From: a virus | Taxonomy: Duplodnaviria > Caudoviricetes | Virus record (IMG/VR): IMGVR_UViG_3300024344_003081 | Reading direction: 5' to 3' (one strand) | Length of the DNA: 64,000 bases | Shown here: in pieces, positions 1 to 64,000 of the stretch | Layout of the letters: each line of letters begins with the position of its first letter | Numbering within the stretch: the stretch's first letter is position 1 | Notes under the pieces: model-generated | What the model saw: the letters and a program-made list of their open reading frames with translations, nothing else | Databases searched by the model: none | What the model was told of the DNA's origin: nothing | Translations under genes and position numbers: made by a program

Positions 1-1887
1 GCTTTTTCTGCTGGAGGTGATTTAGGAAATAATGCAATAGTTGGAATTGCTTCGGGAGATGCTGGTTCTGGATCTATTAAGTCTATAGAAATTCAAGATC
101 CAGGAGTAGGATTTACATCCGTTCCTACAATAACATTACCAGGTCTTGGGGCAGAAAATGCAAATTTAACTGCAAAAATTGGTGCAATGAGATCAGAGAC
201 AGGGCTTTATCTCAATGAAGATGGTCAATTAAGTTCTAGTAAAAAACTTATTGATAGTAATTTTTATCAAGATTATTCTTATTCATTAATTGCTAATAAA
301 CAACTTAATGATTATCAAGAAATTGTTTTTAAATTATTGCATCCCGTAGGAACAAAACTTTTTGGAGAATTTACTCCTGATCCTACTGAATTGAATATGG
401 GATTTGATAGTAGAATAAAATTTGAGAATAATGATTTGGCATTAAAAGAAGATGGTGATGATCTTTTAATGGAAGATCAAACAGATCCAAGACATGAAGT
501 AATATTTAATAATAATCAAAATTTAGGAACAGGAACTGTTGCCTTAACAGGTAATTCTGAAGAATTATTGGGAGATTCTACAGATTTTACAGCAACGTAT
601 GCTGAAGGAGATCATGTAGTTATTGATGATGAACAATCTTTTGAAGTTTCTTATGGTGAATTAAGATTAGAGAATTATTTAACAGGTACAATATCAACAT
701 CATCATCAAATGTTATTTCTATTATAGGATTAGGTGATTCTTCTCCTAAGACTTTAACTGTACCTAGTGATTTTAGTGCTAATGCTAATTTTGTTGCAAA
801 TAGCGTAGTAACACAAATAAATTCTACCACAGGCGAAAAAGTAACAGGCATTGTTCTTAGACATGAACTAGATTCATCAAATAATAATACATTAATTTTA
901 CATTCTTGCAATGGAATATTTGATACTTCAAGTAATGCAAATTCTACAGTTGGAAATAATTCATTATTAAGCATAGAAACATATAATATGATTTTAGAAG
1001 GAAGTTCTGCAGATTTAACTGGTGATTTTGTATCAGAAGAAGATGGAGTATCGATTATTGCATTGGAAAATAGCATATATCAAAATAACGACTCTATCGT
1101 AACTGCAACATTTGAATATGCAAAATCAAATGTAATTTTTGGTGTTGCAACAGATTTTCAAACAGATTTTAGAATAAATGATAGAATTAAATTGTTATCA
1201 ACTCAACAAAATACAAAAATTATTGAAATAATTAATTCAACCTGTTTAATAGGAAATACTTCAATAAGCACAGATACCGATTTTAATATAGTTTTAGAAG
1301 AGGGGTCAGATGGTTATCCAGGAAATTTCATTGCAGAAAATAATGACAATATTATTTTAAATAATATTGATCCTAATGCAGTTAAATTTGATAATGAAGA
1401 TATTCAATTTTATAATTTGCTTGAAACAACGGTAAGGGGAACAACTACTGCAAATGGTGTATATACAGGAAATGTTTCTTTAGCAGGAATAAATTCTTCT
1501 TTTGGAGAAGATTTATTAGTAGGCGATGTTATTACATTATCTTCTAATACATCTCAAAAAGGAAAAATTTTAACGATAGCAGGTCAAACTTTAACTTTAA
1601 ATACAGCATTGGGTGATGGAACAGAGGGTCAAACTATAACTTTACATTCAATTAGAAATTTTGATTTAGAAAGAAATGCGACCTTTATAACATTATCAAC
1701 TCCTTATGATGCTTCAAATAATTTTATGAATTTGACAGTTAATTCATCCGCTACAGGATTGTTGCTTCTTGAAGATGGAGTTGGTACTGCTAATGCGGGA
1801 TATGTTGGAAACACCTCAACTGAGGGAAGTTTAAAATTTGAAATATTATCGACATTTAATAATCAAACACCTAAATTCATACAATAA
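1..1887 (+). CDS. Baseplate wedge protein, gp7-like (5'-truncated by window edge)
   Basis: Frame 1 is open from base 1 (AFSAGGDLGNN...) into ORF 187..1887. Contains the LLHPVGTKLFGE motif typical of T4-like gp7 wedge proteins and lies directly upstream of gp8. Confidence 0.65.
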   Translation, partial: AFSAGGDLGNNAIVGIASGDAGSGSIKSIEIQDPGVGFTSVPTITLPGLGAENANLTAKIGAMRSETGLYLNEDGQLSSSKKLIDSNFYQDYSYSLIANKQLNDYQEIVFKLLHPVGTKLFGEFTPDPTELNMGFDSRIKFENNDLALKEDGDDLLMEDQTDPRHEVIFNNNQNLGTGTVALTGNSEELLGDSTDFTATYAEGDHVVIDDEQSFEVSYGELRLENYLTGTISTSSSNVISIIGLGDSSPKTLTVPSDFSANANFVANSVVTQINSTTGEKVTGIVLRHELDSSNNNTLILHSCNGIFDTSSNANSTVGNNSLLSIETYNMILEGSSADLTGDFVSEEDGVSIIALENSIYQNNDSIVTATFEYAKSNVIFGVATDFQTDFRINDRIKLLSTQQNTKIIEIINSTCLIGNTSISTDTDFNIVLEEGSDGYPGNFIAENNDNIILNNIDPNAVKFDNEDIQFYNLLETTVRGTTTANGVYTGNVSLAGINSSFGEDLLVGDVITLSSNTSQKGKILTIAGQTLTLNTALGDGTEGQTITLHSIRNFDLERNATFITLSTPYDASNNFMNLTVNSSATGLLLLEDGVGTANAGYVGNTSTEGSLKFEILSTFNNQTPKFIQ

Positions 1888-1904
1888 TAAAAATATTTTA
1901 TTAA

Positions 1905-1912
1905 TATAAATA
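1905..1912 (+). promoter_or_regulatory. T4-type late promoter (TATAAATA)
   Basis: Exact TATAAATA ending 5 nt before the gp8 ATG at 1918. Confidence 0.75.
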
Positions 1913-1917
1913 AACAT

Positions 1918-3699
1918 ATGGCTAGACTGGTTACAACAAAATTTAAAATACATAACGCAGAGCAATTCATTGAATCTCTCAGCGAAACTTCGGCAACAAA
2001 TTTATATTTGTTTATCGGAAGAGTTCAAGAATGGACTGATGAAAATTCACCGCCTGCACCAACTGAAGCAGTAGCAAATACTTTGTATAGTTATTGGGAT
2101 CAAATGATTGCCGCAAAAAAAGTTACTTCTGCAGATGTTAAACATGTTATTACAAGAAGAAATTGGGAATCAAATACTGCATATACTGCTTATGCTCATA
2201 CAAATCCAGATCAGTTAGCAAATAATTTTTATGTTGTTACAGAAGATTTTAATGTATATAAGTGTTTACAAAATAATTTGTCGAACGGAACTTCAACAAT
2301 TAAGCCAACTGGTACAGGTTCAGCGGTTATTGAAATTGCAGATGGATATAAATGGAAATATATGTATACTATTACATCTCAAGATACTTTGAAATTTACA
2401 ACATCTGAATATATTCCCGTACAAAAAAGTATAGATTCTAGACAAATTGCAGTTGAAGATGCCGCTATTGATGGACAAATAGACATTATTAATAAAACAT
2501 CAAATGGTGATTTTAAAGTTGAATTTACGGCTGGTCCAACAAATGCTGTTGGAGATTCTCAAGATTTTATTTCTAGTGAGACTTTAGTGGGTCAAACATC
2601 GAATCAATATGGAACACTTGTCAGTTATACTTCAAGTGCGAATAATATAACTTATTCCCCTAGTGTAGGAAATACAAAATTTACTGATGGTGAAGTTGTT
2701 TTAGGAGCAACATCTAATGCGAGAGCAACAATTTCGCAGACGCCAGTATCAACATATGAATTTGATACAGGAGTATTTGCACAAGTGACTAATTCTACTG
2801 TAATGCAATTATCTACAAGTGCAAATAATAGTGTAGATGGTTTATATGTAAATTCAACTGTTTTTGTGGTAAATAATGCAGGACAAGGAGAACAAACTAC
2901 AATTACACAATATGATGCTTTGCTTAGAAGAATAACTGTAAATCCTGCTTTTACTGTTACACCAAGTACTGTTTCTGGTTATGAAGTAGCGCCATCAATT
3001 ACATTAAATGGAGATGGAAGTTCCTTTAAAGGAAGAACAAGAGGAAATGCATCTCATGGTGTAACCGAAGTAACTGTAACAGAAAAAGGAGCTGGTTTTA
3101 CTATAGCAAGTCCCTCTATTTTTGCTAATGTTTCTTATGGAACAGGAGCAAATTCTGAAGTTATTATTGGACCAGTAGGTGGTCACGGTAAAAATGCTAT
3201 TGAAGAATTGGGAGGAAATAGGGTTATGGTTGATTCTCGTATTTCTGGAAATGAATCGGGAAGATTTACAACATCTAATGATTTTAGACAAGTGGGATTA
3301 TTAAGAGATCCTTTACAAACTGCAAATACCCTTGCATTTTTTACAGAATCTTTATCGGATCAATCTACAACTTTAACAGTTGGAGCCGTTGCTGGATCTT
3401 TTCAATCAGATGAAAAGATTTATACAGGATCATCTTTAGCGGATAGTACGGCTAATGGAACTGTTGTAGATTTTCTAAATAATAATACATTAAGAATAAA
3501 TGAAGTCAAAGGTACTTTTCAAGATAGTAATGTGGTGACTGGAGCAAATTCAAGTTCATCCGGAACAATTTCTGCAAATGGTGTTGCTCAACCAGGAATG
3601 AAACCTTATAGTGGCGATGTACTTTATATTGAAAACAGAGAAAAAATTACTAGATTGCAGAATCAAGTAGAAGACTTTAAGATTGTATTGGAGTTTTAA
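1918..3699 (+). CDS. gp8: Baseplate wedge subunit gp8
   Basis: N-terminal KFKIHNAEQF, YLFIGR..W, VYKCLQN and DGYKWKYMY motifs, C-terminal GDVLYIENR...EDFKIVLEF, and position in the baseplate module. Confidence 0.85.
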   Translation: MARLVTTKFKIHNAEQFIESLSETSATNLYLFIGRVQEWTDENSPPAPTEAVANTLYSYWDQMIAAKKVTSADVKHVITRRNWESNTAYTAYAHTNPDQLANNFYVVTEDFNVYKCLQNNLSNGTSTIKPTGTGSAVIEIADGYKWKYMYTITSQDTLKFTTSEYIPVQKSIDSRQIAVEDAAIDGQIDIINKTSNGDFKVEFTAGPTNAVGDSQDFISSETLVGQTSNQYGTLVSYTSSANNITYSPSVGNTKFTDGEVVLGATSNARATISQTPVSTYEFDTGVFAQVTNSTVMQLSTSANNSVDGLYVNSTVFVVNNAGQGEQTTITQYDALLRRITVNPAFTVTPSTVSGYEVAPSITLNGDGSSFKGRTRGNASHGVTEVTVTEKGAGFTIASPSIFANVSYGTGANSEVIIGPVGGHGKNAIEELGGNRVMVDSRISGNESGRFTTSNDFRQVGLLRDPLQTANTLAFFTESLSDQSTTLTVGAVAGSFQSDEKIYTGSSLADSTANGTVVDFLNNNTLRINEVKGTFQDSNVVTGANSSSSGTISANGVAQPGMKPYSGDVLYIENREKITRLQNQVEDFKIVLEF

Positions 3700-3702
3700 C
3701 AA

Positions 3703-6700
3703 ATGCCTAAATTAACACAAGATTTTAATATATCACCTTATTATGATGATTTTAATGAAGCAAATAAATTTTATAAGGTTTTATATCGTCCTGGATATTC
3801 TGTTCAGGCAAGAGAACTAAATCAAATACAATCTATTCTTCAAAATCAGTTAGAAAAAACAGGAGATACCCTTTATCAAGATGGCTCTAAAGTTTTAGGA
3901 GCAGAATTAATTTTAAATAATAAGATTAATTCTTTAAAATTAAAACCAACTTATTCTGATGTTGCAATTACAGCAACATCTTTTAATGGTAGAATTATTC
4001 AAGGGCAAACATCTGGTGCGAAAGCAGAAGTTGTAACAAGTCAAATTTTTACAACTGAAAATTTAGATATTTTAATGATAAACTATGTTGATGATACTAA
4101 ATTTTTAGATAATGAAACAATTAATACCATTGATACAGGAACAACATATTTTGCAACTGTTGCTGGAGCAGATGAAGGATTAACTGGAGCAACTACATCG
4201 ACATCTTTAGCTTCTGGTTTGGGTTCTATAGTTAGTGTTAATGAGGGATTATTTTATATTGGTGGATATTTTGTATATGTTTCTCCTCAAAATCTTATTT
4301 TAGATACTGAAAATAATAATCCTTCTACAAGAATAGGATTAACAACTACAGAATCTATCGTTTCAAGTATTGAAGATTCTACGCTTTTAGATAATGCTCT
4401 AGGAACTCCTAATTATTCTGCTCCTGGTGCAAATAGATATAAAATTGATTTAGAATTATCATCAAAAACTTATTTTGAATCTGGTAAAACAGTAGCATCA
4501 TCGGGTGTTACTTTTTCTGTAAATACAAAAGATAATAGATCAGGAACAGTAAGTGTAACAACAACCACTGACCATAACTTGTCTGTGGGTGATGTCATAG
4601 TTGTATCTGGTGTTACTGAAGCAGATTATAATGGAAAATATTCAGTTTCAGCAGTAGGATCCACTACAACATTTTCTTATCTAATACAAGGTAAACCATC
4701 AACACCTGCTACTGGAACACCTGTATATGTAACAGGAGTAGTTGATCCAATTGCTAGAACTTCTGATTCTGATTTTATTGAATTATTAAGATTAGAAAAT
4801 GGTGAAAAGATTGAAGAAGTAAAATTTCCTATTATGGGAAATATAGAAAAAACTTTAGCAAGACGAACATTTGATGCTTCTGGAGATTTTACAGTTAGAC
4901 CATTTTCCCTTGATGTTATGAATCATAAGATTCAAGGAACTGCGGGTGAAAGAACAACGACAAATACAAGCACAACTATTACTGCTAATGGCGCAAACTT
5001 TATAGCAGATGTTAATGTTGGTGATACTATATTCTTTTCAGGAAATACTTCAAAAACTGGTGAAGTTTCATCAATCACAAATGGAACAACTTTAACATTA
5101 ACAACTGGAACTGCTTTAGGTGATGGAAGCAATAATCAAAAAATAGGTGTTTCTACAAAATTATCTGCAGAATTAAGTCCAGGAAAAGCATATATTAAGG
5201 GGTTTGAACATGAAACTATGACTCCAACATATGTAAATTTAAATAAAGCAAGAAGTACAGAATCAGTTTCCGCAGAAAAACAAGGAGTTGAATTTGGGCC
5301 ATATGCAAAAGTATCAGATGTTATTTCTAATACTGCTTTTTCTTTGGGAGTAAATTCTGCAACTATTAATTCAACATCTGGAGGAACGGGTGCTGATTTA
5401 TTAGATTTACATATGGTTAAGTGGCCATCGACTACACAATTGCATGGGACAGTAACAGCAAGTGAAAAAATTATATGGAATTCAAATGGAGCAATTGGTA
5501 AAGTTGGTATTGATAATACTTCAGCCGCAACCATAGCAAACACAAAAATAGGTACAGTACGATTAAGACAGCTTGATTTTAGAGAAGGAAGATCATCTAC
5601 CGTAACTGATGAATATGGTGGTGGAGCCGATGCTAATGGTACATATCATATAAAATTTCCTGCAATATATGATGCTCATTTATTTGATTTTAGATTTGAC
5701 AAAACTACGGGAACAGTTGCGGGTGCTGTTGCCGCTAATGATACAATTATTAGTTTACCGACATCAGGAGCTAATTCTTTCCCTACAGTCAATTGTTTGT
5801 ATGGTGCAACTATAACTGTTAATACATCATATTTGGGTGTAAATACTTCTGATACTAGAGATATAATTGCTTGGACAGGTGCAAATTCTCAAGCCGCTAT
5901 GGGATTCGATTTAAATGCAGATGGTTCAGCACAAGCGGCCGCATATCATGCACAATTAGATAGTTCATTAACACAAGCAACTCAATCTACTTCTACTTAT
6001 ACTTTGACTTTTGGAATTAAAGATATTCGTTCTGCTGTTCAAACAACAACTACCACTTTTGATAAAGCAATGAATATTGATATTAGTGGTAAAAACGATT
6101 TAACGGAAAGTGGAAATACTGTTATCTTTGATAATAATGATGATCAAAGATCACTATTGTTTCCTTATCAAAATAAAACCGTTGCGGGCCTAACAAAAGC
6201 ATCTTATAAATTAAAAAGATCATTTACGGCCGCACTTACTGGTAATTCTGTTGCTATTACGGCCACAGAAGGAGGAGAATTATTTTATCCAGCAACTGGA
6301 GCAGGAAATGTTTCTGCGGCGGTTGCAGATGCTAATTATCTAGTTTTTGTTCCTGGTGATGGTGGGGGCGAATATATTGAATTTAGTAATACTTCTGGAT
6401 CTTCATTAGGAGACGGTAGATATATTTCATTAAATGAGGATGGAGACCAATTAACAATTAATGTAGAATCAGATACAGCAGGTGCAAGAGATTATACAGG
6501 TAATACAATACATGTTATTGCTACAATGATGTATAAAGCGGCAGGAGCAACAAGAACGAATGGTGGTATTGGAACAAAAACTTTAGTAGTAGGAAACACT
6601 ACAGTTGCTAATGTAACTTCTGGTTCATCAAATACGATTCAGGCAGATTCTGGACAAATTTATTTTGGAAAAACAATAAATGCAGAACCTAAAGTAGCTA

Positions 6701-9700
6701 ATAGTTTAAAAGTAGCAGATATTAAAAAATTAGTTGCTGTTGTAACTTCTTTAGATGTAACATCTGAAGTTACAACTGCTATGATGACAGCGGCTTTGGC
6801 TGATACTGCAAATGCTCATAACATTACAAGTAATTTTATATTTGATAATGGACAAAAAGACAATTATTATGATTATGGAACTATAACTTTAAAACCTGGA
6901 GAAGATAGACCAACTGGACAAGTAATAGCAATAGTTGATTATTATAATCATACTGGTTATGGTCCATTTACAGTTGATTCTTATGTTTGGTCTGGTTCTG
7001 GAAATACTGCGTATGCAGATATTCCATCGTTTACAAGTCCAATTACTGGAGCAAAAGTTGAATTAAGAGATATGATTGATTTTAGACCTAAAAGATTAGG
7101 TTATGAAACATCTGATGGAACTAACTCTCAAACTAATGATATTACAGCAACAGCAAATGTATTTAATGAAAAAGCAATGCCTGATTATGATTATACATTT
7201 GATACAGATTATAGTTATTATATTTCAAGAAAAGATAAGATTGTATTAAATAGAGATAGAACATTTGATATAATTGAAGGAGTATCAGATAAATTTCCTC
7301 AATTACCTGCAGATGATGATGATTCTATGACATTGTATAATCTTGAAATTCCTGCATATACTTTTAATGCAGATGATGTAAAAGTAAATTATGTTGATAA
7401 TAAAAGATTTACAATGAGAGATGTTGGTAAACTTGAAAGAAGAATTGAAAATCTTGAATATTATGTTTCTCTTAGTTTGCTAGAAAAAGAAGCTGATGGA
7501 TTAATCATTACTGATGCAAATGGTAGTGACCGATTTAAAAATGGAATTCTTGTAGATCCATTTGCAGGACATAATATTGGAGATGTTTTTAACGATGATT
7601 TTAATGCATCAATTGATTATGATAAAAAAATATTAAGACCGTCTTTTAGTACTGATTTACATCCATTAAATTTTAATGCTAATAGTGATTCTGGTCAGGC
7701 TTTTTCAACATTAGTTAATAATTCAGGTGTATTAACTCTTCCATTTGCGGCAAATTCATTTATATCAATGCCTCTTACAGGATCAAATGATAGTAAAAAT
7801 ACTCAAAAAACTTTTCAAATAAATCCTTTTTCTGTTCAGAATTATATGGGTCAAATGAAATTAGATCCATATGGTGATATGTGGTATGATCAAAGCAATC
7901 AAGTACAAGTAAAAGTTAATATTGAAGGACAATATGATAATTGGGTTTCGGGTATTTTAACAAATAAGGGACATGGTACTCATTGGAACGATTGGGAAGA
8001 AATTTGGTCTGGATCTCAAATCAATAATGATGTTAAAGAAGGTGTTAGAGATACTGGAGACATATCAAATAATAATAGAAAAGCAAAAACAACGGAACAA
8101 AATAAAACATTAACTGGACTAAGTTCGGGAAGTGTACCAGAAAAAATTATTAAAACTGTTGGAAATAAAACAGTTAATTTGAGTGTAGTTCCAAAAGTAA
8201 GACAACAATCAATAACTTTTATTGCTAAAGGATTAAAACCAAATAAAAATGTTTATGCTTATTTTGGTGATTTAAATGTGACATCTAATGTAAAACAAGC
8301 ATGTGTTGCAACTTTATCAAATGTAAGTACATCTAATGTATTTCGAACAACATCAGGAAATTTTGAACAAACTACAATTCAAGGTTCAGGATCAAATGCT
8401 AGTAATACTGCTAAGATTATTTACATGAGTGACAGAAATAGTCAAAATAGTTGTACTGTTTTACTTACAGATTTATCTGCCCAAACTGCTTTTAGTATTG
8501 GATCAGTAATTCAAGGAGATTTTACTAAAGCAAATGGAGCTATTTCTGCAATTACACATTATGGTATTGAAGATACATTGCTAACAGTATCTTCTGAGGG
8601 TGTTGTTGGAGGAGTTTTTAATGTGCCTGCAGATACATTTACAGGAAATCAAAATCTTTTTAGATTAACAGATGAACCAGACAATATTTCTTCAGTTACA
8701 ACATCAGTTGCAGAAGAAATTTTTCATTCTACAGGAGTGCTTGATACTAAAACTGAATTGGGTCTTGTTTCTATTAGACCTTTTATTTCCAGACGAGAAA
8801 ATATTAAAGAAGAAAGAGTTACAAGATCAACTTCTGATGGTAGACAATCAAAATCTACTGATTTTATGAATCCGATGGCGCAAACTTTTTCAATTGATAA
8901 AAATCAATATCCTGCGGGAATTTTTGTTGATTCTTTAACTTTATTTTTTAATGGAAAAGATGTATCAGTAGGAAATAGGACTCCTGTAACTTTACAATTA
9001 AGACCTTTGGTCAACGGAATACCAAGCACATCATTAATTATACCAGGAAGTGAAGTTGTTTTAACTCCTGGAAGAATTACTGCAAATACAAGTACGCCAA
9101 TTGCGAATACTAGCGGAGGATTTCCTGCTGGCTTTTTGGGCAATTCTGATACTGCAAATAAGAGTGCTACAGATGTTGGGTCAAGAACAATGTTTAAATT
9201 TGATCATCCTATTTTTCTTTCTCCTGATGAATATGCAATTTGTGTTTTAACTAATAGTAGTTCTTACAAACTTTATGGATTTGAATATGGTGCTTATCAT
9301 ACAGGAACTTCTAGAAAAATAACAAAACAGCCTTATGTTGGAAGTTTTTTCAAACCTTCGAATGTAGGAAATTGGCAAGAGGTGCTAGATCAAGGTTTAA
9401 TGTTTCAATTAAATAGATGTGAATTTATATCATCTAATGCATATGCTAGATTAGATAATTCTGATATTTCAAGTGGAAATGCAAGTTCGAATACAACTAT
9501 GGATGCATTTAAAGTAGTAACAGATTCATTTAATTTTGCAAACACTTATACGAGTTTTGATTATTATACAACAGATTTAGCGGGGGCAACAAAAGGGTCT
9601 AATGTAAGATTTAAAGAAAATAAAAATATTGATTTCAAAAAACAAAAGCAAATTACATATCCACAAGTTGCAAATAATAGTTTTACAATTAATGCATATT

Positions 9701-10587
9701 TTGAAACTGCAAATAGTTTAATAACTCCAGTAATTGATGAGCAAAGAACTGGTATTATTAGTATTGAAAATCTCATTAATAATGGAAGTTTGTCAAATTC
9801 TGATATTGTTTTATCTAATACTGGAACAGGTTACTATCTAGCTGAAGTAGGTAGTGCAACAAGCAATGCGGCCTCAGATGGTAATACAAGCGTGTTTGTA
9901 GTATCTGCTCCTGATATTGGTGCAAATACTGCAACATTAGCCGCTAATGTTCATGCAAATGGTATTATTAATCAAGTAGTTGTTAAAAGTGGTGGTTCAG
10001 GATATATTTCTACTCCTTCAATTACTAATTGGGATACTGGAGGATCTGTTTCTTCCGCTGATAATGTACGAATGACAACAGCCGCTTCTATTAGCGTTGT
10101 TGGTGAGGGAGCTAATAATACAGCAAATATACAAACAACAAATGTAGTATCATTTTCTTCTGGGGGAAATTTAACCGCTAGATATATTTCAAGAAGGGTT
10201 ACTCTAGAAGAAGGATTTGATGCAATGGATATTAAATTATACATGGATGCATATAAACCAAGAGGAGCTAATATACATGCTTATTATAAAGTTCTTTCTG
10301 GTGAAGATGCAGAACCATTTGATGAAAAACCTTGGGTTCTTATGTATCAAAAAACTGCAGATACTACTTATTCTATAAATGAAAATGATTTTAAACGATT
10401 TCAATTTAATACATTTGATGAAAAAATTACTTATATTTCTGGTGGTGGAGGAACATTTGAAAGATTTAGAACATTTGCTATTAAATTAGTCATGACTTTA
10501 GATAGAGTATCACAGGATTCTTTTATAGGAATTCCTAAAATAGCTAATTTACGGGCAATTGCTCTTGATAGTGAAGGAACTCCTTGA
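3703..10587 (+). CDS. Large virion structural protein, VrlC/DUF4815-like (baseplate-associated)
   Basis: N-terminus FNISPYYDDF...KVLYRPGYSVQARELNQIQSILQNQ, internal RRTFDASGDF, GKAYIKGFE, RFTMRDVGKLERRIENLEYY and RFKNGILVDPF; this 2294 aa type follows gp8 in marine T4-like phages. Confidence 0.8.
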   Translation: MPKLTQDFNISPYYDDFNEANKFYKVLYRPGYSVQARELNQIQSILQNQLEKTGDTLYQDGSKVLGAELILNNKINSLKLKPTYSDVAITATSFNGRIIQGQTSGAKAEVVTSQIFTTENLDILMINYVDDTKFLDNETINTIDTGTTYFATVAGADEGLTGATTSTSLASGLGSIVSVNEGLFYIGGYFVYVSPQNLILDTENNNPSTRIGLTTTESIVSSIEDSTLLDNALGTPNYSAPGANRYKIDLELSSKTYFESGKTVASSGVTFSVNTKDNRSGTVSVTTTTDHNLSVGDVIVVSGVTEADYNGKYSVSAVGSTTTFSYLIQGKPSTPATGTPVYVTGVVDPIARTSDSDFIELLRLENGEKIEEVKFPIMGNIEKTLARRTFDASGDFTVRPFSLDVMNHKIQGTAGERTTTNTSTTITANGANFIADVNVGDTIFFSGNTSKTGEVSSITNGTTLTLTTGTALGDGSNNQKIGVSTKLSAELSPGKAYIKGFEHETMTPTYVNLNKARSTESVSAEKQGVEFGPYAKVSDVISNTAFSLGVNSATINSTSGGTGADLLDLHMVKWPSTTQLHGTVTASEKIIWNSNGAIGKVGIDNTSAATIANTKIGTVRLRQLDFREGRSSTVTDEYGGGADANGTYHIKFPAIYDAHLFDFRFDKTTGTVAGAVAANDTIISLPTSGANSFPTVNCLYGATITVNTSYLGVNTSDTRDIIAWTGANSQAAMGFDLNADGSAQAAAYHAQLDSSLTQATQSTSTYTLTFGIKDIRSAVQTTTTTFDKAMNIDISGKNDLTESGNTVIFDNNDDQRSLLFPYQNKTVAGLTKASYKLKRSFTAALTGNSVAITATEGGELFYPATGAGNVSAAVADANYLVFVPGDGGGEYIEFSNTSGSSLGDGRYISLNEDGDQLTINVESDTAGARDYTGNTIHVIATMMYKAAGATRTNGGIGTKTLVVGNTTVANVTSGSSNTIQADSGQIYFGKTINAEPKVANSLKVADIKKLVAVVTSLDVTSEVTTAMMTAALADTANAHNITSNFIFDNGQKDNYYDYGTITLKPGEDRPTGQVIAIVDYYNHTGYGPFTVDSYVWSGSGNTAYADIPSFTSPITGAKVELRDMIDFRPKRLGYETSDGTNSQTNDITATANVFNEKAMPDYDYTFDTDYSYYISRKDKIVLNRDRTFDIIEGVSDKFPQLPADDDDSMTLYNLEIPAYTFNADDVKVNYVDNKRFTMRDVGKLERRIENLEYYVSLSLLEKEADGLIITDANGSDRFKNGILVDPFAGHNIGDVFNDDFNASIDYDKKILRPSFSTDLHPLNFNANSDSGQAFSTLVNNSGVLTLPFAANSFISMPLTGSNDSKNTQKTFQINPFSVQNYMGQMKLDPYGDMWYDQSNQVQVKVNIEGQYDNWVSGILTNKGHGTHWNDWEEIWSGSQINNDVKEGVRDTGDISNNNRKAKTTEQNKTLTGLSSGSVPEKIIKTVGNKTVNLSVVPKVRQQSITFIAKGLKPNKNVYAYFGDLNVTSNVKQACVATLSNVSTSNVFRTTSGNFEQTTIQGSGSNASNTAKIIYMSDRNSQNSCTVLLTDLSAQTAFSIGSVIQGDFTKANGAISAITHYGIEDTLLTVSSEGVVGGVFNVPADTFTGNQNLFRLTDEPDNISSVTTSVAEEIFHSTGVLDTKTELGLVSIRPFISRRENIKEERVTRSTSDGRQSKSTDFMNPMAQTFSIDKNQYPAGIFVDSLTLFFNGKDVSVGNRTPVTLQLRPLVNGIPSTSLIIPGSEVVLTPGRITANTSTPIANTSGGFPAGFLGNSDTANKSATDVGSRTMFKFDHPIFLSPDEYAICVLTNSSSYKLYGFEYGAYHTGTSRKITKQPYVGSFFKPSNVGNWQEVLDQGLMFQLNRCEFISSNAYARLDNSDISSGNASSNTTMDAFKVVTDSFNFANTYTSFDYYTTDLAGATKGSNVRFKENKNIDFKKQKQITYPQVANNSFTINAYFETANSLITPVIDEQRTGIISIENLINNGSLSNSDIVLSNTGTGYYLAEVGSATSNAASDGNTSVFVVSAPDIGANTATLAANVHANGIINQVVVKSGGSGYISTPSITNWDTGGSVSSADNVRMTTAASISVVGEGANNTANIQTTNVVSFSSGGNLTARYISRRVTLEEGFDAMDIKLYMDAYKPRGANIHAYYKVLSGEDAEPFDEKPWVLMYQKTADTTYSINENDFKRFQFNTFDEKITYISGGGGTFERFRTFAIKLVMTLDRVSQDSFIGIPKIANLRAIALDSEGTP

Positions 10588-10814
10588 TAGTAAAAACAGA
10601 TAATCCAAGATATCATAGAGACACATTATCTAATGCAATTATTGCAACTGATCAAAAGGCTTTATTAAAACATAGACAAAAAGTATCACAAACCAGTCTA
10701 ATAAAAACTAATGAAAATGAAATAAATACCTTAAGAACAGATGTTAATAATATTAAAAATGATATTAATAAAATTTTAGAATTGTTAAGTAAGGACAAAG
10801 ATGGCAATATCTGA
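10584..10814 (+). CDS. Small coiled-coil hypothetical protein
   Basis: 76 aa, overlaps both neighbours; C-terminal heptad-like helix EINTLRTDVNNIKNDINKILELL. Confidence 0.65.
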   Translation: MIVKTDNPRYHRDTLSNAIIATDQKALLKHRQKVSQTSLIKTNENEINTLRTDVNNIKNDINKILELLSKDKDGNI

Positions 10815-12537
10815 TAGTAGTATTACTGATGTAGAATTAGTTAATACGTTTGAACAATGGCGTTCAAAAACAAATCAAATTATTACAGTATTAAATGAAC
10901 AGTCGGATGATGATCCATCAACTGCTTTACTTTCTTCAAATTCTGTAGGTGGACTTTCAATCAATACGATAACATCAAATATTGTTACAGGTGCAAATGT
11001 AACTGGTTCTAAATTATTATTTTCAGGTGGTACTGTAGATTTTACTGGAGCAACAACTACAGATTTAGGAACAGTTGAAAAATTTGCGTTAGTTGAAACC
11101 GCTGGAGCAACTGTAACTGGTGCTAGTCCTGATAGTAAGATTGAAAGATGTCAAATTAATGAAGTTGAAATTAATTTAAATGGTAAAAATCTAAATGCAA
11201 ATGGTTCATCTACAATTACTCTTACTGGAGCAACTATTGCAGATTTAGGAACAGTTTCTTTAGTTACAATTGATGGTGGAACGATTAATGATGCAAATGT
11301 AAATATCACAGATGATAGTGGTGCAAAGATTATTACAATATCCGCGGCGGGTCCGCACATACTTACTGGAGCAACATTTGCTAATGGAACATTTAATAAT
11401 GCATATTCGGTTGGTGGTTATACACATTCTGCAAATATATCTGTTAATACTGCATCAGCTTTTGTAGCTAATGTTGGGGCTATCTTTGGAGCAGATGTAG
11501 CTACTGCTAATGTGGCTATTGGTGATTTTCCAGAATATACCACTGCTCCACTTGCACCATCTTCATCTAAAGGAAGACTGCATATAAGATCAGATTTTGC
11601 AGATGCAGGAACAACAAATCCTACTGCCGCCGTATCAACTGCTGATGAATTAGTATTAGAAAATGAAAATGATGTAGGAATGACATTTTTATCTGATGTT
11701 GAGTCTAATGCACATATTATGTTTGGTGATTCTGCTGATGCAGATATTGGAGGAATTGTATATAATCATCTTTTAGATAGTATGTATATAGTCACAGGTG
11801 GTGCAAATACAGTTGAACTTGGAAATGAGTATGGTGGTTATATGCAAGTTGCTGGTGGAGATACATTAGGAACTCAAACAGGAAAATTCCATGTAAATGT
11901 TGGATCATCTGATGGAACAGCAGGAATTTTTCTAGATTCAAATGATGTGGATCAAATAGGTGTCTCAATTGATGCGGCACAAACAACTGCAAATGTTTTT
12001 GAAATTAATGCCGATGCATTTACTACTGGTCATGTGATTTCAATACATCGTGGATTAGGAACTGGTGATTCTAATGATGCTAATGGTTCTTTAATACATC
12101 TTACAGACAATAATAGTTCAACAAATGCTAGAGCAATTCTTGATATAGTACAAAATACAACAGGTGCTACTGGATCAACGGGATTAAAAATTACAACAGA
12201 TGGTGGAACAGGTATTTCTGTTATACAAAACCAAAATACTAATCCAGGATTAAATGTATGGGCAACAAATGCTCATTCTACAAACTTGGGTCATTTCCAA
12301 TCAGATGCAATTAATTCAACAGGTGTCACCCTATATGTTCAAGGAAATTCTAGCACAGGAGGAACAAAAGTTGTTGAATTTGCAAATTCAACAGGTAGTT
12401 TTTTTGCTGGAAGAGCAAATGGAGTAACTTGGTGTAGTCGTCTTGAAGTTGATACTTTTTTAACTCCAGATAACGATGCAGTTCACATGTTTGCTGTGAG
12501 AGATACAGGCGGAACAATTGTAAACCCAGGAACATAA
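10801..12537 (+). CDS. Putative fibre/whisker-type virion protein
   Basis: 578 aa with N-terminal NTFEQWRSKTNQII fibre-anchor-like motif and a G/T/A/N-rich beta-repeat body; lies just upstream of gp13, where T4 has wac. Confidence 0.55.
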   Translation: MAISDSSITDVELVNTFEQWRSKTNQIITVLNEQSDDDPSTALLSSNSVGGLSINTITSNIVTGANVTGSKLLFSGGTVDFTGATTTDLGTVEKFALVETAGATVTGASPDSKIERCQINEVEINLNGKNLNANGSSTITLTGATIADLGTVSLVTIDGGTINDANVNITDDSGAKIITISAAGPHILTGATFANGTFNNAYSVGGYTHSANISVNTASAFVANVGAIFGADVATANVAIGDFPEYTTAPLAPSSSKGRLHIRSDFADAGTTNPTAAVSTADELVLENENDVGMTFLSDVESNAHIMFGDSADADIGGIVYNHLLDSMYIVTGGANTVELGNEYGGYMQVAGGDTLGTQTGKFHVNVGSSDGTAGIFLDSNDVDQIGVSIDAAQTTANVFEINADAFTTGHVISIHRGLGTGDSNDANGSLIHLTDNNSSTNARAILDIVQNTTGATGSTGLKITTDGGTGISVIQNQNTNPGLNVWATNAHSTNLGHFQSDAINSTGVTLYVQGNSSTGGTKVVEFANSTGSFFAGRANGVTWCSRLEVDTFLTPDNDAVHMFAVRDTGGTIVNPGT

Positions 12538-12544
12538 GATAAAA

Positions 12545-13555
12545 ATGGCAAAACCTAGTACAAGAGAAGAATTAAAACAATATTGCCTTAGAACTTTAGG
12601 AAAACCAGTTATTGAAATAAATGTAGAAGATGATCAACTGGAAGATCGAATGGACGAAGGCTTGCAATTTTTTCAGGAATATCATTTTGATGGTGTTGAA
12701 AGAATGTATAACATTCATCGAATTACAGGTTCAACTGTTAAAATTACTTCAAATACAGGCGCCTTTACAGTAGGCGAGAAAATAACTGGTGGAACATCAA
12801 ATGCAACCGCAAAAGTAGTTTCTTCAAATACTACAGTTATTACATTTAAAAGTCATAAAGACACAGATGATATTTCAAATAATGATGTAACATCTAGTTT
12901 TTCAAATGGTGAAACAATAACTGGAAGTACAAGTGGATCTACTGCAGTAGCCGATACCGATGCATCATTGGTTACTTTTGGTGATGTAGACAATCATTAT
13001 ATTACATTAAGTGATTCCATAATTGGTGTGACAGGTATTTTTGATATACAAGATACTGGTGGGGGACAGACAACAAGTGATTTATTTTCGTTTAGATATC
13101 AGTTTCATTTAAATGAAATGCCATATCTTACTGCTACTTCTATAATAAATTATAAAATGTCAATGCAACATTTACAATTGTTGAATGATATGTTTGTAGG
13201 AAAGAAGCCTTTACGATTTAATAGACATCAAAATCGATTATATTTAGATTTAGATTGGGATAATGATGATCTTGAAGTAGATGAATATGTTGTTGCAGAG
13301 TGTTATAGAATAATTGAACCCGCAACATTTACAGATGTATACAATGATATGTTTTTAAAGAAATATGTTACGGCTCTTTTTAAAAGACAATGGGGAGCCA
13401 ATTTAATAAAATATGAAGGAGTTCAACTTCCAGGAGGAACGACATTAAATGGAAGAACAATGTTTGAAGAAGCAATAACAGAATTAAGAGAAACAGAAGA
13501 ACAAGTGTCTCTTAAATTCGAATTACCAGTTGACTTTATGGTTGGTCCAGGATAA
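12545..13555 (+). CDS. gp13: Neck protein gp13
   Basis: PSTREELKQYCLRTLGKPVIEINV..DQLEDR and FLKKYVTALFKRQWGANLIKYEGVQLPGG motifs. Confidence 0.92.
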   Translation: MAKPSTREELKQYCLRTLGKPVIEINVEDDQLEDRMDEGLQFFQEYHFDGVERMYNIHRITGSTVKITSNTGAFTVGEKITGGTSNATAKVVSSNTTVITFKSHKDTDDISNNDVTSSFSNGETITGSTSGSTAVADTDASLVTFGDVDNHYITLSDSIIGVTGIFDIQDTGGGQTTSDLFSFRYQFHLNEMPYLTATSIINYKMSMQHLQLLNDMFVGKKPLRFNRHQNRLYLDLDWDNDDLEVDEYVVAECYRIIEPATFTDVYNDMFLKKYVTALFKRQWGANLIKYEGVQLPGGTTLNGRTMFEEAITELRETEEQVSLKFELPVDFMVGPG

Positions 13556-14415
13556 TGCCTACTAATTCTTACTTTAATCACTTACAAAATGCCTCAGAAC
13601 AAAATTTACATCAAGATTTAATTATAGAATCGATAAAAAATTTTGGCATAGACAACTATTACCTTCCAAGACAATATATGAATGAGGATCTTCTTTATGG
13701 AGAAGATACTATTTCACAATTTAATCAATCTCATTTAATAGAAATGTATGTCAAGTCTGTTGACGGATTTGAAGGAGAAGGTGATTTTATTTCAAGATTT
13801 GGATTAGAAATAAGAGATCAGGTTATTTTTTCTGTGGCGAGAAGAAGATGGGAAAATTTAGGAACTGGTTATGATAGACCAAGAGAAGGTGATGTAATAT
13901 TTCTCCCATTAAATAAAAAACTTTATGAAATTAGATTTGTTGAACACGAATCAATGTTTTATCAATTTGGAAAATTACCAATATTTGATTTAACATGTGA
14001 ATTGTTTCAATACGATGATCAAAGAATTGATACTGGTATTGAAGACATAGATGAAGTAGAAGATAAATATGCTTATTCAATAGAAGTAACTCTTGATTCA
14101 GGAGGTTCAGGAAATTATGTAGAAGACGAATATGTATTTGTTGGTAGTACTGAAAGTTCTGCCAATACAAAAGGAAGAGTAATATCTTGGAATTCTACTG
14201 ATAGAGTATTGAAACTAACAGATTTGAGGGGAACCTTTACATTAAGTCAAAATGTAGTTGGAAACACAAGTGGTGCATATTATACAGTAGGCACTACACC
14301 TGATACACAAACATTTGTTAATGATGCTTCAGCAAATAATATAACTATTGAAACTGAAGCAGATTCTATTATTGATTTCTCTGAAGGGAATCCATTTAGT
14401 GAAGGCAATATTTAA
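13555..14415 (+). CDS. gp14: Neck protein gp14
   Basis: EQNLHQDLIIESIK..G, YYLPR, FISRFGLEIRD and RPREGDVIFLP motifs; follows gp13. Confidence 0.92.
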   Translation: MPTNSYFNHLQNASEQNLHQDLIIESIKNFGIDNYYLPRQYMNEDLLYGEDTISQFNQSHLIEMYVKSVDGFEGEGDFISRFGLEIRDQVIFSVARRRWENLGTGYDRPREGDVIFLPLNKKLYEIRFVEHESMFYQFGKLPIFDLTCELFQYDDQRIDTGIEDIDEVEDKYAYSIEVTLDSGGSGNYVEDEYVFVGSTESSANTKGRVISWNSTDRVLKLTDLRGTFTLSQNVVGNTSGAYYTVGTTPDTQTFVNDASANNITIETEADSIIDFSEGNPFSEGNI

Positions 14416-14762
14416 GTTGTAGATTCTGGAAGAATTGTAATCATTCCCTCAACTACTCTTTCCTTTGTTACCTCATCCGATTGGGTGTATTCAACATCAT
14501 ATACATATAATCCTGAAGACATATTTGCTGTTTGAGTAGCATTAGCGGTTATGGTCACATTACTGCCCGATACTGCCGTTGTGAAAGACATTATCCAGGA
14601 AGTATTAGTAGTTGTGTGGTTCTTTTTCATTTTAGAAGCACAAGTACCAGTACTTATAGTTACATTTGAATTGTTTGCATCTTTAGCAGTAAAAACTTTT
14701 TCAAAGTTACTACCTTGATACATTGTTAAATTTTCGCCTTGGGTTTTTATTGATAGTGCCAT
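14412..14762 (-). CDS. Small beta-rich virion structural protein on the opposite strand
   Basis: 116 aa with YQGSNF, ATQTANMSSGLYVYDVE and RVVEGMITILP, a pattern recalled from small phage baseplate-associated proteins; has its own late promoter. Confidence 0.6.
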   Translation of the reverse strand: MALSIKTQGENLTMYQGSNFEKVFTAKDANNSNVTISTGTCASKMKKNHTTTNTSWIMSFTTAVSGSNVTITANATQTANMSSGLYVYDVEYTQSDEVTKERVVEGMITILPESTT

Positions 14763-14767
14763 AAGAC

Positions 14768-14775
14768 TATTTATA
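14768..14775 (-). promoter_or_regulatory. T4-type late promoter for the inverted gene
   Basis: TATTTATA on + equals TATAAATA on -, 5 nt upstream of the ATG at 14762. Confidence 0.7.
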
Positions 14776-14777
14776 CA

Positions 14778-14785
14778 ACTAAATA
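14778..14785 (+). promoter_or_regulatory. Probable late promoter variant (ACTAAATA) for gp15
   Basis: TAAATA core 24 nt upstream of gp15, followed by a GGAG Shine-Dalgarno; back-to-back with the minus-strand promoter. Confidence 0.5.
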
Positions 14786-14809
14786 ATATTACAATCTTTA
14801 TGGAGTATT

Positions 14810-15742
14810 ATGTTAGGACAAACTTTTTATCATCAAACAATAAGAAAATATGTTGCGTTGTTTGGTACGCTATTTAATGATATTAATATTGAAAAAAAGG
14901 ACTCGGGCGGTAATGTTTTATCTCGACAAAAAGTACCAATAGCTTATGGACCAAAGCAAAAATTTCTTACAAGAATAAATCAAGATGCTAGTTTAGATAG
15001 ACAAGTAGCTATTCAACTTCCTAGATTGGGATTTGAAATGACTGGCATGGCTTATGATCCCGTTAGAAAATTAAATACAATAGGCTCATTGACACATAAA
15101 GAAACGATAAATGGAAATCGTAATGTTAAGAAGATGTATAATCCTTCTCCATATATTTTTGATTTTTCTTTATATGCATTTGTAGAAAATGCTGAAGATG
15201 GTACTCAGATATTAGAACAAATTCTTCCGTTTTTTACTCCAGAATTTAATGTGACTGTTAATATCATAACAGAAATGGGTCTCTCGATAGATATTCCAAT
15301 CATTGTTCAAAGTGCAACGAGTGAAGATTCTTACGAGGGAGAATTTTCTGCCAGAAGAACAATTATTTGGACAATATCTTTTATGATGAAAGGATTTATA
15401 TATCCTGATATTAAATCTAGTCAATCAATTATTAAAACAATTGAAGTTGCATTTAAAGAAGTTGCGGATGCTGATACTACTGATCTAAATCATGAATTAT
15501 TGTTAGAAACTTCTACTCCTTTTGATCAAGATCAATTTCTATTAGAAACAGGAAGTCTTCTCTTAACTGAGGATAGTATAACTGAACTCGGTCAGGATAA
15601 TATAATCAGTAAAATTACAATTATACCTGAAGGAGGAGCAAATACATATATTATTCCAGGAGATGATTTTGATGCAAATACTACAATAACAGTTTATAGT
15701 CCACCAGTAGATTATAATGAAGCAACAGGTGTATACGAGTGA
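14810..15742 (+). CDS. gp15: Tail sheath stabiliser / tail terminator gp15
   Basis: FYHQTIRKYVALFGTLFNDI, VPIAYGPKQKFL, LPRLGFEM and QILEQILPFFTP motifs. Confidence 0.92.
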   Translation: MLGQTFYHQTIRKYVALFGTLFNDINIEKKDSGGNVLSRQKVPIAYGPKQKFLTRINQDASLDRQVAIQLPRLGFEMTGMAYDPVRKLNTIGSLTHKETINGNRNVKKMYNPSPYIFDFSLYAFVENAEDGTQILEQILPFFTPEFNVTVNIITEMGLSIDIPIIVQSATSEDSYEGEFSARRTIIWTISFMMKGFIYPDIKSSQSIIKTIEVAFKEVADADTTDLNHELLLETSTPFDQDQFLLETGSLLLTEDSITELGQDNIISKITIIPEGGANTYIIPGDDFDANTTITVYSPPVDYNEATGVYE

Positions 15743-15750
15743 GGTAAGTT

Positions 15751-16155
15751 ATGATAAAAGATTTTGAAGATAAATTAAATGAAATTCTAGAAATGCCTTC
15801 TGGCTCTATTGTTAAAAAGCCCATTGAAAGAAAAGTTGTTGCATCTAATCCAGATGATTTAAATACTGATTATAAGTATGTTCGTGAAAATATATACAAT
15901 ATTATTGAAAGGGGACATGATGCTATTGAAGATTTATTACAAGATGCAAGAGATAGTGGTAATGCCAGAATGTTCGAAGTTGTCGGACAATTAATTAAAA
16001 CTGTAGGTGAACAAAATCAAAATTTAATGAACGTTCATAAACAAGTAAAAGATATCAAACAAGAAACCAGTACAGGACCTAATTCAGTAACAAATGCATT
16101 ATTTGTTGGTAGTACTGCAGAACTCCAAAAAATGTTAAAAGATAAAAAAGAATAG
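15751..16155 (+). CDS. gp16: Terminase small subunit gp16
   Basis: DYKYVRENIYNIIERG...ARMFEVVGQLIK...NALFVGSTAELQKML. Confidence 0.88.
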   Translation: MIKDFEDKLNEILEMPSGSIVKKPIERKVVASNPDDLNTDYKYVRENIYNIIERGHDAIEDLLQDARDSGNARMFEVVGQLIKTVGEQNQNLMNVHKQVKDIKQETSTGPNSVTNALFVGSTAELQKMLKDKKE

Positions 16156-17576
16156 TGGCTCATTTAGGACAAATCGATAGAAGATTTCCAGGACAAGTGG
16201 TTTTCACACGATATGTTACAGAAAATGCTGACTGGAAAAAATTAAAGCTGAGAATAGAAAATGGTCAGGTTGCCGAAATGTTTGAAGAAACTAATAACGC
16301 ATTAAACAGTATGAATGTTACTATTCAACCCAGAACAGACATAATATTACTTTCAGAGAAATATAAAGAATTTGAAAGAAGAAAGTATGCTAATATTGAA
16401 TATCAGAGAAAAAAAGGATATATATTAATTTCAAAAATAAGAAAACCTACAGACAATCTTAATTCAGAAAGACCGCAAAAATTACAAATATTAGCAGAAG
16501 ATTTTACAGAAAAAGGCGACAATGAAAAAATAACAGTACTTTCTAAAAAAGATGTTCCAGTAAAATTATTTAATACTTATGAAGATTTAAAAAAAAGTAT
16601 TGTTTGGGGTTTAGATAATAAAATTAGTAATAATGATTATCTTATAGAAAAAATAAAAACATATTTAGATAAAGATGATTTATCTGAAATTGATCTGAAT
16701 GGTATTGATGATAGTCATATTGATGAACTAGGTGTTTATTTTGGTGAGATTTTAATAGGAATATTAGCATTTAAAAATCAGTTATCAGATACTTGTACTC
16801 CTTCTGATATGTTTGGAATTAATTTGAAATCTTTTAGTATACCGACTGATCCTGCATTTAAACTTGTTGATAGTAGTTTGATATTTGATACAACTACTGT
16901 TAGCATATCGAGTAAATATGATAAGGGCTCCGCCGCATCATTTATGTCGAATGTTCTTCCTTATGGAATGAAATATTATACTGGTTATAGAGATTGTTTT
17001 TTTAAAAAAATGTGTCGAGTTGCATCTAATATGGGATATACATCAGAACAAGTAGGAGCAAGTAGATTTAAATATTCAAAAAATATAACATTTGAAGTTG
17101 GATTAAGAACAGTATTAAAAATAAAAAAATCAATTGTACAAAATACAAATCATTCTATTTATGAAAGTATTCGAAAAGTCGCAATGAATCAGACTCTTTC
17201 TCCAAAAGAAAATCAAGAAATTGATGATGTAATAGTAGCAATAGAAGATTATTTTATAAAGAGAAAAACTTTCGATGGAAGAGAACAAGTTATACAAACA
17301 ATAAGAAATAATTATCCCTTTACAATTACTTCTTTTTTTAATTATTCTGTGGCGAGTGTATTAAATAATGATAGGTTATCAAGAAAATATGTTCACGAAA
17401 TAATCGGTGGTAAAGATTTTTATCAAGCAAATTTAAATAAATCTAAATGGAGAAAAGGTATTATTGATATAAGAATGGTTTCTCCCAAATCTGCTACATT
17501 AAAAATATTAGGATCAATGTCAGGCGCTACAGATTTTACCGCAAAACAAGGTTTAGTAAATTACGAGTTAAAATAA
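16155..17576 (+). CDS. Hypothetical protein, possible PD-(D/E)xK-like nuclease, between the terminase subunits
   Basis: 473 aa, GTG start overlapping the gp16 stop; Lys-rich and basic; contains FGEILIG...PTD...LVDS...SISSKYDKG. Confidence 0.5.
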   Translation: MAHLGQIDRRFPGQVVFTRYVTENADWKKLKLRIENGQVAEMFEETNNALNSMNVTIQPRTDIILLSEKYKEFERRKYANIEYQRKKGYILISKIRKPTDNLNSERPQKLQILAEDFTEKGDNEKITVLSKKDVPVKLFNTYEDLKKSIVWGLDNKISNNDYLIEKIKTYLDKDDLSEIDLNGIDDSHIDELGVYFGEILIGILAFKNQLSDTCTPSDMFGINLKSFSIPTDPAFKLVDSSLIFDTTTVSISSKYDKGSAASFMSNVLPYGMKYYTGYRDCFFKKMCRVASNMGYTSEQVGASRFKYSKNITFEVGLRTVLKIKKSIVQNTNHSIYESIRKVAMNQTLSPKENQEIDDVIVAIEDYFIKRKTFDGREQVIQTIRNNYPFTITSFFNYSVASVLNNDRLSRKYVHEIIGGKDFYQANLNKSKWRKGIIDIRMVSPKSATLKILGSMSGATDFTAKQGLVNYELK

Positions 17577-19219
17577 TGGCTAAAGATACTTACGCAGGAA
17601 ATCCTCTTCTTAAAGGGGCATATCAACCAGTAGAGTATGATAAAGAGACTATAGAAGAATATATTAGATGCTCTAATGATCCTGTACATTTTGCAAAACA
17701 GTATATGAAAATCGTTCATGTTGATCATGGTTTAATGCCTTTTGATTTGTATGATTATCAAGAAGAGATGGTTGAAACATTTCATAATAATCGTTTTGTT
17801 ATTTGTAAGATGCCTCGACAAACTGGAAAATCAACAACAATTGTTGCTTATTTATTACATTTTGCTCTTTTTAATGAACAAGCTAATATTGCTATATTAG
17901 CAAATAAAGGGTCTACTTCAAGAGAGATCCTTCAGAGATTAAAAACTGCATATGAGCATTTACCAAAATGGTTGCAACAAGGCGTAGTTGTTTGGAATAG
18001 AGGTAATATTGAATTAGAAAATGGTAGTAAAGTTATATCTGCTTCAACTTCTTCTTCAGCGGTTCGTGGATCGTCTTTTAATATTATTTTTATGGATGAG
18101 TTTGCACATATTGATCCACCAAGTTTAGCAGAAGATTTTTTCACTTCTGTATATCCTACAATTTCTTCTGGTGTCACCACTAAAGTTTTTATTGTTTCAA
18201 CTCCAAAAGGATTGAACATGTTTTATAAGATGTGGGTCGATGCTGAAGAGAAAAGAAGCAATTATATTCCCATTGAAGTTCATTGGTCTCAAACACCTGG
18301 AAGAGATCAAAAATGGAAAGAAGAAACAATAAAAAATACGAGTGAATTGCAATTTGCTCAAGAATATGAATGTGATTTTATTGGTTCACAAAATACATTA
18401 ATTTCTCCTTCTAAATTGAGACAAATGCCTTATAAACCACCTATTTCAAAGAGAGATAGTTTAGATGTATATGTTGAACCAGATCCTAAACATTCATATG
18501 TGTGTATAGTTGATGTTGCAAGAGGAAGAGGCCAAGATTATTCTGCATTTTCAATTATAGATGTTTCTCAATTTCCATATGAACAAGTTGCAAAATATAG
18601 AGATGAAAACATTTCTCCTATATTATTACCAAATGTTGTTGATAATGTGAGTAGATATTATAATTCTGCATATATTTTAGTTGAAATAAATGATATTGGT
18701 GGTCAAGTAGCAGATATTTTACATCACGATTTAGAATATCCTAATATTTTTCAAACAAGTGTTATGGGAAGATCGGGTCAAACTTTAGGGGGCGGATTCG
18801 GAAAAGGTTCGCAATTAGGAATTAGAACTACAAAAGAAGTTAAAAGAAAAGGGTGTTCTAGTTGTAAAGATTTGATAGAAGGGGATAAATTACTTGTTTG
18901 GGATTTAGACACTATTACTGAAATGACGACATATATTGCTAAAGGATCAAGTTATGAAGCAGATGAAGGATATCATGATGACTTGATGACAACTTTAATT
19001 TTGTTTGGTTGGTTAGTAAATCAAAAATATTTTACAGAAATTACAGATTTAGATTTACGTGAAAAAATGTTTAAAGAACAACTAGAAGAAGCAGAAGCAC
19101 AATTGATACCTTTTGGTTATATAAATGATGGAAGAGATTCTTATGAACCAGAAACAGTAAATATGGGTGGTGAAAAATGGGTAGTAGATAAAAAATATTC
19201 TACGGATTATCTACATTAA
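17576..19219 (+). CDS. gp17: Terminase large subunit gp17
   Basis: Walker A PRQTGKST, Walker B IIFMDEFAH, IVSTPKG and RNase H-like nuclease motifs IVDVARG and HDDLMT. Confidence 0.96.
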   Translation: MAKDTYAGNPLLKGAYQPVEYDKETIEEYIRCSNDPVHFAKQYMKIVHVDHGLMPFDLYDYQEEMVETFHNNRFVICKMPRQTGKSTTIVAYLLHFALFNEQANIAILANKGSTSREILQRLKTAYEHLPKWLQQGVVVWNRGNIELENGSKVISASTSSSAVRGSSFNIIFMDEFAHIDPPSLAEDFFTSVYPTISSGVTTKVFIVSTPKGLNMFYKMWVDAEEKRSNYIPIEVHWSQTPGRDQKWKEETIKNTSELQFAQEYECDFIGSQNTLISPSKLRQMPYKPPISKRDSLDVYVEPDPKHSYVCIVDVARGRGQDYSAFSIIDVSQFPYEQVAKYRDENISPILLPNVVDNVSRYYNSAYILVEINDIGGQVADILHHDLEYPNIFQTSVMGRSGQTLGGGFGKGSQLGIRTTKEVKRKGCSSCKDLIEGDKLLVWDLDTITEMTTYIAKGSSYEADEGYHDDLMTTLILFGWLVNQKYFTEITDLDLREKMFKEQLEEAEAQLIPFGYINDGRDSYEPETVNMGGEKWVVDKKYSTDYLH

Positions 19220-19622
19220 TACGATGAATATTTTTAGGTTCTTTTATTTGATCAATTAATTTGTTTATATCGTGTTTTAAATCTGGTCTTAAATTTTTTA
19301 ATTTTTGTAAATATCTTATAGATTCATTGAATATCATTTCAGGATTAATTCTCAATTCATAAAATTTATTTCTCGTTTCACTTTTTGTAGTTAAATACAA
19401 ATGTTCTGGTTTTACACAATATGTATTGTTGCATGATTGATGAACTATTTTATTTCGTTCAATAGATCCCTTATAAGCAATATATGCAAATCTATGAGCA
19501 GGAATTGATTGTCCATCATATGAAAACATACCATATCCCTGTTTTGTTTTGCTTGCAGTCCAGAACCAACAATCATTTGTTTTTAAAATTTTATCTTCAA
19601 ATCTTTCAATAGCCTTCTTCAT
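19200..19622 (-). CDS. HNH-endonuclease-like protein with a degenerate active site
   Basis: CWFWTASKTKQGYG...AHRFAY...IVHQSCNNTYCVKPEHL matches the phage HNH fold, but H->Q and N->K occur at usually conserved positions. Confidence 0.7.
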   Translation of the reverse strand: MKKAIERFEDKILKTNDCWFWTASKTKQGYGMFSYDGQSIPAHRFAYIAYKGSIERNKIVHQSCNNTYCVKPEHLYLTTKSETRNKFYELRINPEMIFNESIRYLQKLKNLRPDLKHDINKLIDQIKEPKNIHRINVDNP

Positions 19623-19627
19623 CTTAT

Positions 19628-19635
19628 TATTTATA
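19628..19635 (-). promoter_or_regulatory. T4-type late promoter for the HNH-like gene
   Basis: TATTTATA on + equals TATAAATA on -, 5 nt upstream of the ATG at 19622. Confidence 0.65.
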
Positions 19636-19672
19636 TTACAATAAATAAAAACATCTCCAAAATCAGCTAAAA

Positions 19673-19680
19673 TATAAATA
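19673..19680 (+). promoter_or_regulatory. T4-type late promoter for gp18
   Basis: Exact TATAAATA upstream of gp18, with a GGGAGAG Shine-Dalgarno before the ATG. Confidence 0.8.
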
Positions 19681-19726
19681 TATTGGAAGCAAAAGATTTA
19701 TTCAAAATATTTTAGGGAGAGATAAT

Positions 19727-22042
19727 ATGGCCTTTCAAGTTAGTCCAGGAGTAGCCGTAGCAGAAATCGACTTAACCACTAGAGTATCCATTCCTTCTAT
19801 TTCAGATGGTGCTATAGCTGGTAATTTAACATGGGGTCCCTTGGAGGAGGCAACATTAGTTACTTCAGAAGATGAGCTGGTTTCAGTATTCGGTAAACCA
19901 AACGGAAATACATATAAAACATTTTTTAGTGCCGCAAGTTTTTTGAGTTATTCAAATAAACTAAGAATTGTTAGGGCGGCTAGTACATCAACTGCTAAAA
20001 ATGCAGTATCTGGTGGTACTGCAATGTTGATTCGAAACGATAGTGAATATCAAAATACATACATGTCCACAACAACTGCAGGAACAAGTTTTACAGCAAA
20101 ATATCCAGGAGTACTTGGAAATTCAATGAAAGTGTCTATATGTATTGCAGACAGAGCAAATACAATAGTTAGTGAGAGTGATGGTACTGTTAAACTAGCA
20201 AGTAATACAGATATTGCACTTACTGGTACATTTGCAAATAGTGATACTGGAGCAGGTATTACAGGAACAAGTACATTATTTGATACAGAATTAAGAGTTG
20301 GAGATGTTGTTGTAGAAGGTGGTTCAAACAGTAATGTAGGAATAGTAACTGCAATTACTTCTAATACTGTGGCAACAATTGCACAAGCTACTGGTGGTGC
20401 TGAAACTACAGGATTAATTGGTGGATCAGGTGTATCATTTGTAAGAAAAAAGAGATCAGCTTTTAAAGAACCAGCAACTAATATGCAAGGTTCTCTTAGT
20501 GCAACTGCAGGTTCTCAGGTAATTACAGGAACAGATACTAATTTTTCTCGACAAATTCATGTTGGAGATATTATTATATGCAATGATGATACTGGTGTTG
20601 AAGTACAACGAAGAGTGCAATCTGTTGGAAATACAACATCCATGACTATGGTATCCGCTTATGATAGAGCAATAACTACACAGAGTACTTGGAAAAGACA
20701 ATGGGAATATGCAGATTCTTTTGCACAACCACCTCTTACAAGTCCTTTTGCTTATAATAAAACTGGATCAGGAGATGTTGGAGATGAAATTCACGTTATA
20801 GTAGTAGATGAAGATGGCGATATTTTAGGAGCAAAAGATAAAAGAGGAGCAAAATCTACTTCAAATAGACAAGTTCTTGAAGCACATCCAAAAGTATCAG
20901 TAGCAAATGGTGCTACAGGATCTACTGGACAATCTGTGTATTATAAAGAAGCAATAAACAATAGTTCTAAATGGGTTAGATGGACAGATCATGATGCAAT
21001 GGGAGATGCTCCTACAGATGCAGGATCTAATAAAATTACTCTTGATTGGGGTAATACTCTTACTCAAGGAAATCTTAGTGCTAGATTTGCTGGATCTTTT
21101 AGTGGAGCAGGCTCAAATGGAATTATGACAGCCAGTCTTTCAGGAGGAGTTGATGGATATAGTTCTTCAGCTTCAGATGAAATTAATGCTTATAGTTATT
21201 TCAAAGATCCTGCAAAAATAGATGTTTCTTTAATAATTTCGGGAGAAGCATCAAATACTTTATGCACATATTTGATTAATGAAATAGCAGAAACTAGAAA
21301 AGATTGTGTTGTATTTGTTTCTCCTGAAGAAGCAGATGTTGTAAACAAAGAAGGAAGCGAAGTAACAAACGCAGTTGCTAGAAGGAATGCATTACCAAGC
21401 ACAAGTTATGCTGTTATGGATGGAAGTTACAAATACTTGTTTGACAGGTATAATTCTATTTATAGATGGGTTCCAATGAATGGCGATATTGCTGGAATTT
21501 GTGCCCAAGCAGATAATGTTAATCCTTATGTTTCTCCTGCGGGATTTACAAGAGGAAATATAAAAGGTGCAGAATTTATAGCATATATTCCGAATAATGC
21601 TGAAAGAGATGATTTGTATATAAATGGTATTAATCCAATAGCATCATTTCCTGGAAAAGGAAAAATCCTATTTGGTGATAAAACATTATTAGCAAGACCA
21701 TCATCTTTTGATAGAATTAATGTACGTAGACTTTTTATTATTCTAGAAAAAGCTATAGCAAATGCGGCTGAAAATTTGTTATTTGAATTTAACGATGAAT
21801 TTACACGATTAAATTTTATTTCTATAATAGAGCCTTTTTTAAGAGATGTTCAATCATCAAGAGGTATAGAAGCGTTTCAAGTAGTATGTGATGGAACAAA
21901 TAATACGCCTGCTGTTATAAATAGAAATGAGTTTAGAGGAGATATTTTCATTAAACCCACTAAATCTATTAACTTTATAGGATTAAACTTTGTTGCCGTG
22001 GCTTCTGGAGTAGAATTCTCTGAAGTGGTTAACGCAGTTTAA
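19727..22042 (+). CDS. gp18: Tail sheath protein gp18
   Basis: MAFQVSPGVAVAEIDLT start, WGPLEE, AKYPGVLGN and DRINVRRLFI motifs; 771 aa with inserted domains. Confidence 0.95.
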   Translation: MAFQVSPGVAVAEIDLTTRVSIPSISDGAIAGNLTWGPLEEATLVTSEDELVSVFGKPNGNTYKTFFSAASFLSYSNKLRIVRAASTSTAKNAVSGGTAMLIRNDSEYQNTYMSTTTAGTSFTAKYPGVLGNSMKVSICIADRANTIVSESDGTVKLASNTDIALTGTFANSDTGAGITGTSTLFDTELRVGDVVVEGGSNSNVGIVTAITSNTVATIAQATGGAETTGLIGGSGVSFVRKKRSAFKEPATNMQGSLSATAGSQVITGTDTNFSRQIHVGDIIICNDDTGVEVQRRVQSVGNTTSMTMVSAYDRAITTQSTWKRQWEYADSFAQPPLTSPFAYNKTGSGDVGDEIHVIVVDEDGDILGAKDKRGAKSTSNRQVLEAHPKVSVANGATGSTGQSVYYKEAINNSSKWVRWTDHDAMGDAPTDAGSNKITLDWGNTLTQGNLSARFAGSFSGAGSNGIMTASLSGGVDGYSSSASDEINAYSYFKDPAKIDVSLIISGEASNTLCTYLINEIAETRKDCVVFVSPEEADVVNKEGSEVTNAVARRNALPSTSYAVMDGSYKYLFDRYNSIYRWVPMNGDIAGICAQADNVNPYVSPAGFTRGNIKGAEFIAYIPNNAERDDLYINGINPIASFPGKGKILFGDKTLLARPSSFDRINVRRLFIILEKAIANAAENLLFEFNDEFTRLNFISIIEPFLRDVQSSRGIEAFQVVCDGTNNTPAVINRNEFRGDIFIKPTKSINFIGLNFVAVASGVEFSEVVNAV

Positions 22043-22053
22043 GGAGAAAAGAA

Positions 22054-22635
22054 ATGGCTTTCAATATAGCAAATTTTAGACATGCAATGTATTATGATGG
22101 GCAAAGGCCCAATTTATTTCAAGTCACGATTGCTTCACAAGCTAATATCTTTGATGGAGGTGAATTAAATATGTTTGCTAAAGCGACTTCAATACCCGGT
22201 GCTACAATTGGAACAGTTATAGTGCCTTATTTTGGTAGAGAAGTTAAAATGGCAGGAAATAGAACTTTTCCAGAATGGACTGTGACTGTTATTAATGATG
22301 AAAATTTTGCGGCAAGATCACAATTTGAATTTTGGATGAATCAAATAAACAATCATTCAGACAATATTAGAGGCGCAGGACAATCATCCTCATCTTATGT
22401 CAGTACTGCAGAAGTTAAACAGTTTTCTAAAAACGGTTCTGCCACTGCAAGATATAGGTTTGTAAGCCTATTTCCAACTGATCTTTCAGAAATTACTCTG
22501 GATTGGGGTGATAATGATACTGTTGAAGAATATACTGTAACTTTTTCATATGATTATTGGACTCGTCATGCAGGTGGTATGAGTGCTGGTACGGGAACAG
22601 TAGCGCCAGATATTGAAACAAACACAGGTGGCTAA
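22054..22635 (+). CDS. gp19: Tail tube protein gp19
   Basis: RPNLFQV, IPGATIG...PYFGREVKMAGNRTFPEWTVTVINDENF and EEYTVTFSYDYW. Confidence 0.95.
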   Translation: MAFNIANFRHAMYYDGQRPNLFQVTIASQANIFDGGELNMFAKATSIPGATIGTVIVPYFGREVKMAGNRTFPEWTVTVINDENFAARSQFEFWMNQINNHSDNIRGAGQSSSSYVSTAEVKQFSKNGSATARYRFVSLFPTDLSEITLDWGDNDTVEEYTVTFSYDYWTRHAGGMSAGTGTVAPDIETNTGG

Positions 22636-22730
22636 TACCTCAAAAAACATAATTTTCTGATTTTGCGAGTGAATAAATATAAATTAGTACAGTACTATTA
22701 TAATTATTTAACTCGCATTCAGGAAATTAC

Positions 22731-24413
22731 ATGCCTATTGAACTATTCGGTTTTTCAATCGGAAAAAAAGAACAAAAGAACGTAAAGGTTCAAACTTTTG
22801 CGGAAGCAGAATATGAAGATGGAGCATTGTCCGTAGCATCAGGTGGTGTTTATGGAACATATGTTGATACAGAAGGTGCTATAAAAAGCGAGTCTGAATT
22901 GATAAACAGATATCGTGATATGGGTCTTCAAGCAGAAGTAGAGAACGCTATTGATGACATTGTTAATGAAGCAATTGTATCATCAAAAGACAAACCCGTT
23001 GTAAGAATTAACGTAGATAATTTAAATGTTTCTGAACCCATTAGAGACAAACTAAGACTAGAATTCAAATCAATAAGTAAACTTTTAGATTTACAAAATT
23101 TAGGATCTGATGTTTTTAAGAGATGGTATATTGATGGTAGAGTTTATTATCATGTTATTGTTGATGAGAATAACTTAGAAAAGGGTATTCATGAATTAAG
23201 AATCTTAGATCCCAGAAAAATAAAGAAAATACGAGAAAAGAAAAAAGAAAAACAACCCGATGGTAAAACAAAAACCACGGTTTTAGAATATTATGTTTAT
23301 AATCAAAAGGGAATTTATCAATCACAAGGACAAGTAATCGGAACTGCTTTTACAAGTGCCGCCAGTGGTTTAAAGATATCTCCCGATTCGATTGTATATA
23401 CACATTCAGGACTAATGAATGCTACACGTTCATTAGTTTTATCCTACCTACACAAAGCAATCAAACCATTAAATCAATTAAGAATGATAGAAGATTCTCT
23501 GGTAATTTATCGTATTTCACGGGCTCCAGAAAGAAGAATTTTTTATGTTGATGTTGGTAATTTACCAAAATTAAAAGCAGAACAATACATGCGTGATTTA
23601 ATGACACGATACAAAAATAAACTTGTATATGATGCAAACACCGGTGAAGTTAGAGATGATAGAAAACATATGTCAATGCTTGAAGATTATTGGATGCCAA
23701 GAAGAGAAGGTGGAAGAGGAACAGAAATTTCTACCCTACCTGGTGGTTCAAATCTTGGAGATATTGAAGATGTATTATATTTTCAGAAAAAACTTTACAA
23801 ATCACTAGGTGTTCCTATTTCAAGACTTGAATCAGAAGCAAATTATACAATTGGCCGTGCTACAGAAATTTCAAGGGATGAAGTTAAATTTACACGGTTT
23901 GTTAATAAACTCCAAAGTAGATTTAGTTTAATGTTTGATGAGATTATGGAAAGACAATTAACACTCAAAGGCATAATGTCTAGAGAAGATTGGAAAAATG
24001 TTAAGAATGAAATATTTTATGAATTTGAAAACGATAGTCATTTTGCAGAAATAAAGCATAATGAACTTCTTCAAGATAGATTAAACATTTTAAGAGATTT
24101 ACAAGATTATGCTGGAAAATATTGGTCACATGAGTATATAAGAAAGCATATTTTGATGATGACTGATGATGAAGTTAAATCTAATGATGAGCAAATGCAA
24201 AAAGAATTAGATGATCCCAGATTTTCGGGAGAAGAAGAAATGCAATTTAATTCCGTAGAAGTAAATACGGACAATAAACAATATATCAATGAAGATATTG
24301 ATAAAAAAATTGAGGAGAAATTTGAAGTTGCGAAGAAAGAAAATGAGATTAAAGATAAAGTAAATGATATTCTTTTTTCTGTTTTAGAAGATGATGAAAA
24401 ATTTGTAAGTTAA
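22731..24413 (+). CDS. gp20: Portal vertex protein gp20
   Basis: SYLHKAIKPLNQLRMIEDSLVIYRISRAPERRIFYVDVGNLPK and EDYWMPRREGGRGTEISTLPGG. Confidence 0.97.
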   Translation: MPIELFGFSIGKKEQKNVKVQTFAEAEYEDGALSVASGGVYGTYVDTEGAIKSESELINRYRDMGLQAEVENAIDDIVNEAIVSSKDKPVVRINVDNLNVSEPIRDKLRLEFKSISKLLDLQNLGSDVFKRWYIDGRVYYHVIVDENNLEKGIHELRILDPRKIKKIREKKKEKQPDGKTKTTVLEYYVYNQKGIYQSQGQVIGTAFTSAASGLKISPDSIVYTHSGLMNATRSLVLSYLHKAIKPLNQLRMIEDSLVIYRISRAPERRIFYVDVGNLPKLKAEQYMRDLMTRYKNKLVYDANTGEVRDDRKHMSMLEDYWMPRREGGRGTEISTLPGGSNLGDIEDVLYFQKKLYKSLGVPISRLESEANYTIGRATEISRDEVKFTRFVNKLQSRFSLMFDEIMERQLTLKGIMSREDWKNVKNEIFYEFENDSHFAEIKHNELLQDRLNILRDLQDYAGKYWSHEYIRKHILMMTDDEVKSNDEQMQKELDDPRFSGEEEMQFNSVEVNTDNKQYINEDIDKKIEEKFEVAKKENEIKDKVNDILFSVLEDDEKFVS

Positions 24414-24459
24414 AAATTTATAAATTGATTCTGGTGAAGATTTAGGTGCAGAGACATAA

Positions 24460-27400
24460 ATGAAAGACGATCAAAAAGAACCACAAGACTTAGATTTAAG
24501 TAAAGTTTTAGCTACTGCTCTTGCTTATACTAAAAAAACACTTAAAAAGACTAAAGAAGAACTTGTTGTAGGCATAAAAGAAATTTTAGATCCTGTAACT
24601 GGTGAAAAAGTCAGAGTTCTTGAAATCAAAGGTACAGAAGGTTCCAAGGGCGAAAAAGGTGAAAAGGGAGAGCAAGGAGAGATTGGTCCCGTTGGTGAAC
24701 GAGGGGAAGACGGGAGAATTGGGCCTCAAGGTGTTCAAGGACCTCAGGGAGAGCAGGGAGAAACTGGACCCGAGGGACCCGAGGGAGAAAAGGGCGATCC
24801 TGGTGATGATGCTGAAGTAACTAGACTTGAAATTGAAATAGAAGGCATCAAAAAAGTTGTTAAAGAAGTTAGTTCAAAAGCAACCCAAACTGCACAAAAA
24901 GTAGCAGGAGGAAGCGGTTGGGGTGAAGGCGGCGGTGGAGGAGGAGCTTCTGGAATACACGGAACACATGGAACTTCTGGATCTGCGGGTTCATCTGGCG
25001 AAACTCATGGTACTTCTGGATCTTCTGGAGTTGATGGAACGTTTTTAGGCACTCATGGTACTTCTGGCTCTGCAGGAAGTTCTGGAGGAACAGGAAGTCA
25101 TGGTACTTCTGGCTCTGCAGGATCATCTGGATCTGCTGGTTCGTCTGGCTCATCTGGGTCTACAGGAACTTCTGGATCATCTGGTTTAACATATGCTTCA
25201 TCTGGATCTTCTGGAACTGCAGGAACATCTGGTCGTGATGGCGGTTCTTATATTCATATTCAATCTTCAGCCCAACCTGTTTGGTTAATAAATCATAATT
25301 TAAATACTAGACCAATAAACATATTAGTAGTAGATAGTGATTACAATGTAATTTATCCTGAATCTGTTCAATTTATTGATTCCAATACTGTAAAAATAAT
25401 CTGGCCTTCCTCTCAAGCAGGATTTGCTTCAATCACTTTTGGTGAAGCCTCTTCTGGTACTTCAGGAACATCTGGATTAACATATGCTTCTTCTGGTTCT
25501 GCTGGCTCTGCAGGAAGTGCTGGATCTACTGGTTCTGCAGGAAGTTCGGGAAGTGCTGGAAGTGCAGGAAGTTCGGGATCGTCTGGTCGTGATGCTTCTT
25601 CTGGATCATCTGGTTCTTCTGGAACATCTGGAACATCTGGAGTAGATGGTGAACAAGGAGATACGGGAGAAGGAGGAACTTCTGGTTCGTCAGGAACTAC
25701 TGGAACGCATGGAAGTTCTGGTTCTTCGGGAACAGATGGGACATCAGGAACATCTGGATCAGATGGAACTGAAGGAGATACAGGACCTCAAGGAACTGGA
25801 GGAACATCTGGCTCTGCAGGAAGTTCGGGAAGTGCTGGATCGTCTGGTTCATCTGGAGAAGATGGAACTTCGGGATCGTCTGGTTCATCTGGAGAAGATG
25901 GAACTTCTGGATCTTCTGGATCGTCTGGTTCTGCAGGAAGTTCTGGAACTTCTGGAACTGCTGGTACAAGTGGAACTTCTGGAACTGCTGGATCATCTGG
26001 TATAGATGGTGGTTTTGGAGGAGCTTCATTTTCATATCGTTACAATACTACACAAGGTACGGATGATCCAGGAACAGGGAAAATAGCATTTACTCTAACT
26101 TCTGGTACTTTTACAACTCCTGATCAAGCTAATAGATTAAGAATAAGTGATACTGATCAAGACGGAACAATAATTGATAGTTTTTTACAAACAATTAATG
26201 ATGTTGCTTTTAGTGATCCTAAAGGACATTTACGAATTTATGATAAAGATGATCCAGATGAATTTATGTTATATGGTATCAATGAATTTGATACTGTAAA
26301 TCCTTCATGGTATTATGTAAAAGTTACATATTTAGATTCCTCATTAACTGATTTTCAAAACGCAACTGAACTTGTTGCAACATTTGCAAGAACTGGTGAT
26401 TCTGGAACTTCTGGATCTGCTGGTTCATCTGGATCTGCGGGTAGTGCTGGATCCGCTGGTTCTGCTGGAAGTGCTGGCTCTGCAGGGAGTGCGGGTTCTG
26501 CAGGAACTGCTGGTTCTGCTGGTTCATCTGGATCCGCTGGATCTTCTGGATTGACATATGCTTCTTCTGGATCTGCTGGATCGTCTGGATTGACATTTGC
26601 TTCATCTGGATCATCTGGAGGAACAGGAAGTCATGGAACTTCTGGAACTACTGGAACTTCTGGCTCTGCTGGAAGTACTGGTTCTGCAGGTTCTGCAGGT
26701 AGTGCTGGATCTTCTGGACAAGATGGTGGTTCTTATATTCATAATCAAGAGTCAGCGGCATCCGTTTGGTTAATAAATCATCATCTAGGTGTTAGACCTT
26801 TAAATACTACAGTTGTAAATACTGATTATGATGTAATTTATCCAGAATCGATTAGATTTACAGACTCACGTACTGTTAAATTAGTTTTTACATCTGCAGT
26901 AGCGGGTTGGTGTGCATTAACTTTTGGAGAAGGCTCTTCTGGAACTTCTGGTTCTTCTGGAACTTCTGGATCGTCTGGTTCTGCAGGATCTGCTGGTTCT
27001 GCTGGTTCTGCAGGATCGTCTGGATCGTCTGGTTCTGCAGGAAGTGCAGGTAGTGCTGGATCATCTGGATGGACTTATGCTTCTTCTGGATCGTCTGGTT
27101 CTGCAGGAAGTGCTGGCTCTGCTGGAAGTGCTGGATCTGCTGGTTCTGCTGGAAGTGCAGGAAGTTCGGGAAGTGCTGGATCGTCTGGCTCTGCAGGAAG
27201 TTCGGGAAGTGCTGGATCTGCTGGTTCCGCTGGTTCTGCAGGGAGTGCTGGTTCATCTGGATCTGCAGGAAGCTCTGGATCTTCTGGTACTTCTGGATCT
27301 TCTGGTTCATCTGGCTCTGCAGGAAGTGCTGGCTCTGCTGGAAGTGCTGGCTCTGCAGGATCATCTGGATCTGCTGGTTCATCTGGCTCTGCAGGATCAT

Positions 27401-29499
27401 CTGGATCTGCTGGTTCATCTGGCTCTGCAGGAAGTGCTGGAAGTGCTGGCTCTACAGGAAGTTCGGGAAGTGCTGGATCATCTGGTCGTGATGGTGTTTT
27501 TGGAGGAGCGGCTTTTGAATATGATTTTTCAAATACAGCATTTGTAGGAGCTACAAGTGATCCTGGTGCGGGTAAACTTAACGTAGGATTCGATAATGGA
27601 TCTATTACTTTAGAGGATGATACTGGAAGTTTTATTTTAGAAACAGAGTCGGATCTTTTATTAGAGGGAGGTTCTACACCTACTGATTTTTCTACAGTTA
27701 ACAGAATTTCTATAAGCGAAACTGATGTAAATGGAACATCAACTGAAAGTTTTTTAAGTCAAGTTCAAACAGCAACATCTGCAATTAAAGGTCATGTAAG
27801 AATTCATCGAAAAACATATTCTGACCAATATGCAATGTTTACCATTCATTATGTTACTAATAATACAGATTTTCAAGAAATAGAAGTTACAAAAGTTGGT
27901 GGTGAAAATGCATTTTTTGCTAATGATGAAGACATAGTTGTTACATTTGCAAGAACTGGTGATGCTGGAACATCTGGAACATCTGGATCATCTGGATTAA
28001 CTTATGCTTCTTCTGGAAGTGCTGGCTCTGCAGGAAGTGCAGGAAGTTCTGGAACTGCAGGATCGTCTGGTCGTGATGGGGGTTCTTTTACTCATGAACA
28101 ATCTTCAGCGGCATCTGTTTGGTTAATAAATCATACTTTAACAAAAAGAGTTATAAATGTTCAAGTTTGTGATGATGATTATAATGTAATTTATCCAGAA
28201 TCTATTCAATTTACGGATTCAAATAATATAAAAATAGTATTTCCTACTGCAATAGCAGGATGGGCTACAGTAACGTTTGGAGAATCAACTTCTGGTACTT
28301 CTGGAACTGCAGGATCATCTGGAATAACTTATGCTTCTTCTGGATCGTCTGGTTCTGCAGGAAGTGCTGGCTCTGCTGGAAGTGCTGGATCTGCTGGTTC
28401 TGCTGGAAGTGCAGGAAGTTCGGGAAGTGCTGGCTCTGCAGGAAGTGCTGGTTCATCTGGCTCTGCAGGAAGTGCTGGAAGTGCTGGAAGTGCAGGAAGT
28501 GCTGGCTCTTCTGGTTCTGCAGGAAGTGCTGGATCCGCAGGAACTTCTGGAACTGCAGGAACTTCTGGACTAGATGGTAATTTTGGAGGAGCATCTTTTG
28601 AATATGATTTTGAAAATACAACATTTACAGGTGCATCAAGCGATCCAGGTTCTGGTAAACTTGAAGTAGGTATTGATACTGGATCTGCACCAACTGATTT
28701 CTCTACAGTTAACAGAATTTCTATAAGCGAATTAGATGTAAATGGTACATCAACTGAGAGTTTTCTAGATCAAGTTGATGGTGCAACATCTGCAATTAAA
28801 GGTCATGTAAGAATTCATAAAAGATTTAATAGTGATCAATATGTAATATTTACAATTTCAGATGTTACTAATAATACAGATTTTCAAGAAATAGAAGTTT
28901 CAAAGATCGGAGGACAAACTGCATTATTTTCCGATGATGAAGATATAGTTGTTACATTTGCAAGAACTGGTGATGCTGGAACATCTGGAACTGCTGGAAC
29001 TTCAGGAACTGCAGGAACTTCTGCTTCTGCTGGTTCTGCAGGAAGTGCTGGATCATCTGGCTCTGCAGGAACTTCTGGAACTACTGGTTCTTCAGGAAGT
29101 GCAGGAAGTTCGGGAAGTGCTGGATCGTCTGGCTCTGCAGGAACTGCAGGATCCTCTGGATTTTTAAATCTAAATAATTCTGCAGAAGATCGTTTAATTT
29201 CTATTAATGCTGATACTGAATCTGGTGATGGAGAAACAAATTTAACATTTGATGGAAATGAATTAAATGTAACTGGTAAAACTTTTTTGGTGGGTACAAG
29301 TGGAACAACTGGTTATATTCAAATGTCTCAAAGAGATGATGTTTCAGGAAATAAACCTACTTTGACTGCAGGTCAATCTGCAGTTTTTTCAAGTTCTTCG
29401 GGAGCAGGAGGAACAGGAATATATTTTAAACAAGGAACTGATGATCCCGATGAATTGGTTTCACGCAAAAAAGCAATAACTTATGGATTAATATTCTAA
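24460..29499 (+). CDS. Giant collagen-like fibre protein 1 (Gly-X-Y plus GSA/GSS/GTS repeats with repeated globular modules)
   Basis: 1679 aa: 20 G-X-Y collagen triplets, then long (GSA/GSS/GTS)n runs alternating with three ~65 aa and three ~120 aa modules. Confidence 0.75.
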   Translation: MKDDQKEPQDLDLSKVLATALAYTKKTLKKTKEELVVGIKEILDPVTGEKVRVLEIKGTEGSKGEKGEKGEQGEIGPVGERGEDGRIGPQGVQGPQGEQGETGPEGPEGEKGDPGDDAEVTRLEIEIEGIKKVVKEVSSKATQTAQKVAGGSGWGEGGGGGGASGIHGTHGTSGSAGSSGETHGTSGSSGVDGTFLGTHGTSGSAGSSGGTGSHGTSGSAGSSGSAGSSGSSGSTGTSGSSGLTYASSGSSGTAGTSGRDGGSYIHIQSSAQPVWLINHNLNTRPINILVVDSDYNVIYPESVQFIDSNTVKIIWPSSQAGFASITFGEASSGTSGTSGLTYASSGSAGSAGSAGSTGSAGSSGSAGSAGSSGSSGRDASSGSSGSSGTSGTSGVDGEQGDTGEGGTSGSSGTTGTHGSSGSSGTDGTSGTSGSDGTEGDTGPQGTGGTSGSAGSSGSAGSSGSSGEDGTSGSSGSSGEDGTSGSSGSSGSAGSSGTSGTAGTSGTSGTAGSSGIDGGFGGASFSYRYNTTQGTDDPGTGKIAFTLTSGTFTTPDQANRLRISDTDQDGTIIDSFLQTINDVAFSDPKGHLRIYDKDDPDEFMLYGINEFDTVNPSWYYVKVTYLDSSLTDFQNATELVATFARTGDSGTSGSAGSSGSAGSAGSAGSAGSAGSAGSAGSAGTAGSAGSSGSAGSSGLTYASSGSAGSSGLTFASSGSSGGTGSHGTSGTTGTSGSAGSTGSAGSAGSAGSSGQDGGSYIHNQESAASVWLINHHLGVRPLNTTVVNTDYDVIYPESIRFTDSRTVKLVFTSAVAGWCALTFGEGSSGTSGSSGTSGSSGSAGSAGSAGSAGSSGSSGSAGSAGSAGSSGWTYASSGSSGSAGSAGSAGSAGSAGSAGSAGSSGSAGSSGSAGSSGSAGSAGSAGSAGSAGSSGSAGSSGSSGTSGSSGSSGSAGSAGSAGSAGSAGSSGSAGSSGSAGSSGSAGSSGSAGSAGSAGSTGSSGSAGSSGRDGVFGGAAFEYDFSNTAFVGATSDPGAGKLNVGFDNGSITLEDDTGSFILETESDLLLEGGSTPTDFSTVNRISISETDVNGTSTESFLSQVQTATSAIKGHVRIHRKTYSDQYAMFTIHYVTNNTDFQEIEVTKVGGENAFFANDEDIVVTFARTGDAGTSGTSGSSGLTYASSGSAGSAGSAGSSGTAGSSGRDGGSFTHEQSSAASVWLINHTLTKRVINVQVCDDDYNVIYPESIQFTDSNNIKIVFPTAIAGWATVTFGESTSGTSGTAGSSGITYASSGSSGSAGSAGSAGSAGSAGSAGSAGSSGSAGSAGSAGSSGSAGSAGSAGSAGSAGSSGSAGSAGSAGTSGTAGTSGLDGNFGGASFEYDFENTTFTGASSDPGSGKLEVGIDTGSAPTDFSTVNRISISELDVNGTSTESFLDQVDGATSAIKGHVRIHKRFNSDQYVIFTISDVTNNTDFQEIEVSKIGGQTALFSDDEDIVVTFARTGDAGTSGTAGTSGTAGTSASAGSAGSAGSSGSAGTSGTTGSSGSAGSSGSAGSSGSAGTAGSSGFLNLNNSAEDRLISINADTESGDGETNLTFDGNELNVTGKTFLVGTSGTTGYIQMSQRDDVSGNKPTLTAGQSAVFSSSSGAGGTGIYFKQGTDDPDELVSRKKAITYGLIF
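24631..24810 (+). repeat. Classical collagen Gly-X-Y repeat (20 triplets)
   Basis: GTE GSK GEK GEK GEQ ... GDP GDD. Confidence 0.85.
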
Positions 29500-32400
29500 T
29501 ATGTCTATCGAAACAAATTTAATAGCAAATACAAATAGTGCAACAGCCACTACAGTTTATACTTCATCAGGAGAGTCTGCAGTTACAACAATATTTTTTT
29601 GTAATACAGATTCTTCTGCTATTGATGTAACATGTTGGATTGTTCCTAATGGTGACACATTGGGAGATGAACACATGATAATGAAAGAATTAACAATAAA
29701 TGCAACTGATACTTTTGCTTTTGGAAGTGAAAGAATTTTAATGGGAGCAAGCGATACTATTCAAGCAATCGCTGATACAGTAGATAAAGTTTCAGTAGTA
29801 ATTAGCTATACGAGTATTTAATTAATGGCACTATTTCTTAAAGGCGAATACGCAGATTATAGTTTAAAAGAGAAAACAACTTCTGGTTCCGCTGGCTCTG
29901 CTGGATCTGCGGGGAGTGCTGGATCTGCAGGTTCTGCTGGTTCTGCAGGATCGTCTGGATTGACATATGCTTCATCTGGAAGCTCTGGCTCTGCGGGTTC
30001 TGCAGGGAGTGCTGGATCTTCTGGACAAGATGGTAGTTCTTTTGTTCATACTCAATCTTCAGCTTCACTTGTCTGGTTGATAACTCATGGTTTAGGAACT
30101 AGACCAGTAAATATAGAAGTTGTTGATGATAATTATAATGTTATTATACCAGAATCTATTCAATTTATTGATGGAAATAATGTAAAAATAGTATTTACTT
30201 CTTCACAAGCAGGATATGCCGCCATAACTTATGGACAGGGTTCTTCTGGAACTTCTGGTTCTGCAGGAACTTCTGGTTCTTCGGGAATGGGTGGAACTGC
30301 TGGATCATCTGGATCTACTGGTTCTACAGGAAGTGCTGGCTCTGCAGGATCATCTGGCTCTGCGGGAAGTGCAGGAAGTTCTGGGAGTGCTGGTTCTTCT
30401 GGTTCTGCAGGAACTTCTGGAACTACTGGAACTTCTGGAACTGCAGGAACATCTGGACAAGATGGAAATTTTGGTGGTCAATCTTTTGAATATGATTTTG
30501 AAAATACAACATTTACAGGCGCCGCAAGTGATCCAGGTTCTGGTAAACTTGTAGTAGGAATTGATACTGGATCTGCACCTACAGATTTTTCTACAGTTGA
30601 TAGAATTTCTATGAGTGAAGCTGATGTAAATGGTACATCAACTGAAAGTTTTCTAGATCAAGTTGATGGTGCAACATCCGCAATTAAAGGACATGTAAGA
30701 ATATCGAAAAAATTTGATACAAGTACGTATGTAATGTTTACTATCTCGGATGTTACTAATGATTCGGGTTTTCAAGAAATAGAAGTTTCGAAAATAGGAG
30801 GACAAACTGCATTATTTGATGATGATGAAGACATAATTGTTACATTTGCAAGAACTGGTGATGCTGGAACTTCTGGAACATCTGGTTCTTCAGGAAGTGC
30901 TGGTTCTGCAGGATCATCTGGCTCTGCGGGAAGTGCTGGCTCATCTGGATCCGCTGGCTCTGCGGGAAGTGCGGGTAGTGCTGGAAGTGCTGGTTCTGCT
31001 GGAAGTGCTGGCTCTGCAGGAAGTGCTGGTTCTTCGGGGGCAGGAGGAACACACGGAACTGCAGGTAGTGCTGGATCTGCTGGTTCATCTGGATCTGCAG
31101 GAAGTGCTGGCTCTGCGGGTTCTGCAGGAAGTGCTGGATCTTCTGGACAAGATGGCGGATCTTATATTCATACTCAATCTTCAGCTTCACTTGTCTGGTT
31201 TATACCTTATAATTTAAATACTAGGCCTGTAAATATAGAAGTTGTTGATGATAATTATAATGTAATTTATCCAGAATCTATTCAATATATTGATTCAAAT
31301 AATGTAAAAATAGTATTTCCTACTACTCAAGCAGGATATGCGGCGGTAACTTTTGGTGAAGGATCGTCTGGATCATCTGGTTCGTCTGGATTGACTTATG
31401 CTTCATCTGGATCATCTGGTACTTCTGGATCATCTGGGAGTGCTGGTTCTTCAGGAAGTGCTGGATCTGCTGGTTCCGCTGGCTCATCTGGATCCGCTGG
31501 CTCTGCAGGAAGTGCTGGTTCATCTGGCTCTGCAGGAAGTGCTGGAAGTGCTGGAAGTGCAGGAAGTGCTGGCTCTGCAGGAAGTGCTGGCTCTGCTGGT
31601 TCTGCGGGCTCTTCTGGATACACTTATGCTTCATCTGGTTCATCTGGCTCTGCGGGAAGTGCTGGTTCTGCAGGATCATCTGGTTCGTCAGGAACTACTG
31701 GAACTTCTGGAACATCTGGTTCTTCAGGAAGTGCTGGTTCTGCAGGATCATCTGGCTCTGCGGGAAGTGCTGGTTCTGCTGGATCCGCTGGCTCTGCAGG
31801 AAGTGCTGGAAGTGCTGGTTCATCTGGTTCTGCTGGTTCTTCAGGAAGTGCTGGAAGTGCAGGAAGTGCTGGCTCTACAGGAAGTGCTGGATCCGCTGGC
31901 TCTGCAGGGAGTGCTGGATCATCCGGTCGTGATGGTGGATCTTACATTCATACACAATCTACACCTGCAATTGTTTGGTTAATACCTTATAATTTAGGAA
32001 CTCGACCTGTAAATATAGAAGTTGTTGATACTAATTATAATGTTATTGTACCAGAATCCACTCAATATGTTGATTCTAATACTGTAAAAATAATTTTTCC
32101 CATTGCTCAAGCAGGATTTGCCGCAATAACTTTTGGTGAAGGATCGTCTGGAACTTCTGGATCTTCAGGAACTTCTGGATCTTCAGGAACTTCTGGATCG
32201 TCTGGACAAGATGGAAACTTTGGTGGTGCATCTTTTCAATATGTTTTTGAAGATACTTCATTTACAGGATCAGCAAGTGATCCTGGTTCTGGAAGACTTG
32301 AAGTAGGTATTGATACTGGATCTGCACCAACTGATTTCTCTACAGTTAATAGACTTTCTATAAGTGAAACAGATTCAAATGGTGCCGATACTGAAAGTTT

Positions 32401-33850
32401 TCTAGATCAAGTTGATGCATCATCTTCAGCAATTAAAGGTCATATAAGATTGGCCGCACTATTTGATGCTGGTCAATATGTAATGTTTACAGTTGGTGAT
32501 CTTACGAATGCAGGAGATTATCAAGAAATAGAAGTTACAAAGATTGGTGGACAAGACGCATTTTTTGCTGATGATGCTGATATACTTTTTACAGTTGCAA
32601 GAACTGGTGATGTTGGTACCTCAGGAACTTCTGGATCGTCTGGTAGTTCTGGATCTGCTGGCTCTGCGGGTTCTGCTGGAAGTGCTGGATCTGCTGGCTC
32701 TGCAGGAAGTGCTGGATCCGCTGGCTCTGCAGGAAGTTCTGGAAGTGCTGGCTCATCTGGCTCTGCAGGAAGTGCAGGTTCTGCAGGAAGTGCAGGAAGT
32801 GCAGGTACTGCTGGAAGTGCTGGAAGTGCTGGCTCTGCAGGAAGTGCTGGATCATCTGGTCGTGATGGCGGATCTTTTCTTCATACTCAATCTACACCTG
32901 CACTTGTTTGGTTAATAAGTCACGCTTTAAATATTAGACCTCTAAATGTAGAAATTACTGATACTAATTTTAATATAATTATTCCAGAATCAATTCAATT
33001 TATTGATTCTAATACTGTAAAAGTTATTTTTCCCACTACTCAAGCAGGATATGCGGCACTTACTTTTGGTGAAGGATCGTCTGGAACTTCTGGTTCATCT
33101 GGATTGACTTATGCTTCATCTGGTTCTTCTGGAACTGCAGGAACTACTGGCTCTGCGGGTTCATCTGGATCGTCTGGTTCTGCTGGAAGTGCTGGTTCTG
33201 CAGGGAGTGCTGGCTCTGCTGGAAGTGCTGGAAGTGCTGGATCGTCTGGTTCTGCAGGAAGTTCTGGTTCTGCTGGCTCTGCAGGATCGTCTGGTTTAAC
33301 TTATGCTTCATCTGGTTCATCGGGTTCTTCTGGAGAAACTGGAACTGCTGGATCGTCTGGTTCTGCAGGAAGTTCTGGTTCTGCTGGCTCTGCAGGAAGT
33401 GCTGGATCATCTGGATCTGCAGGAAGTACAGGAAGTGCTGGCTCTGCAGGAAGTGCTGGATCGTCTGGTTCTGCAGGAAGTTCTGGTTCTGCAGGAAGTG
33501 CAGGGAGTGCTGGAACATCTGGAACAGATGGAACTGATGGAAATGCTGGCGGTGCTTACATTCATACTCAATCTTCAGCCGCACTTGTCTGGTTGATAAC
33601 TCATGGTTTAAATACTAGACCTTTAAATATCGAAGTTGTTGATGGTAATTATAATGTTATTATACCAGAATCTACTCAATATATTGATTCTAATACTGTA
33701 AAAATAATTTTTCCCACTACTCAAGCAGGATATGCTGGTCTCACACACGGAGAAGGATCTTCTGGAACATCTGGTACTTCTGGACTAACTTATGCTTCAT
33801 CTGGATCTGCAGGAAGTGCTGGATCTGCAGGGACTTCTGGTGTTTCTGGA
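24950..33850 (+). repeat. Degenerate 9-nt coding repeats giving Gly-Ser/Thr-Ala/Ser triplets across both fibre genes
   Basis: Runs of ggatctgct/ggaagtgct/ggttctgca with synonymous variation; bounds approximate. Confidence 0.85.
29501..29821 (+). CDS. Small fibre-associated virion protein
   Basis: 106 aa, TTVYTS...TTIFFCNTD...ERILMGASDTIQA; lies between the two fibre genes. Confidence 0.55.
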   Translation: MSIETNLIANTNSATATTVYTSSGESAVTTIFFCNTDSSAIDVTCWIVPNGDTLGDEHMIMKELTINATDTFAFGSERILMGASDTIQAIADTVDKVSVVISYTSI

Positions 33851-34555
33851 AGTCTTCCAGCAGGAGGTGCTGGTCAAATTCAATATTATGCAACATCATC
33901 TACTCTTGGAGCGTATTCTGGATTTCTTGTAGATGATGTTACAACTCCAACTCAGATAGCCATGAATTTTCCAATTTACTCTTCAAGTGGTGCAACTGGA
34001 TTAGCTAATCTTAAAGTACATGGAACATCTGGACTTGATGGAGCAACTACAGTAGGGGGGACTTTAACTACAGTAGATATTCTTCCTTCTGCAAATAATA
34101 CGAGTGATGTTGGTTCAGCAACAATGGTTTATAATGACATGTATGCAGTTACATTTAACGGAAGAGCAACTTCAGCAAACTGGTCTGACTTGGCCGAGAG
34201 ATATGAATCAGATAAAATATATGAACCAGGAACTGTTTTAGCAGTAGGAGGAACAAAAGAGGTCACATTATATCAAGTTGACATGCCTTATGCTGGTGTT
34301 GTTTCAGATAAACCTGGATTGAGAATGAATGATGGTATGATACAAAGAGAAAATGAATTTATGCTTTTTATTTGTTTGAAAGGAAGAATATTAGTTAAGA
34401 TTGAGGGAGGATGTAATAAAGGAGATTTTATTATAGCTTATAAAGATGGAACTGGAAAAGTTATAACTAAATATGAATATGAACCACACAAACATGATTT
34501 AATTGGAATAGCATTAACTAATAGTAATGGTGATTTTGTAGAAGTAAAAGTATGA
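29825..34555 (+). CDS. Giant collagen-like fibre protein 2 with a C-terminal chaperone-like domain
   Basis: 1576 aa of GSA repeats with five short and two long modules. C-terminal [26 protein letters not shown]...GVVSDKPG...[10 protein letters not shown] is a pattern common at phage fibre ends. Confidence 0.75.
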
Positions 34556-34572
34556 TATAGAAAGAAAGCAAT

Positions 34573-35115
34573 ATGTCTAGTGAACAACAGGGTGAACATG
34601 CAAAAAATGTAGATGCTCTTTTTAATGAAGAAAGAGGAGCCTGTTATAGAAAAATTTCAGATTCACCATGGTGGTCTGATTTAGATTTTGAAAGCGAACA
34701 AGATGAAGATTTAATGTTTATTGAACTTTGGTCTTCAGTAGTTACTAATGAACACTATAAAGCATATAGAGTGATAACTTCACAAGGTATAGAAGATGAT
34801 GATCCAGAAAGAGAAAATTTAATAAAAGAATTTAGTGAACCAGGTCCAGATTTTGTTCATCCAAGCGTTTTTGTTAGAGGAAGAATATTAAATGATTTTG
34901 AATCATTATCTGTTAAATATGGAGAAGACACATTCGAAACTTATATAAAAAAATTGTATAATGATTATCCCGTGCCTGAAGATCAAGAAACTTTAAATTG
35001 GGTTACAGAAAATAATAAAAATCCTGATTTTTTACTTAATCATAAATGGAAGATTTTATCTGAATTATTGAGTTCAATTCATAATTATTGTGCGAATAAA
35101 GGAATATCATTATGA
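34573..35115 (+). CDS. Hypothetical protein
   Basis: 180 aa acidic ORF, co-oriented, stop overlaps the next start. Confidence 0.65.
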   Translation: MSSEQQGEHAKNVDALFNEERGACYRKISDSPWWSDLDFESEQDEDLMFIELWSSVVTNEHYKAYRVITSQGIEDDDPERENLIKEFSEPGPDFVHPSVFVRGRILNDFESLSVKYGEDTFETYIKKLYNDYPVPEDQETLNWVTENNKNPDFLLNHKWKILSELLSSIHNYCANKGISL

Positions 35116-35696
35116 CTCAAACTGAAAGAATGCGTGTTTTTAAAAAGGCTTGGGTAAAAACAATTGAAAGAACATTGTATTCTCCGAATATTTCAGCAAA
35201 TGCTATAGGAGCTGGTATGTTTCTAGGTGAAGTTTCTATGCAATTATTTCCAGATAATAATTTAACTGAAAAATTAGACTTTTCTGTTGGGGAAAAATAT
35301 GTTGATATGAGATCATTAAAGCACGATATAATTAATTTGACAGGATCAGAAATAATTCCTTTTACAAGTGCAAATGATTTAACTGAATCTATGCGTGGAT
35401 CTAGTGCATTATATCTTCATGGTGAGAATTCTAGATTACTTAAAAAATTAGGAACTCAAATTAATGCATGTGTTCATTTAGGCAATGGTTATTTTATTGA
35501 TAATATGACAGGTAGTTCATTTACTTGGGATGGATATAAATATGATAATGAATTTGAACCTAGATTATTATGGTGGACAAAGATTCATTATAATCCAACA
35601 ATACATATAAATGGTATGTATTGTAGGCCTAACAATTTAGGAGATAATAATGATGAAATTGTGTGGAGAGATTTTTGGGATGGAATATGCCCTTAG
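35112..35696 (+). CDS. Hypothetical protein
   Basis: 194 aa ORF with an ATGA overlap. Confidence 0.65.
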   Translation: MTQTERMRVFKKAWVKTIERTLYSPNISANAIGAGMFLGEVSMQLFPDNNLTEKLDFSVGEKYVDMRSLKHDIINLTGSEIIPFTSANDLTESMRGSSALYLHGENSRLLKKLGTQINACVHLGNGYFIDNMTGSSFTWDGYKYDNEFEPRLLWWTKIHYNPTIHINGMYCRPNNLGDNNDEIVWRDFWDGICP

Positions 35697-36067
35697 ATCC
35701 TGAAAATAAACTAGAAATAATAGTAAATTTAAGTGTAGCAAATAATGCGTTTGTTATTACAAGTGATATTGAACCTGTTCCTGATATGACTTTTTTTGAT
35801 CATATTAGAATATTTTCTGATCATTTGACTGGTTGGGTAGAACCCAAATCGGATAATTCACATAAATTAGATTTAACTCTTACGAGTAATAATTATTCGA
35901 TTCCCAAATATGTATCTTGCGGAGGACAATGGGGCGAAGCACATTATTGGCATTTTGAATTTAATAATTCAATATATCATGATGTAATAACTATATTAGA
36001 CAATAATAATATTTCATATACAGAAGTGTCAAATACAACTCCTGTGCATGTACGATTGAAATCTTAG
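35687..36067 (+). CDS. Hypothetical protein
   Basis: ORF track gives 35663; the internal ATG at 35687 (MPLDPENK) fits better with a short overlap. Confidence 0.55.
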   Translation: MPLDPENKLEIIVNLSVANNAFVITSDIEPVPDMTFFDHIRIFSDHLTGWVEPKSDNSHKLDLTLTSNNYSIPKYVSCGGQWGEAHYWHFEFNNSIYHDVITILDNNNISYTEVSNTTPVHVRLKS

Positions 36068-36074
36068 GAATTAT

Positions 36075-36668
36075 ATGGCTGGACCCTTAGCATGTCCTAC
36101 AAATTTGACTAATCTTGCTTCTCAATTAAATGATTTAGTTGAGCAGTCTGATATTAATACAATGAGAACTTCTATCAATGATGAATTGACTAGAAGATCC
36201 ATAACTAATGAAACTTGGGATCCTTATGCCGATCCAATCGCCGCATCAATATTTGATGAAATACAACTCGCAGTTGAATATAATTTAGGAGGAACTACAC
36301 CAACAACAGGTGTACCAATTCAACCAACTGTTTCTGCAGGTGATCTAATTTTAGCATCTCAAATTGAAACGTTAGAATCTAATCTTGATGAATGGAAAGT
36401 TTTATGCGTATGCAATTGTAATTTCTGTCCATGTAATTGTGACTTTTGTCCTTGTAACTGTGATTTCTGCCCATGTAATTGTGACTTTTGTCCTTGTAAC
36501 TGTAATTTTTGTCCGTGTAATTGTAACTTTTGCCCATGTAATTGCAATTTTTGTCCATGTAACTGTAATTTCTGTCCTTGTAACTGTAATTTCTGTCCTT
36601 GCAACTGTAACTTTTGCCCTTGTAATTGTAACTTCTGTCCGTGTAACTGTAACTTCGGTCCAAAATAG
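36075..36668 (+). CDS. Cys-rich heptad-repeat protein, candidate radical SAM substrate/precursor
   Basis: 197 aa with an AGGA RBS; ~110 aa N-terminal region followed by 12 x CNC(N/D)F(C/G)P; immediately upstream of radical SAM genes. Confidence 0.8.
   Translation: MAGPLACPTNLTNLASQLNDLVEQSDINTMRTSINDELTRRSITNETWDPYADPIAASIFDEIQLAVEYNLGGTTPTTGVPIQPTVSAGDLILASQIETLESNLDEWKVLCVCNCNFCPCNCDFCPCNCDFCPCNCDFCPCNCNFCPCNCNFCPCNCNFCPCNCNFCPCNCNFCPCNCNFCPCNCNFCPCNCNFGPK
36411..36662 (+). repeat. 12 tandem 21-nt coding repeats (CNC[N/D]FCP)
   Basis: Units of the form tgy aay tgy ray tty tgy ccn; variation is almost all synonymous, with three N->D units and a final FGP. Confidence 0.95.
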
Positions 36669-36677
36669 AGAAATAAT

Positions 36678-37964
36678 ATGACTCAATCACACAACTTAGA
36701 AACTGTAGCTCCAAATCAAATGTATACACCACCAAGTACAGGGTGGTCTCCTCCACAACAGCAACAGAAGAATAATGGAGGAATGCCTGGCTTTAATCCA
36801 ATGCAGAGTTTTAATTTCGATGTAAACGTAACAAGTGAATGTAATCTTGCTTGTACTTACTGTTCAGAAGGAGAATCTTGTGGTCTTTCTTCTGCTTTTC
36901 AAGAGCCCACAGAAATGACTCCTGTGCAAGTAGTTGAAGCAGTAAGAACCTTAGATTATAACAAATATAAAGATGTAAATGTTTATTGGTGGGGAGGAGA
37001 ACCTTTTGCCAATTTTCATTTTACAAGTACTTGTATGAAATTATTGAAAGATGATAAAAAAGTTAATTTCATGTATTATACAAATGGTACTTATCTGAAA
37101 AAATATAAAAAACAACTTAAAGGTATTAGAGATATGCTTGGTAAGAGAATTGATTATCCTTGGCAAGATAGATTACATATACAAATTTCTTTTGATGGTG
37201 AGCCTATTAATACAAAAGAAAGAAGAACAAAAAAAGGCGAAAGTAAAAAATTATCGGCATCTGTTCTTAAAATATATGATGAGTTGAAAAAAGATGGATT
37301 TTCTGTAGGAATGAAACCTACTATCTCATCACGAAATTTTAAATATCTTTTTGAAGTTTGGAAGTGGCATCATGATCGAGGAGAACATTATGGACCTACT
37401 CCTGATACCCATAGTGTGGATCCAGATAGACCTGATGGCGCAGTTCCAGAAGAAGAATTTGCACAACACATGAAAGATTTAAGAGTGAATTTAATGAAAA
37501 TTGTCAAATATAGCATGGAGAATAAAATAGAATTAGCACAATCTTTTAGATGGTTTAAGAGAGAAAAACAAAATTGTTCAGCAGGAATAAATTATCTATC
37601 ATTGGATCTTGATGGTAAAACTTACCCATGTCATGGTTGTATGTATCGACAAAGGGAAGATCATCATAGAGGAGATATTAAATCTAATACTTTACAAAAA
37701 CTTGTTGATGAAACAACTGCGACATATCAATCATATTTAAATGATTTTAGAACAGATGGTACCTTAGCATGTAATAGTTGTACTGCAGATTTTTGTTTAA
37801 AATGTCCAGCGGGATCTTTTGATGCATCAGATACAAAATATCCAGAAAAAACAGTAGGTGAAAAATGGCAAGATCATACTGCAAATCATCAATTATGTAC
37901 TGTATGGAAAACCTTAGAACCCGTATCTAAAGCATATAGACAATTAACAGGACATCAATTATGA
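36678..37964 (+). CDS. Radical SAM/SPASM-domain protein 1
   Basis: CNLACTYC (CX3CX2C), WGGEPF, and a SPASM-type Cys set CSAG...YPCHGC...CNSC...CLKCPAG...C. Confidence 0.9.
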   Translation: MTQSHNLETVAPNQMYTPPSTGWSPPQQQQKNNGGMPGFNPMQSFNFDVNVTSECNLACTYCSEGESCGLSSAFQEPTEMTPVQVVEAVRTLDYNKYKDVNVYWWGGEPFANFHFTSTCMKLLKDDKKVNFMYYTNGTYLKKYKKQLKGIRDMLGKRIDYPWQDRLHIQISFDGEPINTKERRTKKGESKKLSASVLKIYDELKKDGFSVGMKPTISSRNFKYLFEVWKWHHDRGEHYGPTPDTHSVDPDRPDGAVPEEEFAQHMKDLRVNLMKIVKYSMENKIELAQSFRWFKREKQNCSAGINYLSLDLDGKTYPCHGCMYRQREDHHRGDIKSNTLQKLVDETTATYQSYLNDFRTDGTLACNSCTADFCLKCPAGSFDASDTKYPEKTVGEKWQDHTANHQLCTVWKTLEPVSKAYRQLTGHQL

Positions 37965-38176
37965 TAATAGGTGATCCTAAAAAGTGCCCAATAGCACTTT
38001 CTGATGGATGTACAACTTGTAGTAAAATTTATAGTGGGGAAGATAGAGTGGAATTTGGTAATTGTCAAGAAGAACCTATTAAAATTAATTTTCATATGAA
38101 ATTTAAAGATCAATTAACTGAGCAACAAAGAAAACAATCTGGTAGAGATCCTTGGAAGGAATTACAATATGCCTGA
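37961..38176 (+). CDS. Small Cys-containing hypothetical protein
   Basis: 71 aa with CPIALSDGCTTC...C; overlaps both radical SAM genes. Confidence 0.55.
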   Translation: MIIGDPKKCPIALSDGCTTCSKIYSGEDRVEFGNCQEEPIKINFHMKFKDQLTEQQRKQSGRDPWKELQYA

Positions 38177-39395
38177 ATATCATTTAGAAGTGTCAGTAAC
38201 AGAAAAATGTAATCTTGGTTGTCCATATTGTTATGTTGCAAATCAAGACAAATTTATGACACCTGAAGTGTTTGATAAAGCATGGCCTGAATTTATAAAG
38301 TTAGTAGATAGATCAAAGGCTGATGCTAGAGGAAGATTTCATTTAACATTTTTTGGTGGTGAACCTCTTTTAAATATGCCATTAATTAAACACGCTACAA
38401 AAAAATTAAGAGGAGGCGAACATTCTGATAGACTTCATGCATTATCAATTATTTCAAATATGACATTAATAAATGATGAGATTGCTGATTGGTTAGAAGA
38501 AAATCGAGTAGGAATAAGTTGGAGTTTTGATGGAATATCTTCAAATGAGTCTAGACCTGTAATTAAAAATATGGGAGAAAATAAAGGATATTCAAGTGTG
38601 TTTGAAATGTATAATGAAAAACAGCATTTGATTAGAAGACTGACAAAATATAGTAAGACATGTAAAGTGATGATTTTTCCTGCTAATGTTGATGCAATGA
38701 CAGAAAATTTTGAATTTTTAGTTGATTTTGGAATTCCTTGTCCAGATTTTTCTATTGTAAGAGATGATATTTGGTCTATTGATGATTTACAACATTTTAG
38801 AAGAGAGGTTAGAAGATTAGCAGATAAACAAATAGAATATCTTTCTAAAGGAATTTTAGCAGTTAATGGAATGTTTAATTTACCATTACAAGATATGTTA
38901 TTGGGTATTACTAAAAACAAGAGACCATTTGGATGTTTTGCAGGAGTGAGCGGTTCAGTTATGTCAGTAGAAGGAGAATTTTATCCATGTGCTAGATTTG
39001 GATCTAAAAAAGTTTTACCTATGAAAGGAGATGAATATAATTTTTCATATTTTCAACATATTTTTAATCCTAAAACATATAATAAATGTAAGGGGTGTGA
39101 TCTATATAAAGTATGTAATGCAGGTTGTACATATTCGCAGATAAGAAATGGAAATACACCTGTAGATTCTATTTGTGAATTATTTCATATGTACTATGAT
39201 GAAGCAATAAGAATTGTTGAAGAGTGTAAAGATTTTCCAACATTTCAAGATTATATTGGAAAATTATTTAAGGGTCGAGGAGACTTTTATACTCCTTTTG
39301 AAATAGAGGAAAAGAAAGATTTATTTTCTATGCTAGAAGTTTCACAGATGAAACATAGTGAACATCAATCATTTGTGGAATCATTACCAGCATGA
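38169..39395 (+). CDS. Radical SAM/SPASM-domain protein 2
   Basis: CNLGCPYC, FFGGEPLLN, and SPASM CFAG...FYPC...CKGCDLYKVCNAGC...C. Confidence 0.92.
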   Translation: MPEYHLEVSVTEKCNLGCPYCYVANQDKFMTPEVFDKAWPEFIKLVDRSKADARGRFHLTFFGGEPLLNMPLIKHATKKLRGGEHSDRLHALSIISNMTLINDEIADWLEENRVGISWSFDGISSNESRPVIKNMGENKGYSSVFEMYNEKQHLIRRLTKYSKTCKVMIFPANVDAMTENFEFLVDFGIPCPDFSIVRDDIWSIDDLQHFRREVRRLADKQIEYLSKGILAVNGMFNLPLQDMLLGITKNKRPFGCFAGVSGSVMSVEGEFYPCARFGSKKVLPMKGDEYNFSYFQHIFNPKTYNKCKGCDLYKVCNAGCTYSQIRNGNTPVDSICELFHMYYDEAIRIVEECKDFPTFQDYIGKLFKGRGDFYTPFEIEEKKDLFSMLEVSQMKHSEHQSFVESLPA

Positions 39396-40060
39396 TATTT
39401 GATAAACCTGTAATAGATCCAAGAGTTAACCAAGGAGATGGACCACCAAAATATATTCCTGGTCAATTATTAGATAAAAAAGATTTAACAGTATATCAAC
39501 ATAAAGATACTACAATGGTTGTTTTAGATTATGATCAAAAAATTAATGTTGATGTGATGAATGAAGTTTTATATAGAACTATAGAGGGTGGAGCAATAAG
39601 AAAAAATGAATATGTAATTATAGTATCTAAAAAACAATTAAATAGAAAAATGTTTAGAAATGTAATAGATAAAATTCTATATTCACAAGATTTGAGATAT
39701 GATTATATGTCAAGTCTTCCAAAGAATTTACATAATAATGTAATAGATTTTAAAGATACTAAAGAATTAACGGGGGACTTAAATAAATCTACATACGAAG
39801 AAGAAGGCACTTTAAGTTGGGAATTACTTAGTCCGGTTGAACAAGGTTGTATAATATTTGAACAATTTTATGGTGATGATCCTGAAATTGTCGCAGGTAA
39901 AAATATAAGTGCTGAAGAATGGATATCTGCAAATAGAAATGTTTGGCATCTTGTAGATAGAGCAACAGATGAACAGAGAAAAGAGTGGTTAGAAAAGTTC
40001 TATAGATATAAAAAAGTGTATGATACATTTCCAACCGCACCACTTATTACGGAGCCATAA
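39392..40060 (+). CDS. Hypothetical protein in the radical SAM operon
   Basis: 222 aa ORF with an ATGA overlap. Confidence 0.65.
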   Translation: MIFDKPVIDPRVNQGDGPPKYIPGQLLDKKDLTVYQHKDTTMVVLDYDQKINVDVMNEVLYRTIEGGAIRKNEYVIIVSKKQLNRKMFRNVIDKILYSQDLRYDYMSSLPKNLHNNVIDFKDTKELTGDLNKSTYEEEGTLSWELLSPVEQGCIIFEQFYGDDPEIVAGKNISAEEWISANRNVWHLVDRATDEQRKEWLEKFYRYKKVYDTFPTAPLITEP

Positions 40061-40323
40061 TGAATAAAGATGAACGAAAAGAAATTTCAGAAAAGGCGGC
40101 CCGTGAAGGTGATATCAATGCAATAATAAAACAATTGCAAGATGAAGAAACTCCTGATAAAGTTCAAGCTAGAGATAAAAATTTACTCAAGAGAAGTTTC
40201 GAATATGAATCCGGAGAAGAGGGAATAGGTCATGAGCCATTATTTAAATATAATTTAGATTTTGCAGGATTAATGAGAAATATGTCCTACATAATTAAAA
40301 AATATAAGGAAAGAAAAAAATGA
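40060..40323 (+). CDS. Hypothetical protein in the radical SAM operon
   Basis: 87 aa ORF with TAATG and ATGA overlaps. Confidence 0.6.
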   Translation: MNKDERKEISEKAAREGDINAIIKQLQDEETPDKVQARDKNLLKRSFEYESGEEGIGHEPLFKYNLDFAGLMRNMSYIIKKYKERKK

Positions 40324-41696
40324 GATCCCGTTCAGATAAAATTTGTCCAGAATTTAGTAAATTGGATGATATTATTGATTATGAAAGAGGATTGAATGAT
40401 GGAGAGAGTATATGCAAACCATATACAACCCATAAGATTCATGAATTGGCAACTATTCAGGAACAGAGTCTTGCAAAAAATCCAGATTCAAAAATTAGAG
40501 AAATTTCGAATAGAAAATTAAATGAAGTAGTAAAAGAAAATTTTGAATCTGTTTCAACAGATAGACATCGACATCGTATTGAAGATTTAAAACAGGGAAA
40601 AATAAAAACTGAAGAAGCAACTGTTAGTGAAATTTATGATAGACATTTTACACATGGAGAAAATGAAAAAACAAGAGTTGCACATGGTGGTGCAATTCAT
40701 TTATTTTATATGACAAGTCAATGTAATTTAGATTGTAATTATTGCTATCAGCATTTAGAAGGAAGACCTAAACATTTACCCGAACCTCCTTTAATAGCCA
40801 ATCTTATCGATAATATTATGGAATCAGATAGACCTGATGAACAAACTCTTTATTGTATTTTTGGTGGTGAACCTTTGATGGAATGGGAGAATTGTAGATT
40901 TTTAATGGATTATGCTTATAAATCAAAACATAATTGTCATTTTAATATAACATCAAATGGTATATTATTAAGTAAGCCTGCTTTTTTTAAAAAAGTGACC
41001 ACATATTTAGAAGAGCATCCTGAAATAAAACAAAGAGTTTCTTTTGATATTAGTTTTGATGGAGTTGGAAGTCAAGATAGAGTTTATTATTCTGGGAAAG
41101 ATTCAACTCTTGATGTATTAAAATGTTTTGGTAATATTATGGAATACAATAAAGACAAATCCCGTGAAGATCAAATACGGTGGAGATGTAGATATACTAT
41201 TCATAGATCAAATGTAATGTGTTTTGCAAAAGATATGTTTCATATAGCAACGACATATGGACCAGATAGAGTTGTAACATCTTTAGATAATAAGTGTGCA
41301 GAAGGCGAAACGCCAGAAGATGAAGCAAAAATTAAATGGTTATTAAAAGAACAAATTGATTGGCTTAGAGAAAAATGGAGAAGAAATTTAATAAATTATC
41401 CTGTGTGTAGTTTATTTTGTGATATGTGTAATTCATGTGGAGAAAAGAAAGATCATAGATTTTATTATAGTCAACAAGGTCTTGCTAGAATTCAAAATGT
41501 GAATGTAAGAGTTGGAGAAGAGTTCTTTGATTTTCCAGATGCAGATCCCGAAATAGAAAGAGAATTACCTAAAGCTGGGTTACCAAAAACAATGTTTGAT
41601 CGTTTAGGTATAGTTGATACCTTTGGTCAAGGATCTGGAACAGAACATTTACAAGAAACAAAATTTGCGGAAGACGGAAAAAGTCTTTCTTGTTAG
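40320..41696 (+). CDS. Radical SAM protein 3 (N-terminal extension, atypical C-terminal Cys cluster)
   Basis: CNLDCNYC, IFGGEPL, TSNG and SFDISFDG motifs; C-terminal CSLFCDMCNSC. Confidence 0.88.
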   Translation: MRSRSDKICPEFSKLDDIIDYERGLNDGESICKPYTTHKIHELATIQEQSLAKNPDSKIREISNRKLNEVVKENFESVSTDRHRHRIEDLKQGKIKTEEATVSEIYDRHFTHGENEKTRVAHGGAIHLFYMTSQCNLDCNYCYQHLEGRPKHLPEPPLIANLIDNIMESDRPDEQTLYCIFGGEPLMEWENCRFLMDYAYKSKHNCHFNITSNGILLSKPAFFKKVTTYLEEHPEIKQRVSFDISFDGVGSQDRVYYSGKDSTLDVLKCFGNIMEYNKDKSREDQIRWRCRYTIHRSNVMCFAKDMFHIATTYGPDRVVTSLDNKCAEGETPEDEAKIKWLLKEQIDWLREKWRRNLINYPVCSLFCDMCNSCGEKKDHRFYYSQQGLARIQNVNVRVGEEFFDFPDADPEIERELPKAGLPKTMFDRLGIVDTFGQGSGTEHLQETKFAEDGKSLSC

Positions 41697-41704
41697 GAGA
41701 TATT

Positions 41705-42436
41705 ATGGCTGAAGAACATGAATTGATTAAAAAACACGCTAATGAAGCAATACAAGCATTAGTTCCATTATTAGATAATGAAAAAACACGCCATATAGGT
41801 CATGTATTATTAAAAGCAATTGACTTGGGTTTAGGTATGTTGTCAGCAGATGCTAAAGGAGAGTCTAGTGGAGCGAACAATCAAATAAGAGTAAGTGGGG
41901 CTTCTCCTCCAGGAACCGTTCCTCAAAATTTTCAGAAAGATATAGAGCAAGAAAATAAGGTACAGGGATTAGTAGATGAAACATTAAAGGAATTAGAAAT
42001 GATGGATAATCATGAATCTAATCCTGTAACTACAGACAAAGATGGTAATGAAATAGAATATGTAAAAGGAATGCTTTGTAATTGTCAATTTGCTTCTGAA
42101 TTTCACAAATACTGTGATAATCAATGTAAAGAGACTTTGATTAAAGCAGAAGGAAATCCAAAAGAATATATTAAATTTATTGATAAAGAAAGAAAAGAAC
42201 AAGATACTAAATCTCTTGATGAGGCAATGGATGAGGTTACAGGCTTTATTGATACAGAATTGGGTATTGGAGTTTCTCCTAGACCAAAACCACAACAATC
42301 ACAGCAACAAGCTCCTCAAAATGATGTACAGCAAGAAACTCCTTTAAATGAAGAAAACAAGCAATTTGCGTTAGATCCTAGTCAACCTGTTATTATGCCT
42401 GGTGAACCAACTGGACTTGAAAATGACAGTAGTTAA
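41705..42436 (+). CDS. Hypothetical acidic protein with a Cys motif
   Basis: AGGAGA RBS before the ATG at 41705; contains CNCQF...YCDNQC and a Q/P-rich tail. Confidence 0.6.
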   Translation: MAEEHELIKKHANEAIQALVPLLDNEKTRHIGHVLLKAIDLGLGMLSADAKGESSGANNQIRVSGASPPGTVPQNFQKDIEQENKVQGLVDETLKELEMMDNHESNPVTTDKDGNEIEYVKGMLCNCQFASEFHKYCDNQCKETLIKAEGNPKEYIKFIDKERKEQDTKSLDEAMDEVTGFIDTELGIGVSPRPKPQQSQQQAPQNDVQQETPLNEENKQFALDPSQPVIMPGEPTGLENDSS

Positions 42437-42677
42437 TTTATCCTCTATTAATATTATTGCAGTTCTTACTAAGATAAAAAAATTAGAAGAAAGTAATATT
42501 TCAAATAAATATTCTCGTATAGTTGATTTATTAGATTCTACAAAATCAAGATTTGATGTTTCTCTTGATTCATATAAAAATGTGGAATTATTAGCAGATC
42601 ATATAGAATTTTCAACAACGGGCTTAATTCTTTGGCAAAGAATGAGAGATAAATATAACGACTTAGCGGACAAATGA
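42423..42677 (+). CDS. Hypothetical protein
   Basis: Short ORF; the track start is 42402, and an in-frame ATG at 42423 was chosen. Confidence 0.45.
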   Translation: MTVVNLSSINIIAVLTKIKKLEESNISNKYSRIVDLLDSTKSRFDVSLDSYKNVELLADHIEFSTTGLILWQRMRDKYNDLADK

Positions 42678-43657
42678 TGGCATTCAATGATATACCTGGA
42701 AATTCAACATGGAAAACTGTAAAATGTGATAACGAAATTGTTTCACTTGCTAATGGAAGTGAGCCTGATAAATTTGATCAAATTTTAGATTTATTAAAAT
42801 TAAATAAACAATATTATTTAGAAAATGGAACTACAGAAAACGAATGGCTTGATCGAGTTTCGGGCTTTGCTTGTCAGAGACCATATGTATCAACAACGAA
42901 TGAAGAACGATCTAAAGGAGAAGAATTGGGATTTTATGAAGATTTAGGTAGCCCTGATTGGGAGGCTTCTCAGAATGATTCCAAGATTACTGACCTTGCT
43001 AATGGAAGCGAATCCGATAAATATGATCAAATTTTAAATATATTAAAAACAAATAAAGAATATTATTTAAAAACTGCAGTAACCGAAGATCAATGGACTG
43101 ATAGAGTTTTATATTTTGCATATCAAAGAGGATCTGATGTTAGTGGTGATCCATTTATTGTAGATGATGCACCAGTATTACCTCTTGACTATATGGATTC
43201 TAAAGATATATCATGGTTTAATAGTGATATGAGATGGGAAATCGCAATGAAAATTTTAATTAATGCAATTGATGAAAAAGGAAAAACTTGGTATACAACT
43301 GAAACTGCTCAAACTCCTGATGGTAATATAGCTGGACCAAATGATTCTCAAATTTCTAGTTTAAGTTGGTTGCCATCAAATTGTATATCATTACATAATA
43401 AACTTATAAGTTCTACTTATTCTAAGTTCATATATATTATCAAGTTAAGTAATGTTCATTTGAGATATTCTGAACCATCAAAAATATTTGATGAAATTGA
43501 TACCGAAAACACTACTGCCATTTCAAATCTCAATACATCTCAATTGACAGATTTATTAGCATATGTTAGAGAAGCATATGTAAGTCGTCCAGACGATAAA
43601 ACAAATGAAAATTTTGAAGCCGCATGTGAAATGCTAGAGTTTGATATGGCACAATAA
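42674..43657 (+). CDS. Hypothetical protein with an internal duplication
   Basis: 327 aa; LANGSEPDKFDQIL...WLDRV recurs as LANGSESDKYDQIL...WTDRV. Confidence 0.65.
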   Translation: MMAFNDIPGNSTWKTVKCDNEIVSLANGSEPDKFDQILDLLKLNKQYYLENGTTENEWLDRVSGFACQRPYVSTTNEERSKGEELGFYEDLGSPDWEASQNDSKITDLANGSESDKYDQILNILKTNKEYYLKTAVTEDQWTDRVLYFAYQRGSDVSGDPFIVDDAPVLPLDYMDSKDISWFNSDMRWEIAMKILINAIDEKGKTWYTTETAQTPDGNIAGPNDSQISSLSWLPSNCISLHNKLISSTYSKFIYIIKLSNVHLRYSEPSKIFDEIDTENTTAISNLNTSQLTDLLAYVREAYVSRPDDKTNENFEAACEMLEFDMAQ

Positions 43658-43673
43658 TATATTGAGGAATATA

Positions 43674-44057
43674 ATGGTTACTAGAGAAGAAATTGAACAA
43701 AAGTGTAAAGACGCTTTTGATGAAGCAGGCATGGGCCTTTCCTTCCCAGAAATTACACCAGAAAAAAATATAGCACAGGATCTTGATATTGATTCAATTC
43801 ATATTTTAGAGACTATGATTCTTATTGAAGATGAATTTGATATTATGTTAGATGCTGAAGAATTTCAAAAAGCAACTACTGTAAGGGATCTTTATGATTT
43901 AGTTGAAGTAAAAATAAAACAAGGAGCTAAAATTAAAGAACTTGAAAAAGAAGCAGGCGATGATGAAAAAGCTAGAAACAGATTATTAGAACAACTAAAG
44001 AAAGATAAAGAAGCAGGTACAGGGGTTTATGAAATGAGCCAATATGAGAAAAAGTAA
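43674..44057 (+). CDS. acpP: Acyl carrier protein with a charged C-terminal extension
   Basis: DLDIDSIHILETMILIEDEFDI...TVRDLYDLV, the phosphopantetheine-attachment DSI motif plus helix II pattern; GAGGA RBS before the ATG at 43674. Confidence 0.85.
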   Translation: MVTREEIEQKCKDAFDEAGMGLSFPEITPEKNIAQDLDIDSIHILETMILIEDEFDIMLDAEEFQKATTVRDLYDLVEVKIKQGAKIKELEKEAGDDEKARNRLLEQLKKDKEAGTGVYEMSQYEKK

Positions 44058-45168
44058 AATATCAGGACTTGGTGACTATGGTGTATTTATAGATGATGTA
44101 TCATTAGCAGAAATGTCTGATAATGATTGGATGCAATTAGGAAAAGAACATCTTACAGATTTAGTTACAATTATTAGAAATGTAGATATTCAACCATCTG
44201 AATTTGAACGTAAGATGTATTTATGGGGCGCCCCATATGTTATAGATGGATATCGTATTAAGAAAAAATATGAAAAAAAATTAGGAATATCTAATTTATA
44301 TACATTATTCAAACGTGATCTTTTAGAAGAAGAAGATCGCCGACATGCAGAAAATTTAACGTGGTATATTGCGGCAGGGGATAATTTTACAGAAGAAGAG
44401 GTTCCTGCTGATTCTCATTTAATTCGTATAACTGGTATGAAAGAGAATGGGAGAAGTATGGGAATGTTTGCTGAAGGAGAATTGGGCTGGCATTCTAATG
44501 AAGCGGGTTCGCTTTGCTTTACTCCTGGTGTTGCACTCATGGGCATAAAAGGAATGGTGGGGTCTTCAACAGGATTTGTTTGTTCTGCAACTTGGTACGA
44601 AAAGCAAAGAGATTCTTTTAAAAGAGAATTAGATGATATGACTGTTATTTTTAAATATCAAAATTATGAAACTGCTCCTGAATTAAATAAAGATCAAGAT
44701 GATTCATTTCGTTGGAATCAAACGTTTGAACCGATTGAACTTCCACTGGTTATTACAACCCCTGGAGGAATAAAAGGTCTGCATTATTCTCCTGGTACAG
44801 TAGAGAGAACTAAATTTTTAGATGATTTAGACAAAGAATTATTTGTAGATGAATATACTTATCATCACAAGTATGAAAGAAATAATGATATATTACTTTT
44901 TGATAATTGTATTACTTTGCATAATAGACAAGGATCCCCCATTGAACGAGTGGCTTATCGAGAACCATGTGATTATGCTCAGTTAATTCCTGATGGATAT
45001 AATTATTATTCCCAAGAGCCTTATAAAACACAATTTGAAGAAATGAGAAAAGACATACAGGAAACTCTTGGTGTTAAATCTATAGCTGAACAGAATATGG
45101 TTTTTAAAAAATATATTCAACCAAAATTCCCCAAAAGAGAATGGAAAAACAATGATCTAGTGAGGTAA
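44044..45168 (+). CDS. TauD/TfdA-family Fe(II)/2-oxoglutarate dioxygenase
   Basis: GMFAEGELGWHSN...ALMG...TGF...W...HPLV-like IELPLV, and ILLFDNCITLHNR (distal His, Arg). Confidence 0.75.
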   Translation: MRKSKISGLGDYGVFIDDVSLAEMSDNDWMQLGKEHLTDLVTIIRNVDIQPSEFERKMYLWGAPYVIDGYRIKKKYEKKLGISNLYTLFKRDLLEEEDRRHAENLTWYIAAGDNFTEEEVPADSHLIRITGMKENGRSMGMFAEGELGWHSNEAGSLCFTPGVALMGIKGMVGSSTGFVCSATWYEKQRDSFKRELDDMTVIFKYQNYETAPELNKDQDDSFRWNQTFEPIELPLVITTPGGIKGLHYSPGTVERTKFLDDLDKELFVDEYTYHHKYERNNDILLFDNCITLHNRQGSPIERVAYREPCDYAQLIPDGYNYYSQEPYKTQFEEMRKDIQETLGVKSIAEQNMVFKKYIQPKFPKREWKNNDLVR

Positions 45169-45169
45169 A

Positions 45170-45787
45170 ATGAAAAAAATGATGATAACAGGTGTGAGTT
45201 CTGGTTTAGGAAAAGCACTTTTTGAATATTATGATGGAAAATATATTCAAAAATATAAAGATGTAATAGAAGTTGAAGGTCACAGTAGAAGATATAATCA
45301 ACATGATATTCAAGACATTAAAGATTGGTTTGATCCTGAAGCAGATATTTTTATCAATAATGCATATAGTGATCTGAGATGGTGGACTCAAACGAATGCA
45401 TTATTATATTCTTTTTCAGTTTGGGCAGATAAACCCGATAAACATATTGTGTCTATAAGTTCAATTGCACAGGAAAAAGATACTGATGGATGGCCTATTG
45501 GTCATAGTAGATATTCAGTAGGAAAAATTTCTCTTGATAAAATGAATTTAGACTGTCATGAAAAAGTAGCAAAAAAACATGGATGTAAAGTTTCTAATTT
45601 AAGACTTGGTTGGGTAGAAACACCTAGAACAACAAGAATAAGTACTGTAGTAAGTCGTTTATATGATGTTGATCCTGTTAAGCAAACAACTGGAACAATG
45701 TTGAGTACAGATGAATGTATAGATGCTATAGACTTTATGTTAAATCATAGTGGAAGAGTAAGAGAAATGACATTGGAGGCAAAATGA
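45170..45787 (+). CDS. Short-chain dehydrogenase/reductase
   Basis: ITGVSSGLG (TGxxxGxG), FINNA, SISS and catalytic YSVGK (YxxxK). Confidence 0.85.
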   Translation: MKKMMITGVSSGLGKALFEYYDGKYIQKYKDVIEVEGHSRRYNQHDIQDIKDWFDPEADIFINNAYSDLRWWTQTNALLYSFSVWADKPDKHIVSISSIAQEKDTDGWPIGHSRYSVGKISLDKMNLDCHEKVAKKHGCKVSNLRLGWVETPRTTRISTVVSRLYDVDPVKQTTGTMLSTDECIDAIDFMLNHSGRVREMTLEAK

Positions 45788-46812
45788 GCAAGGTGTTACA
45801 AATAGCAACTAGACATCCTGAAAATGAACATCATAATAAAGATTTTGCCGCAGAATTAAAATTATGGTGGGAAGAAAAAGGATATTCGGGTAGAGTTTTT
45901 GATAGATATCTTCCATTAACGGGTGTTGAAACTCGATATGCTTGTTATAATCGAGAGGAGATGAGAGAAAAATCTCAAACGTTTACTCAAAAAAATAAAA
46001 CATTTAATGAAGTTGCTATAAAATTATCATTAGAATGTGTAAAGGAATTGGAATTTAATCCACAAGATGTTTGTATGTTAACATCAACTACTATGACAGG
46101 TGTTGGTATTCCTACGATTCCCCATACAATATTAAAAGAATTTAATTTTCCAGAATCAATGATTAAAATACCCATGTTTGGTCTAGCATGTAATGGAGGC
46201 ACTCATATTTTAGGAATAGCAAATGAATATTTAAAAGGTAATCCAGACAAGTTAGTTATAGCAATGACTAACGATTTATGTTCAATGAATTTGTGTCCTG
46301 AACATGCTACATTAACAACTGTTTTTGGATCTGTAATATTTGGTGATGGAATTAGTGCTATTTTAATTGCAGGAGATAATTATAATGATGCACCAGGATG
46401 GAAATTACATAAACATGTGTCATATGTTTTACCAGATACAGAAGATTATATTACTCTTCAAGGATTAAGTGAAGGATTATTATATCATGTAGAATCAACT
46501 AAATTGCAAGAAATACCAAAAGCATCTGCGGCATTTAATGATAAAATTAAAGAATTTATTGAAGGTCATACTATTAATAATTGGATATGTCATCCAGGAG
46601 GAAAAATTGTTTTAGAAAATACTGTAAAGGGGCTTAATTTACCTGAAGGTGCTTTGGATTCATCTTTTGAATTATTTCGAAATTTTGGAAATATGTCTGC
46701 AACTTCAGTAATAAAAACTTTACAGCATGATTTTGATAAAGATGGCAAAACAGTTATGATTTCTTATGGGCCAGGTTTTCAGGTTGATGTTATATTATTA
46801 GAAAAAATATGA
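45784..46812 (+). CDS. Type III polyketide synthase (chalcone/stilbene synthase family)
   Basis: Triad motifs GLACNGG (Cys), WICHPGG (His) and FGNMS (Asn); also IFGDG, LTSTTMTG...P and C-terminal SYGPGF; 342 aa. Confidence 0.88.
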   Translation: MSKVLQIATRHPENEHHNKDFAAELKLWWEEKGYSGRVFDRYLPLTGVETRYACYNREEMREKSQTFTQKNKTFNEVAIKLSLECVKELEFNPQDVCMLTSTTMTGVGIPTIPHTILKEFNFPESMIKIPMFGLACNGGTHILGIANEYLKGNPDKLVIAMTNDLCSMNLCPEHATLTTVFGSVIFGDGISAILIAGDNYNDAPGWKLHKHVSYVLPDTEDYITLQGLSEGLLYHVESTKLQEIPKASAAFNDKIKEFIEGHTINNWICHPGGKIVLENTVKGLNLPEGALDSSFELFRNFGNMSATSVIKTLQHDFDKDGKTVMISYGPGFQVDVILLEKI

Positions 46813-47237
46813 TTTGGGGAAAAGATAAACACGATATTCGTAATAGAATTTTGTCGATGACAATAGAAAATGGCTTGGGTATAGATTTACAAACAATAGA
46901 ACCCATTCAAAAAATATATGATAAATGGGGTGATAAATTTGTTAATAAAATATTAACAGATATAGAAAAGAAAAATGCACCAAATCCCATAACTGCAAAA
47001 TATTTAACAAAATGTTGGTGTGTTAAAGAAGCATTTTCAAAAGCAATTGCATCTCCATATTTGAGACTCGATGTTAGTTATACACATTTAAAAGCTAGAG
47101 GAGCAAGATTTCCTGTTGTTCATTGTGTTATGGAACCCAAAGATTGGAATTTGAAACGACAAGATATTAGACTTTCTTTATCTGATACAAAAGATTATGT
47201 GGTCGCAATAGTTATTACAGGAGTTAATCCTTTGTGA
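46809..47237 (+). CDS. acpS: Holo-ACP synthase (AcpS-type 4'-phosphopantetheinyl transferase)
   Basis: GLGIDLQTI, WCVKEAFSKA and RLSLSDTKDYVVAIV correspond to the AcpS motifs GIDI, AKEAxxKA and SISH. Confidence 0.82.
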   Translation: MIWGKDKHDIRNRILSMTIENGLGIDLQTIEPIQKIYDKWGDKFVNKILTDIEKKNAPNPITAKYLTKCWCVKEAFSKAIASPYLRLDVSYTHLKARGARFPVVHCVMEPKDWNLKRQDIRLSLSDTKDYVVAIVITGVNPL

Positions 47238-47959
47238 TAAAAACCTTAGACTATACAATCCCTTCTGAATGGAATAATAAAAATATTATTTCTAGTTTTA
47301 TTGATTCGGGATTTTTAGTAATTAATCATCCCTTCATAGATATGAAAGAAGGTTTACTTTCTTTTAAAGAAAAACTTAAAATACAATTAAACGAATTAGA
47401 AGAAACTGAAGAGGGGTATAGAAAAATTATATTAAAAAATTGTGATAATATTAAACAAAGATTTTTAAAAGTGGGATGTGAAATTTTATATGTTATTGAA
47501 GAATTTTTAAATGTTCCTCCAAATTCTATTGCAATGAAACATGCTGATTCTGATAATGCTTTGAGATTGGTTAAATATTATAAAGATCAGAAAGGATCAA
47601 TAAGAGTAGGAGAACATTGTGATTTTGGTACTTTAACACTTGTTCATGTTTGTGATCCTGTAGAAGAATATGAAATATTTTATGATGATAAATGGAGAAC
47701 AATAAATCATCCTAGTGATGATTTTTTGATTGTGAATATAGGTGATTTTATGCAGATTTGGTCAGATAATAAATTAAAATCTACTCCGCATAGAATAACG
47801 AATAAAACAAAAAAAGAAAGACACAGTATGATTATGTTTATGGATGCTGGTAATCATACTATTAAAGGAATTGATCATGCTACTTGGAATAAAAAAAGAA
47901 TACAAATGGCTCATACAGGAGTAACATATTATCATGACAAAGGTATCGTACAAATATAA
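47234..47959 (+). CDS. IPNS-like Fe(II)/2-oxoglutarate oxygenase
   Basis: LRLVKY, GEHCDFGTLTL (HxD), IVNIGDFMQIWS, STPHRI and RHS (RxS); GTGA overlap with acpS. Confidence 0.85.
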   Translation: MIKTLDYTIPSEWNNKNIISSFIDSGFLVINHPFIDMKEGLLSFKEKLKIQLNELEETEEGYRKIILKNCDNIKQRFLKVGCEILYVIEEFLNVPPNSIAMKHADSDNALRLVKYYKDQKGSIRVGEHCDFGTLTLVHVCDPVEEYEIFYDDKWRTINHPSDDFLIVNIGDFMQIWSDNKLKSTPHRITNKTKKERHSMIMFMDAGNHTIKGIDHATWNKKRIQMAHTGVTYYHDKGIVQI

Positions 47960-48692
47960 AGTATGGTTTTTAATATTAATGAATCATGTTCTAATGATAA
48001 TAGGAATTTATTATGCTATAACAGAATCATCATATTATTTGTTTATTGTACTGTTTATTGGACTTTTATTGAGTAAGTTGGGTGGAGAAATAGGAACTCA
48101 TAGATATCTTTCTCACCGATCTTTTAAAACTGGACCCATAAGAAATTTTATATTGCAAATTATGGGATTAATAAATTGTAATGGTTCACCTATGACTTGG
48201 GCTATATTGCATAGATATCATCATATGAATGCAGATAAGCCAGAAGAACCCCATTCTCCAAATATAATACCATGGTGGAAGTGCTGGTTGACTTTGTGGA
48301 ATCCTATATCTCCTAATCCAAAAGAGTATATGGATTTATTGAAAGATCCATTAGTTAAAAACATACACAAATATTATTTTTATATGATAATATTGATGTT
48401 TGGAATATTATATTTGTTAGACTGGAGATTACTTGTATTTTTAGTTTGTATTCCTTCTGTAATAACCTTTCATGGATCAACTTTATTAATAAATACTATT
48501 TCTCATAAATGGGGATATCGTAATTTTGATACTGATGATAATAGTAGAAATAATACGTGGATTAATTTTTTAATATGGGGAGGGGGCTTACATAATAATC
48601 ATCACGCTTATCCTGAAAGATATAATGAAAAAGTAACAGATAACGAAAGGGATCCTTGTGGCTGGATTATTGAAAAATTTTTTAAAATATAG
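47934..48692 (+). CDS. Membrane fatty-acyl desaturase 1 (Delta9/OLE1-like)
   Basis: His boxes HRYLSH, HRYHH and HNNHH; hydrophobic TM segments; DxPHSP motif region. Confidence 0.9.
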   Translation: MTKVSYKYKVWFLILMNHVLMIIGIYYAITESSYYLFIVLFIGLLLSKLGGEIGTHRYLSHRSFKTGPIRNFILQIMGLINCNGSPMTWAILHRYHHMNADKPEEPHSPNIIPWWKCWLTLWNPISPNPKEYMDLLKDPLVKNIHKYYFYMIILMFGILYLLDWRLLVFLVCIPSVITFHGSTLLINTISHKWGYRNFDTDDNSRNNTWINFLIWGGGLHNNHHAYPERYNEKVTDNERDPCGWIIEKFFKI

Positions 48693-49452
48693 TAGTACTT
48701 GGCATACTCATTTAGGATTTCAAATATTATTTCATATTGTAGCGGCATTAGGAATTGTCTATAGTTCTTGGCATTGGTTATGGTTAAGTCTTATTGGAGT
48801 AATATTATTTCGACATATAGGGGGTGAAATAGGCGCCCATAGATATTATGCTCATAGAAGTTTTGAAGCAAAACCTTGGGCTCAAAAATTAATGATTATA
48901 TGTGGACTTTTTTTATATCAAGGATCGCCATATTCTTTTATTCCAATTCATAGATTACATCATCAAAAATCAGATACAATTGATGATCCTCATTCTCCCC
49001 ATTTTTTAAATTTTGTAAATGTGTATTTTCCTAGTGCGAACCAGTATTATCGTGAACCCGTGGATAAATCATATTTTGCAGATTTAATTAAAGATCCCGT
49101 TTTACAATTTTTACATAGAAATTATTTAATTATAGTAACTATACCATTGATTATAACAGCATTAATAGATTGGAGAATACCTGTTTTTCTATTTGCTATT
49201 CCAGTTGTAATTACATTTCATTCTGCGGGATTGGGAAATACTATAGGTCATTTATATGGATATAGAAATTTTGAAACAACTGATAAAAGTCAAAATTCTA
49301 CATGGGTGAACATATTAACTTTAGGATCAGGATTACATAATAATCATCATGCATATCCTGAAAGATATAATTATAAAATGACAAATAAATGGTATGAAAG
49401 AGATGATTTAAATGTTTTTTTAATCGAAAAATTATTAATGGAGAAAAAATGA
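48658..49452 (+). CDS. Membrane fatty-acyl desaturase 2
   Basis: HRYYAH, HRLHH, HNNHH. Confidence 0.9.
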   Translation: MAGLLKNFLKYSSTWHTHLGFQILFHIVAALGIVYSSWHWLWLSLIGVILFRHIGGEIGAHRYYAHRSFEAKPWAQKLMIICGLFLYQGSPYSFIPIHRLHHQKSDTIDDPHSPHFLNFVNVYFPSANQYYREPVDKSYFADLIKDPVLQFLHRNYLIIVTIPLIITALIDWRIPVFLFAIPVVITFHSAGLGNTIGHLYGYRNFETTDKSQNSTWVNILTLGSGLHNNHHAYPERYNYKMTNKWYERDDLNVFLIEKLLMEKK

Positions 49453-50219
49453 AAATCATTTCAAAATATAATAATACCTGGATGGCATATTTTGGATTTC
49501 AAATTTTATTTCATATATTAACTGTTGTTGGATTGTTATATTCATCATGGCATTGGCTGTGGTTGTCTTTAGTGGGCATTATTTTTTTCAGACATATTGG
49601 TGTAGAAATTGGCGCCCATCGATATTTTGCACATAAAAGTTTTAAAGCAAAACCTTGGGCTAAAAAATTAATGGCCATTTGTGGACTTTTTGCATATGGA
49701 GGAACACACTATGCTTGGATTCCTTTTCATAGACTACATCATCAAAAATCAGACACTAAATTGGATCCCCATTCACCACATCACATGAGTTTCATAGATG
49801 TTTATTTTACTAACTGGCGAGTTGAAGTGTTAGATGTTAAATTGTATCAAGATTTAATAGAAGATAAATTTTTACAATTTTTACATAGAAATTATTTAAT
49901 TATAGTAACTACACCATTAATTTTATTTGCATTGATAGATTGGAGAATATCTGTTTTTCTATTTGCTATTCCAAGTGCATTTGCACTTCATTCTGGGGGG
50001 CTGGTAAATTCTATAGGGCATTTATATGGATATAGAAATTTTGATGATACAAACGATAAAAGTCGAAATTCTACATGGGTGAATATACTAACTTTAGGAG
50101 AAGGTCTGCAGAATAATCATCATGCACATCCTGAAAGATATAATTTTAAAATGTCTAATAGATGGTATGAGACAGATTTTTTGAACGTTTTTCTAATAGA
50201 AAAGTTTTTAAAGGCGTGA
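49449..50219 (+). CDS. Membrane fatty-acyl desaturase 3
   Basis: HRYFAH, HRLHH, QNNHH. Confidence 0.88.
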   Translation: MKIISKYNNTWMAYFGFQILFHILTVVGLLYSSWHWLWLSLVGIIFFRHIGVEIGAHRYFAHKSFKAKPWAKKLMAICGLFAYGGTHYAWIPFHRLHHQKSDTKLDPHSPHHMSFIDVYFTNWRVEVLDVKLYQDLIEDKFLQFLHRNYLIIVTTPLILFALIDWRISVFLFAIPSAFALHSGGLVNSIGHLYGYRNFDDTNDKSRNSTWVNILTLGEGLQNNHHAHPERYNFKMSNRWYETDFLNVFLIEKFLKA

Positions 50220-51082
50220 TAATGTTTAAATATGAGATGACACGAAATGCAATTATTATTGGGATGATGATTCATTTATCTTTTCATGTTTTATTAGTAT
50301 ATGGAATAATAACTTTTTCTTTACATTGGTTGTGGTTAACATTAATAGGAACCATTTTAATTCGACATATAGGAACTGAAATAGGCGCTCACAGGTATTA
50401 TACTCATCAAAGTTTTAAAGCAAATCCGTGGGCACAGTGGCTTATGTCTATTTTATTTGTATGGAATTATGGAGGTAGTATGTTAGCATGGTGTCCTGGA
50501 CACAGTTATCATCATAGATTTTCTGATAGTAAACATGATATACAATCTCCACATTATATAAAAAAATTTAAAGATTTTGTTAGAGTTGTTTTTCCTGCAG
50601 TATTCGCATATGAAAAATTATATAACGATGAAATTGATAAAATGAGAATGAAAAGATACATGGAATGGTTTCATGAAAAGAGGGGTTTTATGGAATTAAT
50701 GAAGAATAAACCAGCGAGATTTACTCATAATTATTATTGGTTGATTGTATCTCTTCCAATTATAATTTTACCAATAATTGATATTCGTTTATTAATCTTT
50801 CTTATAGCAATACCATGTGTAATTAATTTTTGGTCTTTGGCTCTACTAAATTTTTTTGGACATATTTCTACTATTGGAAGTTATAAAAATTTCGAAACTG
50901 ATGAGTGGGGTAACAAGGAACGTTCAGTTAATACTCTATGGTTAAATATATTTACTGGGGGAATGGGACTACAAAATAATCACCATCATAATTCAAGAGC
51001 CTATAATTTTAAAATGAATGATAAATGGCATGAAACAGATTTTTTGAATGTATTTTTAATAGAAAAATTTTTAAAGGTTTAA
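50216..51082 (+). CDS. Membrane fatty-acyl desaturase 4
   Basis: HRYYTH, HSYHH, QNNHHH. Confidence 0.85.
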   Translation: MIMFKYEMTRNAIIIGMMIHLSFHVLLVYGIITFSLHWLWLTLIGTILIRHIGTEIGAHRYYTHQSFKANPWAQWLMSILFVWNYGGSMLAWCPGHSYHHRFSDSKHDIQSPHYIKKFKDFVRVVFPAVFAYEKLYNDEIDKMRMKRYMEWFHEKRGFMELMKNKPARFTHNYYWLIVSLPIIILPIIDIRLLIFLIAIPCVINFWSLALLNFFGHISTIGSYKNFETDEWGNKERSVNTLWLNIFTGGMGLQNNHHHNSRAYNFKMNDKWHETDFLNVFLIEKFLKV

Positions 51083-51083
51083 C

Positions 51084-51923
51084 ATGTTCAAATTTACAGC
51101 AAATAGGTTTGCAGTTATTATGATTTCTATTATTCATACGTTATTTCATATATTAACTGTATATGGATTAATAACTTTTTCTTTACATTGGTTATGGTTA
51201 TCTTTTATTGGTGTTATATTATTACGACATATCGGTACAGAAATAGGAAATCATCGATATTTTTGTCATAGGAGTTTTGAAGCAAAACCTTGGGCAGAAT
51301 GGCTTATGATGATTGGATATGCATTTTCGTATGGAGGAAGTAATATAGCATATGCTATAGGTCATAGATGGCATCATGCTACATCTGATACTGAAAAAGA
51401 TCCAATTTCTCCTCATAACATTAAGAATGTTAAAGATGTTTTTAGAATTATAACTCAAACTTTAGGAGAACTTCAACAGGAAGAACGTAAAGATTGGAAT
51501 ATTTTTAGAAAAAGTGAAAATAAATTTTGTAAAAAATTATTTAAAAATAAAGTAGCAAGATTCAATCATGAATATTATTGGTTAATAGCACTTTCTCCCA
51601 TTGTAATTTTATCAATAATCGATATTCGTTTGTTAATATTTTTTATAGCATTACCTTGTGTTATAACTTTTTGGTCTGGAATGTTAGCACATTTTTTAGG
51701 ACATGTAATGTTATTTGGTTGTTATAGAAATTATGAAACTACAGTTGATGATCTATCGGTAAATAATCCATGGTTAAATATAATAACAGGAGGATTAGGA
51801 ACATTACATAATAATCATCATGCACATCCTGAAAGATATAATTATAAAATGTCTAATAGATGGTATGAGACAGATTTTCCCAATGTGTTTTTAATAGAAA
51901 AGTTTTTAAAACATGATAGATAA
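51084..51923 (+). CDS. Membrane fatty-acyl desaturase 5
   Basis: HRYFCH, HRWHH, HNNHH. Confidence 0.88.
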   Translation: MFKFTANRFAVIMISIIHTLFHILTVYGLITFSLHWLWLSFIGVILLRHIGTEIGNHRYFCHRSFEAKPWAEWLMMIGYAFSYGGSNIAYAIGHRWHHATSDTEKDPISPHNIKNVKDVFRIITQTLGELQQEERKDWNIFRKSENKFCKKLFKNKVARFNHEYYWLIALSPIVILSIIDIRLLIFFIALPCVITFWSGMLAHFLGHVMLFGCYRNYETTVDDLSVNNPWLNIITGGLGTLHNNHHAHPERYNYKMSNRWYETDFPNVFLIEKFLKHDR

Positions 51924-52707
51924 CCTTAATAAATTATTTGTTAAAGATTTTCAAATTAGTATATTACAATATGTGTGGATTTATACCTTTCCTATCATAT
52001 CTGTATTGGGAATAATATATTCGTCATGGCATTGGTTGTTTTTAACATTAGTGGGTATAATTTTGTTTAAAGATATTGGAGGCGAAATAGGAGTCCATAG
52101 ATACTGGACACATAATTCATTTAAAGCGAAACCTTGGGTACCAAAATTATTTTCAATTTGTACAATTTTATGCTATGCTGGTAGTCCTCTTACTTGGTCA
52201 TATGTTCATAGACATCATCATGAGCATTCTGATACTGAAAAGGATGTACACTCTCCCCACCACAGCAAATGGTATCATATCTGGAGAGGATATTGGGATT
52301 TTTCAAAAATAGAAAAGTTTGATCCTAGATTCGTAGCAGATTTGTTGAAAGATGAATCAATAAAATTTGCACATCGATATCATTTATTAATTCAAATATG
52401 CGTAATCATAATAACTGTGTCTATAGATTGGAGAATATTTGTATTTTTATTTGCTCTTCCTAGTGCAATAACATTTTGGTTTGGATCTATAGCTGTTAAT
52501 ATGATGAGTCATTTGTGGGGATATCGTAATTTTGAAACACCTGATAATTCAAAAAATAATATACTTGCTTGTATTCTTGTTTCTTCTGGAGGATTACAAA
52601 ACAATCATCATTATAATCCTTCTTCATATAATTTTAAAATGTCAGATAGATGGTATGAACAAGATATGAAAAATGTGTTTCTTATTGAAAGATTTTTTAA
52701 AGCATGA
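51913..52707 (+). CDS. Membrane fatty-acyl desaturase 6
   Basis: HRYWTH, HRHHH, QNNHH. Confidence 0.88.
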   Translation: MIDNLNKLFVKDFQISILQYVWIYTFPIISVLGIIYSSWHWLFLTLVGIILFKDIGGEIGVHRYWTHNSFKAKPWVPKLFSICTILCYAGSPLTWSYVHRHHHEHSDTEKDVHSPHHSKWYHIWRGYWDFSKIEKFDPRFVADLLKDESIKFAHRYHLLIQICVIIITVSIDWRIFVFLFALPSAITFWFGSIAVNMMSHLWGYRNFETPDNSKNNILACILVSSGGLQNNHHYNPSSYNFKMSDRWYEQDMKNVFLIERFFKA

Positions 52708-53468
52708 TTAATTATTATATTAAATCTAAGCGAACTCCCTATTTTTTCTTAATTAATTTAATTGCTCATTTAGCAATTATACCCGCAATTCTTTATGGCG
52801 AATGGTGGATGTGGATATTAAGTTTGATATGGTGGCAGTGGATAGGATGTACAGCATATACTACTGGGTATCATAGGTATTATACTCATAAAAGTTTTAA
52901 AGCACCGCTTTGGTATGATTATTATTTTAATTTTTTTTCTTTATTTGGTAATCCAGGACCAGTTCTTATATGGAGCGGAACACATAAATTACACCACAAA
53001 TATAGTGATACGGAATTAGATCCACATAGTCCTAAACATAAAGGATTTTGGAATGTGTGGACAAGTTTTTGGGGAATGGGAGTGTTTACAATAGATCCTC
53101 CTACAAGAGAAGATTTAAAAGATTGGTTAGAAGAAACAAAAGATCCTATTGCTAAATGGTTTTATGATAATTATCTTTCTTTAACAGTTATTATTATGAT
53201 TGTATTGTTATTCATGGGTCCTTGGTTTTTTATATTTGGTTTTTGTATTCCTACATGTTTAATACTTCATGGTTCGGGTATTATTAATGCATTTACTCAT
53301 AAGAATGGAAAACCAGAGAATAAAAATTTAGTGGCATTGATAACCGCTGGAGAAGGATGGCATTTGAATCATCATGAAGATCCATCTAATTATACGACAA
53401 GAAAAGAGTCGTATAAATGGTGGCAAGTTGACTTAAATGGTATATGGATCAATTTAATTAAAATATAG
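52704..53468 (+). CDS. Membrane fatty-acyl desaturase 7
   Basis: HRYYTH, HKLHH, GEGWHLNHH. Confidence 0.9.
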   Translation: MINYYIKSKRTPYFFLINLIAHLAIIPAILYGEWWMWILSLIWWQWIGCTAYTTGYHRYYTHKSFKAPLWYDYYFNFFSLFGNPGPVLIWSGTHKLHHKYSDTELDPHSPKHKGFWNVWTSFWGMGVFTIDPPTREDLKDWLEETKDPIAKWFYDNYLSLTVIIMIVLLFMGPWFFIFGFCIPTCLILHGSGIINAFTHKNGKPENKNLVALITAGEGWHLNHHEDPSNYTTRKESYKWWQVDLNGIWINLIKI

Positions 53469-53519
53469 GCTCGATATATATTAACACCAGAGAATGGAAA
53501 CGAAAGTTCCGCTTTGGAC

Positions 53520-53592
53520 AGGGGTGTAGTTTAATTAAAACGGCCAACAGGGTGTTGGGAAGTTGTGAGTGTAAATCTCGCCACCCCGACCA
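53520..53592 (+). tRNA. Non-canonical tRNA-Pro(GGG)-like RNA with encoded CCA
   Basis: Manual cloverleaf: acceptor (A)GGGGTG/CACCCC(G)-A-CCA, D stem GTTT/AAAC with a 5-nt loop, anticodon arm CCAA-CAGGGTG-TTGG, T stem GTGAG/CTCGC with loop TGTAAAT; 73 nt. Confidence 0.6.
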
Positions 53593-53612
53593 AAATTAAA
53601 AAAAAGTATGTT

Positions 53613-54419
53613 ATGATTACAATTAATACATGGAAAAATAATTATATTATTGCACATGATCCTCATTCAAAAATTGAAATAGATTCTTTGAATAAATTAT
53701 TTGTTTCATTAGTAGATAAAATTGGGGGTAGTGATCAAGATTCTATTGAACGAGCAAAGAGAAAAGGTGAATATTTATTAATTGCTGGACATGCAAATAT
53801 AAAATATGAATTGTTAGCAAGAACTTTTCAAGATTTTCTTAAACAATTTGAAATTGGTTATGATTGGAGAGGTGAAAGTTCTGCTGATAATATATCATTA
53901 TTTAATGAATTAAATATTTTACCAACAGAAGATCCTTCTACAGGTGCTATAGGTGGAGGAGTGCCTGATGATAATCAGAATGAAATAGAATTAGGTATTC
54001 TTCCATTGGTTACTATTCTCAATACATTTGATGGAATTAGAACTTTTGGTTCATGTGAAGGACACTATGTTAAGTCTGATTTTCTCAATGCGTATATATC
54101 ATGGACTGCTTGCAATATAAATGGACTAAATTATTCTACATTTCTTTTAAAAAATGCAATTAATGGTGTTTGGGAAAAAAGAAAATTAAATGATGATGAG
54201 AATTTTAATATAAATCAAATAATTAATAGAATTACATTAAGTTTTAATACAGGATATTGGAAGCCTGCACGTTTAAGGACTGCTCCATTACCAGGTGAAA
54301 ATTTTTATCATTTTCGTTTTGATTATGAATTTAAATTTCGATCACTTGTTTTTAATATAATAAATGATATTGCTGAACATATTATAAATGAAAAATATGA
54401 ATTGTCAAAGGAGATATAA
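53613..54419 (+). CDS. Hypothetical protein with a TYW3-like TxxSCxGH motif
   Basis: LNTFDGIRTFGSCEGH. The track's GTG start at 53565 lies inside the tRNA-like element, so the ATG at 53613 is preferred. Confidence 0.55.
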   Translation: MITINTWKNNYIIAHDPHSKIEIDSLNKLFVSLVDKIGGSDQDSIERAKRKGEYLLIAGHANIKYELLARTFQDFLKQFEIGYDWRGESSADNISLFNELNILPTEDPSTGAIGGGVPDDNQNEIELGILPLVTILNTFDGIRTFGSCEGHYVKSDFLNAYISWTACNINGLNYSTFLLKNAINGVWEKRKLNDDENFNINQIINRITLSFNTGYWKPARLRTAPLPGENFYHFRFDYEFKFRSLVFNIINDIAEHIINEKYELSKEI

Positions 54420-54682
54420 TGGCTAAAATTAGTGAAATATCTAATGAGTTGAAGAAAAAACTTGAAGACACAATGCAGGGTGGATATACAGGAGGCTGTC
54501 AAGAGTGGATTAATTTAATTGCAACTGCTGAACCGTCAGAAAATGAAAAAGAAGCAAATATGTTAAAAGCGTTAAATGATTTAACAACACAATTTACAGC
54601 AACGATGTCTGGAAATGCACCAGGTGATCTGACAATTTGGTATCAAGAATTAAACTTTGCTATGAATGAATATTTGACTTAA
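54419..54682 (+). CDS. Hypothetical protein
   Basis: 87 aa; AGGAG RBS and TAATG overlap. Confidence 0.6.
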   Translation: MAKISEISNELKKKLEDTMQGGYTGGCQEWINLIATAEPSENEKEANMLKALNDLTTQFTATMSGNAPGDLTIWYQELNFAMNEYLT

Positions 54683-54689
54683 TAATCTT

Positions 54690-55373
54690 ATGAAAATAGA
54701 ATTTTATGGTTCTAGTATAATAGGATCAAATACTTTTCAAATAGAAAAGCCTAAAGCATTCTATGATTTGATTCTTGATCATTTCAATGCTTCTTCATTA
54801 AATTATATGATAGCACAATGTTCAGAAGAAAGGATTCTTTACAATTTAAAAAAGACCAGTGAAATTGATATAGCAATAATCTTTCATTCAACTCCTCAAT
54901 TTATATATTTTCCAAATTTTACTAGAGATTTTATTTATATGAATGATGATAGAGTTGATGATTGGGATAATCGGCAACATTTTTTAGATTATGTTGATGC
55001 TTTTAAACAAAACAGAAAAGACATAGTTACAAATTTTAGTGTACCTACAGAACCTATTGATGCATCAATTATAAAAGATTTCATGAAATTACATTTTAAT
55101 AGAGATGTAAATAGAAATAGATTTCATGGAGCATTATCTTTAATTGATGAATATGTTTATTCAAAAAAAATACCAACAATACACGTTATAAATGATCATA
55201 TTCCTGGTTGGTTTACTTTTAAATCGGGCATTATAGATGAAGATATTTGTGAAATCGAAAAAGAATATAGTGTATCATTCAATAAATCTGTAAATGGAAT
55301 AAGTGAAGAGGGAAATAATCTTATTTTTAATAAATTAATTGGTTTGATCCAAAGTACAATACAAAGGACATAA
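54690..55373 (+). CDS. Hypothetical protein, possibly a degenerate SGNH-fold protein
   Basis: N-terminal IEFYGSS, internal SEERIL and IIFHS, C-terminal NGISEEGN. Confidence 0.45.
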   Translation: MKIEFYGSSIIGSNTFQIEKPKAFYDLILDHFNASSLNYMIAQCSEERILYNLKKTSEIDIAIIFHSTPQFIYFPNFTRDFIYMNDDRVDDWDNRQHFLDYVDAFKQNRKDIVTNFSVPTEPIDASIIKDFMKLHFNRDVNRNRFHGALSLIDEYVYSKKIPTIHVINDHIPGWFTFKSGIIDEDICEIEKEYSVSFNKSVNGISEEGNNLIFNKLIGLIQSTIQRT

Positions 55374-55377
55374 ACCA

Positions 55378-55385
55378 TATAAATA
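55378..55385 (+). promoter_or_regulatory. T4-type late promoter
   Basis: Exact TATAAATA upstream of the head-gene block starting at 55418. Confidence 0.75.
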
Positions 55386-55417
55386 TAAATTAGATAACGA
55401 AATTTATTTAGAGGGTT

Positions 55418-55996
55418 ATGAAAAAATTTAAAGATTTATCAGCAACGGCTAAAAAAGAAGTAAAAGAGCATTTTAGTGGTGTTCCACATCAACATCCTCA
55501 TGGAAAAATGAATTATGATGATGTTGAGGGGAGAATGGCTAAACAAAGTTTATACAAACTACACAAATATAGTAGAGAACTTTTTGAAATGCTCGATGAT
55601 CATACAGAATTAGAAGCATGGGTTCAAGATAAAATTTCAAGAGCATGTTCTTATATAAGTTCTGTAAAGCATTTTCTTGAATATGAAATGGATCATGGTT
55701 CAGAAGATAATCCTTATGAGGAATTCGAATATGATGATGATCTGGATATGATTGAAGATGTTCATCATATTGATGATTTAATTCCATTACTCAAGCAAAT
55801 TTATAAAGTTCAAGAATCACATAAAATAAATTTGAAAGATGTTCAAGTAATTGTTGAACCTGATGATGCAGAGGTTTTATACGAAACTTATAAAAAATTA
55901 AATGACGAAAATAAGAAAGAATTTTCTAAAAAAATATTTGAAAGTAAAGAAGATTTTTGGAATATGGTTTCTTTTTCTAGAAGCAGAGGAGAATAA
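55418..55996 (+). CDS. Hypothetical protein of the head module
   Basis: EGRMAKQSL...LDDHTELEAWVQDKI pattern, recalled from marine T4-like phages; GAGGG RBS. Confidence 0.65.
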   Translation: MKKFKDLSATAKKEVKEHFSGVPHQHPHGKMNYDDVEGRMAKQSLYKLHKYSRELFEMLDDHTELEAWVQDKISRACSYISSVKHFLEYEMDHGSEDNPYEEFEYDDDLDMIEDVHHIDDLIPLLKQIYKVQESHKINLKDVQVIVEPDDAEVLYETYKKLNDENKKEFSKKIFESKEDFWNMVSFSRSRGE

Positions 55997-55999
55997 TTA

Positions 56000-56248
56000 A
56001 TGGCTTATAAACTACTTGGTGCCTTAGTAACCGATCCAGCAAATAATACTATTGGTTCAGCAACTACAGTTGCATGTAACATAGAAACTGCGGGAACCGT
56101 AGAAGTACAGGGACCTGCAATAAATGGTGGATCTTGGGAATCTAAAGGAACGATTAAACTTCCTGTAGGAATACATAAAATTCTTAAAAATTCTGATTGG
56201 AGTGTAACTTTTACGGGTCAGGCAACTTCAGTAGCACATTCGGACTAA
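56000..56248 (+). CDS. Small hypothetical protein
   Basis: 82 aa; GAGGAG RBS. Confidence 0.6.
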   Translation: MAYKLLGALVTDPANNTIGSATTVACNIETAGTVEVQGPAINGGSWESKGTIKLPVGIHKILKNSDWSVTFTGQATSVAHSD

Positions 56249-56256
56249 GGTCATGA

Positions 56257-56565
56257 ATGAAGAGAATACATAAAATAAGTCGTGTTCGAACTATTGGTGG
56301 TAGACGAAAAGCATTTAGAAATATTTTTAGAAAAAATAGAGGACTGATTGGTAAGGGATATAGAAAGGTTGCAGGTAAGAAAATTCTTAAAAAAATGACT
56401 GCAAAAGAAAGAAAGAAATTTAATCCTAAAACTAATCTGAAAATAAGACAGTCTTTAAGAAAAAGAAAAATAAAACAGAGATTAATAAACATAAAAAGAA
56501 AAAAAACATTAAGGTCTGGATTATTTAGAGGAATTTCAAAGCTAAATAAAAATATAAAAAGATGA
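56257..56565 (+). CDS. Basic prohead core protein, gp68-like
   Basis: Very K/R-rich 102 aa with KIRQSLRKRK, upstream of gp21. Confidence 0.5.
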   Translation: MKRIHKISRVRTIGGRRKAFRNIFRKNRGLIGKGYRKVAGKKILKKMTAKERKKFNPKTNLKIRQSLRKRKIKQRLINIKRKKTLRSGLFRGISKLNKNIKR

Positions 56566-56963
56566 AAATATTCAGAGAATTTAAAGACGAAGCAGAATAT
56601 CAGCATGTTCCTCTAGAGGAAAGAAAGTTTACTCTTCAACAAAGATTGAAAGCGGGACAACGGGCTAGGAGAAGGTCTAAGTTGTTGAAGAGAGCAAAAC
56701 AAAGAGCATTGAGAAGAATTGCGAGTCCAGAAGTATTACAAAAGCGGGCTAGAAGAACGGCTAGAAATATAATGAAAAGCAGAATTGCTAGAGGACAAAG
56801 CCTTTCACAAATGTCTCCTGCTCAAAAAATAATGCTTGCGACAAGATTAGAGAAATTTTTACCAAGAATTAAAAAAATGGCTAAAAGATTAGTAAAAGTT
56901 AAAAGAAAAGAAGAATTAGCACGTAAAAGAAACAGAACAAAAACACCAGGTCAAAAAGGTTAA
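56562..56963 (+). CDS. Basic prohead core-like protein
   Basis: K/R-rich 133 aa (ARRRSKLLKRAKQRALRR), directly before the protease gene. Confidence 0.5.
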   Translation: MKIFREFKDEAEYQHVPLEERKFTLQQRLKAGQRARRRSKLLKRAKQRALRRIASPEVLQKRARRTARNIMKSRIARGQSLSQMSPAQKIMLATRLEKFLPRIKKMAKRLVKVKRKEELARKRNRTKTPGQKG

Positions 56964-56966
56964 GTT

Positions 56967-57614
56967 ATGCATTTAATTACAGAACTAAACGAAAATATAG
57001 AGTACGTTACAGAAGAAGGAAAAGACGGGAAAAAATCTCTATATATCCAAGGACCCTTTATGATGGCAGAAGTGAAAAATAAGAATGGAAGAATTTATCC
57101 TAAAGAAGTTCTTATGAAAGAAATAAAAAGATATAACGAAAGTTATGTCGGAAAAAATAGAGCATTCGGGGAACTGGGTCATCCAGACGGTCCTGGTATA
57201 AATTTAGAACGGGTATCACACATGATTACTGAATTAAAAGAAGATGGTAATAATGTTGTCGGTAAAGCGAAGATTATTGATACCCCATATGGCAAAATTG
57301 TGCAAAATCTTATCGAGAATGGCGCACAATTAGGCGTATCTTCTAGAGGAATGGGTTCTTTAGAAGAAAAAGGCGGAGTAAAATACGTAAAAGATGATTT
57401 TTATTTAGCAACTGCCGCAGACATAGTTGCTGATCCTTCTGCTCCTGAAGCCTTTGTTCAAGGTATCATGGAAGGAAAGGAATGGGTTTGGGAATCAGGT
57501 GTTCTTAGAGAAAAGGTGATTTCAGCTATTCACAAAGAAGTTACCAAAGCGCCGTCTAAAAAACTAGAAAATGTTAAGTTAAAAGCATTTAATAGCTTTC
57601 TTTCAAACCTATAA
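56967..57614 (+). CDS. gp21: Prohead core protease gp21
   Basis: KNKNGRIYP, AFGELGHP and LGVSSRGMGSL (catalytic His/Ser), DIVADPSAPEAFV. Confidence 0.95.
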   Translation: MHLITELNENIEYVTEEGKDGKKSLYIQGPFMMAEVKNKNGRIYPKEVLMKEIKRYNESYVGKNRAFGELGHPDGPGINLERVSHMITELKEDGNNVVGKAKIIDTPYGKIVQNLIENGAQLGVSSRGMGSLEEKGGVKYVKDDFYLATAADIVADPSAPEAFVQGIMEGKEWVWESGVLREKVISAIHKEVTKAPSKKLENVKLKAFNSFLSNL

Positions 57615-57617
57615 TTG

Positions 57618-57625
57618 TATAAATA
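57618..57625 (+). promoter_or_regulatory. T4-type late promoter for gp22/gp23
   Basis: Exact TATAAATA; AAGGAG RBS before gp22. Confidence 0.8.
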
Positions 57626-57673
57626 TAAACATGAGACAGAGACAATATTCTCACAAAATTAAGGAGTTATCAC

Positions 57674-58906
57674 ATGTCAGAAGAAAAAAATGAAGCTCTG
57701 GAGCAAGAAGCAACAAGTGAAGAAGTGACTGAGGAAACTCAAGAAGAGTCCACTCAAGAAGACGATGTTCAAGTCGATGAGGCTTCCCTTCCAGGTGCTG
57801 GAAAAAATAAAGAACCTATGCACCCCGCTCCTGAAAAAGCGGCCGATACGGGTGTGAATAATGAGGTTCCAGATGGACCCAAACCTGATTTCACAAAAGG
57901 GGTCCCATCTGCTAAGAAACGTCCTGCTGATAAAGGAAAAGTTTCTGAAAGTGCATCAAAGATGTCACTTATTAAATCGATTTACGATAAGTTGGACGAG
58001 ATGAGCAAAGACGAAGTTGCTGAAATTCTCGGCGCACTTAACGAAGTTGAAGATACCGAATTCGATGAAGAAGGTAACGAAATTGTTTCTGAAAATAAAA
58101 AAGAAACAAAAGAAGTAGTTGCTAAAGAAGAATTTGATTTGGAAAGTGATGTTCAAGCACTTATCGAAGGCGAAGAGCTTTCAGACGAATTCAAAGAGAA
58201 AGCGGCCACTATATTTGAAGCCGCAGTTTTTGCCAGAGTAAATGATGAAATTTCGACAAGAATAGACAAACTTGATGAACAATACAAAACAGAACTTCAA
58301 GAAGCCATTGAAAACAATCGTACTGTTATGATTGAAAAAGTAGATGATTTCATGAATTATGTTGTTAAAGAATGGATGCAAGAAAATGAACTTGCAGTTG
58401 ATAAAGGTATTCGTTCAGAAATTGTTGAAGATTTCATGGTCGGTCTTAAAAATCTATTTGTTGAACACTATGTCGATATTCCAGACGAAAAAGTTGATCT
58501 TGTAGATGACTTATTCGCCAAAGTTGAAGACTTAGAGGGTTCATTAAATTCTGAGATACAGAAAAACATTGATTCATCTAAAGAACTCCAAGAGTACAAA
58601 AAGATGGATGCTCTGTATACAGTTTCAGAGGGAATGACTGAAGTTGATCAAGAAAAAATGGTCAAATTGGCAGAAGGTATTGAGTATGAAGACGAAGAAT
58701 CCTATACTGAAAAACTTCAGATCATTAAAGACAAGTATTTTCGTACAGAAAACGCTGAAGACAAACAGGTTTTAACTGAAGGATCTACAGACACACAAGA
58801 TGATATGGAACCAAATGACGAAAATTCTTCAGATGATGCAATGGCACAAGCACCTGAACATATACAACATTATGCTAAAGCCATTTCTAGAACTATTACT
58901 AAATAA
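57674..58906 (+). CDS. gp22: Prohead scaffolding protein gp22
   Basis: Acidic coiled coil with LSDEFKEKAATIFEAAV, VDDFMNYVVKEW and GLKNLFVEHY. Confidence 0.92.
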   Translation: MSEEKNEALEQEATSEEVTEETQEESTQEDDVQVDEASLPGAGKNKEPMHPAPEKAADTGVNNEVPDGPKPDFTKGVPSAKKRPADKGKVSESASKMSLIKSIYDKLDEMSKDEVAEILGALNEVEDTEFDEEGNEIVSENKKETKEVVAKEEFDLESDVQALIEGEELSDEFKEKAATIFEAAVFARVNDEISTRIDKLDEQYKTELQEAIENNRTVMIEKVDDFMNYVVKEWMQENELAVDKGIRSEIVEDFMVGLKNLFVEHYVDIPDEKVDLVDDLFAKVEDLEGSLNSEIQKNIDSSKELQEYKKMDALYTVSEGMTEVDQEKMVKLAEGIEYEDEESYTEKLQIIKDKYFRTENAEDKQVLTEGSTDTQDDMEPNDENSSDDAMAQAPEHIQHYAKAISRTITK

Positions 58907-58925
58907 CAATTAAGGAGATTTACAC

Positions 58926-60266
58926 ATGTATCTTTCAGAAAATTTACAAAAAAAGTGGGCTCCTATTCTTGACCATCCAGAATTGGGTAAAATAGACGAC
59001 CCATATCGTAAAGCAGTAACAACTGTTTTGTTGGAGAACCAAGAAAAGTCCATGCAGGAAGACAATCAAGTTCTTTCCTCACAGAATTTCTTGACAGAGG
59101 GACAGGCTTCAGGTGCATTTCCAGACACAGGTGGAGTTGCAAAATATGATCCTATTATGATTTCTCTGGTCAGGCGTGCAATGCCTAATTTGATTGCATA
59201 CGATGTTTGTGGTGTGCAACCAATGACTGGTCCAACTGGACTTATCTTTGCTATGAGAGCAAGATATGTCACAATGAATCAGTCCCCAGAGGCCCTTTAC
59301 AACGAAGCAGATACAAGTTTTGCTTCTAATACCTCTGCTGTAACACAAGCTGATAACACACCAGGCCTTCATATCCATACAGATGGAACAGCTAACGCTT
59401 CTCATACTTTAGTAGCGGGTGGATTATCAACTGCCGTAGGCGAAGGCGTAACACCTAATAACATGGCTTTCTCAATCGAGAAGGTTACTGTTACTGCGAA
59501 GACAAGAGCTTTAAGAGCAGATTACACAATGGAAGTTGCTCAGGATCTTAAAGCAGTTCATGGTCTCGATGCAGAAACAGAACTCAGCAATATTCTTTCC
59601 GCTGAGATTCTTGCAGAAATTAACCGTGAGGTTGTTCGTAAGATTTACAGGGAAGCCAAAGTTGGTGCCCAAAATAACACTACACAATCAGGTATCTTTG
59701 ATCTTGACACAGATTCAAATGGTCGCTGGTCCGTTGAGAAGTTTAAAGGTCTCATGTTCCAGATCGAGAGAGAAGCAAACGAGATTGCGAAGAAGACACG
59801 TAGAGGAAAAGGTAATATGATTATCACTTCTTCAGATGTTGCTTCTGCACTTCAAATGGCTGGAGTCCTTGATTACGCTCCTGCTCTTGATAGCAATAAT
59901 CTCAATCCTGATGATGCAGGAAACACTTTTGTTGGCGTACTTAACGGTCGCTATCGTGTTTATGTTGATCCATATGCAGTAACAAATGATGTCAACTACT
60001 TTGTAGTTGGATACAAAGGATCCTCATCTTATGATGCAGGTATGTTCTACTGCCCATACGTTCCGTTACAAATGGTACGTGCGGTTGACACAAACACCTT
60101 CCAGCCAAAAATTGGATTCAAGACTCGTTACGGTCTCGTAAGGAATCCTTTTGCAACTGGAGCCGCAGATATCACAAGTACTGGATCCTCGGATATCAGT
60201 GGTGATAATGCTGGTGCATCAAGCAATGAGTACTACAGGCTTGTAAGAGTAGCTAACTTAATGTAA
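58926..60266 (+). CDS. gp23: Major capsid protein gp23
   Basis: LQKKWAPIL, LVRRAMPNLIAYDVCGVQPMTGPTGLIFAMR and FYCPYVPLQMVR...FQPKIGFKTRYG. Confidence 0.98.
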   Translation: MYLSENLQKKWAPILDHPELGKIDDPYRKAVTTVLLENQEKSMQEDNQVLSSQNFLTEGQASGAFPDTGGVAKYDPIMISLVRRAMPNLIAYDVCGVQPMTGPTGLIFAMRARYVTMNQSPEALYNEADTSFASNTSAVTQADNTPGLHIHTDGTANASHTLVAGGLSTAVGEGVTPNNMAFSIEKVTVTAKTRALRADYTMEVAQDLKAVHGLDAETELSNILSAEILAEINREVVRKIYREAKVGAQNNTTQSGIFDLDTDSNGRWSVEKFKGLMFQIEREANEIAKKTRRGKGNMIITSSDVASALQMAGVLDYAPALDSNNLNPDDAGNTFVGVLNGRYRVYVDPYAVTNDVNYFVVGYKGSSSYDAGMFYCPYVPLQMVRAVDTNTFQPKIGFKTRYGLVRNPFATGAADITSTGSSDISGDNAGASSNEYYRLVRVANLM

Positions 60267-60292
60267 GTTTCTCTAAAAAACTTAGTATACAT

Positions 60293-60325
60293 AAAAGGAG
60301 TAGGGTAAAACCTACTCCTTTTTTT
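60293..60325 (+). terminator. Rho-independent terminator after gp23
   Basis: AAAAGGAGTAGG-gtaaaa-CCTACTCCTTTT perfect stem followed by a T tract. Confidence 0.9.
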
Positions 60326-60340
60326 GTTTTTGGAGATATT

Positions 60341-60871
60341 ATGCATGAAAAAATTGATTTATATAAACAACTTCCCCCCTATCCTGGTATTTCTCTTACC
60401 CCCCATTTAGACAATATTAAAAAATTAATAAAAACTACAAAATCAAAAACCGCATTAGATTATGGATGTGGAGATGCATTTCACTATATCCAGGGTATTC
60501 ATTTATCATGGGGACTTGATAAGATGGGGCTTTATGATCCTGCAATATTAAAATGGAATAGTTTACCAGGAGATAATTTTGATTGTGTTATTTGTACAGA
60601 TGTTTTAGAACATGTTCCAGAAGGAGAAATAAACGATACTTTAAAAGAAATTTTTACATTATCAAATAAATGTGTTTTTTTAAATATAGCAATGTATCTT
60701 GCACGCCAGATTTTACCAAATGGTGAAAATGCTCATTGTACATTGAAACCGATACAGTGGTGGAGACATAAAATAGCTGAAACAATAAAAGAAAATATTA
60801 TAACTCATGTTGTATATTCGTATACACATGATAATAGAAACAAAGAATATGAAATTTATACAAAAAAATGA
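60341..60871 (+). CDS. Class I SAM-dependent methyltransferase
   Basis: ALDYGCG (motif I) and FDCVICTDVLEHVPE. Confidence 0.85.
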   Translation: MHEKIDLYKQLPPYPGISLTPHLDNIKKLIKTTKSKTALDYGCGDAFHYIQGIHLSWGLDKMGLYDPAILKWNSLPGDNFDCVICTDVLEHVPEGEINDTLKEIFTLSNKCVFLNIAMYLARQILPNGENAHCTLKPIQWWRHKIAETIKENIITHVVYSYTHDNRNKEYEIYTKK

Positions 60872-61536
60872 TTTTTTGCATAGGTAATGGTAAATCAAGA
60901 GAAGCAATAGACTTGCATTTTTTGAAGAAAAGGGGTATAATATATGGAAGTAATGCTTTATATCGGGATTTTACGCCTGATATACTCGTTACATGTGATC
61001 CACTAATGCTTGAAGAAATAATTGAGTCTGAATATTCTAAAGAAAATAAAGTTTATACAACTGAATATGGATATGGTAATGTATTAGAAAAAGTACCTAA
61101 AGGACATAAAGTTTCTTTAGTACCTTTTAAAAAAATATATCCAGTAAATTCTGGATGGACGAGTATTAGATTAGCTTATCATTTTTATCCAGAAGAGCAG
61201 ATATATATGATAGGTTTTGATATGTTTGGTGATAGAAAAAACATTTATGATCGTACTCGTAATTATCCAAGAGGTGCTGGTTTGTGGACGAAAGGAAGAT
61301 ATAAAGAAAAATATGATAATAATGCATATAAAGATGATCCTAAAGTTGATATGCATCTACAAGCAGAAAAAGAATTTCGTTGTGGTGAAGATGAAAGAGT
61401 TGGATTGTTTTATTTGTTAAAAGAAGAATTTTGTCCTGGAATAAGATTGACAAGAGTTATTGATGATAATACAAAAATTGAAAATATTGATAATATAACA
61501 ACAGAACAGTTTCTTGAAGAATTAAAATGGCAGTAG
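60868..61536 (+). CDS. Rossmann-like GT29/MAF(DUF115)-type protein, paralogue A
   Basis: IGNGKSR...YGSNALYRDFTPDILVTCD...YMIGFD. Confidence 0.55.
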   Translation: MIFCIGNGKSREAIDLHFLKKRGIIYGSNALYRDFTPDILVTCDPLMLEEIIESEYSKENKVYTTEYGYGNVLEKVPKGHKVSLVPFKKIYPVNSGWTSIRLAYHFYPEEQIYMIGFDMFGDRKNIYDRTRNYPRGAGLWTKGRYKEKYDNNAYKDDPKVDMHLQAEKEFRCGEDERVGLFYLLKEEFCPGIRLTRVIDDNTKIENIDNITTEQFLEELKWQ

Positions 61537-62210
61537 TTATAATAGGAAATGGGAAATCCAGACAGCATATGGATTTAAATAAAATTAAAGAAAAAGCATG
61601 GACATTTGGTTGCAATGCTTTGTATCGTGATTTTGCACCAGATTATCTTTTAACCATTGATCCTCATGTTACTCATGAAGTAATAGATTCTGATTATTCT
61701 TTAAATAATAAAGTTCTTATTAGTAATATGAATCCTCTTCCAGGAGAAGTTAGAGACTCTATGGAAATTCCTAATGATGCTATATTATATGAGAATGATC
61801 CAACTGGTTATGAATTCATTTTTAATGGATTTAGACGACATCATTATGTAACTTGGATAAAAGAAAAAAGTCAAATATCACATGTTCCCAGTCCGATATA
61901 TGGAGGAAGTGCTGGTATACAAACTATAAGAGTAGCACATACTTATTATCCCAAAGACATAAAATATTTAATAGGTTTTGATGTATTTGGTGAAAGAGAT
62001 AATATGTATGATGGTACTAATGGATATCCTTCAGAAGGAACGGCTAATAATATGACAGATGAATTCATAGAAGGATTCAAAGACTTACTAAATATATATG
62101 ATGATCTTATAATGAAAAGAGTTATTGATCAAGATCAAGAATTAGAAAATATACCTAACGTATCGGAAGATGAATTATGGCAGAATCTAGCAGACAACCA
62201 AAAAATTTAA
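61527..62210 (+). CDS. Rossmann-like GT29/MAF(DUF115)-type protein, paralogue B
   Basis: IGNGKSR...FGCNALYRDFAPDYLLTID...YLIGFD. Confidence 0.55.
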   Translation: MAVVIIGNGKSRQHMDLNKIKEKAWTFGCNALYRDFAPDYLLTIDPHVTHEVIDSDYSLNNKVLISNMNPLPGEVRDSMEIPNDAILYENDPTGYEFIFNGFRRHHYVTWIKEKSQISHVPSPIYGGSAGIQTIRVAHTYYPKDIKYLIGFDVFGERDNMYDGTNGYPSEGTANNMTDEFIEGFKDLLNIYDDLIMKRVIDQDQELENIPNVSEDELWQNLADNQKI

Positions 62211-62683
62211 ATTATTTTATACCTACGGGTTTTAAATTTAATATTGACAAAATTCCGCATGTAAACTTTTTTTGTCAATCTACGAATTTACCTGGACTGT
62301 CAGCGGGTCAGTGGTTATTGACAACTCCCCTTAGAGATATTCCTGTTGCTGGCGATAAAGTTCAAATGAATGAATTACGTGTTAGATTTATAATAGATGA
62401 AGAATTACAAAATTGGCTAGAAATTTATGAGTGGATAAAAACACTTACTTTTCCTGAAACCCAAGAACAATACATACCAGAGCAAGTATATTCTGATGGA
62501 CTATTAACAATCCTTACAAGCAACAAAAATGTTCAATATGCGGCTAAATTTACAAATTTATTTCCCGTAGATTTAACTGATATAGAGATGTCTTCGGATG
62601 TTGCTGATGCAGAAGTTGTTGCCGCGGATGCTACATTCGCATATACTACATATAAAGTTGAGAGAATTATAGGAGAACGTTAA
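62177..62683 (+). CDS. gp3: Tail completion / tube terminator gp3-like
   Basis: NYFIPTGFKF, FFCQSTNLPG, GDK...LRVRFIIDEELQNWLEIYEWI and ATFAYTTY. Confidence 0.82.
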   Translation: MAESSRQPKNLNYFIPTGFKFNIDKIPHVNFFCQSTNLPGLSAGQWLLTTPLRDIPVAGDKVQMNELRVRFIIDEELQNWLEIYEWIKTLTFPETQEQYIPEQVYSDGLLTILTSNKNVQYAAKFTNLFPVDLTDIEMSSDVADAEVVAADATFAYTTYKVERIIGER

Positions 62684-62695
62684 TTATGAGGTATA

Positions 62696-63139
62696 ATGAA
62701 ATTAGAAGATATACAAGAATTATGGACCAGTGATTGTGTTCTAGATGATTTACAATTAGATGTAGAATCAACAAGAATACCAGAACTTCACAACAAATAT
62801 TTTAAAATTTTTTCAGATGAAAAATTAAGACTTGTAAAATATGAGTCAAAAATGAAAGAATTGTCTAAATTAAAATGGCTTTATTATACAGGCAAACTCG
62901 ATAAAGATAGTTTAGATAAATTAGGATGGGAACCATTTGAATTAGATATTAAATCTAGAAACAAATTAGATATAGATAGATTTTTAAATTCAGATAAAGA
63001 TATAATTGAAATGCAAGAAAAAATTGAATATCAAAAAGAAAAAATAAATTATTTAGAATCAATTATAAAAACGATTATCAATAGAAATTTTTTGATTAAG
63101 AGTATAATTGATTGGAGAAAATTTACTTCAGGAGCATAA
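62696..63139 (+). CDS. uvsY: Recombination mediator UvsY
   Basis: ESTRIPELHNKY, KWLYYTGK and INRNFLIKSIIDWRKFTSG; follows gp3. Confidence 0.9.
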   Translation: MKLEDIQELWTSDCVLDDLQLDVESTRIPELHNKYFKIFSDEKLRLVKYESKMKELSKLKWLYYTGKLDKDSLDKLGWEPFELDIKSRNKLDIDRFLNSDKDIIEMQEKIEYQKEKINYLESIIKTIINRNFLIKSIIDWRKFTSGA

Positions 63140-64000
63140 TGTATGATTATTTAATCTTTGCGCCTCAATTATTTGAAAAAGATGGTGGTGCAATGGGTGG
63201 AACTGAAAGACAGATTGTAACTGTTGCAGAAAAACTTGCTAGTGAAAATTTTAATGTTGGATTAGTACATTCTCAAACAGATGGAACTGATCGTATAATA
63301 AATGATGTGAAACATTTAAATATGTTTAGACATCATTATGCTGAATCAAGAGTGAGAATACATTGTAATCAAATTGCATATAATGGAAATAGTTGGAAAA
63401 ATTATTATATGTATAATCCCCATATTCCAGTATTATCACCTTTAGAGATTAATAGTGGAAACAATACTTATATTTGGTTGCATAATTGGACAACTTGTCA
63501 TGAAGAAGTGCCTAGATTGTTTTTATCTAATGCACTTAAAAACTATGTTCAAGGTAAAGGAAAAAAAGTTGCGGGAGATCAAACTATTCATTATATGGTT
63601 CCAAAAGATATGGATAAACAAAAGCCAAAAGAAAAGAGATCAAATTATCTTTTCTGGATGAGTGCTTTTGGAAAAGGATTTAGAGAAGCATTAACAATTT
63701 ATGTTGCTCTTTATGATAAAGGAATGAAAAGACCTTTTTATGTTTGTTGTCCTCCTCAAAGACAAAAGAAAGATGTTAAAATATTTACAGATTTTATAGC
63801 AGACCTCAATAAAAACGGATATCCTATTCATTTTTTAGGAGAATTAAATTATGAAAGAGTTTTAAAAAGTTTATCAAATGCCGCTTGTCTTTTTAGAACA
63901 GGAAGGCCCCAAGAAACTTTTGGTCTTGTTTATCTTGAAGCAAATAAACTGGGAGTACCTGTAATAACGTATGAGTCAGATGCGGCGGAAGAAATATTAA
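63139..64000 (+). CDS. GT-B (GT4-like) glycosyltransferase, 3'-truncated by window edge
   Basis: Absent from the ORF track; read manually from the ATG overlapping the uvsY stop: MYDYLIFAP...GGTERQIVTVAEKLA...ETFGLVYLEANKLGVPVI (E-x7-E signature). Confidence 0.85.
   Translation, partial: MYDYLIFAPQLFEKDGGAMGGTERQIVTVAEKLASENFNVGLVHSQTDGTDRIINDVKHLNMFRHHYAESRVRIHCNQIAYNGNSWKNYYMYNPHIPVLSPLEINSGNNTYIWLHNWTTCHEEVPRLFLSNALKNYVQGKGKKVAGDQTIHYMVPKDMDKQKPKEKRSNYLFWMSAFGKGFREALTIYVALYDKGMKRPFYVCCPPQRQKKDVKIFTDFIADLNKNGYPIHFLGELNYERVLKSLSNAACLFRTGRPQETFGLVYLEANKLGVPVITYESDAAEEIL

Follow-up and report, generated by a model that had tools for sequence, protein, structure and literature searches.

A Cys-heptad phage protein encoded next to three radical-SAM enzymes: a possible enzymatically cross-linked fibre rod

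The heptad gene and its operon

The window analysed here is a stretch of 64,000 nucleotides of phage DNA (IMG/VR record IMGVR_UViG_3300024344_003081), best read as belonging to a marine T4-like myovirus, with the 197-aa product of the heptad gene (Table 1) as one of its structural proteins, of a fibre-like kind. Tandem Repeats Finder detects a 21-nt period in 11.7 copies at 36417-36661, and direct reading of residues 111-197 gives CVC, 11 full CNC(N/D)FCP units, a terminal CNCNFGP unit and a K. These last 87 residues hold 36 of the 37 Cys of the protein, in agreement with an earlier note on this DNA, which had described an ORF of this length with a Cys-heptad C-terminus. The unit can be re-registered as (C-x)3 plus an aromatic residue. 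Across the 11 full units, variation touches every one of the seven third-codon positions but a single first position (Asn/Asp); their pairwise codon differences are 167 synonymous against 24 non-synonymous, and all 10 of the in-repeat differences listed for an independent marine metagenome (36584-36626) fall at third codon positions. The DNA variation is thus mostly synonymous, as had been claimed, and the repeat is under purifying selection at the peptide level. In the family logo, which comprises 267 heptads, the unit reads C-[NDQ]-C-[ND, 266/267]-[FYH, 263/267]-C-[PT], the three Cys being the only invariant residues. A degenerate DNA pattern of three heptads yields 21 matches among 2.9 million viral contigs and 3 among 32 million genome contigs, a rarity that rules out the repeat as a chance feature.

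Table 1. Features of the heptad/radical-SAM region (positions in the window)
Feature	Position	Strand	Remarks
Collagen-repeat fibre protein (context)	29825..34555	+	1576 aa
Heptad protein gene	36075-36668	+	ORF, 197 aa
N-terminal domain of heptad protein	36075..36404	+	residues 1-110; three predicted helices
Cys-repeat rod of heptad protein	36405..36668	+	CVC, 11 x CNC(N/D)FCP, CNCNFGPK, stop
Radical-SAM enzyme, type A	36678..37964	+	428 aa; Pfam Radical_SAM 1.5e-13; CX3CX2C at residue 55
Small overlapping ORF	37961..38176	+	71 aa; 4 Cys
Radical-SAM enzyme, type B	38169..39395	+	408 aa; CX3CX2C at residue 14; canonical seven-Cys SPASM
Accessory gene F222	39392..40060	+	222 aa; conserved; marine T4-like group only
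Small conserved accessory protein F87	40060..40323	+	87 aa
Radical-SAM enzyme, type C	40320..41696	+	458 aa; CX3CX2C at residue 135
Gene F248	41690..42436	+	248 aa; conserved; overlaps end of type C gene; system membership uncertain

In the AF2 model, the N-terminal domain forms helices (pLDDT about 80) at residues 24-40, 57-71 and 94-109, the third of which continues directly into the Cys repeats; the repeats themselves have no confident fold. Residues E37, R40 and R41 of this domain, in an INxExxRR motif, are invariant in the family alignment. A profile search collects 537 clusters at 50% identity, and its matches cover the N-terminal domain as well as the repeats. The family of the Campylobacter phage protein CPt10_1891 (phrog_26958) also matches by HMM (E = 1.7e-19), but the match is limited to residues 88-158, where the third helix and the heptads lie.

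The next gene begins 9 nt past the stop codon of the heptad ORF, and the three radical-SAM genes downstream belong to a translationally coupled operon. All three products contain the Pfam Radical_SAM domain and meet the PF04055 cut-off of 29.5 bits (A 51.7, B 51.0, C 31.1), and their CX3CX2C motifs are invariant in the respective alignments. In type A, the alignment reveals seven invariant C-terminal Cys, the SPASM motif taking the variant form CX2CX4CX2C, and the Pfam SPASM score is 21.4 bits against a cut-off of 21.5. Type B, the most conserved component of the system, conforms to the canonical pattern CX9-15GX4C ... CX2CX5CX3C ... C, with G269-X4-C274 and invariant C256, C274, C307, C310, C316, C320 and C336. 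The SPASM motif is absent from type C, which has in the alignment a single invariant CX3CX2CX2C motif (C363, C367, C370, C373). From these motifs, two SPASM auxiliary-cluster sites, for 4Fe-4S clusters, are predicted in each of A and B, and one extra cluster site in C. The earlier note had described two radical-SAM/SPASM genes from 9 nt downstream, followed by small ORFs and a third radical-SAM gene; the seven-Cys motifs of SPASM type are confined to the first two enzymes.

The best NCBIfam match of all three enzymes is the PapB family NF047865, although none reaches its 340-bit cut-off (B 142.5, A 77.5, C 53.5 bits). In the case of type B, this match (1.8e-41) is followed by QhpD (1.5e-27), also below cut-off. 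The SCIFF maturase is likewise among the best matches to the enzymes of the window, and others include the cyclophane-forming YhhB, XyeB and GrrM families and the anaerobic sulfatase maturase; none of the three belongs to TIGR04115 either (B 58.7, A 29.6, C 42.3 bits against a 350-bit cut-off). Among PDB entries, CteB (5wgg) is the best match (6.7e-13 for type B) and anSME the second. No RRE domain, the RiPP recognition element with which maturases of the PapB/CteB type bind a leader peptide, is present in A, B or C. Type B lacks one at its N-terminus because its CX3CX2C motif already lies at residue 14, and it aligns to CteB only from residue 102; in most A and C orthologues the motif starts at residues 11-45, and the N-terminal extension of type C is confined to this phage group.

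Between and after the enzyme genes lie several smaller ones. The 71-aa ORF is conserved only in the closest relative and so may not be a real component. F222, whose family is present in 7 loci, has no Pfam, NCBIfam or PHROG match. F87, with a core motif HLFxYxxDFxxFxxNMxxIIK, sits 5' of type C both here and in distant loci, and its AF2 model is all-helical, of low confidence and unlike an RRE. The F248 family is present in 5 loci.

Linkage of heptad and radical-SAM genes across phages

A scan of IMG/VR with the heptad DNA pattern returned 21 loci, 18 of the records being non-Campylobacter. Fourteen of these 18 hold between 2 and 11 PF04055 genes, the nearest within 2.5 kb, and the heptad gene of the other four is no more than 1.7 kb away from the end of its contig; in one of those four lineages, a 161-kb contig has radical-SAM genes 3.2 kb downstream. 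The earlier note would have been refuted had such repeat proteins commonly occurred without radical-SAM neighbours, and this is not what the scan finds. With so many enzymes per locus, some must have other targets. The linkage also holds in the opposite direction, where the earlier note had proposed a search for Cys-repeat ORFs beside radical-SAM genes: of 62 distinct loci retrieved with type B, 44 contain a same-strand (CxCxCxx)n ORF at a distance of at most 7 kb (median offset 2.7 kb), and 9 have another Cys-repeat ORF instead. The A/B(/C) triad is orthologous across loci and recurs beside the heptad gene, with type A adjoining it in most loci, including that of CPt10_1931.

In 50,697 phage records, the B-type homologues fall into two groups: Campylobacter phages, of which every one examined is a Firehammervirus, and uncultured human-gut 'Bacteriophage sp./Phass-1' contigs, one of which was examined and is SCIFF-like. 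The Campylobacter phages, whose enzymes are 34% identical to type B, are the only isolated phages found with the heptad protein, and 10 of the 11 named phages appear in both the heptad and the type B lists. However, their heptad and type B genes are 140 kb apart, and one 18.5-kb contig (L056) encodes an 832-aa heptad protein without any radical-SAM gene; both observations count against a role of the enzymes in modifying the protein. Overall, the pairing recurs in hundreds of unrelated phages, from the oceans to Campylobacter hosts, and this recurrence suggests that phages enzymatically staple a protein of their own particle.

Place in the virion and possible chemistry

The heptad/radical-SAM module adjoins and travels with a fibre gene. 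The collagen-repeat fibre protein has a C-terminal domain of about 130 aa with the motif ADLAE(K/R)Y, and 15 loci combine this domain with the module; a distant homologue has a weak match to the Peptidase_G2 autoproteolytic domain. Homologues of the heptad protein have an S74 tail-fibre chaperone domain at their end or fused to them, with the S74 motif directly after the repeats; the fusion is seen in P0016, and a split form, with PF13884 in the next gene (E 2.6e-9), in four loci (L044, L046, L047, L010). The heptad protein of the window has neither an SDxRxK auto-cleavage motif nor an S74 domain (PF13884) and ends in CNCNFGPK. In Campylobacter phage IBB_35, the product of gene 3-9, a 60.3-kDa homologue, was detected in purified virions by ESI-MS/MS with only 2.6% coverage (PMC3322345 Table S2). 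The S74 homologues, the fibre-gene linkage and this detection lend support to the earlier suggestion that the product is a virion protein carrying modifications and not a secreted peptide, without demonstrating the modification itself. That the heptad protein of the window is present in its virion is an inference, which we regard as somewhat more likely than not.

The explanation towards which we lean, by no great weight and with the chemistry untested, is that of a fibre-like virion protein with a (C-x)3-aromatic rod that enzymes resembling PapB, CteB and QhpD cross-link. The protein would consist of a short helical N-terminal domain and a rod of twelve (Cys-x)3-aromatic units, and the three operon-encoded enzymes would modify this rod post-translationally. 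In the most likely reaction, hydrogen would be abstracted from a side-chain or backbone carbon and a Cys sulfur then joined to it, a thioether chemistry as in ranthipeptides and sactipeptides. The likeliest acceptor would be heptad position 4, which is almost always Asn/Asp, although acceptor residues have not been shown, and the product may be a covalently stapled, redox-insensitive rod that could be made in the reducing cytoplasm. We are reasonably confident in the inference that the heptad protein is the radical-SAM substrate, for which there is no chemical evidence and on which a predicted complex of type B with the heptad protein speaks neither for nor against; that the bond is a thioether, inferred without product data, we regard as an even call.

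A modification of the same protein by the same enzymes but through another chemistry, such as an aromatic-to-Cbeta cyclophane at F/Y/H (triceptide type), a Cys-to-formylglycine conversion (anSME type) or epimerisation, is unlikely, but there is some case for it: conservation of the aromatic at position 5 (263/267) equals that of the Asn/Asp, the cyclophane-forming and sulfatase-maturase families are among the NCBIfam matches and anSME is the second-best structure, and the presence of three different enzymes points to more than one reaction. The strongest matches of all three, by family and by structure, are nevertheless thioether formers (PapB, QhpD, SCIFF/CteB), and only the Cys are invariant in the repeat. 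It is also conceivable, at a low probability, that the rod is an unmodified trimeric beta-helix with inward-facing Cys that coordinate metal ions, much as His-x-His sites hold iron in the long tail fibres of T4, or that pair into disulfides once released, the enzymes acting on sugars, lipids, nucleotides or other fibre proteins. The (C-x)3 alternation would suit a beta-strand with one Cys-lined face, metal ions alone could stabilise a Cys-lined trimer, and related Cys-tailed proteins (L118-L127) bear G-H-x-H motifs; some clusters hold sugar and acyl-carrier or ketosynthase genes, and up to 11 radical-SAM genes occur per locus. This leaves unexplained why an orthologous A/B/C triad and the heptad gene track each other across phages that have diverged widely, and why the enzymes fall in the peptide/protein-cross-linking SPASM clade and not to sugar or nucleotide radical-SAM families.

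To a RiPP precursor, in which the 110-aa N-terminal region would be a leader and the modified Cys-rich core would be cleaved off and diffuse to act on the host or competitors, we give little credence. Its layout recalls the SCIFF, Cys-every-fifth and CXXX-repeat systems with PapB-like maturases, but the operon contains no protease or exporter by Pfam, NCBIfam or PHROG, the enzymes have no RRE, homologues of 350-830 aa carry the repeats internally, a tail-fibre chaperone domain can follow them, and one homologue is found in virions. Finally, the Cys-rich protein might serve the enzymes, either by storing Fe-S or sulfur or by acting as a scaffold in a phage loading many cluster-dependent enzymes, since radical-SAM-rich marine T4-like genomes also encode Fe-S assembly genes (PMC5332604); the strict heptad period, the conserved Asn/Asp and aromatic residues, the S74 fusions and the virion detection fit this so poorly that it is hardly tenable.

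Relation to known systems

To our knowledge, radical-SAM/SPASM cross-linking is known only from small bacterial peptides and one enzyme subunit (QhpC), and we found no paper describing a phage Cys-heptad protein/radical-SAM system. The present analysis ties this enzyme clade in phages to a fibre-like protein, at least one homologue of which is in the virion; should the modification be real, this would be the first virus structural protein to be enzymatically modified by radical-SAM enzymes. That Campylobacter and marine T4-like phages carry radical-SAM genes in excess has long been noted and remains unexplained; real cross-links would account for it, and would represent a new class of covalent stabilisation for virus particles as well as a repetitive, genetically encoded scaffold with three new enzymes for peptide stapling. 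Since Firehammervirus phages can be grown in culture and the operon is short, the idea lends itself to direct testing. More tentatively, and short of an even chance in our estimate, dedicated phage radical-SAM enzymes may install thioether (or related) ladders in a trimeric fibre of their own particle, with (CxCxCx-aromatic)n, (CT)n and (CXXX)n as variants of one widespread, undescribed way of fibre hardening.

PapB and CteB form bonds from the sulfur of Cys to a side-chain carbon (Asp Cbeta, Thr Cgamma). In PapA/PapB (freyrasin) and CteA/CteB (SCIFF; PDB 5WGG), as in the window, SPASM enzymes have a repetitive Cys-rich precursor encoded next door. The window enzymes differ in scoring far under the PapB cut-off (142 vs 340 bits), in lacking an RRE and in being of three types instead of one, and the presumed phage substrate is a fibre-like protein of 170-830 aa built on a CxCxCx-aromatic heptad, whereas the known precursors are peptides of some 45 aa that carry CX3D or have six Cys scattered along them. 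QhpD, the second-best NCBIfam match of type B and also a SPASM enzyme, installs several Cys-to-Asp/Glu thioethers in a subunit that is retained in a larger assembly, the quinohemoprotein amine dehydrogenase, whose gamma subunit QhpC is a bacterial periplasmic protein that has three links but lacks repeats and any phage context. The absence of an RRE is shared with the protein-modifying QhpD and anSME. The CXXX-repeat radical-SAM target system (TIGR04115 maturase; PF27846 target), which has been defined in silico only, likewise places a Cys-repeat tail beside a PapB-like SPASM maturase, and phage versions with a fibre-like N-terminal domain appeared in the reverse search (L129-L133); in the window the Cys spacing is 2-2-3, not every fourth residue, and there are three enzymes, not one or two.

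Likenesses also exist among phage structural proteins. In many homologues, the heptad rod occupies the place that the trimeric beta-helix or stalk takes in S74-folded trimeric fibres and spikes (endosialidase, T5 pb1), directly before the SDxRxK cleavage motif, and its periodic, inward-facing ligand residues recall the His-x-His iron ladder of T4 gp37. Unlike those fibres, the rod is Cys-based and linked to radical-SAM enzymes, and the window protein is without the chaperone motif. The chainmail of the HK97 capsid (Lys-Asn isopeptide) is likewise a stabilising covalent cross-link in a phage structural protein, but one that is autocatalytic, belongs to the capsid and involves neither dedicated enzymes nor sulfur chemistry.

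Sequence and family of the heptad protein

The heptad protein (197 aa) carries its Cys repeat at residues 111-197, where CVC is followed by 11 CNC(N/D)FCP units and a final CNCNFGPK; at the DNA level the repeat has a period of 21 nt and 11.7 copies (Tandem Repeats Finder). The units share only 82% DNA identity among themselves, with all seven third-codon positions varying across units and, among the first positions, only the one that exchanges Asn and Asp. Pairwise codon differences among units amount to 167 synonymous versus 24 non-synonymous, and the ten repeat differences listed between the window and a second metagenome all fall at third codon positions. Selection therefore acts on the peptide, and the proposal of the earlier note, that variation in the repeat is mostly synonymous and the peptide selected, is borne out.

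In the AF2 monomer only three N-terminal helices are confidently modeled, the repeats reaching a pLDDT of ~42. When this model was compared with BFVD, Foldseek gave no relatives at E <= 0.001, and no family was found for the protein in Pfam or NCBIfam. The only match in a PDB sequence search, the heptads of the RNA polymerase II CTD, was rejected as a periodicity artefact. Among isolated phages, the sole blastn match was a 21-bp repeat inside the Campylobacter phage gene CPt10_1891/CPT_0180, whose 535-aa product shows a helix and then six C(D/N)CNYCT units; tblastn with the heptad protein found nothing in these phages, an effect of low-complexity masking of the repeats. Protein searches recovered both close marine and distant relatives, and a profile search over 1.84 billion representatives returned 537 clusters at E <= 1e-3 and 301 at E <= 1e-10. 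The layout common to all relatives is a domain with an invariant E..RR, a helix, and the heptads, which follow the motif C-[NDQ]-C-[ND]-[FYH]-C-[PT] over 267 units. Octad variants (CTCNCNY[AS]) show the true unit to be (C-x)3 and then an aromatic, an alternation as expected for a short β-strand with one face lined by Cys. Some phages hold three or four paralogues in tandem, with differing N-terminal domains and nearly identical CTCNCNYCT tails.

Linkage to three radical SAM genes

The earlier note had placed radical SAM (rSAM) genes after the heptad ORF. This arrangement stands: the next gene begins after a gap of 9 nt, and Pfam Radical_SAM is matched in three genes, the triad of types A, B, and C. 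Overlaps of 1-8 nt join every consecutive gene pair from 36678 to 42436, making this a translationally coupled operon.

Features of the window and of the compared loci (L-numbers), with coordinates
Feature	Position	Strand	Description
Collagen-repeat protein	24460-29499	+	1679 aa (PF01391)
Collagen-repeat protein	29825-34555	+	1576 aa (PF01391)
Heptad gene	36075-36668	+	
rSAM type A	36678-37964	+	CX3CX2C and seven invariant C-terminal Cys; CX2CX4CX2C variant of SPASM (orthologue alignment)
rSAM type B	38169-39395	+	Canonical seven-Cys SPASM pattern (orthologue alignment)
Small protein F87	40060-40323		87 aa
rSAM type C	40320-41696	+	Single invariant CX3CX2CX2C motif only (orthologue alignment)
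Lipid- or polyketide-like genes	43641-54419	+	
Tandem heptad paralogues	L073:12693-15257; L067:9501-11558		
Split S74	L044:9492-10366; L046:9412-10387; L047:9559-10463; L010:10297-11202		
Second Firehammervirus Cys-repeat family	L053:14838-15047 (CPt10_0311); L107:17842-18213; L108:17834-19271		
Other Cys tails, examples	L118:6126-6701; L129:11331-12338		

The association was followed in both directions. A degenerate three-heptad DNA pattern, scanned over IMG/VR, matched 21 loci; PF04055 genes (2-11 per record) were present in 14 of the 18 non-Campylobacter heptad records, the nearest never more than 2.5 kb from the heptad gene. The heptad gene of the other four lies <1.7 kb from a contig end, and for one of these lineages a 161-kb contig, L054, shows rSAM genes 3.2 kb downstream of it. 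One 18.5-kb contig encodes an 832-aa heptad protein and no rSAM gene. Conversely, with the type-B alignment as query, IMG/VR yielded 77 loci, 62 of them distinct, with a same-strand (CxCxCxx)n ORF in 44 (median offset 2.7 kb), a different Cys-dense ORF in nine, and no Cys-repeat ORF in the remaining nine, which include four truncated contigs and three Campylobacter phages that have the heptad gene at another place in their genomes. L054 itself (PAAV01000055.1), with about 16 rSAM genes besides the heptad gene, comes from a T4-like phage, so that its binning as a Chloroflexota MAG is probably an error.

When each neighboring rSAM was compared by BLAST with the three of the window, they sorted cleanly into A, B, and C. 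Types A and B adjoin the heptad gene in nearly every locus and type C in most, and in divergent loci type C is preceded by a small protein, as it is by F87 in the window. In Campylobacter, CPt10_1931 is of type A and lies 2.3 kb downstream of the heptad gene, and CPt10_0221 is of type B (34% identity); CPt10_0161 was rejected as a type-C orthologue. Across 50,697 phage records, B-type homologues occur only in Campylobacter phages, those opened being Firehammervirus, and in uncultured human-gut contigs. The heptad repeat also matches 10 of 11 named Campylobacter phages, and the eleventh, CP220, has it in its IMG/VR copy. Two of the gut 'Bacteriophage sp.' contigs that have rSAM-B-like genes were opened, and the heptad protein was seen in neither: L051 showed no Cys-rich ORF, and in L052 the rSAM has an ordinary 48-aa peptide of the SCIFF type upstream.

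Other Cys-repeat proteins were found along the way. Firehammervirus phages have a second family beside the portal gene (69-284 aa, up to 76 Cys), built of C-x-x triplets such as CKNCINCSNC, which could be further rSAM targets. At L118-L127 and L129-L133, one PapB-like rSAM gene is paired with a fibre-like protein bearing another Cys tail, either three G-H-x-H motifs and then (CT)n, or CXXX repeats (CQLACQTACQSAC); these pairs reach no NCBIfam cut-off.

Genomic and virion context

The window comes from a marine T4-like myovirus. Baseplate wedge, tail sheath, portal, large terminase, scaffold, and major head protein were recognized with PHROG profiles, and the major capsid protein shares 64% identity with its counterpart in Pelagibacter phage HTVC008M. 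All long ORFs are on the + strand and GC is ~30%; marine plankton metagenomes of at least eight studies contain DNA nearly identical to that of the window. A copy of the T4 late-promoter motif TATAAATA is present at 35535, its window-wide count not being above chance, and contigs of 150-220 nt from two marine metatranscriptome runs cover rSAM-A, too little to claim transcription.

Both giant collagen-repeat proteins are encoded between the portal and heptad genes. The C-terminus of the 1576-aa protein is a conserved ADLAE(K/R)Y domain of ~130 aa, and fibre genes ending in this domain accompany the heptad/rSAM module in 15 loci; one homologue weakly matches the Peptidase_G2 autoproteolytic domain. 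Many heptad-protein homologues themselves end in NYSDxRLKxxIxY, with which the S74 intramolecular chaperone of tail fibres and spikes begins, and one of them, P0016, has the entire S74 domain fused. In four loci the heptad protein stops after the first 12 S74 residues (SDxRLKxxIxYI) and the remainder is the next gene, with its own start codon and Shine-Dalgarno (PF13884, E = 2.6e-9). In these loci S74 is naturally split over two genes, and the chaperone may therefore act in trans. In addition, the 38 proteins that were detected in purified particles of Campylobacter phage IBB_35 include a heptad homologue, the product of gene 3-9, at 2.6% sequence coverage (PMC3322345 Table S2).

Directly downstream of the module, genes for an acyl-carrier protein (ACP), a TauD-like dioxygenase, a type III PKS/KAS-III-like enzyme, a 2OG-Fe(II) oxygenase, and at least five tandem fatty-acid-desaturase-like paralogues (PF00487, E about 1e-15 each) resemble a lipid or polyketide tailoring cluster carried by the phage. 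Three ORFs of similar size beside the desaturase-like array gave no match. ACP, ketosynthase, and hotdog-like genes also lie between the rSAM genes of a distant heptad/rSAM locus (L042).

Possible modification of the repeat rod

As the linkage is two-way, orthologous, and maintained across very divergent phages, the heptad protein and the rSAM triad are very likely to be functionally coupled. The best NCBIfam model for A, B, and C is the PapB ranthipeptide maturase, followed by QhpD, nif11 and SCIFF maturases, and CcpM, all scores being far below the family cut-offs; the solved structures closest to rSAM-B are CteB (5WGG) and anaerobic sulfatase maturase. This clade points to Cys-to-carbon cross-linking. 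None of the three enzymes has an N-terminal RRE domain, which fits a protein rather than a leader-peptide substrate, and F87 is modeled by AF2 as helical at low confidence, without an RRE-like fold. A structural product is favoured by the fibre context.

A serious rival is that the rod remains unmodified and forms a metal-laddered β-helix, a reading that leaves the linkage to the enzymes unexplained. Complex prediction gave no verdict: a model of rSAM-B and the heptad protein, with SAM and three 4Fe-4S clusters included, reached a score of 0.02 where the mark was 0.32, which speaks neither for nor against. If the rod is cross-linked, the identity of the joined residues can only be guessed. The near-invariant Asn/Asp at heptad position 4 would be the natural acceptor, in analogy to PapB, QhpD, and NxxC-type enzymes; the aromatic residue is conserved equally, which leaves room for cyclophane chemistry instead.

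We found no description of a system combining the heptad protein and the rSAM triad in the literature. Timms et al. noted the intragenic 21-bp repeat and the 11-12 unexplained rSAM genes without connecting them (PMC2853527), and Nishimura et al. described up to 12 rSAM genes in marine T4-like genomes (PMC5332604).

Follow-up and report, generated by a model that had tools for sequence, protein, structure and literature searches.

Organisation of the locus

The window analysed here is the whole of a 64,000-nucleotide stretch of viral DNA (IMGVR_UViG_3300024344_003081). Positions 43674-53468 hold 13 co-oriented, mostly overlapping plus-strand genes. A preliminary description of this DNA had listed these 13 open reading frames, and all are present at their coordinates and on the plus strand, as are the ATGA/GTGA overlaps of four nucleotides reported at 45784, 46809, 47234, 49449, 50216 and 52704. 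The phage is a marine T4-like myophage, in which the cassette sits between the portal gene and the prohead-protease gene. The upstream flank of the cassette (22731-34555, plus strand) comprises the portal gene (PHROG, 1.5e-202) and a pair of giant fibre genes with collagen repeats (Pfam Collagen, 8.8e-87 and 3.2e-80), and its downstream flank (56967-60266, plus strand) the genes for the prohead protease (Pfam Peptidase_S77), the scaffold and the major head protein, the last with 64% identity to its counterpart in Pelagibacter phage HTVC008M. The T4-like setting is borne out by PHROG matches to portal, sheath, terminase, scaffold and major head protein, together with the Pfam match of the protease. 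T4-type late-promoter motifs lie at 35535 and 55378, on either side of the tightly packed genes of the block, and the cassette is probably expressed together with the late virion genes.

The enzyme assignments and phage context of the preliminary description hold. The matches to PP-binding, TauD, Chal_sti_synt_N and _C, ACPS and 2OG-FeII_Oxy all exceed the Pfam gathering scores. The first gene (43674-44057, plus strand), preceded by the ribosome-binding site GAGGAA 5' of its ATG, encodes an acyl carrier protein (ACP) with a K/E-rich C-terminal tail (PP-binding PF00550, 31.5 bits). Its DSI motif contains Ser41, which is invariant in 10 phage orthologues. Its putative partner is an AcpS-type 4'-phosphopantetheinyl transferase (46809-47237, plus strand; ACPS PF01648, 43.3 bits); a PP-binding domain with a conserved serine and an ACPS domain thus occur as a pair. 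Neither member of the phage pair attains its NCBIfam equivalog cut-off, every acpS-type match of AcpS falling below its own threshold, and no homologue of AcpS was found among 50,697 deposited phage records.

The central enzyme (45784-46812, plus strand) is a member of the type III polyketide synthase (PKS) family, for which malonyl condensation and cyclisation are predicted (PF00195, 33 bits; PF02797, 41.9 bits). The Cys-His-Asn triad noted previously is retained as Cys136/His270/Asn303 within the motifs LACNGG, CHPGG and GNMSA; in an alignment of 101 type III PKSs, Cys136 and Asn303 do not vary, and His270 shows at least 90% conservation. Among solved sequences the closest is Pks11 of M. tuberculosis (3e-36), and THNS, CHS and CylI were also matched in the PDB. 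An AF2 model with a pLDDT of 93.8 superposes on Pks11 with a TM score of 0.90-0.91, and type III PKSs account for 50 of the 50 top Foldseek matches in the PDB. Thus, in both sequence and fold, the protein is closest to the long-chain-acyl-primed Pks11, followed by THNS and CylI. Assignment as a FabH/KAS III enzyme was rejected: the NCBIfam DpgA model matches at 8.7e-22 against 4.5e-5 for the best FabH model, and the fold matches likewise place the protein on the type III PKS side. The phage PKS forms an isolated clade, with members of its own clade scoring 686 bits and the next protein only 167 bits. Its nearest cellular relative, at 27% identity, is found in a bacterial operon of an FAD monooxygenase, a type III PKS and an ICMT-type methyltransferase, which is an srsABC-like alkylresorcinol/alkylquinone layout.

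Three putative tailoring enzymes are encoded around the PKS. The 205-residue protein at 45170-45787 (plus strand) is a short classical SDR whose motifs TGxxxGxG, NNAY (the NNAG-like motif), catalytic Ser97/98, Y115xxxK119 and PGWVxTP (PGxxxT) are invariant in nine orthologues. It carries every classical motif, scores 18.2 bits against Pfam adh_short (cut-off 26.6 bits), has no sequence match among solved structures and probably uses NADP(H). The product of 44044-45168 (plus strand) belongs to the TauD/TfdA family (TauD, 42.7 bits) and is 34-36% identical to the 'taurine catabolism dioxygenase' of Prochlorococcus phages P-HM1 and P-HM2. Its metal motif, H150-x-N152...H293, is unusual: in profile alignments the WHSN stretch matches WHSD/WHTD of solved TfdA/RdpA enzymes, with Asn at the Asp position, and the protein lacks the canonical carboxylate ligand and with it the HxD/E...H facial triad. 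The oxygenase at 47234-47959 (plus strand; 2OG-FeII_Oxy, 62.2 bits) is, by contrast, a canonical Fe(II)/2OG enzyme of the small-molecule (IPNS/DOXC) type, in which invariant H128-x-D130, H186 and R196-x-S198 supply the facial triad and the 2OG-binding arginine. Its nearest solved relatives are the natural-product tailoring oxygenases TraH, SpoC and TropC.

The remainder of the cassette consists of seven desaturases, 28-69% identical to one another and all on the plus strand. All seven possess three canonically spaced His boxes (HxxxxH, HxxHH, H/QxxHH) and both hydrophobic hairpins, the first residue of box 3 being Q in desaturases 3, 4 and 6. The gathering score of Pfam FA_desaturase is exceeded by five of the seven (56-61 bits), while desaturases 5 and 7 have only NCBIfam DesA-family matches below the cut-off (1.2e-15 and 1e-14). 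Desaturase 1 (47934-48692; 58 bits; HRYLSH, HRYHH, HNNHH; two hairpins) represents orthogroup A and has orthologues in all relatives of the cassette. Orthogroup B includes desaturase 2 (48658-49452; 60.7 bits), which groups with the copies of relatives L008 and L021, and desaturase 3 (49449-50219; 56.8 bits; third box QNNHH), 69% identical to desaturase 2 and orthologous to the sole B-type gene in L002, L003, L005 and L033. Three further copies are B-derived. Desaturase 4 (50216-51082; 56.1 bits; HSYHH and QNNHH) has an orthologue in L021 (support 98/98); desaturase 5 (51084-51923), with all His boxes, falls within the clade of desaturases 4 and 5 alongside an L021 copy (support 100/99); and desaturase 6 (51913-52707; 57.8 bits) is sister to that clade, with no orthologue seen in any relative. 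Desaturase 7 (52704-53468; HRYYTH, HKLHH, HLNHH) is the most divergent, at 28-33% identity to the other six, and represents orthogroup C with orthologues in L002, L003 and L005. Phylogenetically, the assignment as delta-9-type His-box desaturases stands, but placement with the characterised DesC/SCD clade does not. At 252-288 residues the phage proteins are shorter than that clade (~300 residues or more) and form a separate short (~250 residues) marine family outside the DesC1 and alkyne/polyyne clade, which has 100/100 support. Among deposited phages, tblastn matches to desaturase 2 were confined to Pelagibacter phage Mosig and one Acinetobacter phage (27-29% identity).

The inherited unit is larger than the 43674-53468 block originally delimited. 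A plus-strand upstream half (36075-43657), composed of a Cys-heptad repeat peptide recognised in translation (36075-36668), three rSAM/SPASM maturases with Radical_SAM and SPASM Pfam domains (36678-37964, 38169-39395 and 40320-41696) and five conserved unknown ORFs, is syntenic with the lipid genes in all relatives with contigs extending that far. The maturases match PapB-like and other RiPP-maturase NCBIfam models, all below the cut-offs. Downstream, the accessory ORFs u284, u87b and u227 (53565-55373, plus strand) are frequent but not constant companions of the cassette. The u284 product, a paralogue of the L002 protein between rSAM2 and rSAM3 (7e-13), shows 56-68% conservation in L002, L021 and L029; it is not a desaturase. 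For u227, language-model features alone point to a resemblance to phage DUF6071/GDSL-lipase clusters.

Recurrence and authenticity

The phage-borne biosynthetic cassette is genuine and recurrent. Related cassettes were recovered from IMG/VR, JGI, TARA and Logan contigs, in all four cases with the same flanking phage genes. In all of them ACP-SDR-PKS-AcpS forms an invariant overlapping four-gene core accompanied by at least two desaturases; the relatives carry two, three or five, and the seven found here are the highest number. As for novelty, the cluster is recurrent in viral catalogues, but a literature search found no published description of such a cassette in any phage.

Misassembly is a well-known risk where paralogues lie in tandem and where the sequence comes from metagenomes, and the contigs of some runs do break within the array. 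Two kinds of artefact were weighed: an assembly that joins phage to host DNA, and a tandem array whose copies had been collapsed or expanded. The evidence against such an artefact is extensive. The stretch is near-identical in 20 runs from at least six studies, and contigs of four independent runs (three studies) tile the array with 0-5 mismatches and cover most gene junctions, several pieces crossing those between adjacent desaturase genes; the array is therefore not a chimera. Further, the GC content (0.27-0.32) is uniform with that of the phage, the shared flanks recur across the four catalogues, and a search of 185,579 species genomes yielded no relative of the PKS. Collectively, these observations effectively refute an artefact, which retains only a minute probability.

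Proposed pathway and alternative readings

The most likely product of the cassette during infection is a polyketide lipid that is both unsaturated and oxidised. Phage AcpS would convert phage ACP into its holo form, and a host-derived acyl chain, loaded by host enzymes, would ride on or be passed from this carrier. The membrane desaturases, of three orthologue types and in seven copies here, could then add unsaturation or related oxidations. The PKS is predicted to add malonyl units to the acyl starter, with cyclisation freeing an alkylpyrone- or alkylresorcinol-type amphiphile, and the SDR and the two 2OG-type oxygenases may tailor the PKS product. Our best guess for this product is an ACP-templated unsaturated alkylpyrone or alkylresorcinol-type lipid. 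We infer the hand-over from ACP to PKS, the order of steps, the timing and the product class from the gene content, and any ecological role would be equally conjectural. To the reading as a whole, a specialised lipid made by this scheme, we assign a probability of roughly 0.5.

The claim of a near-complete pathway was overstated. The identifiable genes include no acyl-AMP/ACP ligase, malonyl-CoA:ACP transacylase, thioesterase, ferredoxin/rubredoxin or exporter; Pfam and NCBIfam scans of all ORFs in 34573-57614 returned no FAAL, thioesterase or rubredoxin, and the cassette has no gene that could be recognised as encoding an acyl-loading enzyme, a malonyl transferase or an electron donor. Desaturases that act on ACP-bound chains have a precedent in the polyyne 'desaturase triad' (PMC9828172). 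Further precedent is provided by annotated FAAL-desaturase-desaturase-ACP(-PKS) loci, which were retrieved with a phage desaturase as the query. As the phage desaturases fall outside the DesC and alkyne/polyyne clade, ACP-bound substrates are not implied by the phylogeny.

Sets comprising the SDR, short desaturases and TauD-like enzyme, but neither PKS nor ACP, are found in Bdellovibrionales MAGs and other cellular contigs, and comparable sets exist in Pelagibacter phage Mosig. These enzymes may therefore act on ordinary membrane lipids, and their action on the PKS product is only putative. This bears on the idea that the desaturases, SDR and oxygenases remodel the membrane or envelope lipids of the infected cell. 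Cyanophage vFADs were shown experimentally to be delta-9 lipid desaturases (PMC5776448), the short phage desaturases carry the complete His-box and topology signature of delta-9 enzymes, and in the PKS-less sets of Bdellovibrionales chromosomes and phage Mosig the SDR and short desaturases are joined by TauD or an Asp/Asn-hydroxylase (LpxO-family). Were the membrane the target, ACP, AcpS and PKS might just raise or divert the acyl supply, or make an unrelated product. Yet seven paralogues as divergent as these are hard to justify for fluidity adjustment, the SDR always lies between ACP and PKS with overlapping codons, and the presence of a private ACP together with a PPTase to serve it points to a dedicated thiotemplate. 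Remodelling of host membranes is accordingly judged improbable as the main function.

A single product of both halves of the block is about as unlikely. Here, a polyketide or fatty chain assembled on the phage ACP would be joined either to the Cys-heptad peptide, once cross-linked by the rSAM enzymes, or to a protein of the virion. The RiPP-like and lipid halves are adjacent, co-oriented and co-inherited wherever the locus spans both, and shift as one block relative to the u180-u194-u134 genes; one protein family, that of u284 and the protein between rSAM2 and rSAM3, has paralogues in both; and the cassette resides in a virion-gene operon, directly 3' of the two collagen-repeat fibre genes. 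Hybrid RiPP-lipid natural products are known, namely lipolanthines, goadvionins and selidamides. However, no GNAT, condensation-domain or other acyltransferase is recognisable, adjacency within a hypervariable phage region is weak evidence of a common product, and type III PKSs normally release free small molecules. The neighbouring collagen-like fibres are the candidate virion target for such an attachment, which would yield a lipopeptide or a lipidated structural component.

Comparison with known systems

The preferred reading, a PKS-derived specialised lipid, can be set beside several characterised systems. The phage PKS shares its fold and Cys-His-Asn triad with alkylpyrone/alkylresorcinol PKSs (Pks11/Pks18; SrsA-, ArsB/C-type operons) but is only 22-27% identical to them. 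Unlike srs operons, the cassette has neither an SrsB-type methyltransferase nor an SrsC-type flavin hydroxylase, and instead combines the PKS with ACP, AcpS, SDR, 2OG oxygenases and desaturases on a lytic-type phage. The adjacent methyltransferase and flavin hydroxylase, or the type I FAS partners, that mark srsABC/ars-type operons are absent from the window.

With alkyne/polyyne cassettes (JamABC; the Pgn/Cay FAAL-ACP-desaturase triad-thioesterase-rubredoxin sets), some of which feed a PKS in bacteria, the phage cassette shares a dedicated ACP and multiple delta-9-superfamily membrane desaturases, and some of its relatives have exactly three desaturases, as in the polyyne triad. It differs in lacking FAAL, thioesterase and rubredoxin, and in its ~250-residue desaturases from a separate clade. 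In cylindrocyclophane biosynthesis, a fatty acid placed on an ACP by CylA/B is modified by CylC before the type III PKS CylI forms the resorcinol; in the sorgoleone pathway of sorghum, the desaturases DES2/3 act before an alkylresorcinol synthase and tailoring enzymes. The same logic, in which an acyl chain is modified first and then converted by a type III PKS into a phenolic lipid, would apply to the phage if the step order proposed above is correct, and CylI ranks high among the matches of the phage PKS in both sequence and fold. The cassette is nevertheless without FAAL, type I PKS modules, halogenase, O-methyltransferase and P450.

Among phages, the cyanophage vFADs are likewise delta-9-type membrane desaturases carried as auxiliary genes by marine T4-like phages. 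They are single genes whose products were shown to act on membrane lipids with C16 chains (Roitman et al. 2018, PMC5776448), whereas cassettes of the present family combine two to seven divergent desaturase paralogues with ACP, AcpS and PKS. The only other phage with a type III PKS among the 50,697 deposited records is Streptomyces phage ZL12, which was also the only T3PKS match in a survey of phage BGCs (bioRxiv 10.1101/2020.10.01.322628). ZL12 is a pseudo-lysogenic actinophage, and its enzyme is 22% identical to the phage PKS described here over 71% of the length.

Gene content and phage setting

The 13 open reading frames set out in a preliminary description of this DNA are all present (+ strand, 43674-53468), in the order ACP, TauD-like oxygenase, SDR, type III PKS, AcpS, 2OG oxygenase and seven desaturases (Des1-Des7, 47934-53468), and the six 4-base overlaps named there are real. 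Its enzyme calls held. Pfam families scored over their own cut-offs for the ACP (PP-binding), the TauD-like oxygenase (TauD), the PKS (Chal_sti_synt_N and Chal_sti_synt_C), AcpS (ACPS), the 2OG oxygenase (2OG-FeII_Oxy) and five of the seven desaturases (FA_desaturase); the SDR scored under the Pfam cut-off and two desaturases were recognised solely by the NCBIfam DesA-family model, under its cut-off, but the motifs of these three are complete.

The cassette lies in a marine T4-like myophage genome (PHROGs, Pfam), part of which makes up the window and in which PHROGs calls a baseplate wedge, large terminase, tail sheath, portal, scaffold and major head protein. The head protein is 64% identical to that of Pelagibacter phage HTVC008M, 63% to that of OM43 phage Melnitz and about 60% to those of cyanomyophages, and is thus similarly near to SAR11, OM43 and cyanobacterial myophages. 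No DNA match to a deposited phage was found among 50,697 phage records. Between the portal gene (22731-24413, PHROGs) and the prohead protease gene (56967-57614, Pfam) are about 32 kb of additional genes, all on the + strand: two collagen-repeat fibre genes, a Cys-heptad peptide with three radical-SAM/SPASM enzymes, and the 13 cassette genes. The giant fibre genes (24460-29499 and 29825-34555, both +; 1679 and 1576 aa) encode mostly collagen triple-helix repeats and immediately precede the biosynthetic block; at 0.39-0.45, their GC content clearly exceeds the phage average of ~0.30. ARAGORN found no tRNA or tmRNA across window positions 1-64000, including the 53469-53564 gap.

A chimeric join with host DNA, raised earlier as a way in which the cassette could be spurious, was not borne out. 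Its GC content is uniform with the rest of the phage, near word-for-word copies of the stretch occur in 20 public runs from at least six studies, and contigs from independent assemblies (four runs, three studies) tile the array with 0-5 mismatches, several of them spanning junctions of adjacent desaturase genes. On these grounds the cassette is not an artefact.

The type III PKS and its partner enzymes

Among 101 family members, Cys136 and Asn303 of the PKS catalytic triad are invariant and His270 nearly so. NCBIfam preferred DpgA (8.7e-22) to FabH (4.5e-5), and the closest solved relative is M. tuberculosis Pks11 (3e-36), on which the predicted structure (pLDDT 93.8) superposes at TM 0.90-0.91; the best 50 fold matches are all type III PKSs. 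The structure used was modelled from the 101-sequence alignment, and an AF2 model from 12 close sequences (pLDDT 59.8) was discarded. By triad, profiles and predicted fold the phage enzyme is a type III PKS and not a FabH, as originally proposed. Prediction of its complex with the ACP scored 0.30 against a mark of 0.32, which counts neither in favour of binding nor against it.

A word-indexed search returned 20 clusters of PKS orthologues (about 240 sequences, 68-83% identity), all metagenomic. When 1.84 billion representatives were searched exhaustively by profile, the phage clade was isolated, with 686 bits for the clade itself against 167 bits for the next protein. The latter, 27% identical to the phage PKS, is encoded in a bacterial operon with an FAD monooxygenase and an ICMT-type methyltransferase, which, by its gene content, has an alkylresorcinol/alkylquinone layout. 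No relative in cellular genomes was found by a PKS-profile scan of 185,579 species genomes. P0021, at the top of the representative search, was rejected as a relative: its score is a sum over repeats and its identity 21%. This 4818-aa metagenomic protein carries 12 tandem type III PKS domains, an odd architecture unrelated to the cassette.

The serine of the ACP DSI motif is invariant, and AcpS has no homologue among the 50,697 deposited phage records. Invariance of TGxxxGxG, NNAY, Ser, YxxxK and PGxxxT in nine orthologues identifies the SDR as a short classical SDR. In the 2OG oxygenase, which is similar to natural-product tailoring oxygenases, the HxD...H...RxS motif is canonical. The TauD-like oxygenase (44044-45168) differs from TfdA, RdpA and TauD in having Asn152 at the iron-binding Asp position (WHSN versus WHSD/WHTD), and it keeps the distal His293 and Arg residues. 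The HxN motif is common to the TauD-like homologues at two cellular loci (L011 and L013). The enzyme's activity may be altered, perhaps with a halogenase-like open coordination site, or weakened.

Desaturase expansion

All seven desaturases carry three His boxes (HRYxxH, H[RSK]xHH and [HQ]xNHH) at canonical spacing, together with two long hydrophobic hairpins. The third box begins with Gln instead of His in Des3, Des4 and Des6 (QNNHH), and Des4 (DIQSP) and Des5 (DPISP) lack the histidine in the DPHSP motif that follows box 2; these changes suggest diverged chemistry among the paralogues. Judged by their pairwise identity of 28-69%, the paralogues are old. A maximum-likelihood tree resolves three orthologue groups, namely A (Des1), B (Des2 and Des3 with the derived Des4, Des5 and Des6) and C (Des7). 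Des4 pairs with a copy from the related locus L021, and Des5 shares its clade with a second L021 copy, which makes the expansion older than the window's phage; Des6 alone has no orthologue in any relative.

The phage desaturases belong to a large family of short (~250 aa) delta-9-like marine metagenome proteins (2,588 hits). A strongly supported separate clade unites cyanobacterial DesC1 with the desaturases of annotated alkyne/polyyne-type loci, the layout of which is FAAL-desaturase-desaturase-ACP, with or without a PKS, thioesterase or rubredoxin. The tree rejects, at clade level, an assignment of the phage proteins as polyyne/alkyne enzymes; a mechanistic analogy is possible. The downstream ORF u284 (53565-54419) was also rejected as an eighth desaturase, as it lacks His boxes and aligns poorly.

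Related loci and extent of the unit

Related loci were found in IMG/VR (4 contigs), in JGI metagenomes (19 contigs, one of 204 kb) and among TARA and Logan contigs, and where contigs are long enough the same phage genes flank the cassette. Gene-by-gene comparison gives ACP-SDR-PKS-AcpS as the invariant core. The relatives have 2, 3 or 5 desaturases, seven being found only in the window. Their oxygenase content varies, the 2OG enzyme being usually and the TauD-like enzyme often present; in one locus TauD is replaced by the alpha subunit of a Rieske-type ring-hydroxylating oxygenase (L005:14348-15256). Another has a FabA/ApeI-like dehydratase between desaturase and AcpS (L008:8400-8831).

Upstream of the cassette, a 197-aa protein (36075-36668) ends in ~12 C-terminal heptads, C-N-C-(N/D)-F-C-P, and three radical-SAM enzymes (rSAM1-rSAM3, within 36678-41696) have SPASM-type RiPP maturases such as PapB as their best family matches, below cut-off. 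In all loci that extend far enough, the Cys-repeat peptide is found upstream together with the three rSAM enzymes and several unknown ORFs, and the whole block shifts position as a single unit relative to three small neighbour genes. Further, u284 is a paralogue of the protein between rSAM2 and rSAM3 in a related locus (L002:3977-4798; 26% identity, 7e-13, SCEGHY motif); the window's own u222 (39392-40060) shares just the N-terminal part with u284 (2e-4). Family look-ups for u284 and u327 gave no usable family. The 227-aa product of u227 (54690-55373) has an N-terminal G-S-S motif and is placed with DUF6071/Lipase_GDSL phage clusters by language-model features (0.95-0.98). An esterase or acyl-transfer function is conceivable; only some relatives (L008, L021 and L023) keep the gene.

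T4-type TATAAATA motifs occur at 35535 and 55378, and late expression of the cassette is suggested by just two features, these motifs and the gene packing. A promoter and terminator scan gave no more sites than in shuffled sequence. Metatranscriptome matches amount to three short, low-depth contigs (165-245 nt, 96-100% identity) from two marine RNA libraries, at 46528-46772 (PKS gene), 53590-53754 (u284) and 39733-39929 (u222); they hint at transcription in the sea, and DNA carry-over could explain them too.

Proposed pathway and alternatives

The best-supported model, with a probability of about 0.5, is a carrier-protein-based lipid pathway, and it builds on the observed gene identity, motifs, fold, synteny and recurrence. 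AcpS would prime the phage ACP, host enzymes would load an acyl chain onto it, and desaturases and oxygenases would modify the chain; the type III PKS would then add malonyl units and release a pyrone- or resorcinol-type amphiphile, to be tailored by the SDR and oxygenases. We infer the hand-over from ACP to PKS and the order of steps, as well as the product and its timing. The cylindrocyclophane and sorgoleone pathways are precedents for the scheme. Polyyne pathways are a precedent for ACP-bound desaturation (PMC9828172). No acyl-AMP/ACP ligase, malonyl transferase, thioesterase, redox partner, acyltransferase or exporter was recognisable in Pfam and NCBIfam scans, so the 'near-complete pathway' to a polyunsaturated, oxidised alkyl-polyketide lipid that had been claimed is too strong a description. 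The cassette has to rely on the fatty-acid synthesis and electron carriers of the host, or on the unknown ORFs.

Since the short phage family stands apart from the DesC1/alkyne clade, phylogeny does not decide between acyl-ACP and lipid substrates. Remodelling of host membrane lipids, which has been demonstrated for single cyanophage desaturases (PMC5776448), is a rather unlikely purpose of the cassette. Through the paralogy of u284 to the protein between rSAM2 and rSAM3, one unknown family is present in both halves of the block. A hybrid product, with the lipid joined to a cross-linked Cys-peptide or a virion protein, is a second alternative of similarly low probability. Rather improbable is a specific form in which a lineage of lytic-type marine T4-like phages would make, late in infection, an rSAM-cross-linked Cys-rich peptide or fibre bearing a multiply unsaturated, ACP-built polyketide lipid, tuned between lineages by a desaturase number of 2 to 7; if true, it would be the first virus-made lipopeptide or lipid-decorated tailed-phage virion.

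Novelty and implications

A survey of phage BGCs found them to be extremely rare, almost all bacteriocins and mostly from temperate phages, with ZL12 holding the sole type III PKS (10.1101/2020.10.01.322628). Among the 50,697 deposited phage records, Streptomyces phage ZL12 again has the only type III PKS, which differs from the window's enzyme in being just 22% identical to it. Phage lipid genes described to date are single desaturases (PMC5776448), and a pelagimyophage metagenome study reported radical-SAM cassettes in hypervariable regions and no PKS. In keeping with the novelty suggested in the preliminary description, a full-text literature search, of incomplete coverage, found no published description of the cassette. 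The component families are all known; the architecture and its T4-like marine phage carrier are new.

With this cassette, abundant marine T4-like phages would be shown to encode a multi-enzyme, ACP-based polyketide-lipid pathway in a virion-gene operon, complete with the phage's own ACP and PPTase; the unit recurs in ocean metagenomes, and its number of desaturases varies. Should a product be found, it would represent a new class of virus-made marine metabolites that might rewire membranes, defend the infected cell or lysate chemically, or decorate virions. For engineering, the genes offer a compact, portable ACP/AcpS/type III PKS/desaturase toolkit. A further lead from the cassette is a short delta-9-like desaturase family, as yet uncharacterised, that accompanies SDR and TauD-like oxygenases in marine/predatory bacteria and pelagiphages.

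A PKS-free module in cells and phages

An SDR-profile scan of species genomes returned six loci. In four of them (Bdellovibrionales MAGs) between one and three short desaturases lie no more than 10 kb away, and two also have a TauD homologue. On a complete Bdellovibrionales chromosome, L045:6709-10567 encodes a desaturase, an Asp/Asn-beta-hydroxylase-like protein, two further desaturases and an SDR homologue, and no PKS or ACP lies within 10 kb of this operon. Pelagibacter phage Mosig and further cellular contigs have PKS-less sets of similar make-up, which makes the SDR-desaturase-oxygenase set a recurrent module in its own right. The phage lineage has joined this module to an ACP, AcpS and PKS. 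The L045-type operon looks like an uncharacterised lipid-modifying module common to predatory/marine bacteria and marine phages. Comparable cellular sets are present at L043, L044, L047 and L013.

Follow-up and report, generated by a model that had tools for sequence, protein, structure and literature searches.

Why should an uncultured, marine T4-like phage carry seven desaturase genes in a row? So far, phage desaturases have been regarded as solitary auxiliary genes for adjusting the fluidity of host membranes. In cyanophages, as a preliminary description of this locus correctly stated, a single DesC-like desaturase is typical: the vFAD is one gene among ordinary cyanomyophage AMGs and has been shown to be a Delta9 desaturase acting on C16 membrane lipids (PMC5776448). 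The array considered here lies in a 64,000-nucleotide stretch of viral DNA (the window) whose MCP is closest to those of Pelagibacter and OM43 myophages (62-64% identity), not cyanophages. Its genes are as follows.

47934-48692, + strand: desaturase D1, 252 aa; orthogroup A; Pfam FA_desaturase E 2e-15
48658-49452, + strand: desaturase D2, 264 aa; orthogroup B; Pfam E 2e-16
49449-50219, + strand: desaturase D3, 256 aa; orthogroup B, paralogue of D2; passes Pfam FA_desaturase
50216-51082, + strand: desaturase D4, 288 aa; orthogroup C; Pfam E 6e-15
51084-51923, + strand: desaturase D5, 279 aa; older paralogue of the C group; NCBIfam DesA_fam E 1e-15
51913-52707, + strand: desaturase D6, 264 aa; Pfam E 2e-15
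52704-53468, + strand: desaturase D7, 254 aa; orthogroup G; human SCD1 match E 9e-13

The seven ORFs (252-288 aa) all lie on the + strand, mostly overlap and together span exactly 47934-53468. Intergenic distances from D1 to D7 are -35, -4, -4, +1, -11 and -4 nt, and the overlaps suggest translational coupling. No reading frame contains an internal stop, no ORF of at least 80 aa lies on the opposite strand of the array, and an HMM built from D1-D7 detects no eighth copy among + strand ORFs of at least 100 aa in the whole window. Contigs from four other sequencing runs tile positions 43600-54500 at 95-100% identity without indels and bridge every junction between desaturases. At least 75% of sampled words are found in 20 DNA runs from at least six studies, three of the 20 being possibly source runs. 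The ORF list, the lack of stops and the indel-free contigs confirm the first impression of seven His-box desaturases in a row, none frameshifted.

Each copy retains, in order, the motifs HxxxxH, HxxHH, NxxxH (HxxxH in D5) and (H/Q)xxHH, with a box 1 to box 2 spacing of 37 residues in all seven. Box 3 begins with Q in D3, D4 and D6, as it often does elsewhere in the family (69 of the 270 homologues retrieved). The NxxxH/HxxxH motif aligns to NSAAH of human SCD1, an additional ligand pair in the fourth membrane helix, and every copy has two hydrophobic blocks that could each accommodate a pair of helices. D3, the one copy modelled (AF2, pLDDT 95), is predicted to adopt an SCD1-like fold: Foldseek returns TM 0.75 for SCD1 and 0.82 for DesC, and comparison with 4YMK, 6WF2 and 4ZYO gives TM 0.72-0.75. 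SCD1 is the sole relative in sequence with a solved structure. Pfam FA_desaturase (PF00487) scores D1, D2, D3, D4 and D6 at 56-61 bits, where its gathering threshold is 29.7 bits. It gives no match for D5 or D7, yet their homology is evident from BLASTP (E 1e-38 for D7 against D3), the SCD1 match and NCBIfam. The DesA-family equivalog NF049918 matches all seven copies at 26-104 bits, below its 400-bit cutoff and over only the N-terminal ~230 of its 385 model positions. Judged from these sequence features, D1-D7 very probably belong to the SCD1/DesC ('Delta9-type') branch of integral-membrane diiron desaturases and are intact, their hydrophobic blocks being consistent with four membrane helices.

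A shared C-terminal tail had also been described for most copies. It is exact in D5 and close in D2, D3, D4 and D6, but different in D1 and D7. The first part of the tail aligns, in a profile alignment, with the SCD1 segment following the third His box, so it is probably family sequence rather than an added motif.

Among the reviewed enzymes of this branch are Delta5, Delta7, Delta9, Delta11 and Delta12 desaturases as well as the ACP-dependent acetylenases JamB and TtuB. The branch thus spans several regiospecificities and carriers, and paralogues can therefore evolve new positions and carriers. Insect and plant SCD/ADS expansions are comparable, in that duplication of a Delta9-type enzyme yielded Delta5, Delta7, Delta11 and Delta12 paralogues serving specialised lipids. 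Unlike the phage array, those expansions belong to eukaryotes, their enzymes work on acyl-CoA or lipid substrates together with cytochrome b5, and the genes lie outside any biosynthetic operon.

The simplest use of many copies would be dosage, with all of them performing the same reaction or most being inactive remnants. D6, for example, has no orthologue among the other phage loci examined, its branch mate being only the own-contig copy P0011, and the failure of the Pfam model to recognise D5 and D7 could likewise be taken as decay. Against this, the window shows neither stops nor frameshifts, the four other runs show no indels, the metal ligands are complete in all seven copies, and D1-D7 are only 28-69% identical to one another. 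Moreover, orthogroups A, B, C and G are each common to other phages (support 96/96 to 100/100) and conserve orthogroup-specific motif variants; taken together, the orthogroups extend to no fewer than six further lineages of marine T4-like phages. Divergence combined with retained signatures argues against a dosage array, and we consider redundancy or decay very improbable. The array appears instead to be an old, subfunctionalised gene set and not a recent amplification. The earlier suggestion that the paralogues are functionally differentiated is accordingly backed by orthogroups common to several phages.

Individual copies illustrate this history. Orthogroup A occurs in six of the seven phage lineages examined; D1 groups with L006_9304, L002_7614 and L010_5808 (support 100/99) and is 78% identical to the L019 copy. 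Orthogroup B occurs in all seven lineages (support 96/96 and 99/94), and its two members here, D2 and D3, are 69% identical, while D3 is 67% identical to L010_6511. D4, which groups with L006_10851 and L014_10662, carries, downstream of His box 2 and ahead of the second hydrophobic block, an insert of ~30 aa, giving a box 2 to box 3 spacing of 157 compared with 126-130 in the remaining copies. D5, 56% identical to D4, has a ~20-aa insert and H for N in the NxxxH motif, with all His boxes kept. D7 is set apart from the D1-D6 clade by a long stem (1.3-1.5 changes per column), groups with L002_10825 and L014_9869 (support 100/100), and is 54-67% identical to copies in L022, L024, L002 and L014.

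The desaturases are under purifying selection, as calibrated for one orthogroup only, B. Its dN/dS of 0.15-0.29 resembles that of neighbouring genes in the same phage pairs (type III polyketide synthase 0.13-0.29, 2OG oxygenase 0.17-0.30, phosphopantetheinyl transferase 0.12-0.28). The remaining orthologue pairs range from 0.25 to 0.61, values whose upper end would fit relaxation in some copies; the D7 type is conserved in four lineages at ~0.25, which speaks against decay.

If the copies are differentiated, what chain do they act on? The genes immediately upstream offer a candidate answer.

43674-44057, + strand: acyl carrier protein (ACP) with charged C-terminal extension; Pfam PP-binding E 2e-7
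44044-45168, + strand: TauD/TfdA-type Fe(II)/2-oxoglutarate dioxygenase; Pfam TauD E 8e-11; PHROG 24590 E 2e-63
45170-45787, + strand: short SDR-like (FabG-like) reductase; weak Pfam adh_short match; PHROG FabG-like E 4e-7
45784-46812, + strand: type III polyketide synthase (PKS); Pfam Chal_sti_synt N and C domains, both above cutoff
46809-47237, + strand: AcpS-type 4'-phosphopantetheinyl transferase (PPTase); Pfam ACPS E 4e-11
47234-47959, + strand: 2OG-Fe(II) oxygenase; Pfam 2OG-FeII_Oxy E 6e-17; 26-nt overlap with D1

The likely start of the ACP is the ATG at 43674 (the mechanical ORF start is a TTG at 43641), and the serine of its DSI motif is invariant among six phage orthologues. The SDR-like translation shows a TGxxxGxG-like motif and YxxxK. 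The best solved relatives of the PKS are Mycobacterium tuberculosis Pks11 (E 2e-29), then Pks18 and CylI, and the motifs containing the triad Cys, His and Asn align with those of Pks11, suggesting an enzyme of the same kind as Pks11 and Pks18. Pks11 and Pks18 take long-chain acyl starters. Pks18 has a hydrophobic acyl-binding tunnel that accommodates long-chain acyl-CoAs, and other type III PKSs, namely Gcs and ArsB/C of the Azotobacter ArsABCD system, accept acyl-ACP starters (PMC6274091).

This association recurs. In relatives L002-L019 and L022-L025, a core of ACP, SDR, type III PKS, PPTase and 2OG oxygenase genes accompanies two, three or five desaturases, seven being the maximum among the cassettes examined. 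Desaturase and core genes are also interleaved: in L002, the PKS and a FabA/ApeP-like dehydratase gene flank a D1-type gene, and in L006 a divergent desaturase lies between ACP and SDR. Wherever a locus extends far enough to reveal its surroundings, orthogroups A, B, C and G occur only together with the ACP/PKS core. The proposal that the array is tied to an ACP and a PKS thus finds strong support in synteny and interleaving conserved across seven phage lineages. No earlier description of the cassette was found in the deposited phage genomes or literature searched. The cassette sits in a hypervariable island, where adjacent genes may be unrelated in function.

The recurrent association bears on the most conventional explanation, in which the copies are an expanded vFAD that remodels the host membrane, as acyl-lipid desaturases of differing positional or head-group specificity merely adjoining a PKS cassette. 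A role of this kind is documented for single phage desaturases (PMC5776448), the closest characterised relatives by both structure and tree are DesC-type acyl-lipid Delta9 desaturases, and no dedicated loading or release enzymes were found in the cassette. The array resembles cyanobacterial DesC and vFAD in superfamily branch, length (~250-300 aa) and His-box architecture, and vFAD is also phage-borne. It differs in that the copies are 27-30% identical to DesC in structural alignments and comprise seven diverged genes inside an ACP/PKS cassette of a pelagimyophage-like phage. Seven Delta9-family paralogues for fluidity would be unprecedented (matching deposited phages have one desaturase copy each). 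Also against this explanation, sister phages interleave desaturases with ACP, PKS and dehydratase genes, and A, B, C and G keep to the core in all sufficiently long loci. Membrane remodelling is on balance unlikely.

A second comparison is with bacterial alkyne and polyyne cassettes (jamABC; cay, pgn, ccn), in which, as the preliminary description stated, several desaturases accompany an ACP; the number is three (PMC8406139, PMC9828172), an arrangement observed directly in L026, L027 and L028. As in the phage, several desaturases of the same superfamily adjoin a dedicated ACP, to which the phage adds its own PPTase; some of these cassettes feed a PKS (L026), and their desaturases work as a set on one chain. 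However, alkyne and polyyne cassettes are defined by an acyl-AMP ligase (JamA), a thioesterase and a rubredoxin, have three desaturases rather than seven, and use type I PKS/NRPS or none rather than a type III PKS. No AMP-binding match is present in the window's cassette genes or the relatives' gene tables (three conserved ORFs upstream of the ACP have no assigned function), no thioesterase or rubredoxin Pfam match occurs in the cassette genes, and no rubredoxin-like Cys pattern occurs in the window's small + strand ORFs. Nor is an acyltransferase or ferredoxin recognisable in the cassette or its relatives.

The desaturases themselves also branch apart. In an outgroup-rooted tree of sequences other than cyanophage vFADs, the phage copies form their own clade of short, apparently phage-borne desaturases (support 98/90) beside DesC-like enzymes, their nearest named neighbours. 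The seven reference desaturases of L026-L028 fall outside it, and branches supported at 97/97 and 97/89 separate them from the phage and DesC-like clade. Because the tree places them beside DesC-like enzymes, the copies are not of JamB/CayB type. The earlier interpretation, sequential action on an ACP-bound chain to give a polyene or alkyne starter, therefore survives in part: the ACP/PKS link and differentiation are supported, and kinship with JamB/CayB and the presence of the other partners of an alkyne cassette are not.

Sister proteins of the phage clade occupy radical-SAM and oxygenase islands without ACP or PKS, so the clade is not intrinsically PKS-bound. A homologue in pelagiphage Mosig and close sisters have radical-SAM, TauD, Asp/Arg-hydroxylase and aminotransferase genes as neighbours but no lipid genes, and a Cys-repeat protein and radical-SAM cassette directly precedes the cassette described here. 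Such settings favour another chemistry or substrate, as do the inserts in D4 and D5 and the altered ligand-shell residue of D5: some or all copies might be hydroxylases, epoxidases or conjugases, or act on a non-fatty-acyl hydrophobic substrate, for instance an envelope lipid or one carried by a virion or fibre protein, within oxidative 'decoration' islands. The full desaturase ligand set and SCD1-like fold are nevertheless retained, and close association with ACP, PPTase and PKS favours an acyl or polyketide chain. We regard this explanation as doubtful.

Seven intact, long-diverged desaturases joined to their own ACP and PKS probably point to a heavily unsaturated specialised lipid, beyond the tuning of host membrane fluidity. 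More specifically, the desaturases may be dedicated to a pathway and subfunctionalised, oxidising different alkyl-chain positions of a lipid that the phage ACP and PKS help to make, a reading to which we give an even chance. Here we infer substrate, regiochemistry, timing before or after the PKS, electron donor and what the product does for the phage. The desaturases would insert into the inner membrane of the infected cell, with a host donor supplying the electrons. Each orthogroup would then catalyse O2-dependent dehydrogenation, or a related oxidation, at its own position on the long alkyl chain of the lipid that the ACP and PKS handle. The substrate could be the acyl-ACP starter, before the PKS, or the PKS product, the two being about equally plausible, and the product may be a polyunsaturated, further oxygenated lipid of the alkyl-pyrone or alkyl-resorcinol type. 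Sorgoleone biosynthesis uses desaturases that are FAD2/FAD3-type plant enzymes. In that pathway (DES2/DES3 + ARS + OMT3 + CYP71AM1), fatty acid desaturases are combined with an alkylresorcinol synthase (PMC6274091, PMC8048663). Neither it nor Pks11/Pks18 or ArsABCD has a run of DesC-type desaturases, a private ACP and PPTase, or a viral location.

Several observations count against the pathway reading: the tree position near acyl-lipid DesC-type enzymes and far from ACP-dependent alkyne/polyyne desaturases, the sister proteins in islands without ACP or PKS, and the hypervariable-island location. Nor does any recognisable acyl-AMP ligase, acyltransferase, thioesterase, rubredoxin or ferredoxin of the cassette or its relatives account for loading, release or electron supply.

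A bolder and rather improbable extension is that a lytic phage of the sea produces a natural product of its own. A private ACP and type III PKS line, together with up to seven desaturases, would convert a host-derived acyl chain into an oxidised phenolic or pyrone lipid of high unsaturation (polyene, enyne or polyyne-like). The lipid might be a toxin or deterrent, a membrane-active agent of the infected cell, or a virion-attached lipid, and ACP- or polyketide-directed multi-position chemistry would have arisen from a DesC-like ancestor, independently of the JamB/polyyne lineage. The cassette is compact (~10 kb) and therefore directly testable by heterologous expression.

What is new here is a desaturase family grown to as many as seven conserved types within an ACP/polyketide cassette that many marine T4-like phages share. 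Should the pathway reading be right, the array would offer enzymology a naturally occurring collection of diverged membrane desaturases, short (~250 aa) and presumably differing in regiospecificity. Abundant lytic ocean phages would run their own small specialised-lipid pathway during infection, a new class of virus-encoded chemistry, with possible consequences for infected-cell membranes, grazing and competition.

Exactly seven plus-strand ORFs make up the desaturase array (genes D1-D7, of 252, 264, 256, 288, 279, 264 and 254 aa), bearing out the preliminary description of seven copies of ~250-290 aa in a row, none frameshifted. The ORF listing for 47934-53468 has no internal stops in these genes and no opposite-strand ORFs of at least 80 aa. 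D1 begins 26 nt inside the preceding 2OG oxygenase gene, and the successive junctions within the array (-35, -4, -4, +1, -11 and -4 nt) overlap or abut, suggesting a translationally coupled operon. The array is not an assembly artefact, as evidenced by contigs from four other runs that tile 43600-54500 at 95-100% identity with zero indels, bridging all gene junctions, and by the presence of at least 75% of sampled words of 45784-53468 in 20 DNA runs from at least six studies, 3 of the 20 being possible sources of this DNA. No RNA runs are listed for 45784-53468 or 48658-50219, which says nothing on expression.

The window is from an uncultured marine T4-like myophage, with PHROG matches to baseplate wedge, large terminase, sheath, portal, prohead protease, scaffold and major capsid protein (MCP). 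Its capsid protein is closest to those of Pelagibacter phage HTVC008M (64%), OM43 phage Melnitz (63%) and pelagiphage Mosig (62%), with cyanomyophages at ~60%, and G+C is ~30%. The interval between the end of the portal gene (24413) and the start of the prohead protease gene (56967), ~32 kb (24460-56960), holds a gene run that ends in the array. Two giant ORFs are followed by a radical-SAM cassette and then by the PKS/desaturase cassette.

Features of the portal-to-prohead-protease interval
24460-29499 and 29825-34555, two giant ORFs, G+C 39-45% versus ~30% elsewhere
36075-36668, 197-aa protein with a dozen or so C-terminal CxCNCN/DF repeats
36678-41696, three radical-SAM genes, downstream of the repeat protein
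41690-43657, three conserved ORFs preceding the ACP gene
43674-44057, ACP gene, followed in order by genes for a TauD-type dioxygenase, a short SDR, a type III PKS, an AcpS-type PPTase and a 2OG-Fe(II) oxygenase
47934-53468, plus strand, desaturase genes D1-D7
56257-56963, overlapping 102- and 133-aa ORFs, extremely Lys/Arg-rich, directly 5' of the prohead protease gene; perhaps internal or core head proteins

All orthologues of the ACP keep its serine. Among solved structures, the PKS is closest to Mycobacterium tuberculosis Pks11 (E 2e-29), with Pks18 and CylI next; its motifs bearing the catalytic triad of Cys, His and Asn align with Pks11. Both Pks11 and Pks18 take long-chain acyl starters. 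Pfam and PHROG searches, with a Cys-pattern scan for rubredoxin, recognize no acyl-AMP ligase, acyltransferase, thioesterase or rubredoxin in the cassette.

These radical-SAM genes lie upstream of the ACP/PKS cassette in all related loci, and thus the two cassettes always travel together. Three conserved ORFs of ~230, 85 and 240-330 aa always separate the last radical-SAM gene from the ACP gene (also at 3842-5583 in locus L002 and 3234-4886 in L006). The last of these overlaps the ACP gene, and its C-terminus, EMLEFDMAQ, is invariant; in the copies of the window and L007, the N-terminal ~60 residues are internally duplicated. Neither 41690-42436 nor 42674-43657 has a Pfam or PHROG match or anything usable in Atlas, and the AF2 model of the latter is poor (pLDDT 64) and all-helical. 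T4-type late-promoter-like TATAAATA sites occur on the plus strand at 35535, 55378 and 57618, the last two just 5' of genes at 55418 and 57674, and none falls between 35542 and 55378, a hint that the radical-SAM and PKS/desaturase cassettes might form one long late transcript. Site counts in the promoter and terminator scans are not above chance.

Megablast of the cluster against deposited phages returns no near-identical DNA. Only 3 of 50,697 phage records contain a homologue of D3, each in single copy: pelagiphage Mosig (31%) and two records of one Acinetobacter phage (27%). The only type III PKS in those records is that of Streptomyces phage ZL12, at 22% identity. An alignment-based scan of viral contigs yields one match, a giant-virus MAG desaturase (25% identity), and the phage T3PKS alignment finds no relative in cellular genome contigs, although its very specific patterns make this weak evidence of absence. 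Marine contigs from Tara, JGI, NCBI and IMG/VR, on the other hand, share the order ACP-SDR-T3PKS-(accessory)-PPTase-2OG-desaturases, with gp21, gp22 and gp23 after the desaturases wherever the contig is long enough. The window has the largest desaturase set among the loci examined, as counted with an HMM built from D1-D7.

Desaturase number and accessory genes in related loci
L010-L013: 2 desaturases; Rieske-type oxygenase
L002-L005: 3 desaturases; FabA/ApeP-like dehydratase
L014-L017: 3 desaturases; FabA-like dehydratase, Asp/Arg hydroxylases
L019: 3 desaturases; Asp/Arg hydroxylase
L022-L025: 3 desaturases
L006-L009: 5 desaturases; Asp/Arg hydroxylase
Window: 7 desaturases; TauD-type dioxygenase

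L020 (1185-4317) is a further variant of the tailoring set, in which a desaturase is followed by a 369-aa PTS-HPr-matching protein, a TauD dioxygenase and a Rieske-type oxygenase.

The desaturases form orthogroups across these phages, as resolved by two maximum-likelihood trees and reciprocal BLAST.

Orthogroups of the array members (locus_gene names denote copies in other loci)
A: D1, L006_9304, L002_7614, L010_5808 and copies in L019, L022 and L024; support 100/99
B: D2 and D3, with a single copy per other lineage; support 96/96, 99/94
C: D4, L006_10851, L014_10662, L019_9192
D5: an older paralogue of the C group
D6: no orthologue in the other phage loci examined
G: D7, L002_10825, L014_9869 and copies in L022 and L024; support 100/100

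Orthogroups A, B, C and G are found only with the ACP/PKS core, in every locus long enough to show it, and their copy number covaries with other oxidative tailoring genes. In L002 the PKS and dehydratase genes flank a desaturase gene, and in L006 the ACP and SDR genes flank a divergent one, so that the desaturases are interleaved with carrier and synthase genes, beyond mere adjacency. This co-occurrence with the core, the interleaving and the joint variation with tailoring genes are the strongest evidence for a pathway role. Two sister proteins examined lie in radical-SAM/2OG-oxygenase/Asp/Arg-hydroxylase islands without ACP or PKS. The one desaturase of the cultured pelagiphage Mosig has a similar setting: its island (L018, 5321-11574) contains two Asp/Arg hydroxylases, a TauD dioxygenase, an aminotransferase, an FMN reductase, a peroxiredoxin and a methylase; it adjoins tail-fibre genes and has no lipid genes around it. 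The oxygenase-island setting of the sister proteins is what speaks for another substrate or chemistry, which we judge improbable for copies so consistently linked to the core.

All seven copies retain the hallmarks of the family. D1, D2, D3, D4 and D6 pass the Pfam FA_desaturase cutoff (56-61 bits versus 29.7), and D5 and D7 have no match to that model even at E 1. The latter two are nevertheless clear homologues: NCBIfam NF049918 is matched by all seven copies, far under its equivalog cutoff, D7 aligns with D3 (BLASTP E 1e-38), and D7 alone as query finds human SCD1 (E 9e-13). HxxxxH followed at exactly 37 residues by HxxHH, an NxxxH pair (H replacing N in D5) and (H/Q)xxHH are present in each copy, as are two hydrophobic blocks, each spanning the width for two helices, and the His-box and NxxxH motifs align with the metal-ligand motifs of SCD1. 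The third His box begins with Q in D3, D4 and D6; Q is found in 69 of 270 fetched family homologues and was rejected as a mark of special chemistry. The C-terminal tail earlier described as shared by most copies is exact in D5 and close in D2, D3, D4 and D6, but differs in D1 and D7; it looks like family sequence rather than an added motif, since its first part aligns after the third His box of SCD1. In D4 and D5 (50216-51923), an extra 20-30 aa are inserted after His box 2 and before the second hydrophobic block. The matching region of SCD1 gives the substrate head-group entrance its shape, and the insert might alter carrier recognition.

Pairwise identity among D1-D7 is 28-69%, and recent tandem duplication is rejected on both trees. 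Orthogroups shared between phages instead indicate that the multigene set is old and arose by duplication and differential loss. Orthogroup G has a long stem outside the D1-D6 clade. Motif variants stay orthogroup-specific across phages: NV(V/I)CH in three of four tabulated A copies (NTISH in D1), NFFGH with H(S/C)xHH as box 2 in all C copies, and HLNHH with PSNYTT in G. D2/D3 is the sole candidate for a lineage-specific duplication, which the trees do not settle. The 3' tails of D3 and D5 (50100-50219, 51800-51923) are alike at 32 of 37 residues versus 51% amino acid identity overall, with identical codons at 26 of 30 identical residues versus 0.69 gene-wide, which hints weakly at local gene conversion within the array.

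NG86 dN/dS values are rough, since dS is in part saturated and A+T-rich codon usage compresses it; they are 0.15-0.29 between phages for orthogroup B, and for the same phage pairs 0.13-0.29 (T3PKS), 0.17-0.30 (2OG oxygenase), 0.12-0.28 (PPTase), 0.24-0.44 (ACP) and 0.115 (MCP); other desaturase orthologue and paralogue pairs give 0.25-0.61. These figures show that the orthogroup B desaturases, the calibrated group, are constrained like the remaining cassette genes. Multiple copies could simply reflect dosage or decay, which is unlikely since every copy retains all ligands, the orthogroups are conserved and selection is purifying.

Phylogeny places the copies, and structure places D3, near DesC. 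The D3 model (pLDDT 95, pTM 0.91) superimposes on SCD1 structures with TM 0.72-0.75; among reviewed proteins its best match is cyanobacterial DesC (TM 0.82), with plant ADS enzymes next and Delta5, Delta7, Delta11 and Delta12 enzymes lower in the list. The ACP-dependent acetylenases TtuB and JamB reach TM 0.74-0.80 at 26-27% identity. A complex prediction for D3 and phage ACP residues 1-85 scores 0.04, which counts neither way. An exhaustive profile search returns 821 cluster representatives at E < 1e-30, the top ones mostly ~250-aa metagenomic proteins. Longer proteins (528-812 aa) also occur among the metagenomic representatives, with two or three desaturase-like stretches in P0131, P0137, P0251 and P0252 and one in P0193; tandem desaturases may sometimes be fused, or the gene calls may read through. 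Tree references comprised alkyne/polyyne-type desaturases from B. gladioli and Streptomyces plasmids and DesC-type genes from cyanobacterial plasmids. The phage cassette copies group with the ~250-aa metagenomic proteins and the Mosig protein in a single clade (98/90), whose nearest named neighbours are DesC-like proteins. The alkyne/polyyne desaturases fall outside it (separating branches 97/97, 97/89), contrary to a JamB/CayB-type kinship, which the preliminary description had proposed to check by phylogeny. DesC-like ancestry would fit a role in the host membrane, which seems doubtful for genes interleaved with a carrier and synthase.

Oxidation at specific positions along the alkyl chain of an ACP/PKS-linked lipid, to which we give about an even chance, is favoured by the genomic linkage together with precedents from the Pks11 and Pks18 starters and from other systems. 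Pks18 accommodates long-chain acyl-CoAs in a hydrophobic acyl-binding tunnel, and ArsB/C and Gcs are type III PKSs that accept acyl-ACP (PMC6274091). It is established for polyynes that sets of desaturases act on a chain bound to an ACP (PMC9828172, PMC8406139); as the preliminary description noted, bacterial polyyne clusters combine several desaturases with an ACP, an arrangement also seen in the reference neighbourhoods, FAAL-desaturase-desaturase-ACP(-desaturase-hydrolase-rubredoxin). In sorgoleone biosynthesis, fatty acid desaturases work together with an alkylresorcinol synthase (PMC8048663). The chain would be carried as acyl-ACP, or be part of a PKS product in the membrane, and the chemistry would be ene or yne formation; an electron donor and loading and release steps are further parts of the pathway that we infer.

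Biosynthetic gene clusters are reported to be rare in phages and mostly to encode bacteriocins, with a single type III PKS, that of ZL12, among them (preprint 10.1101/2020.10.01.322628). No description of this desaturase/ACP/T3PKS configuration was found in deposited phage genomes or the literature searched. The enzyme families themselves are known, unlike their configuration, which couples up to seven DesC-derived desaturases to a private ACP, PPTase and type III PKS and is carried by lytic T4-like marine phages.
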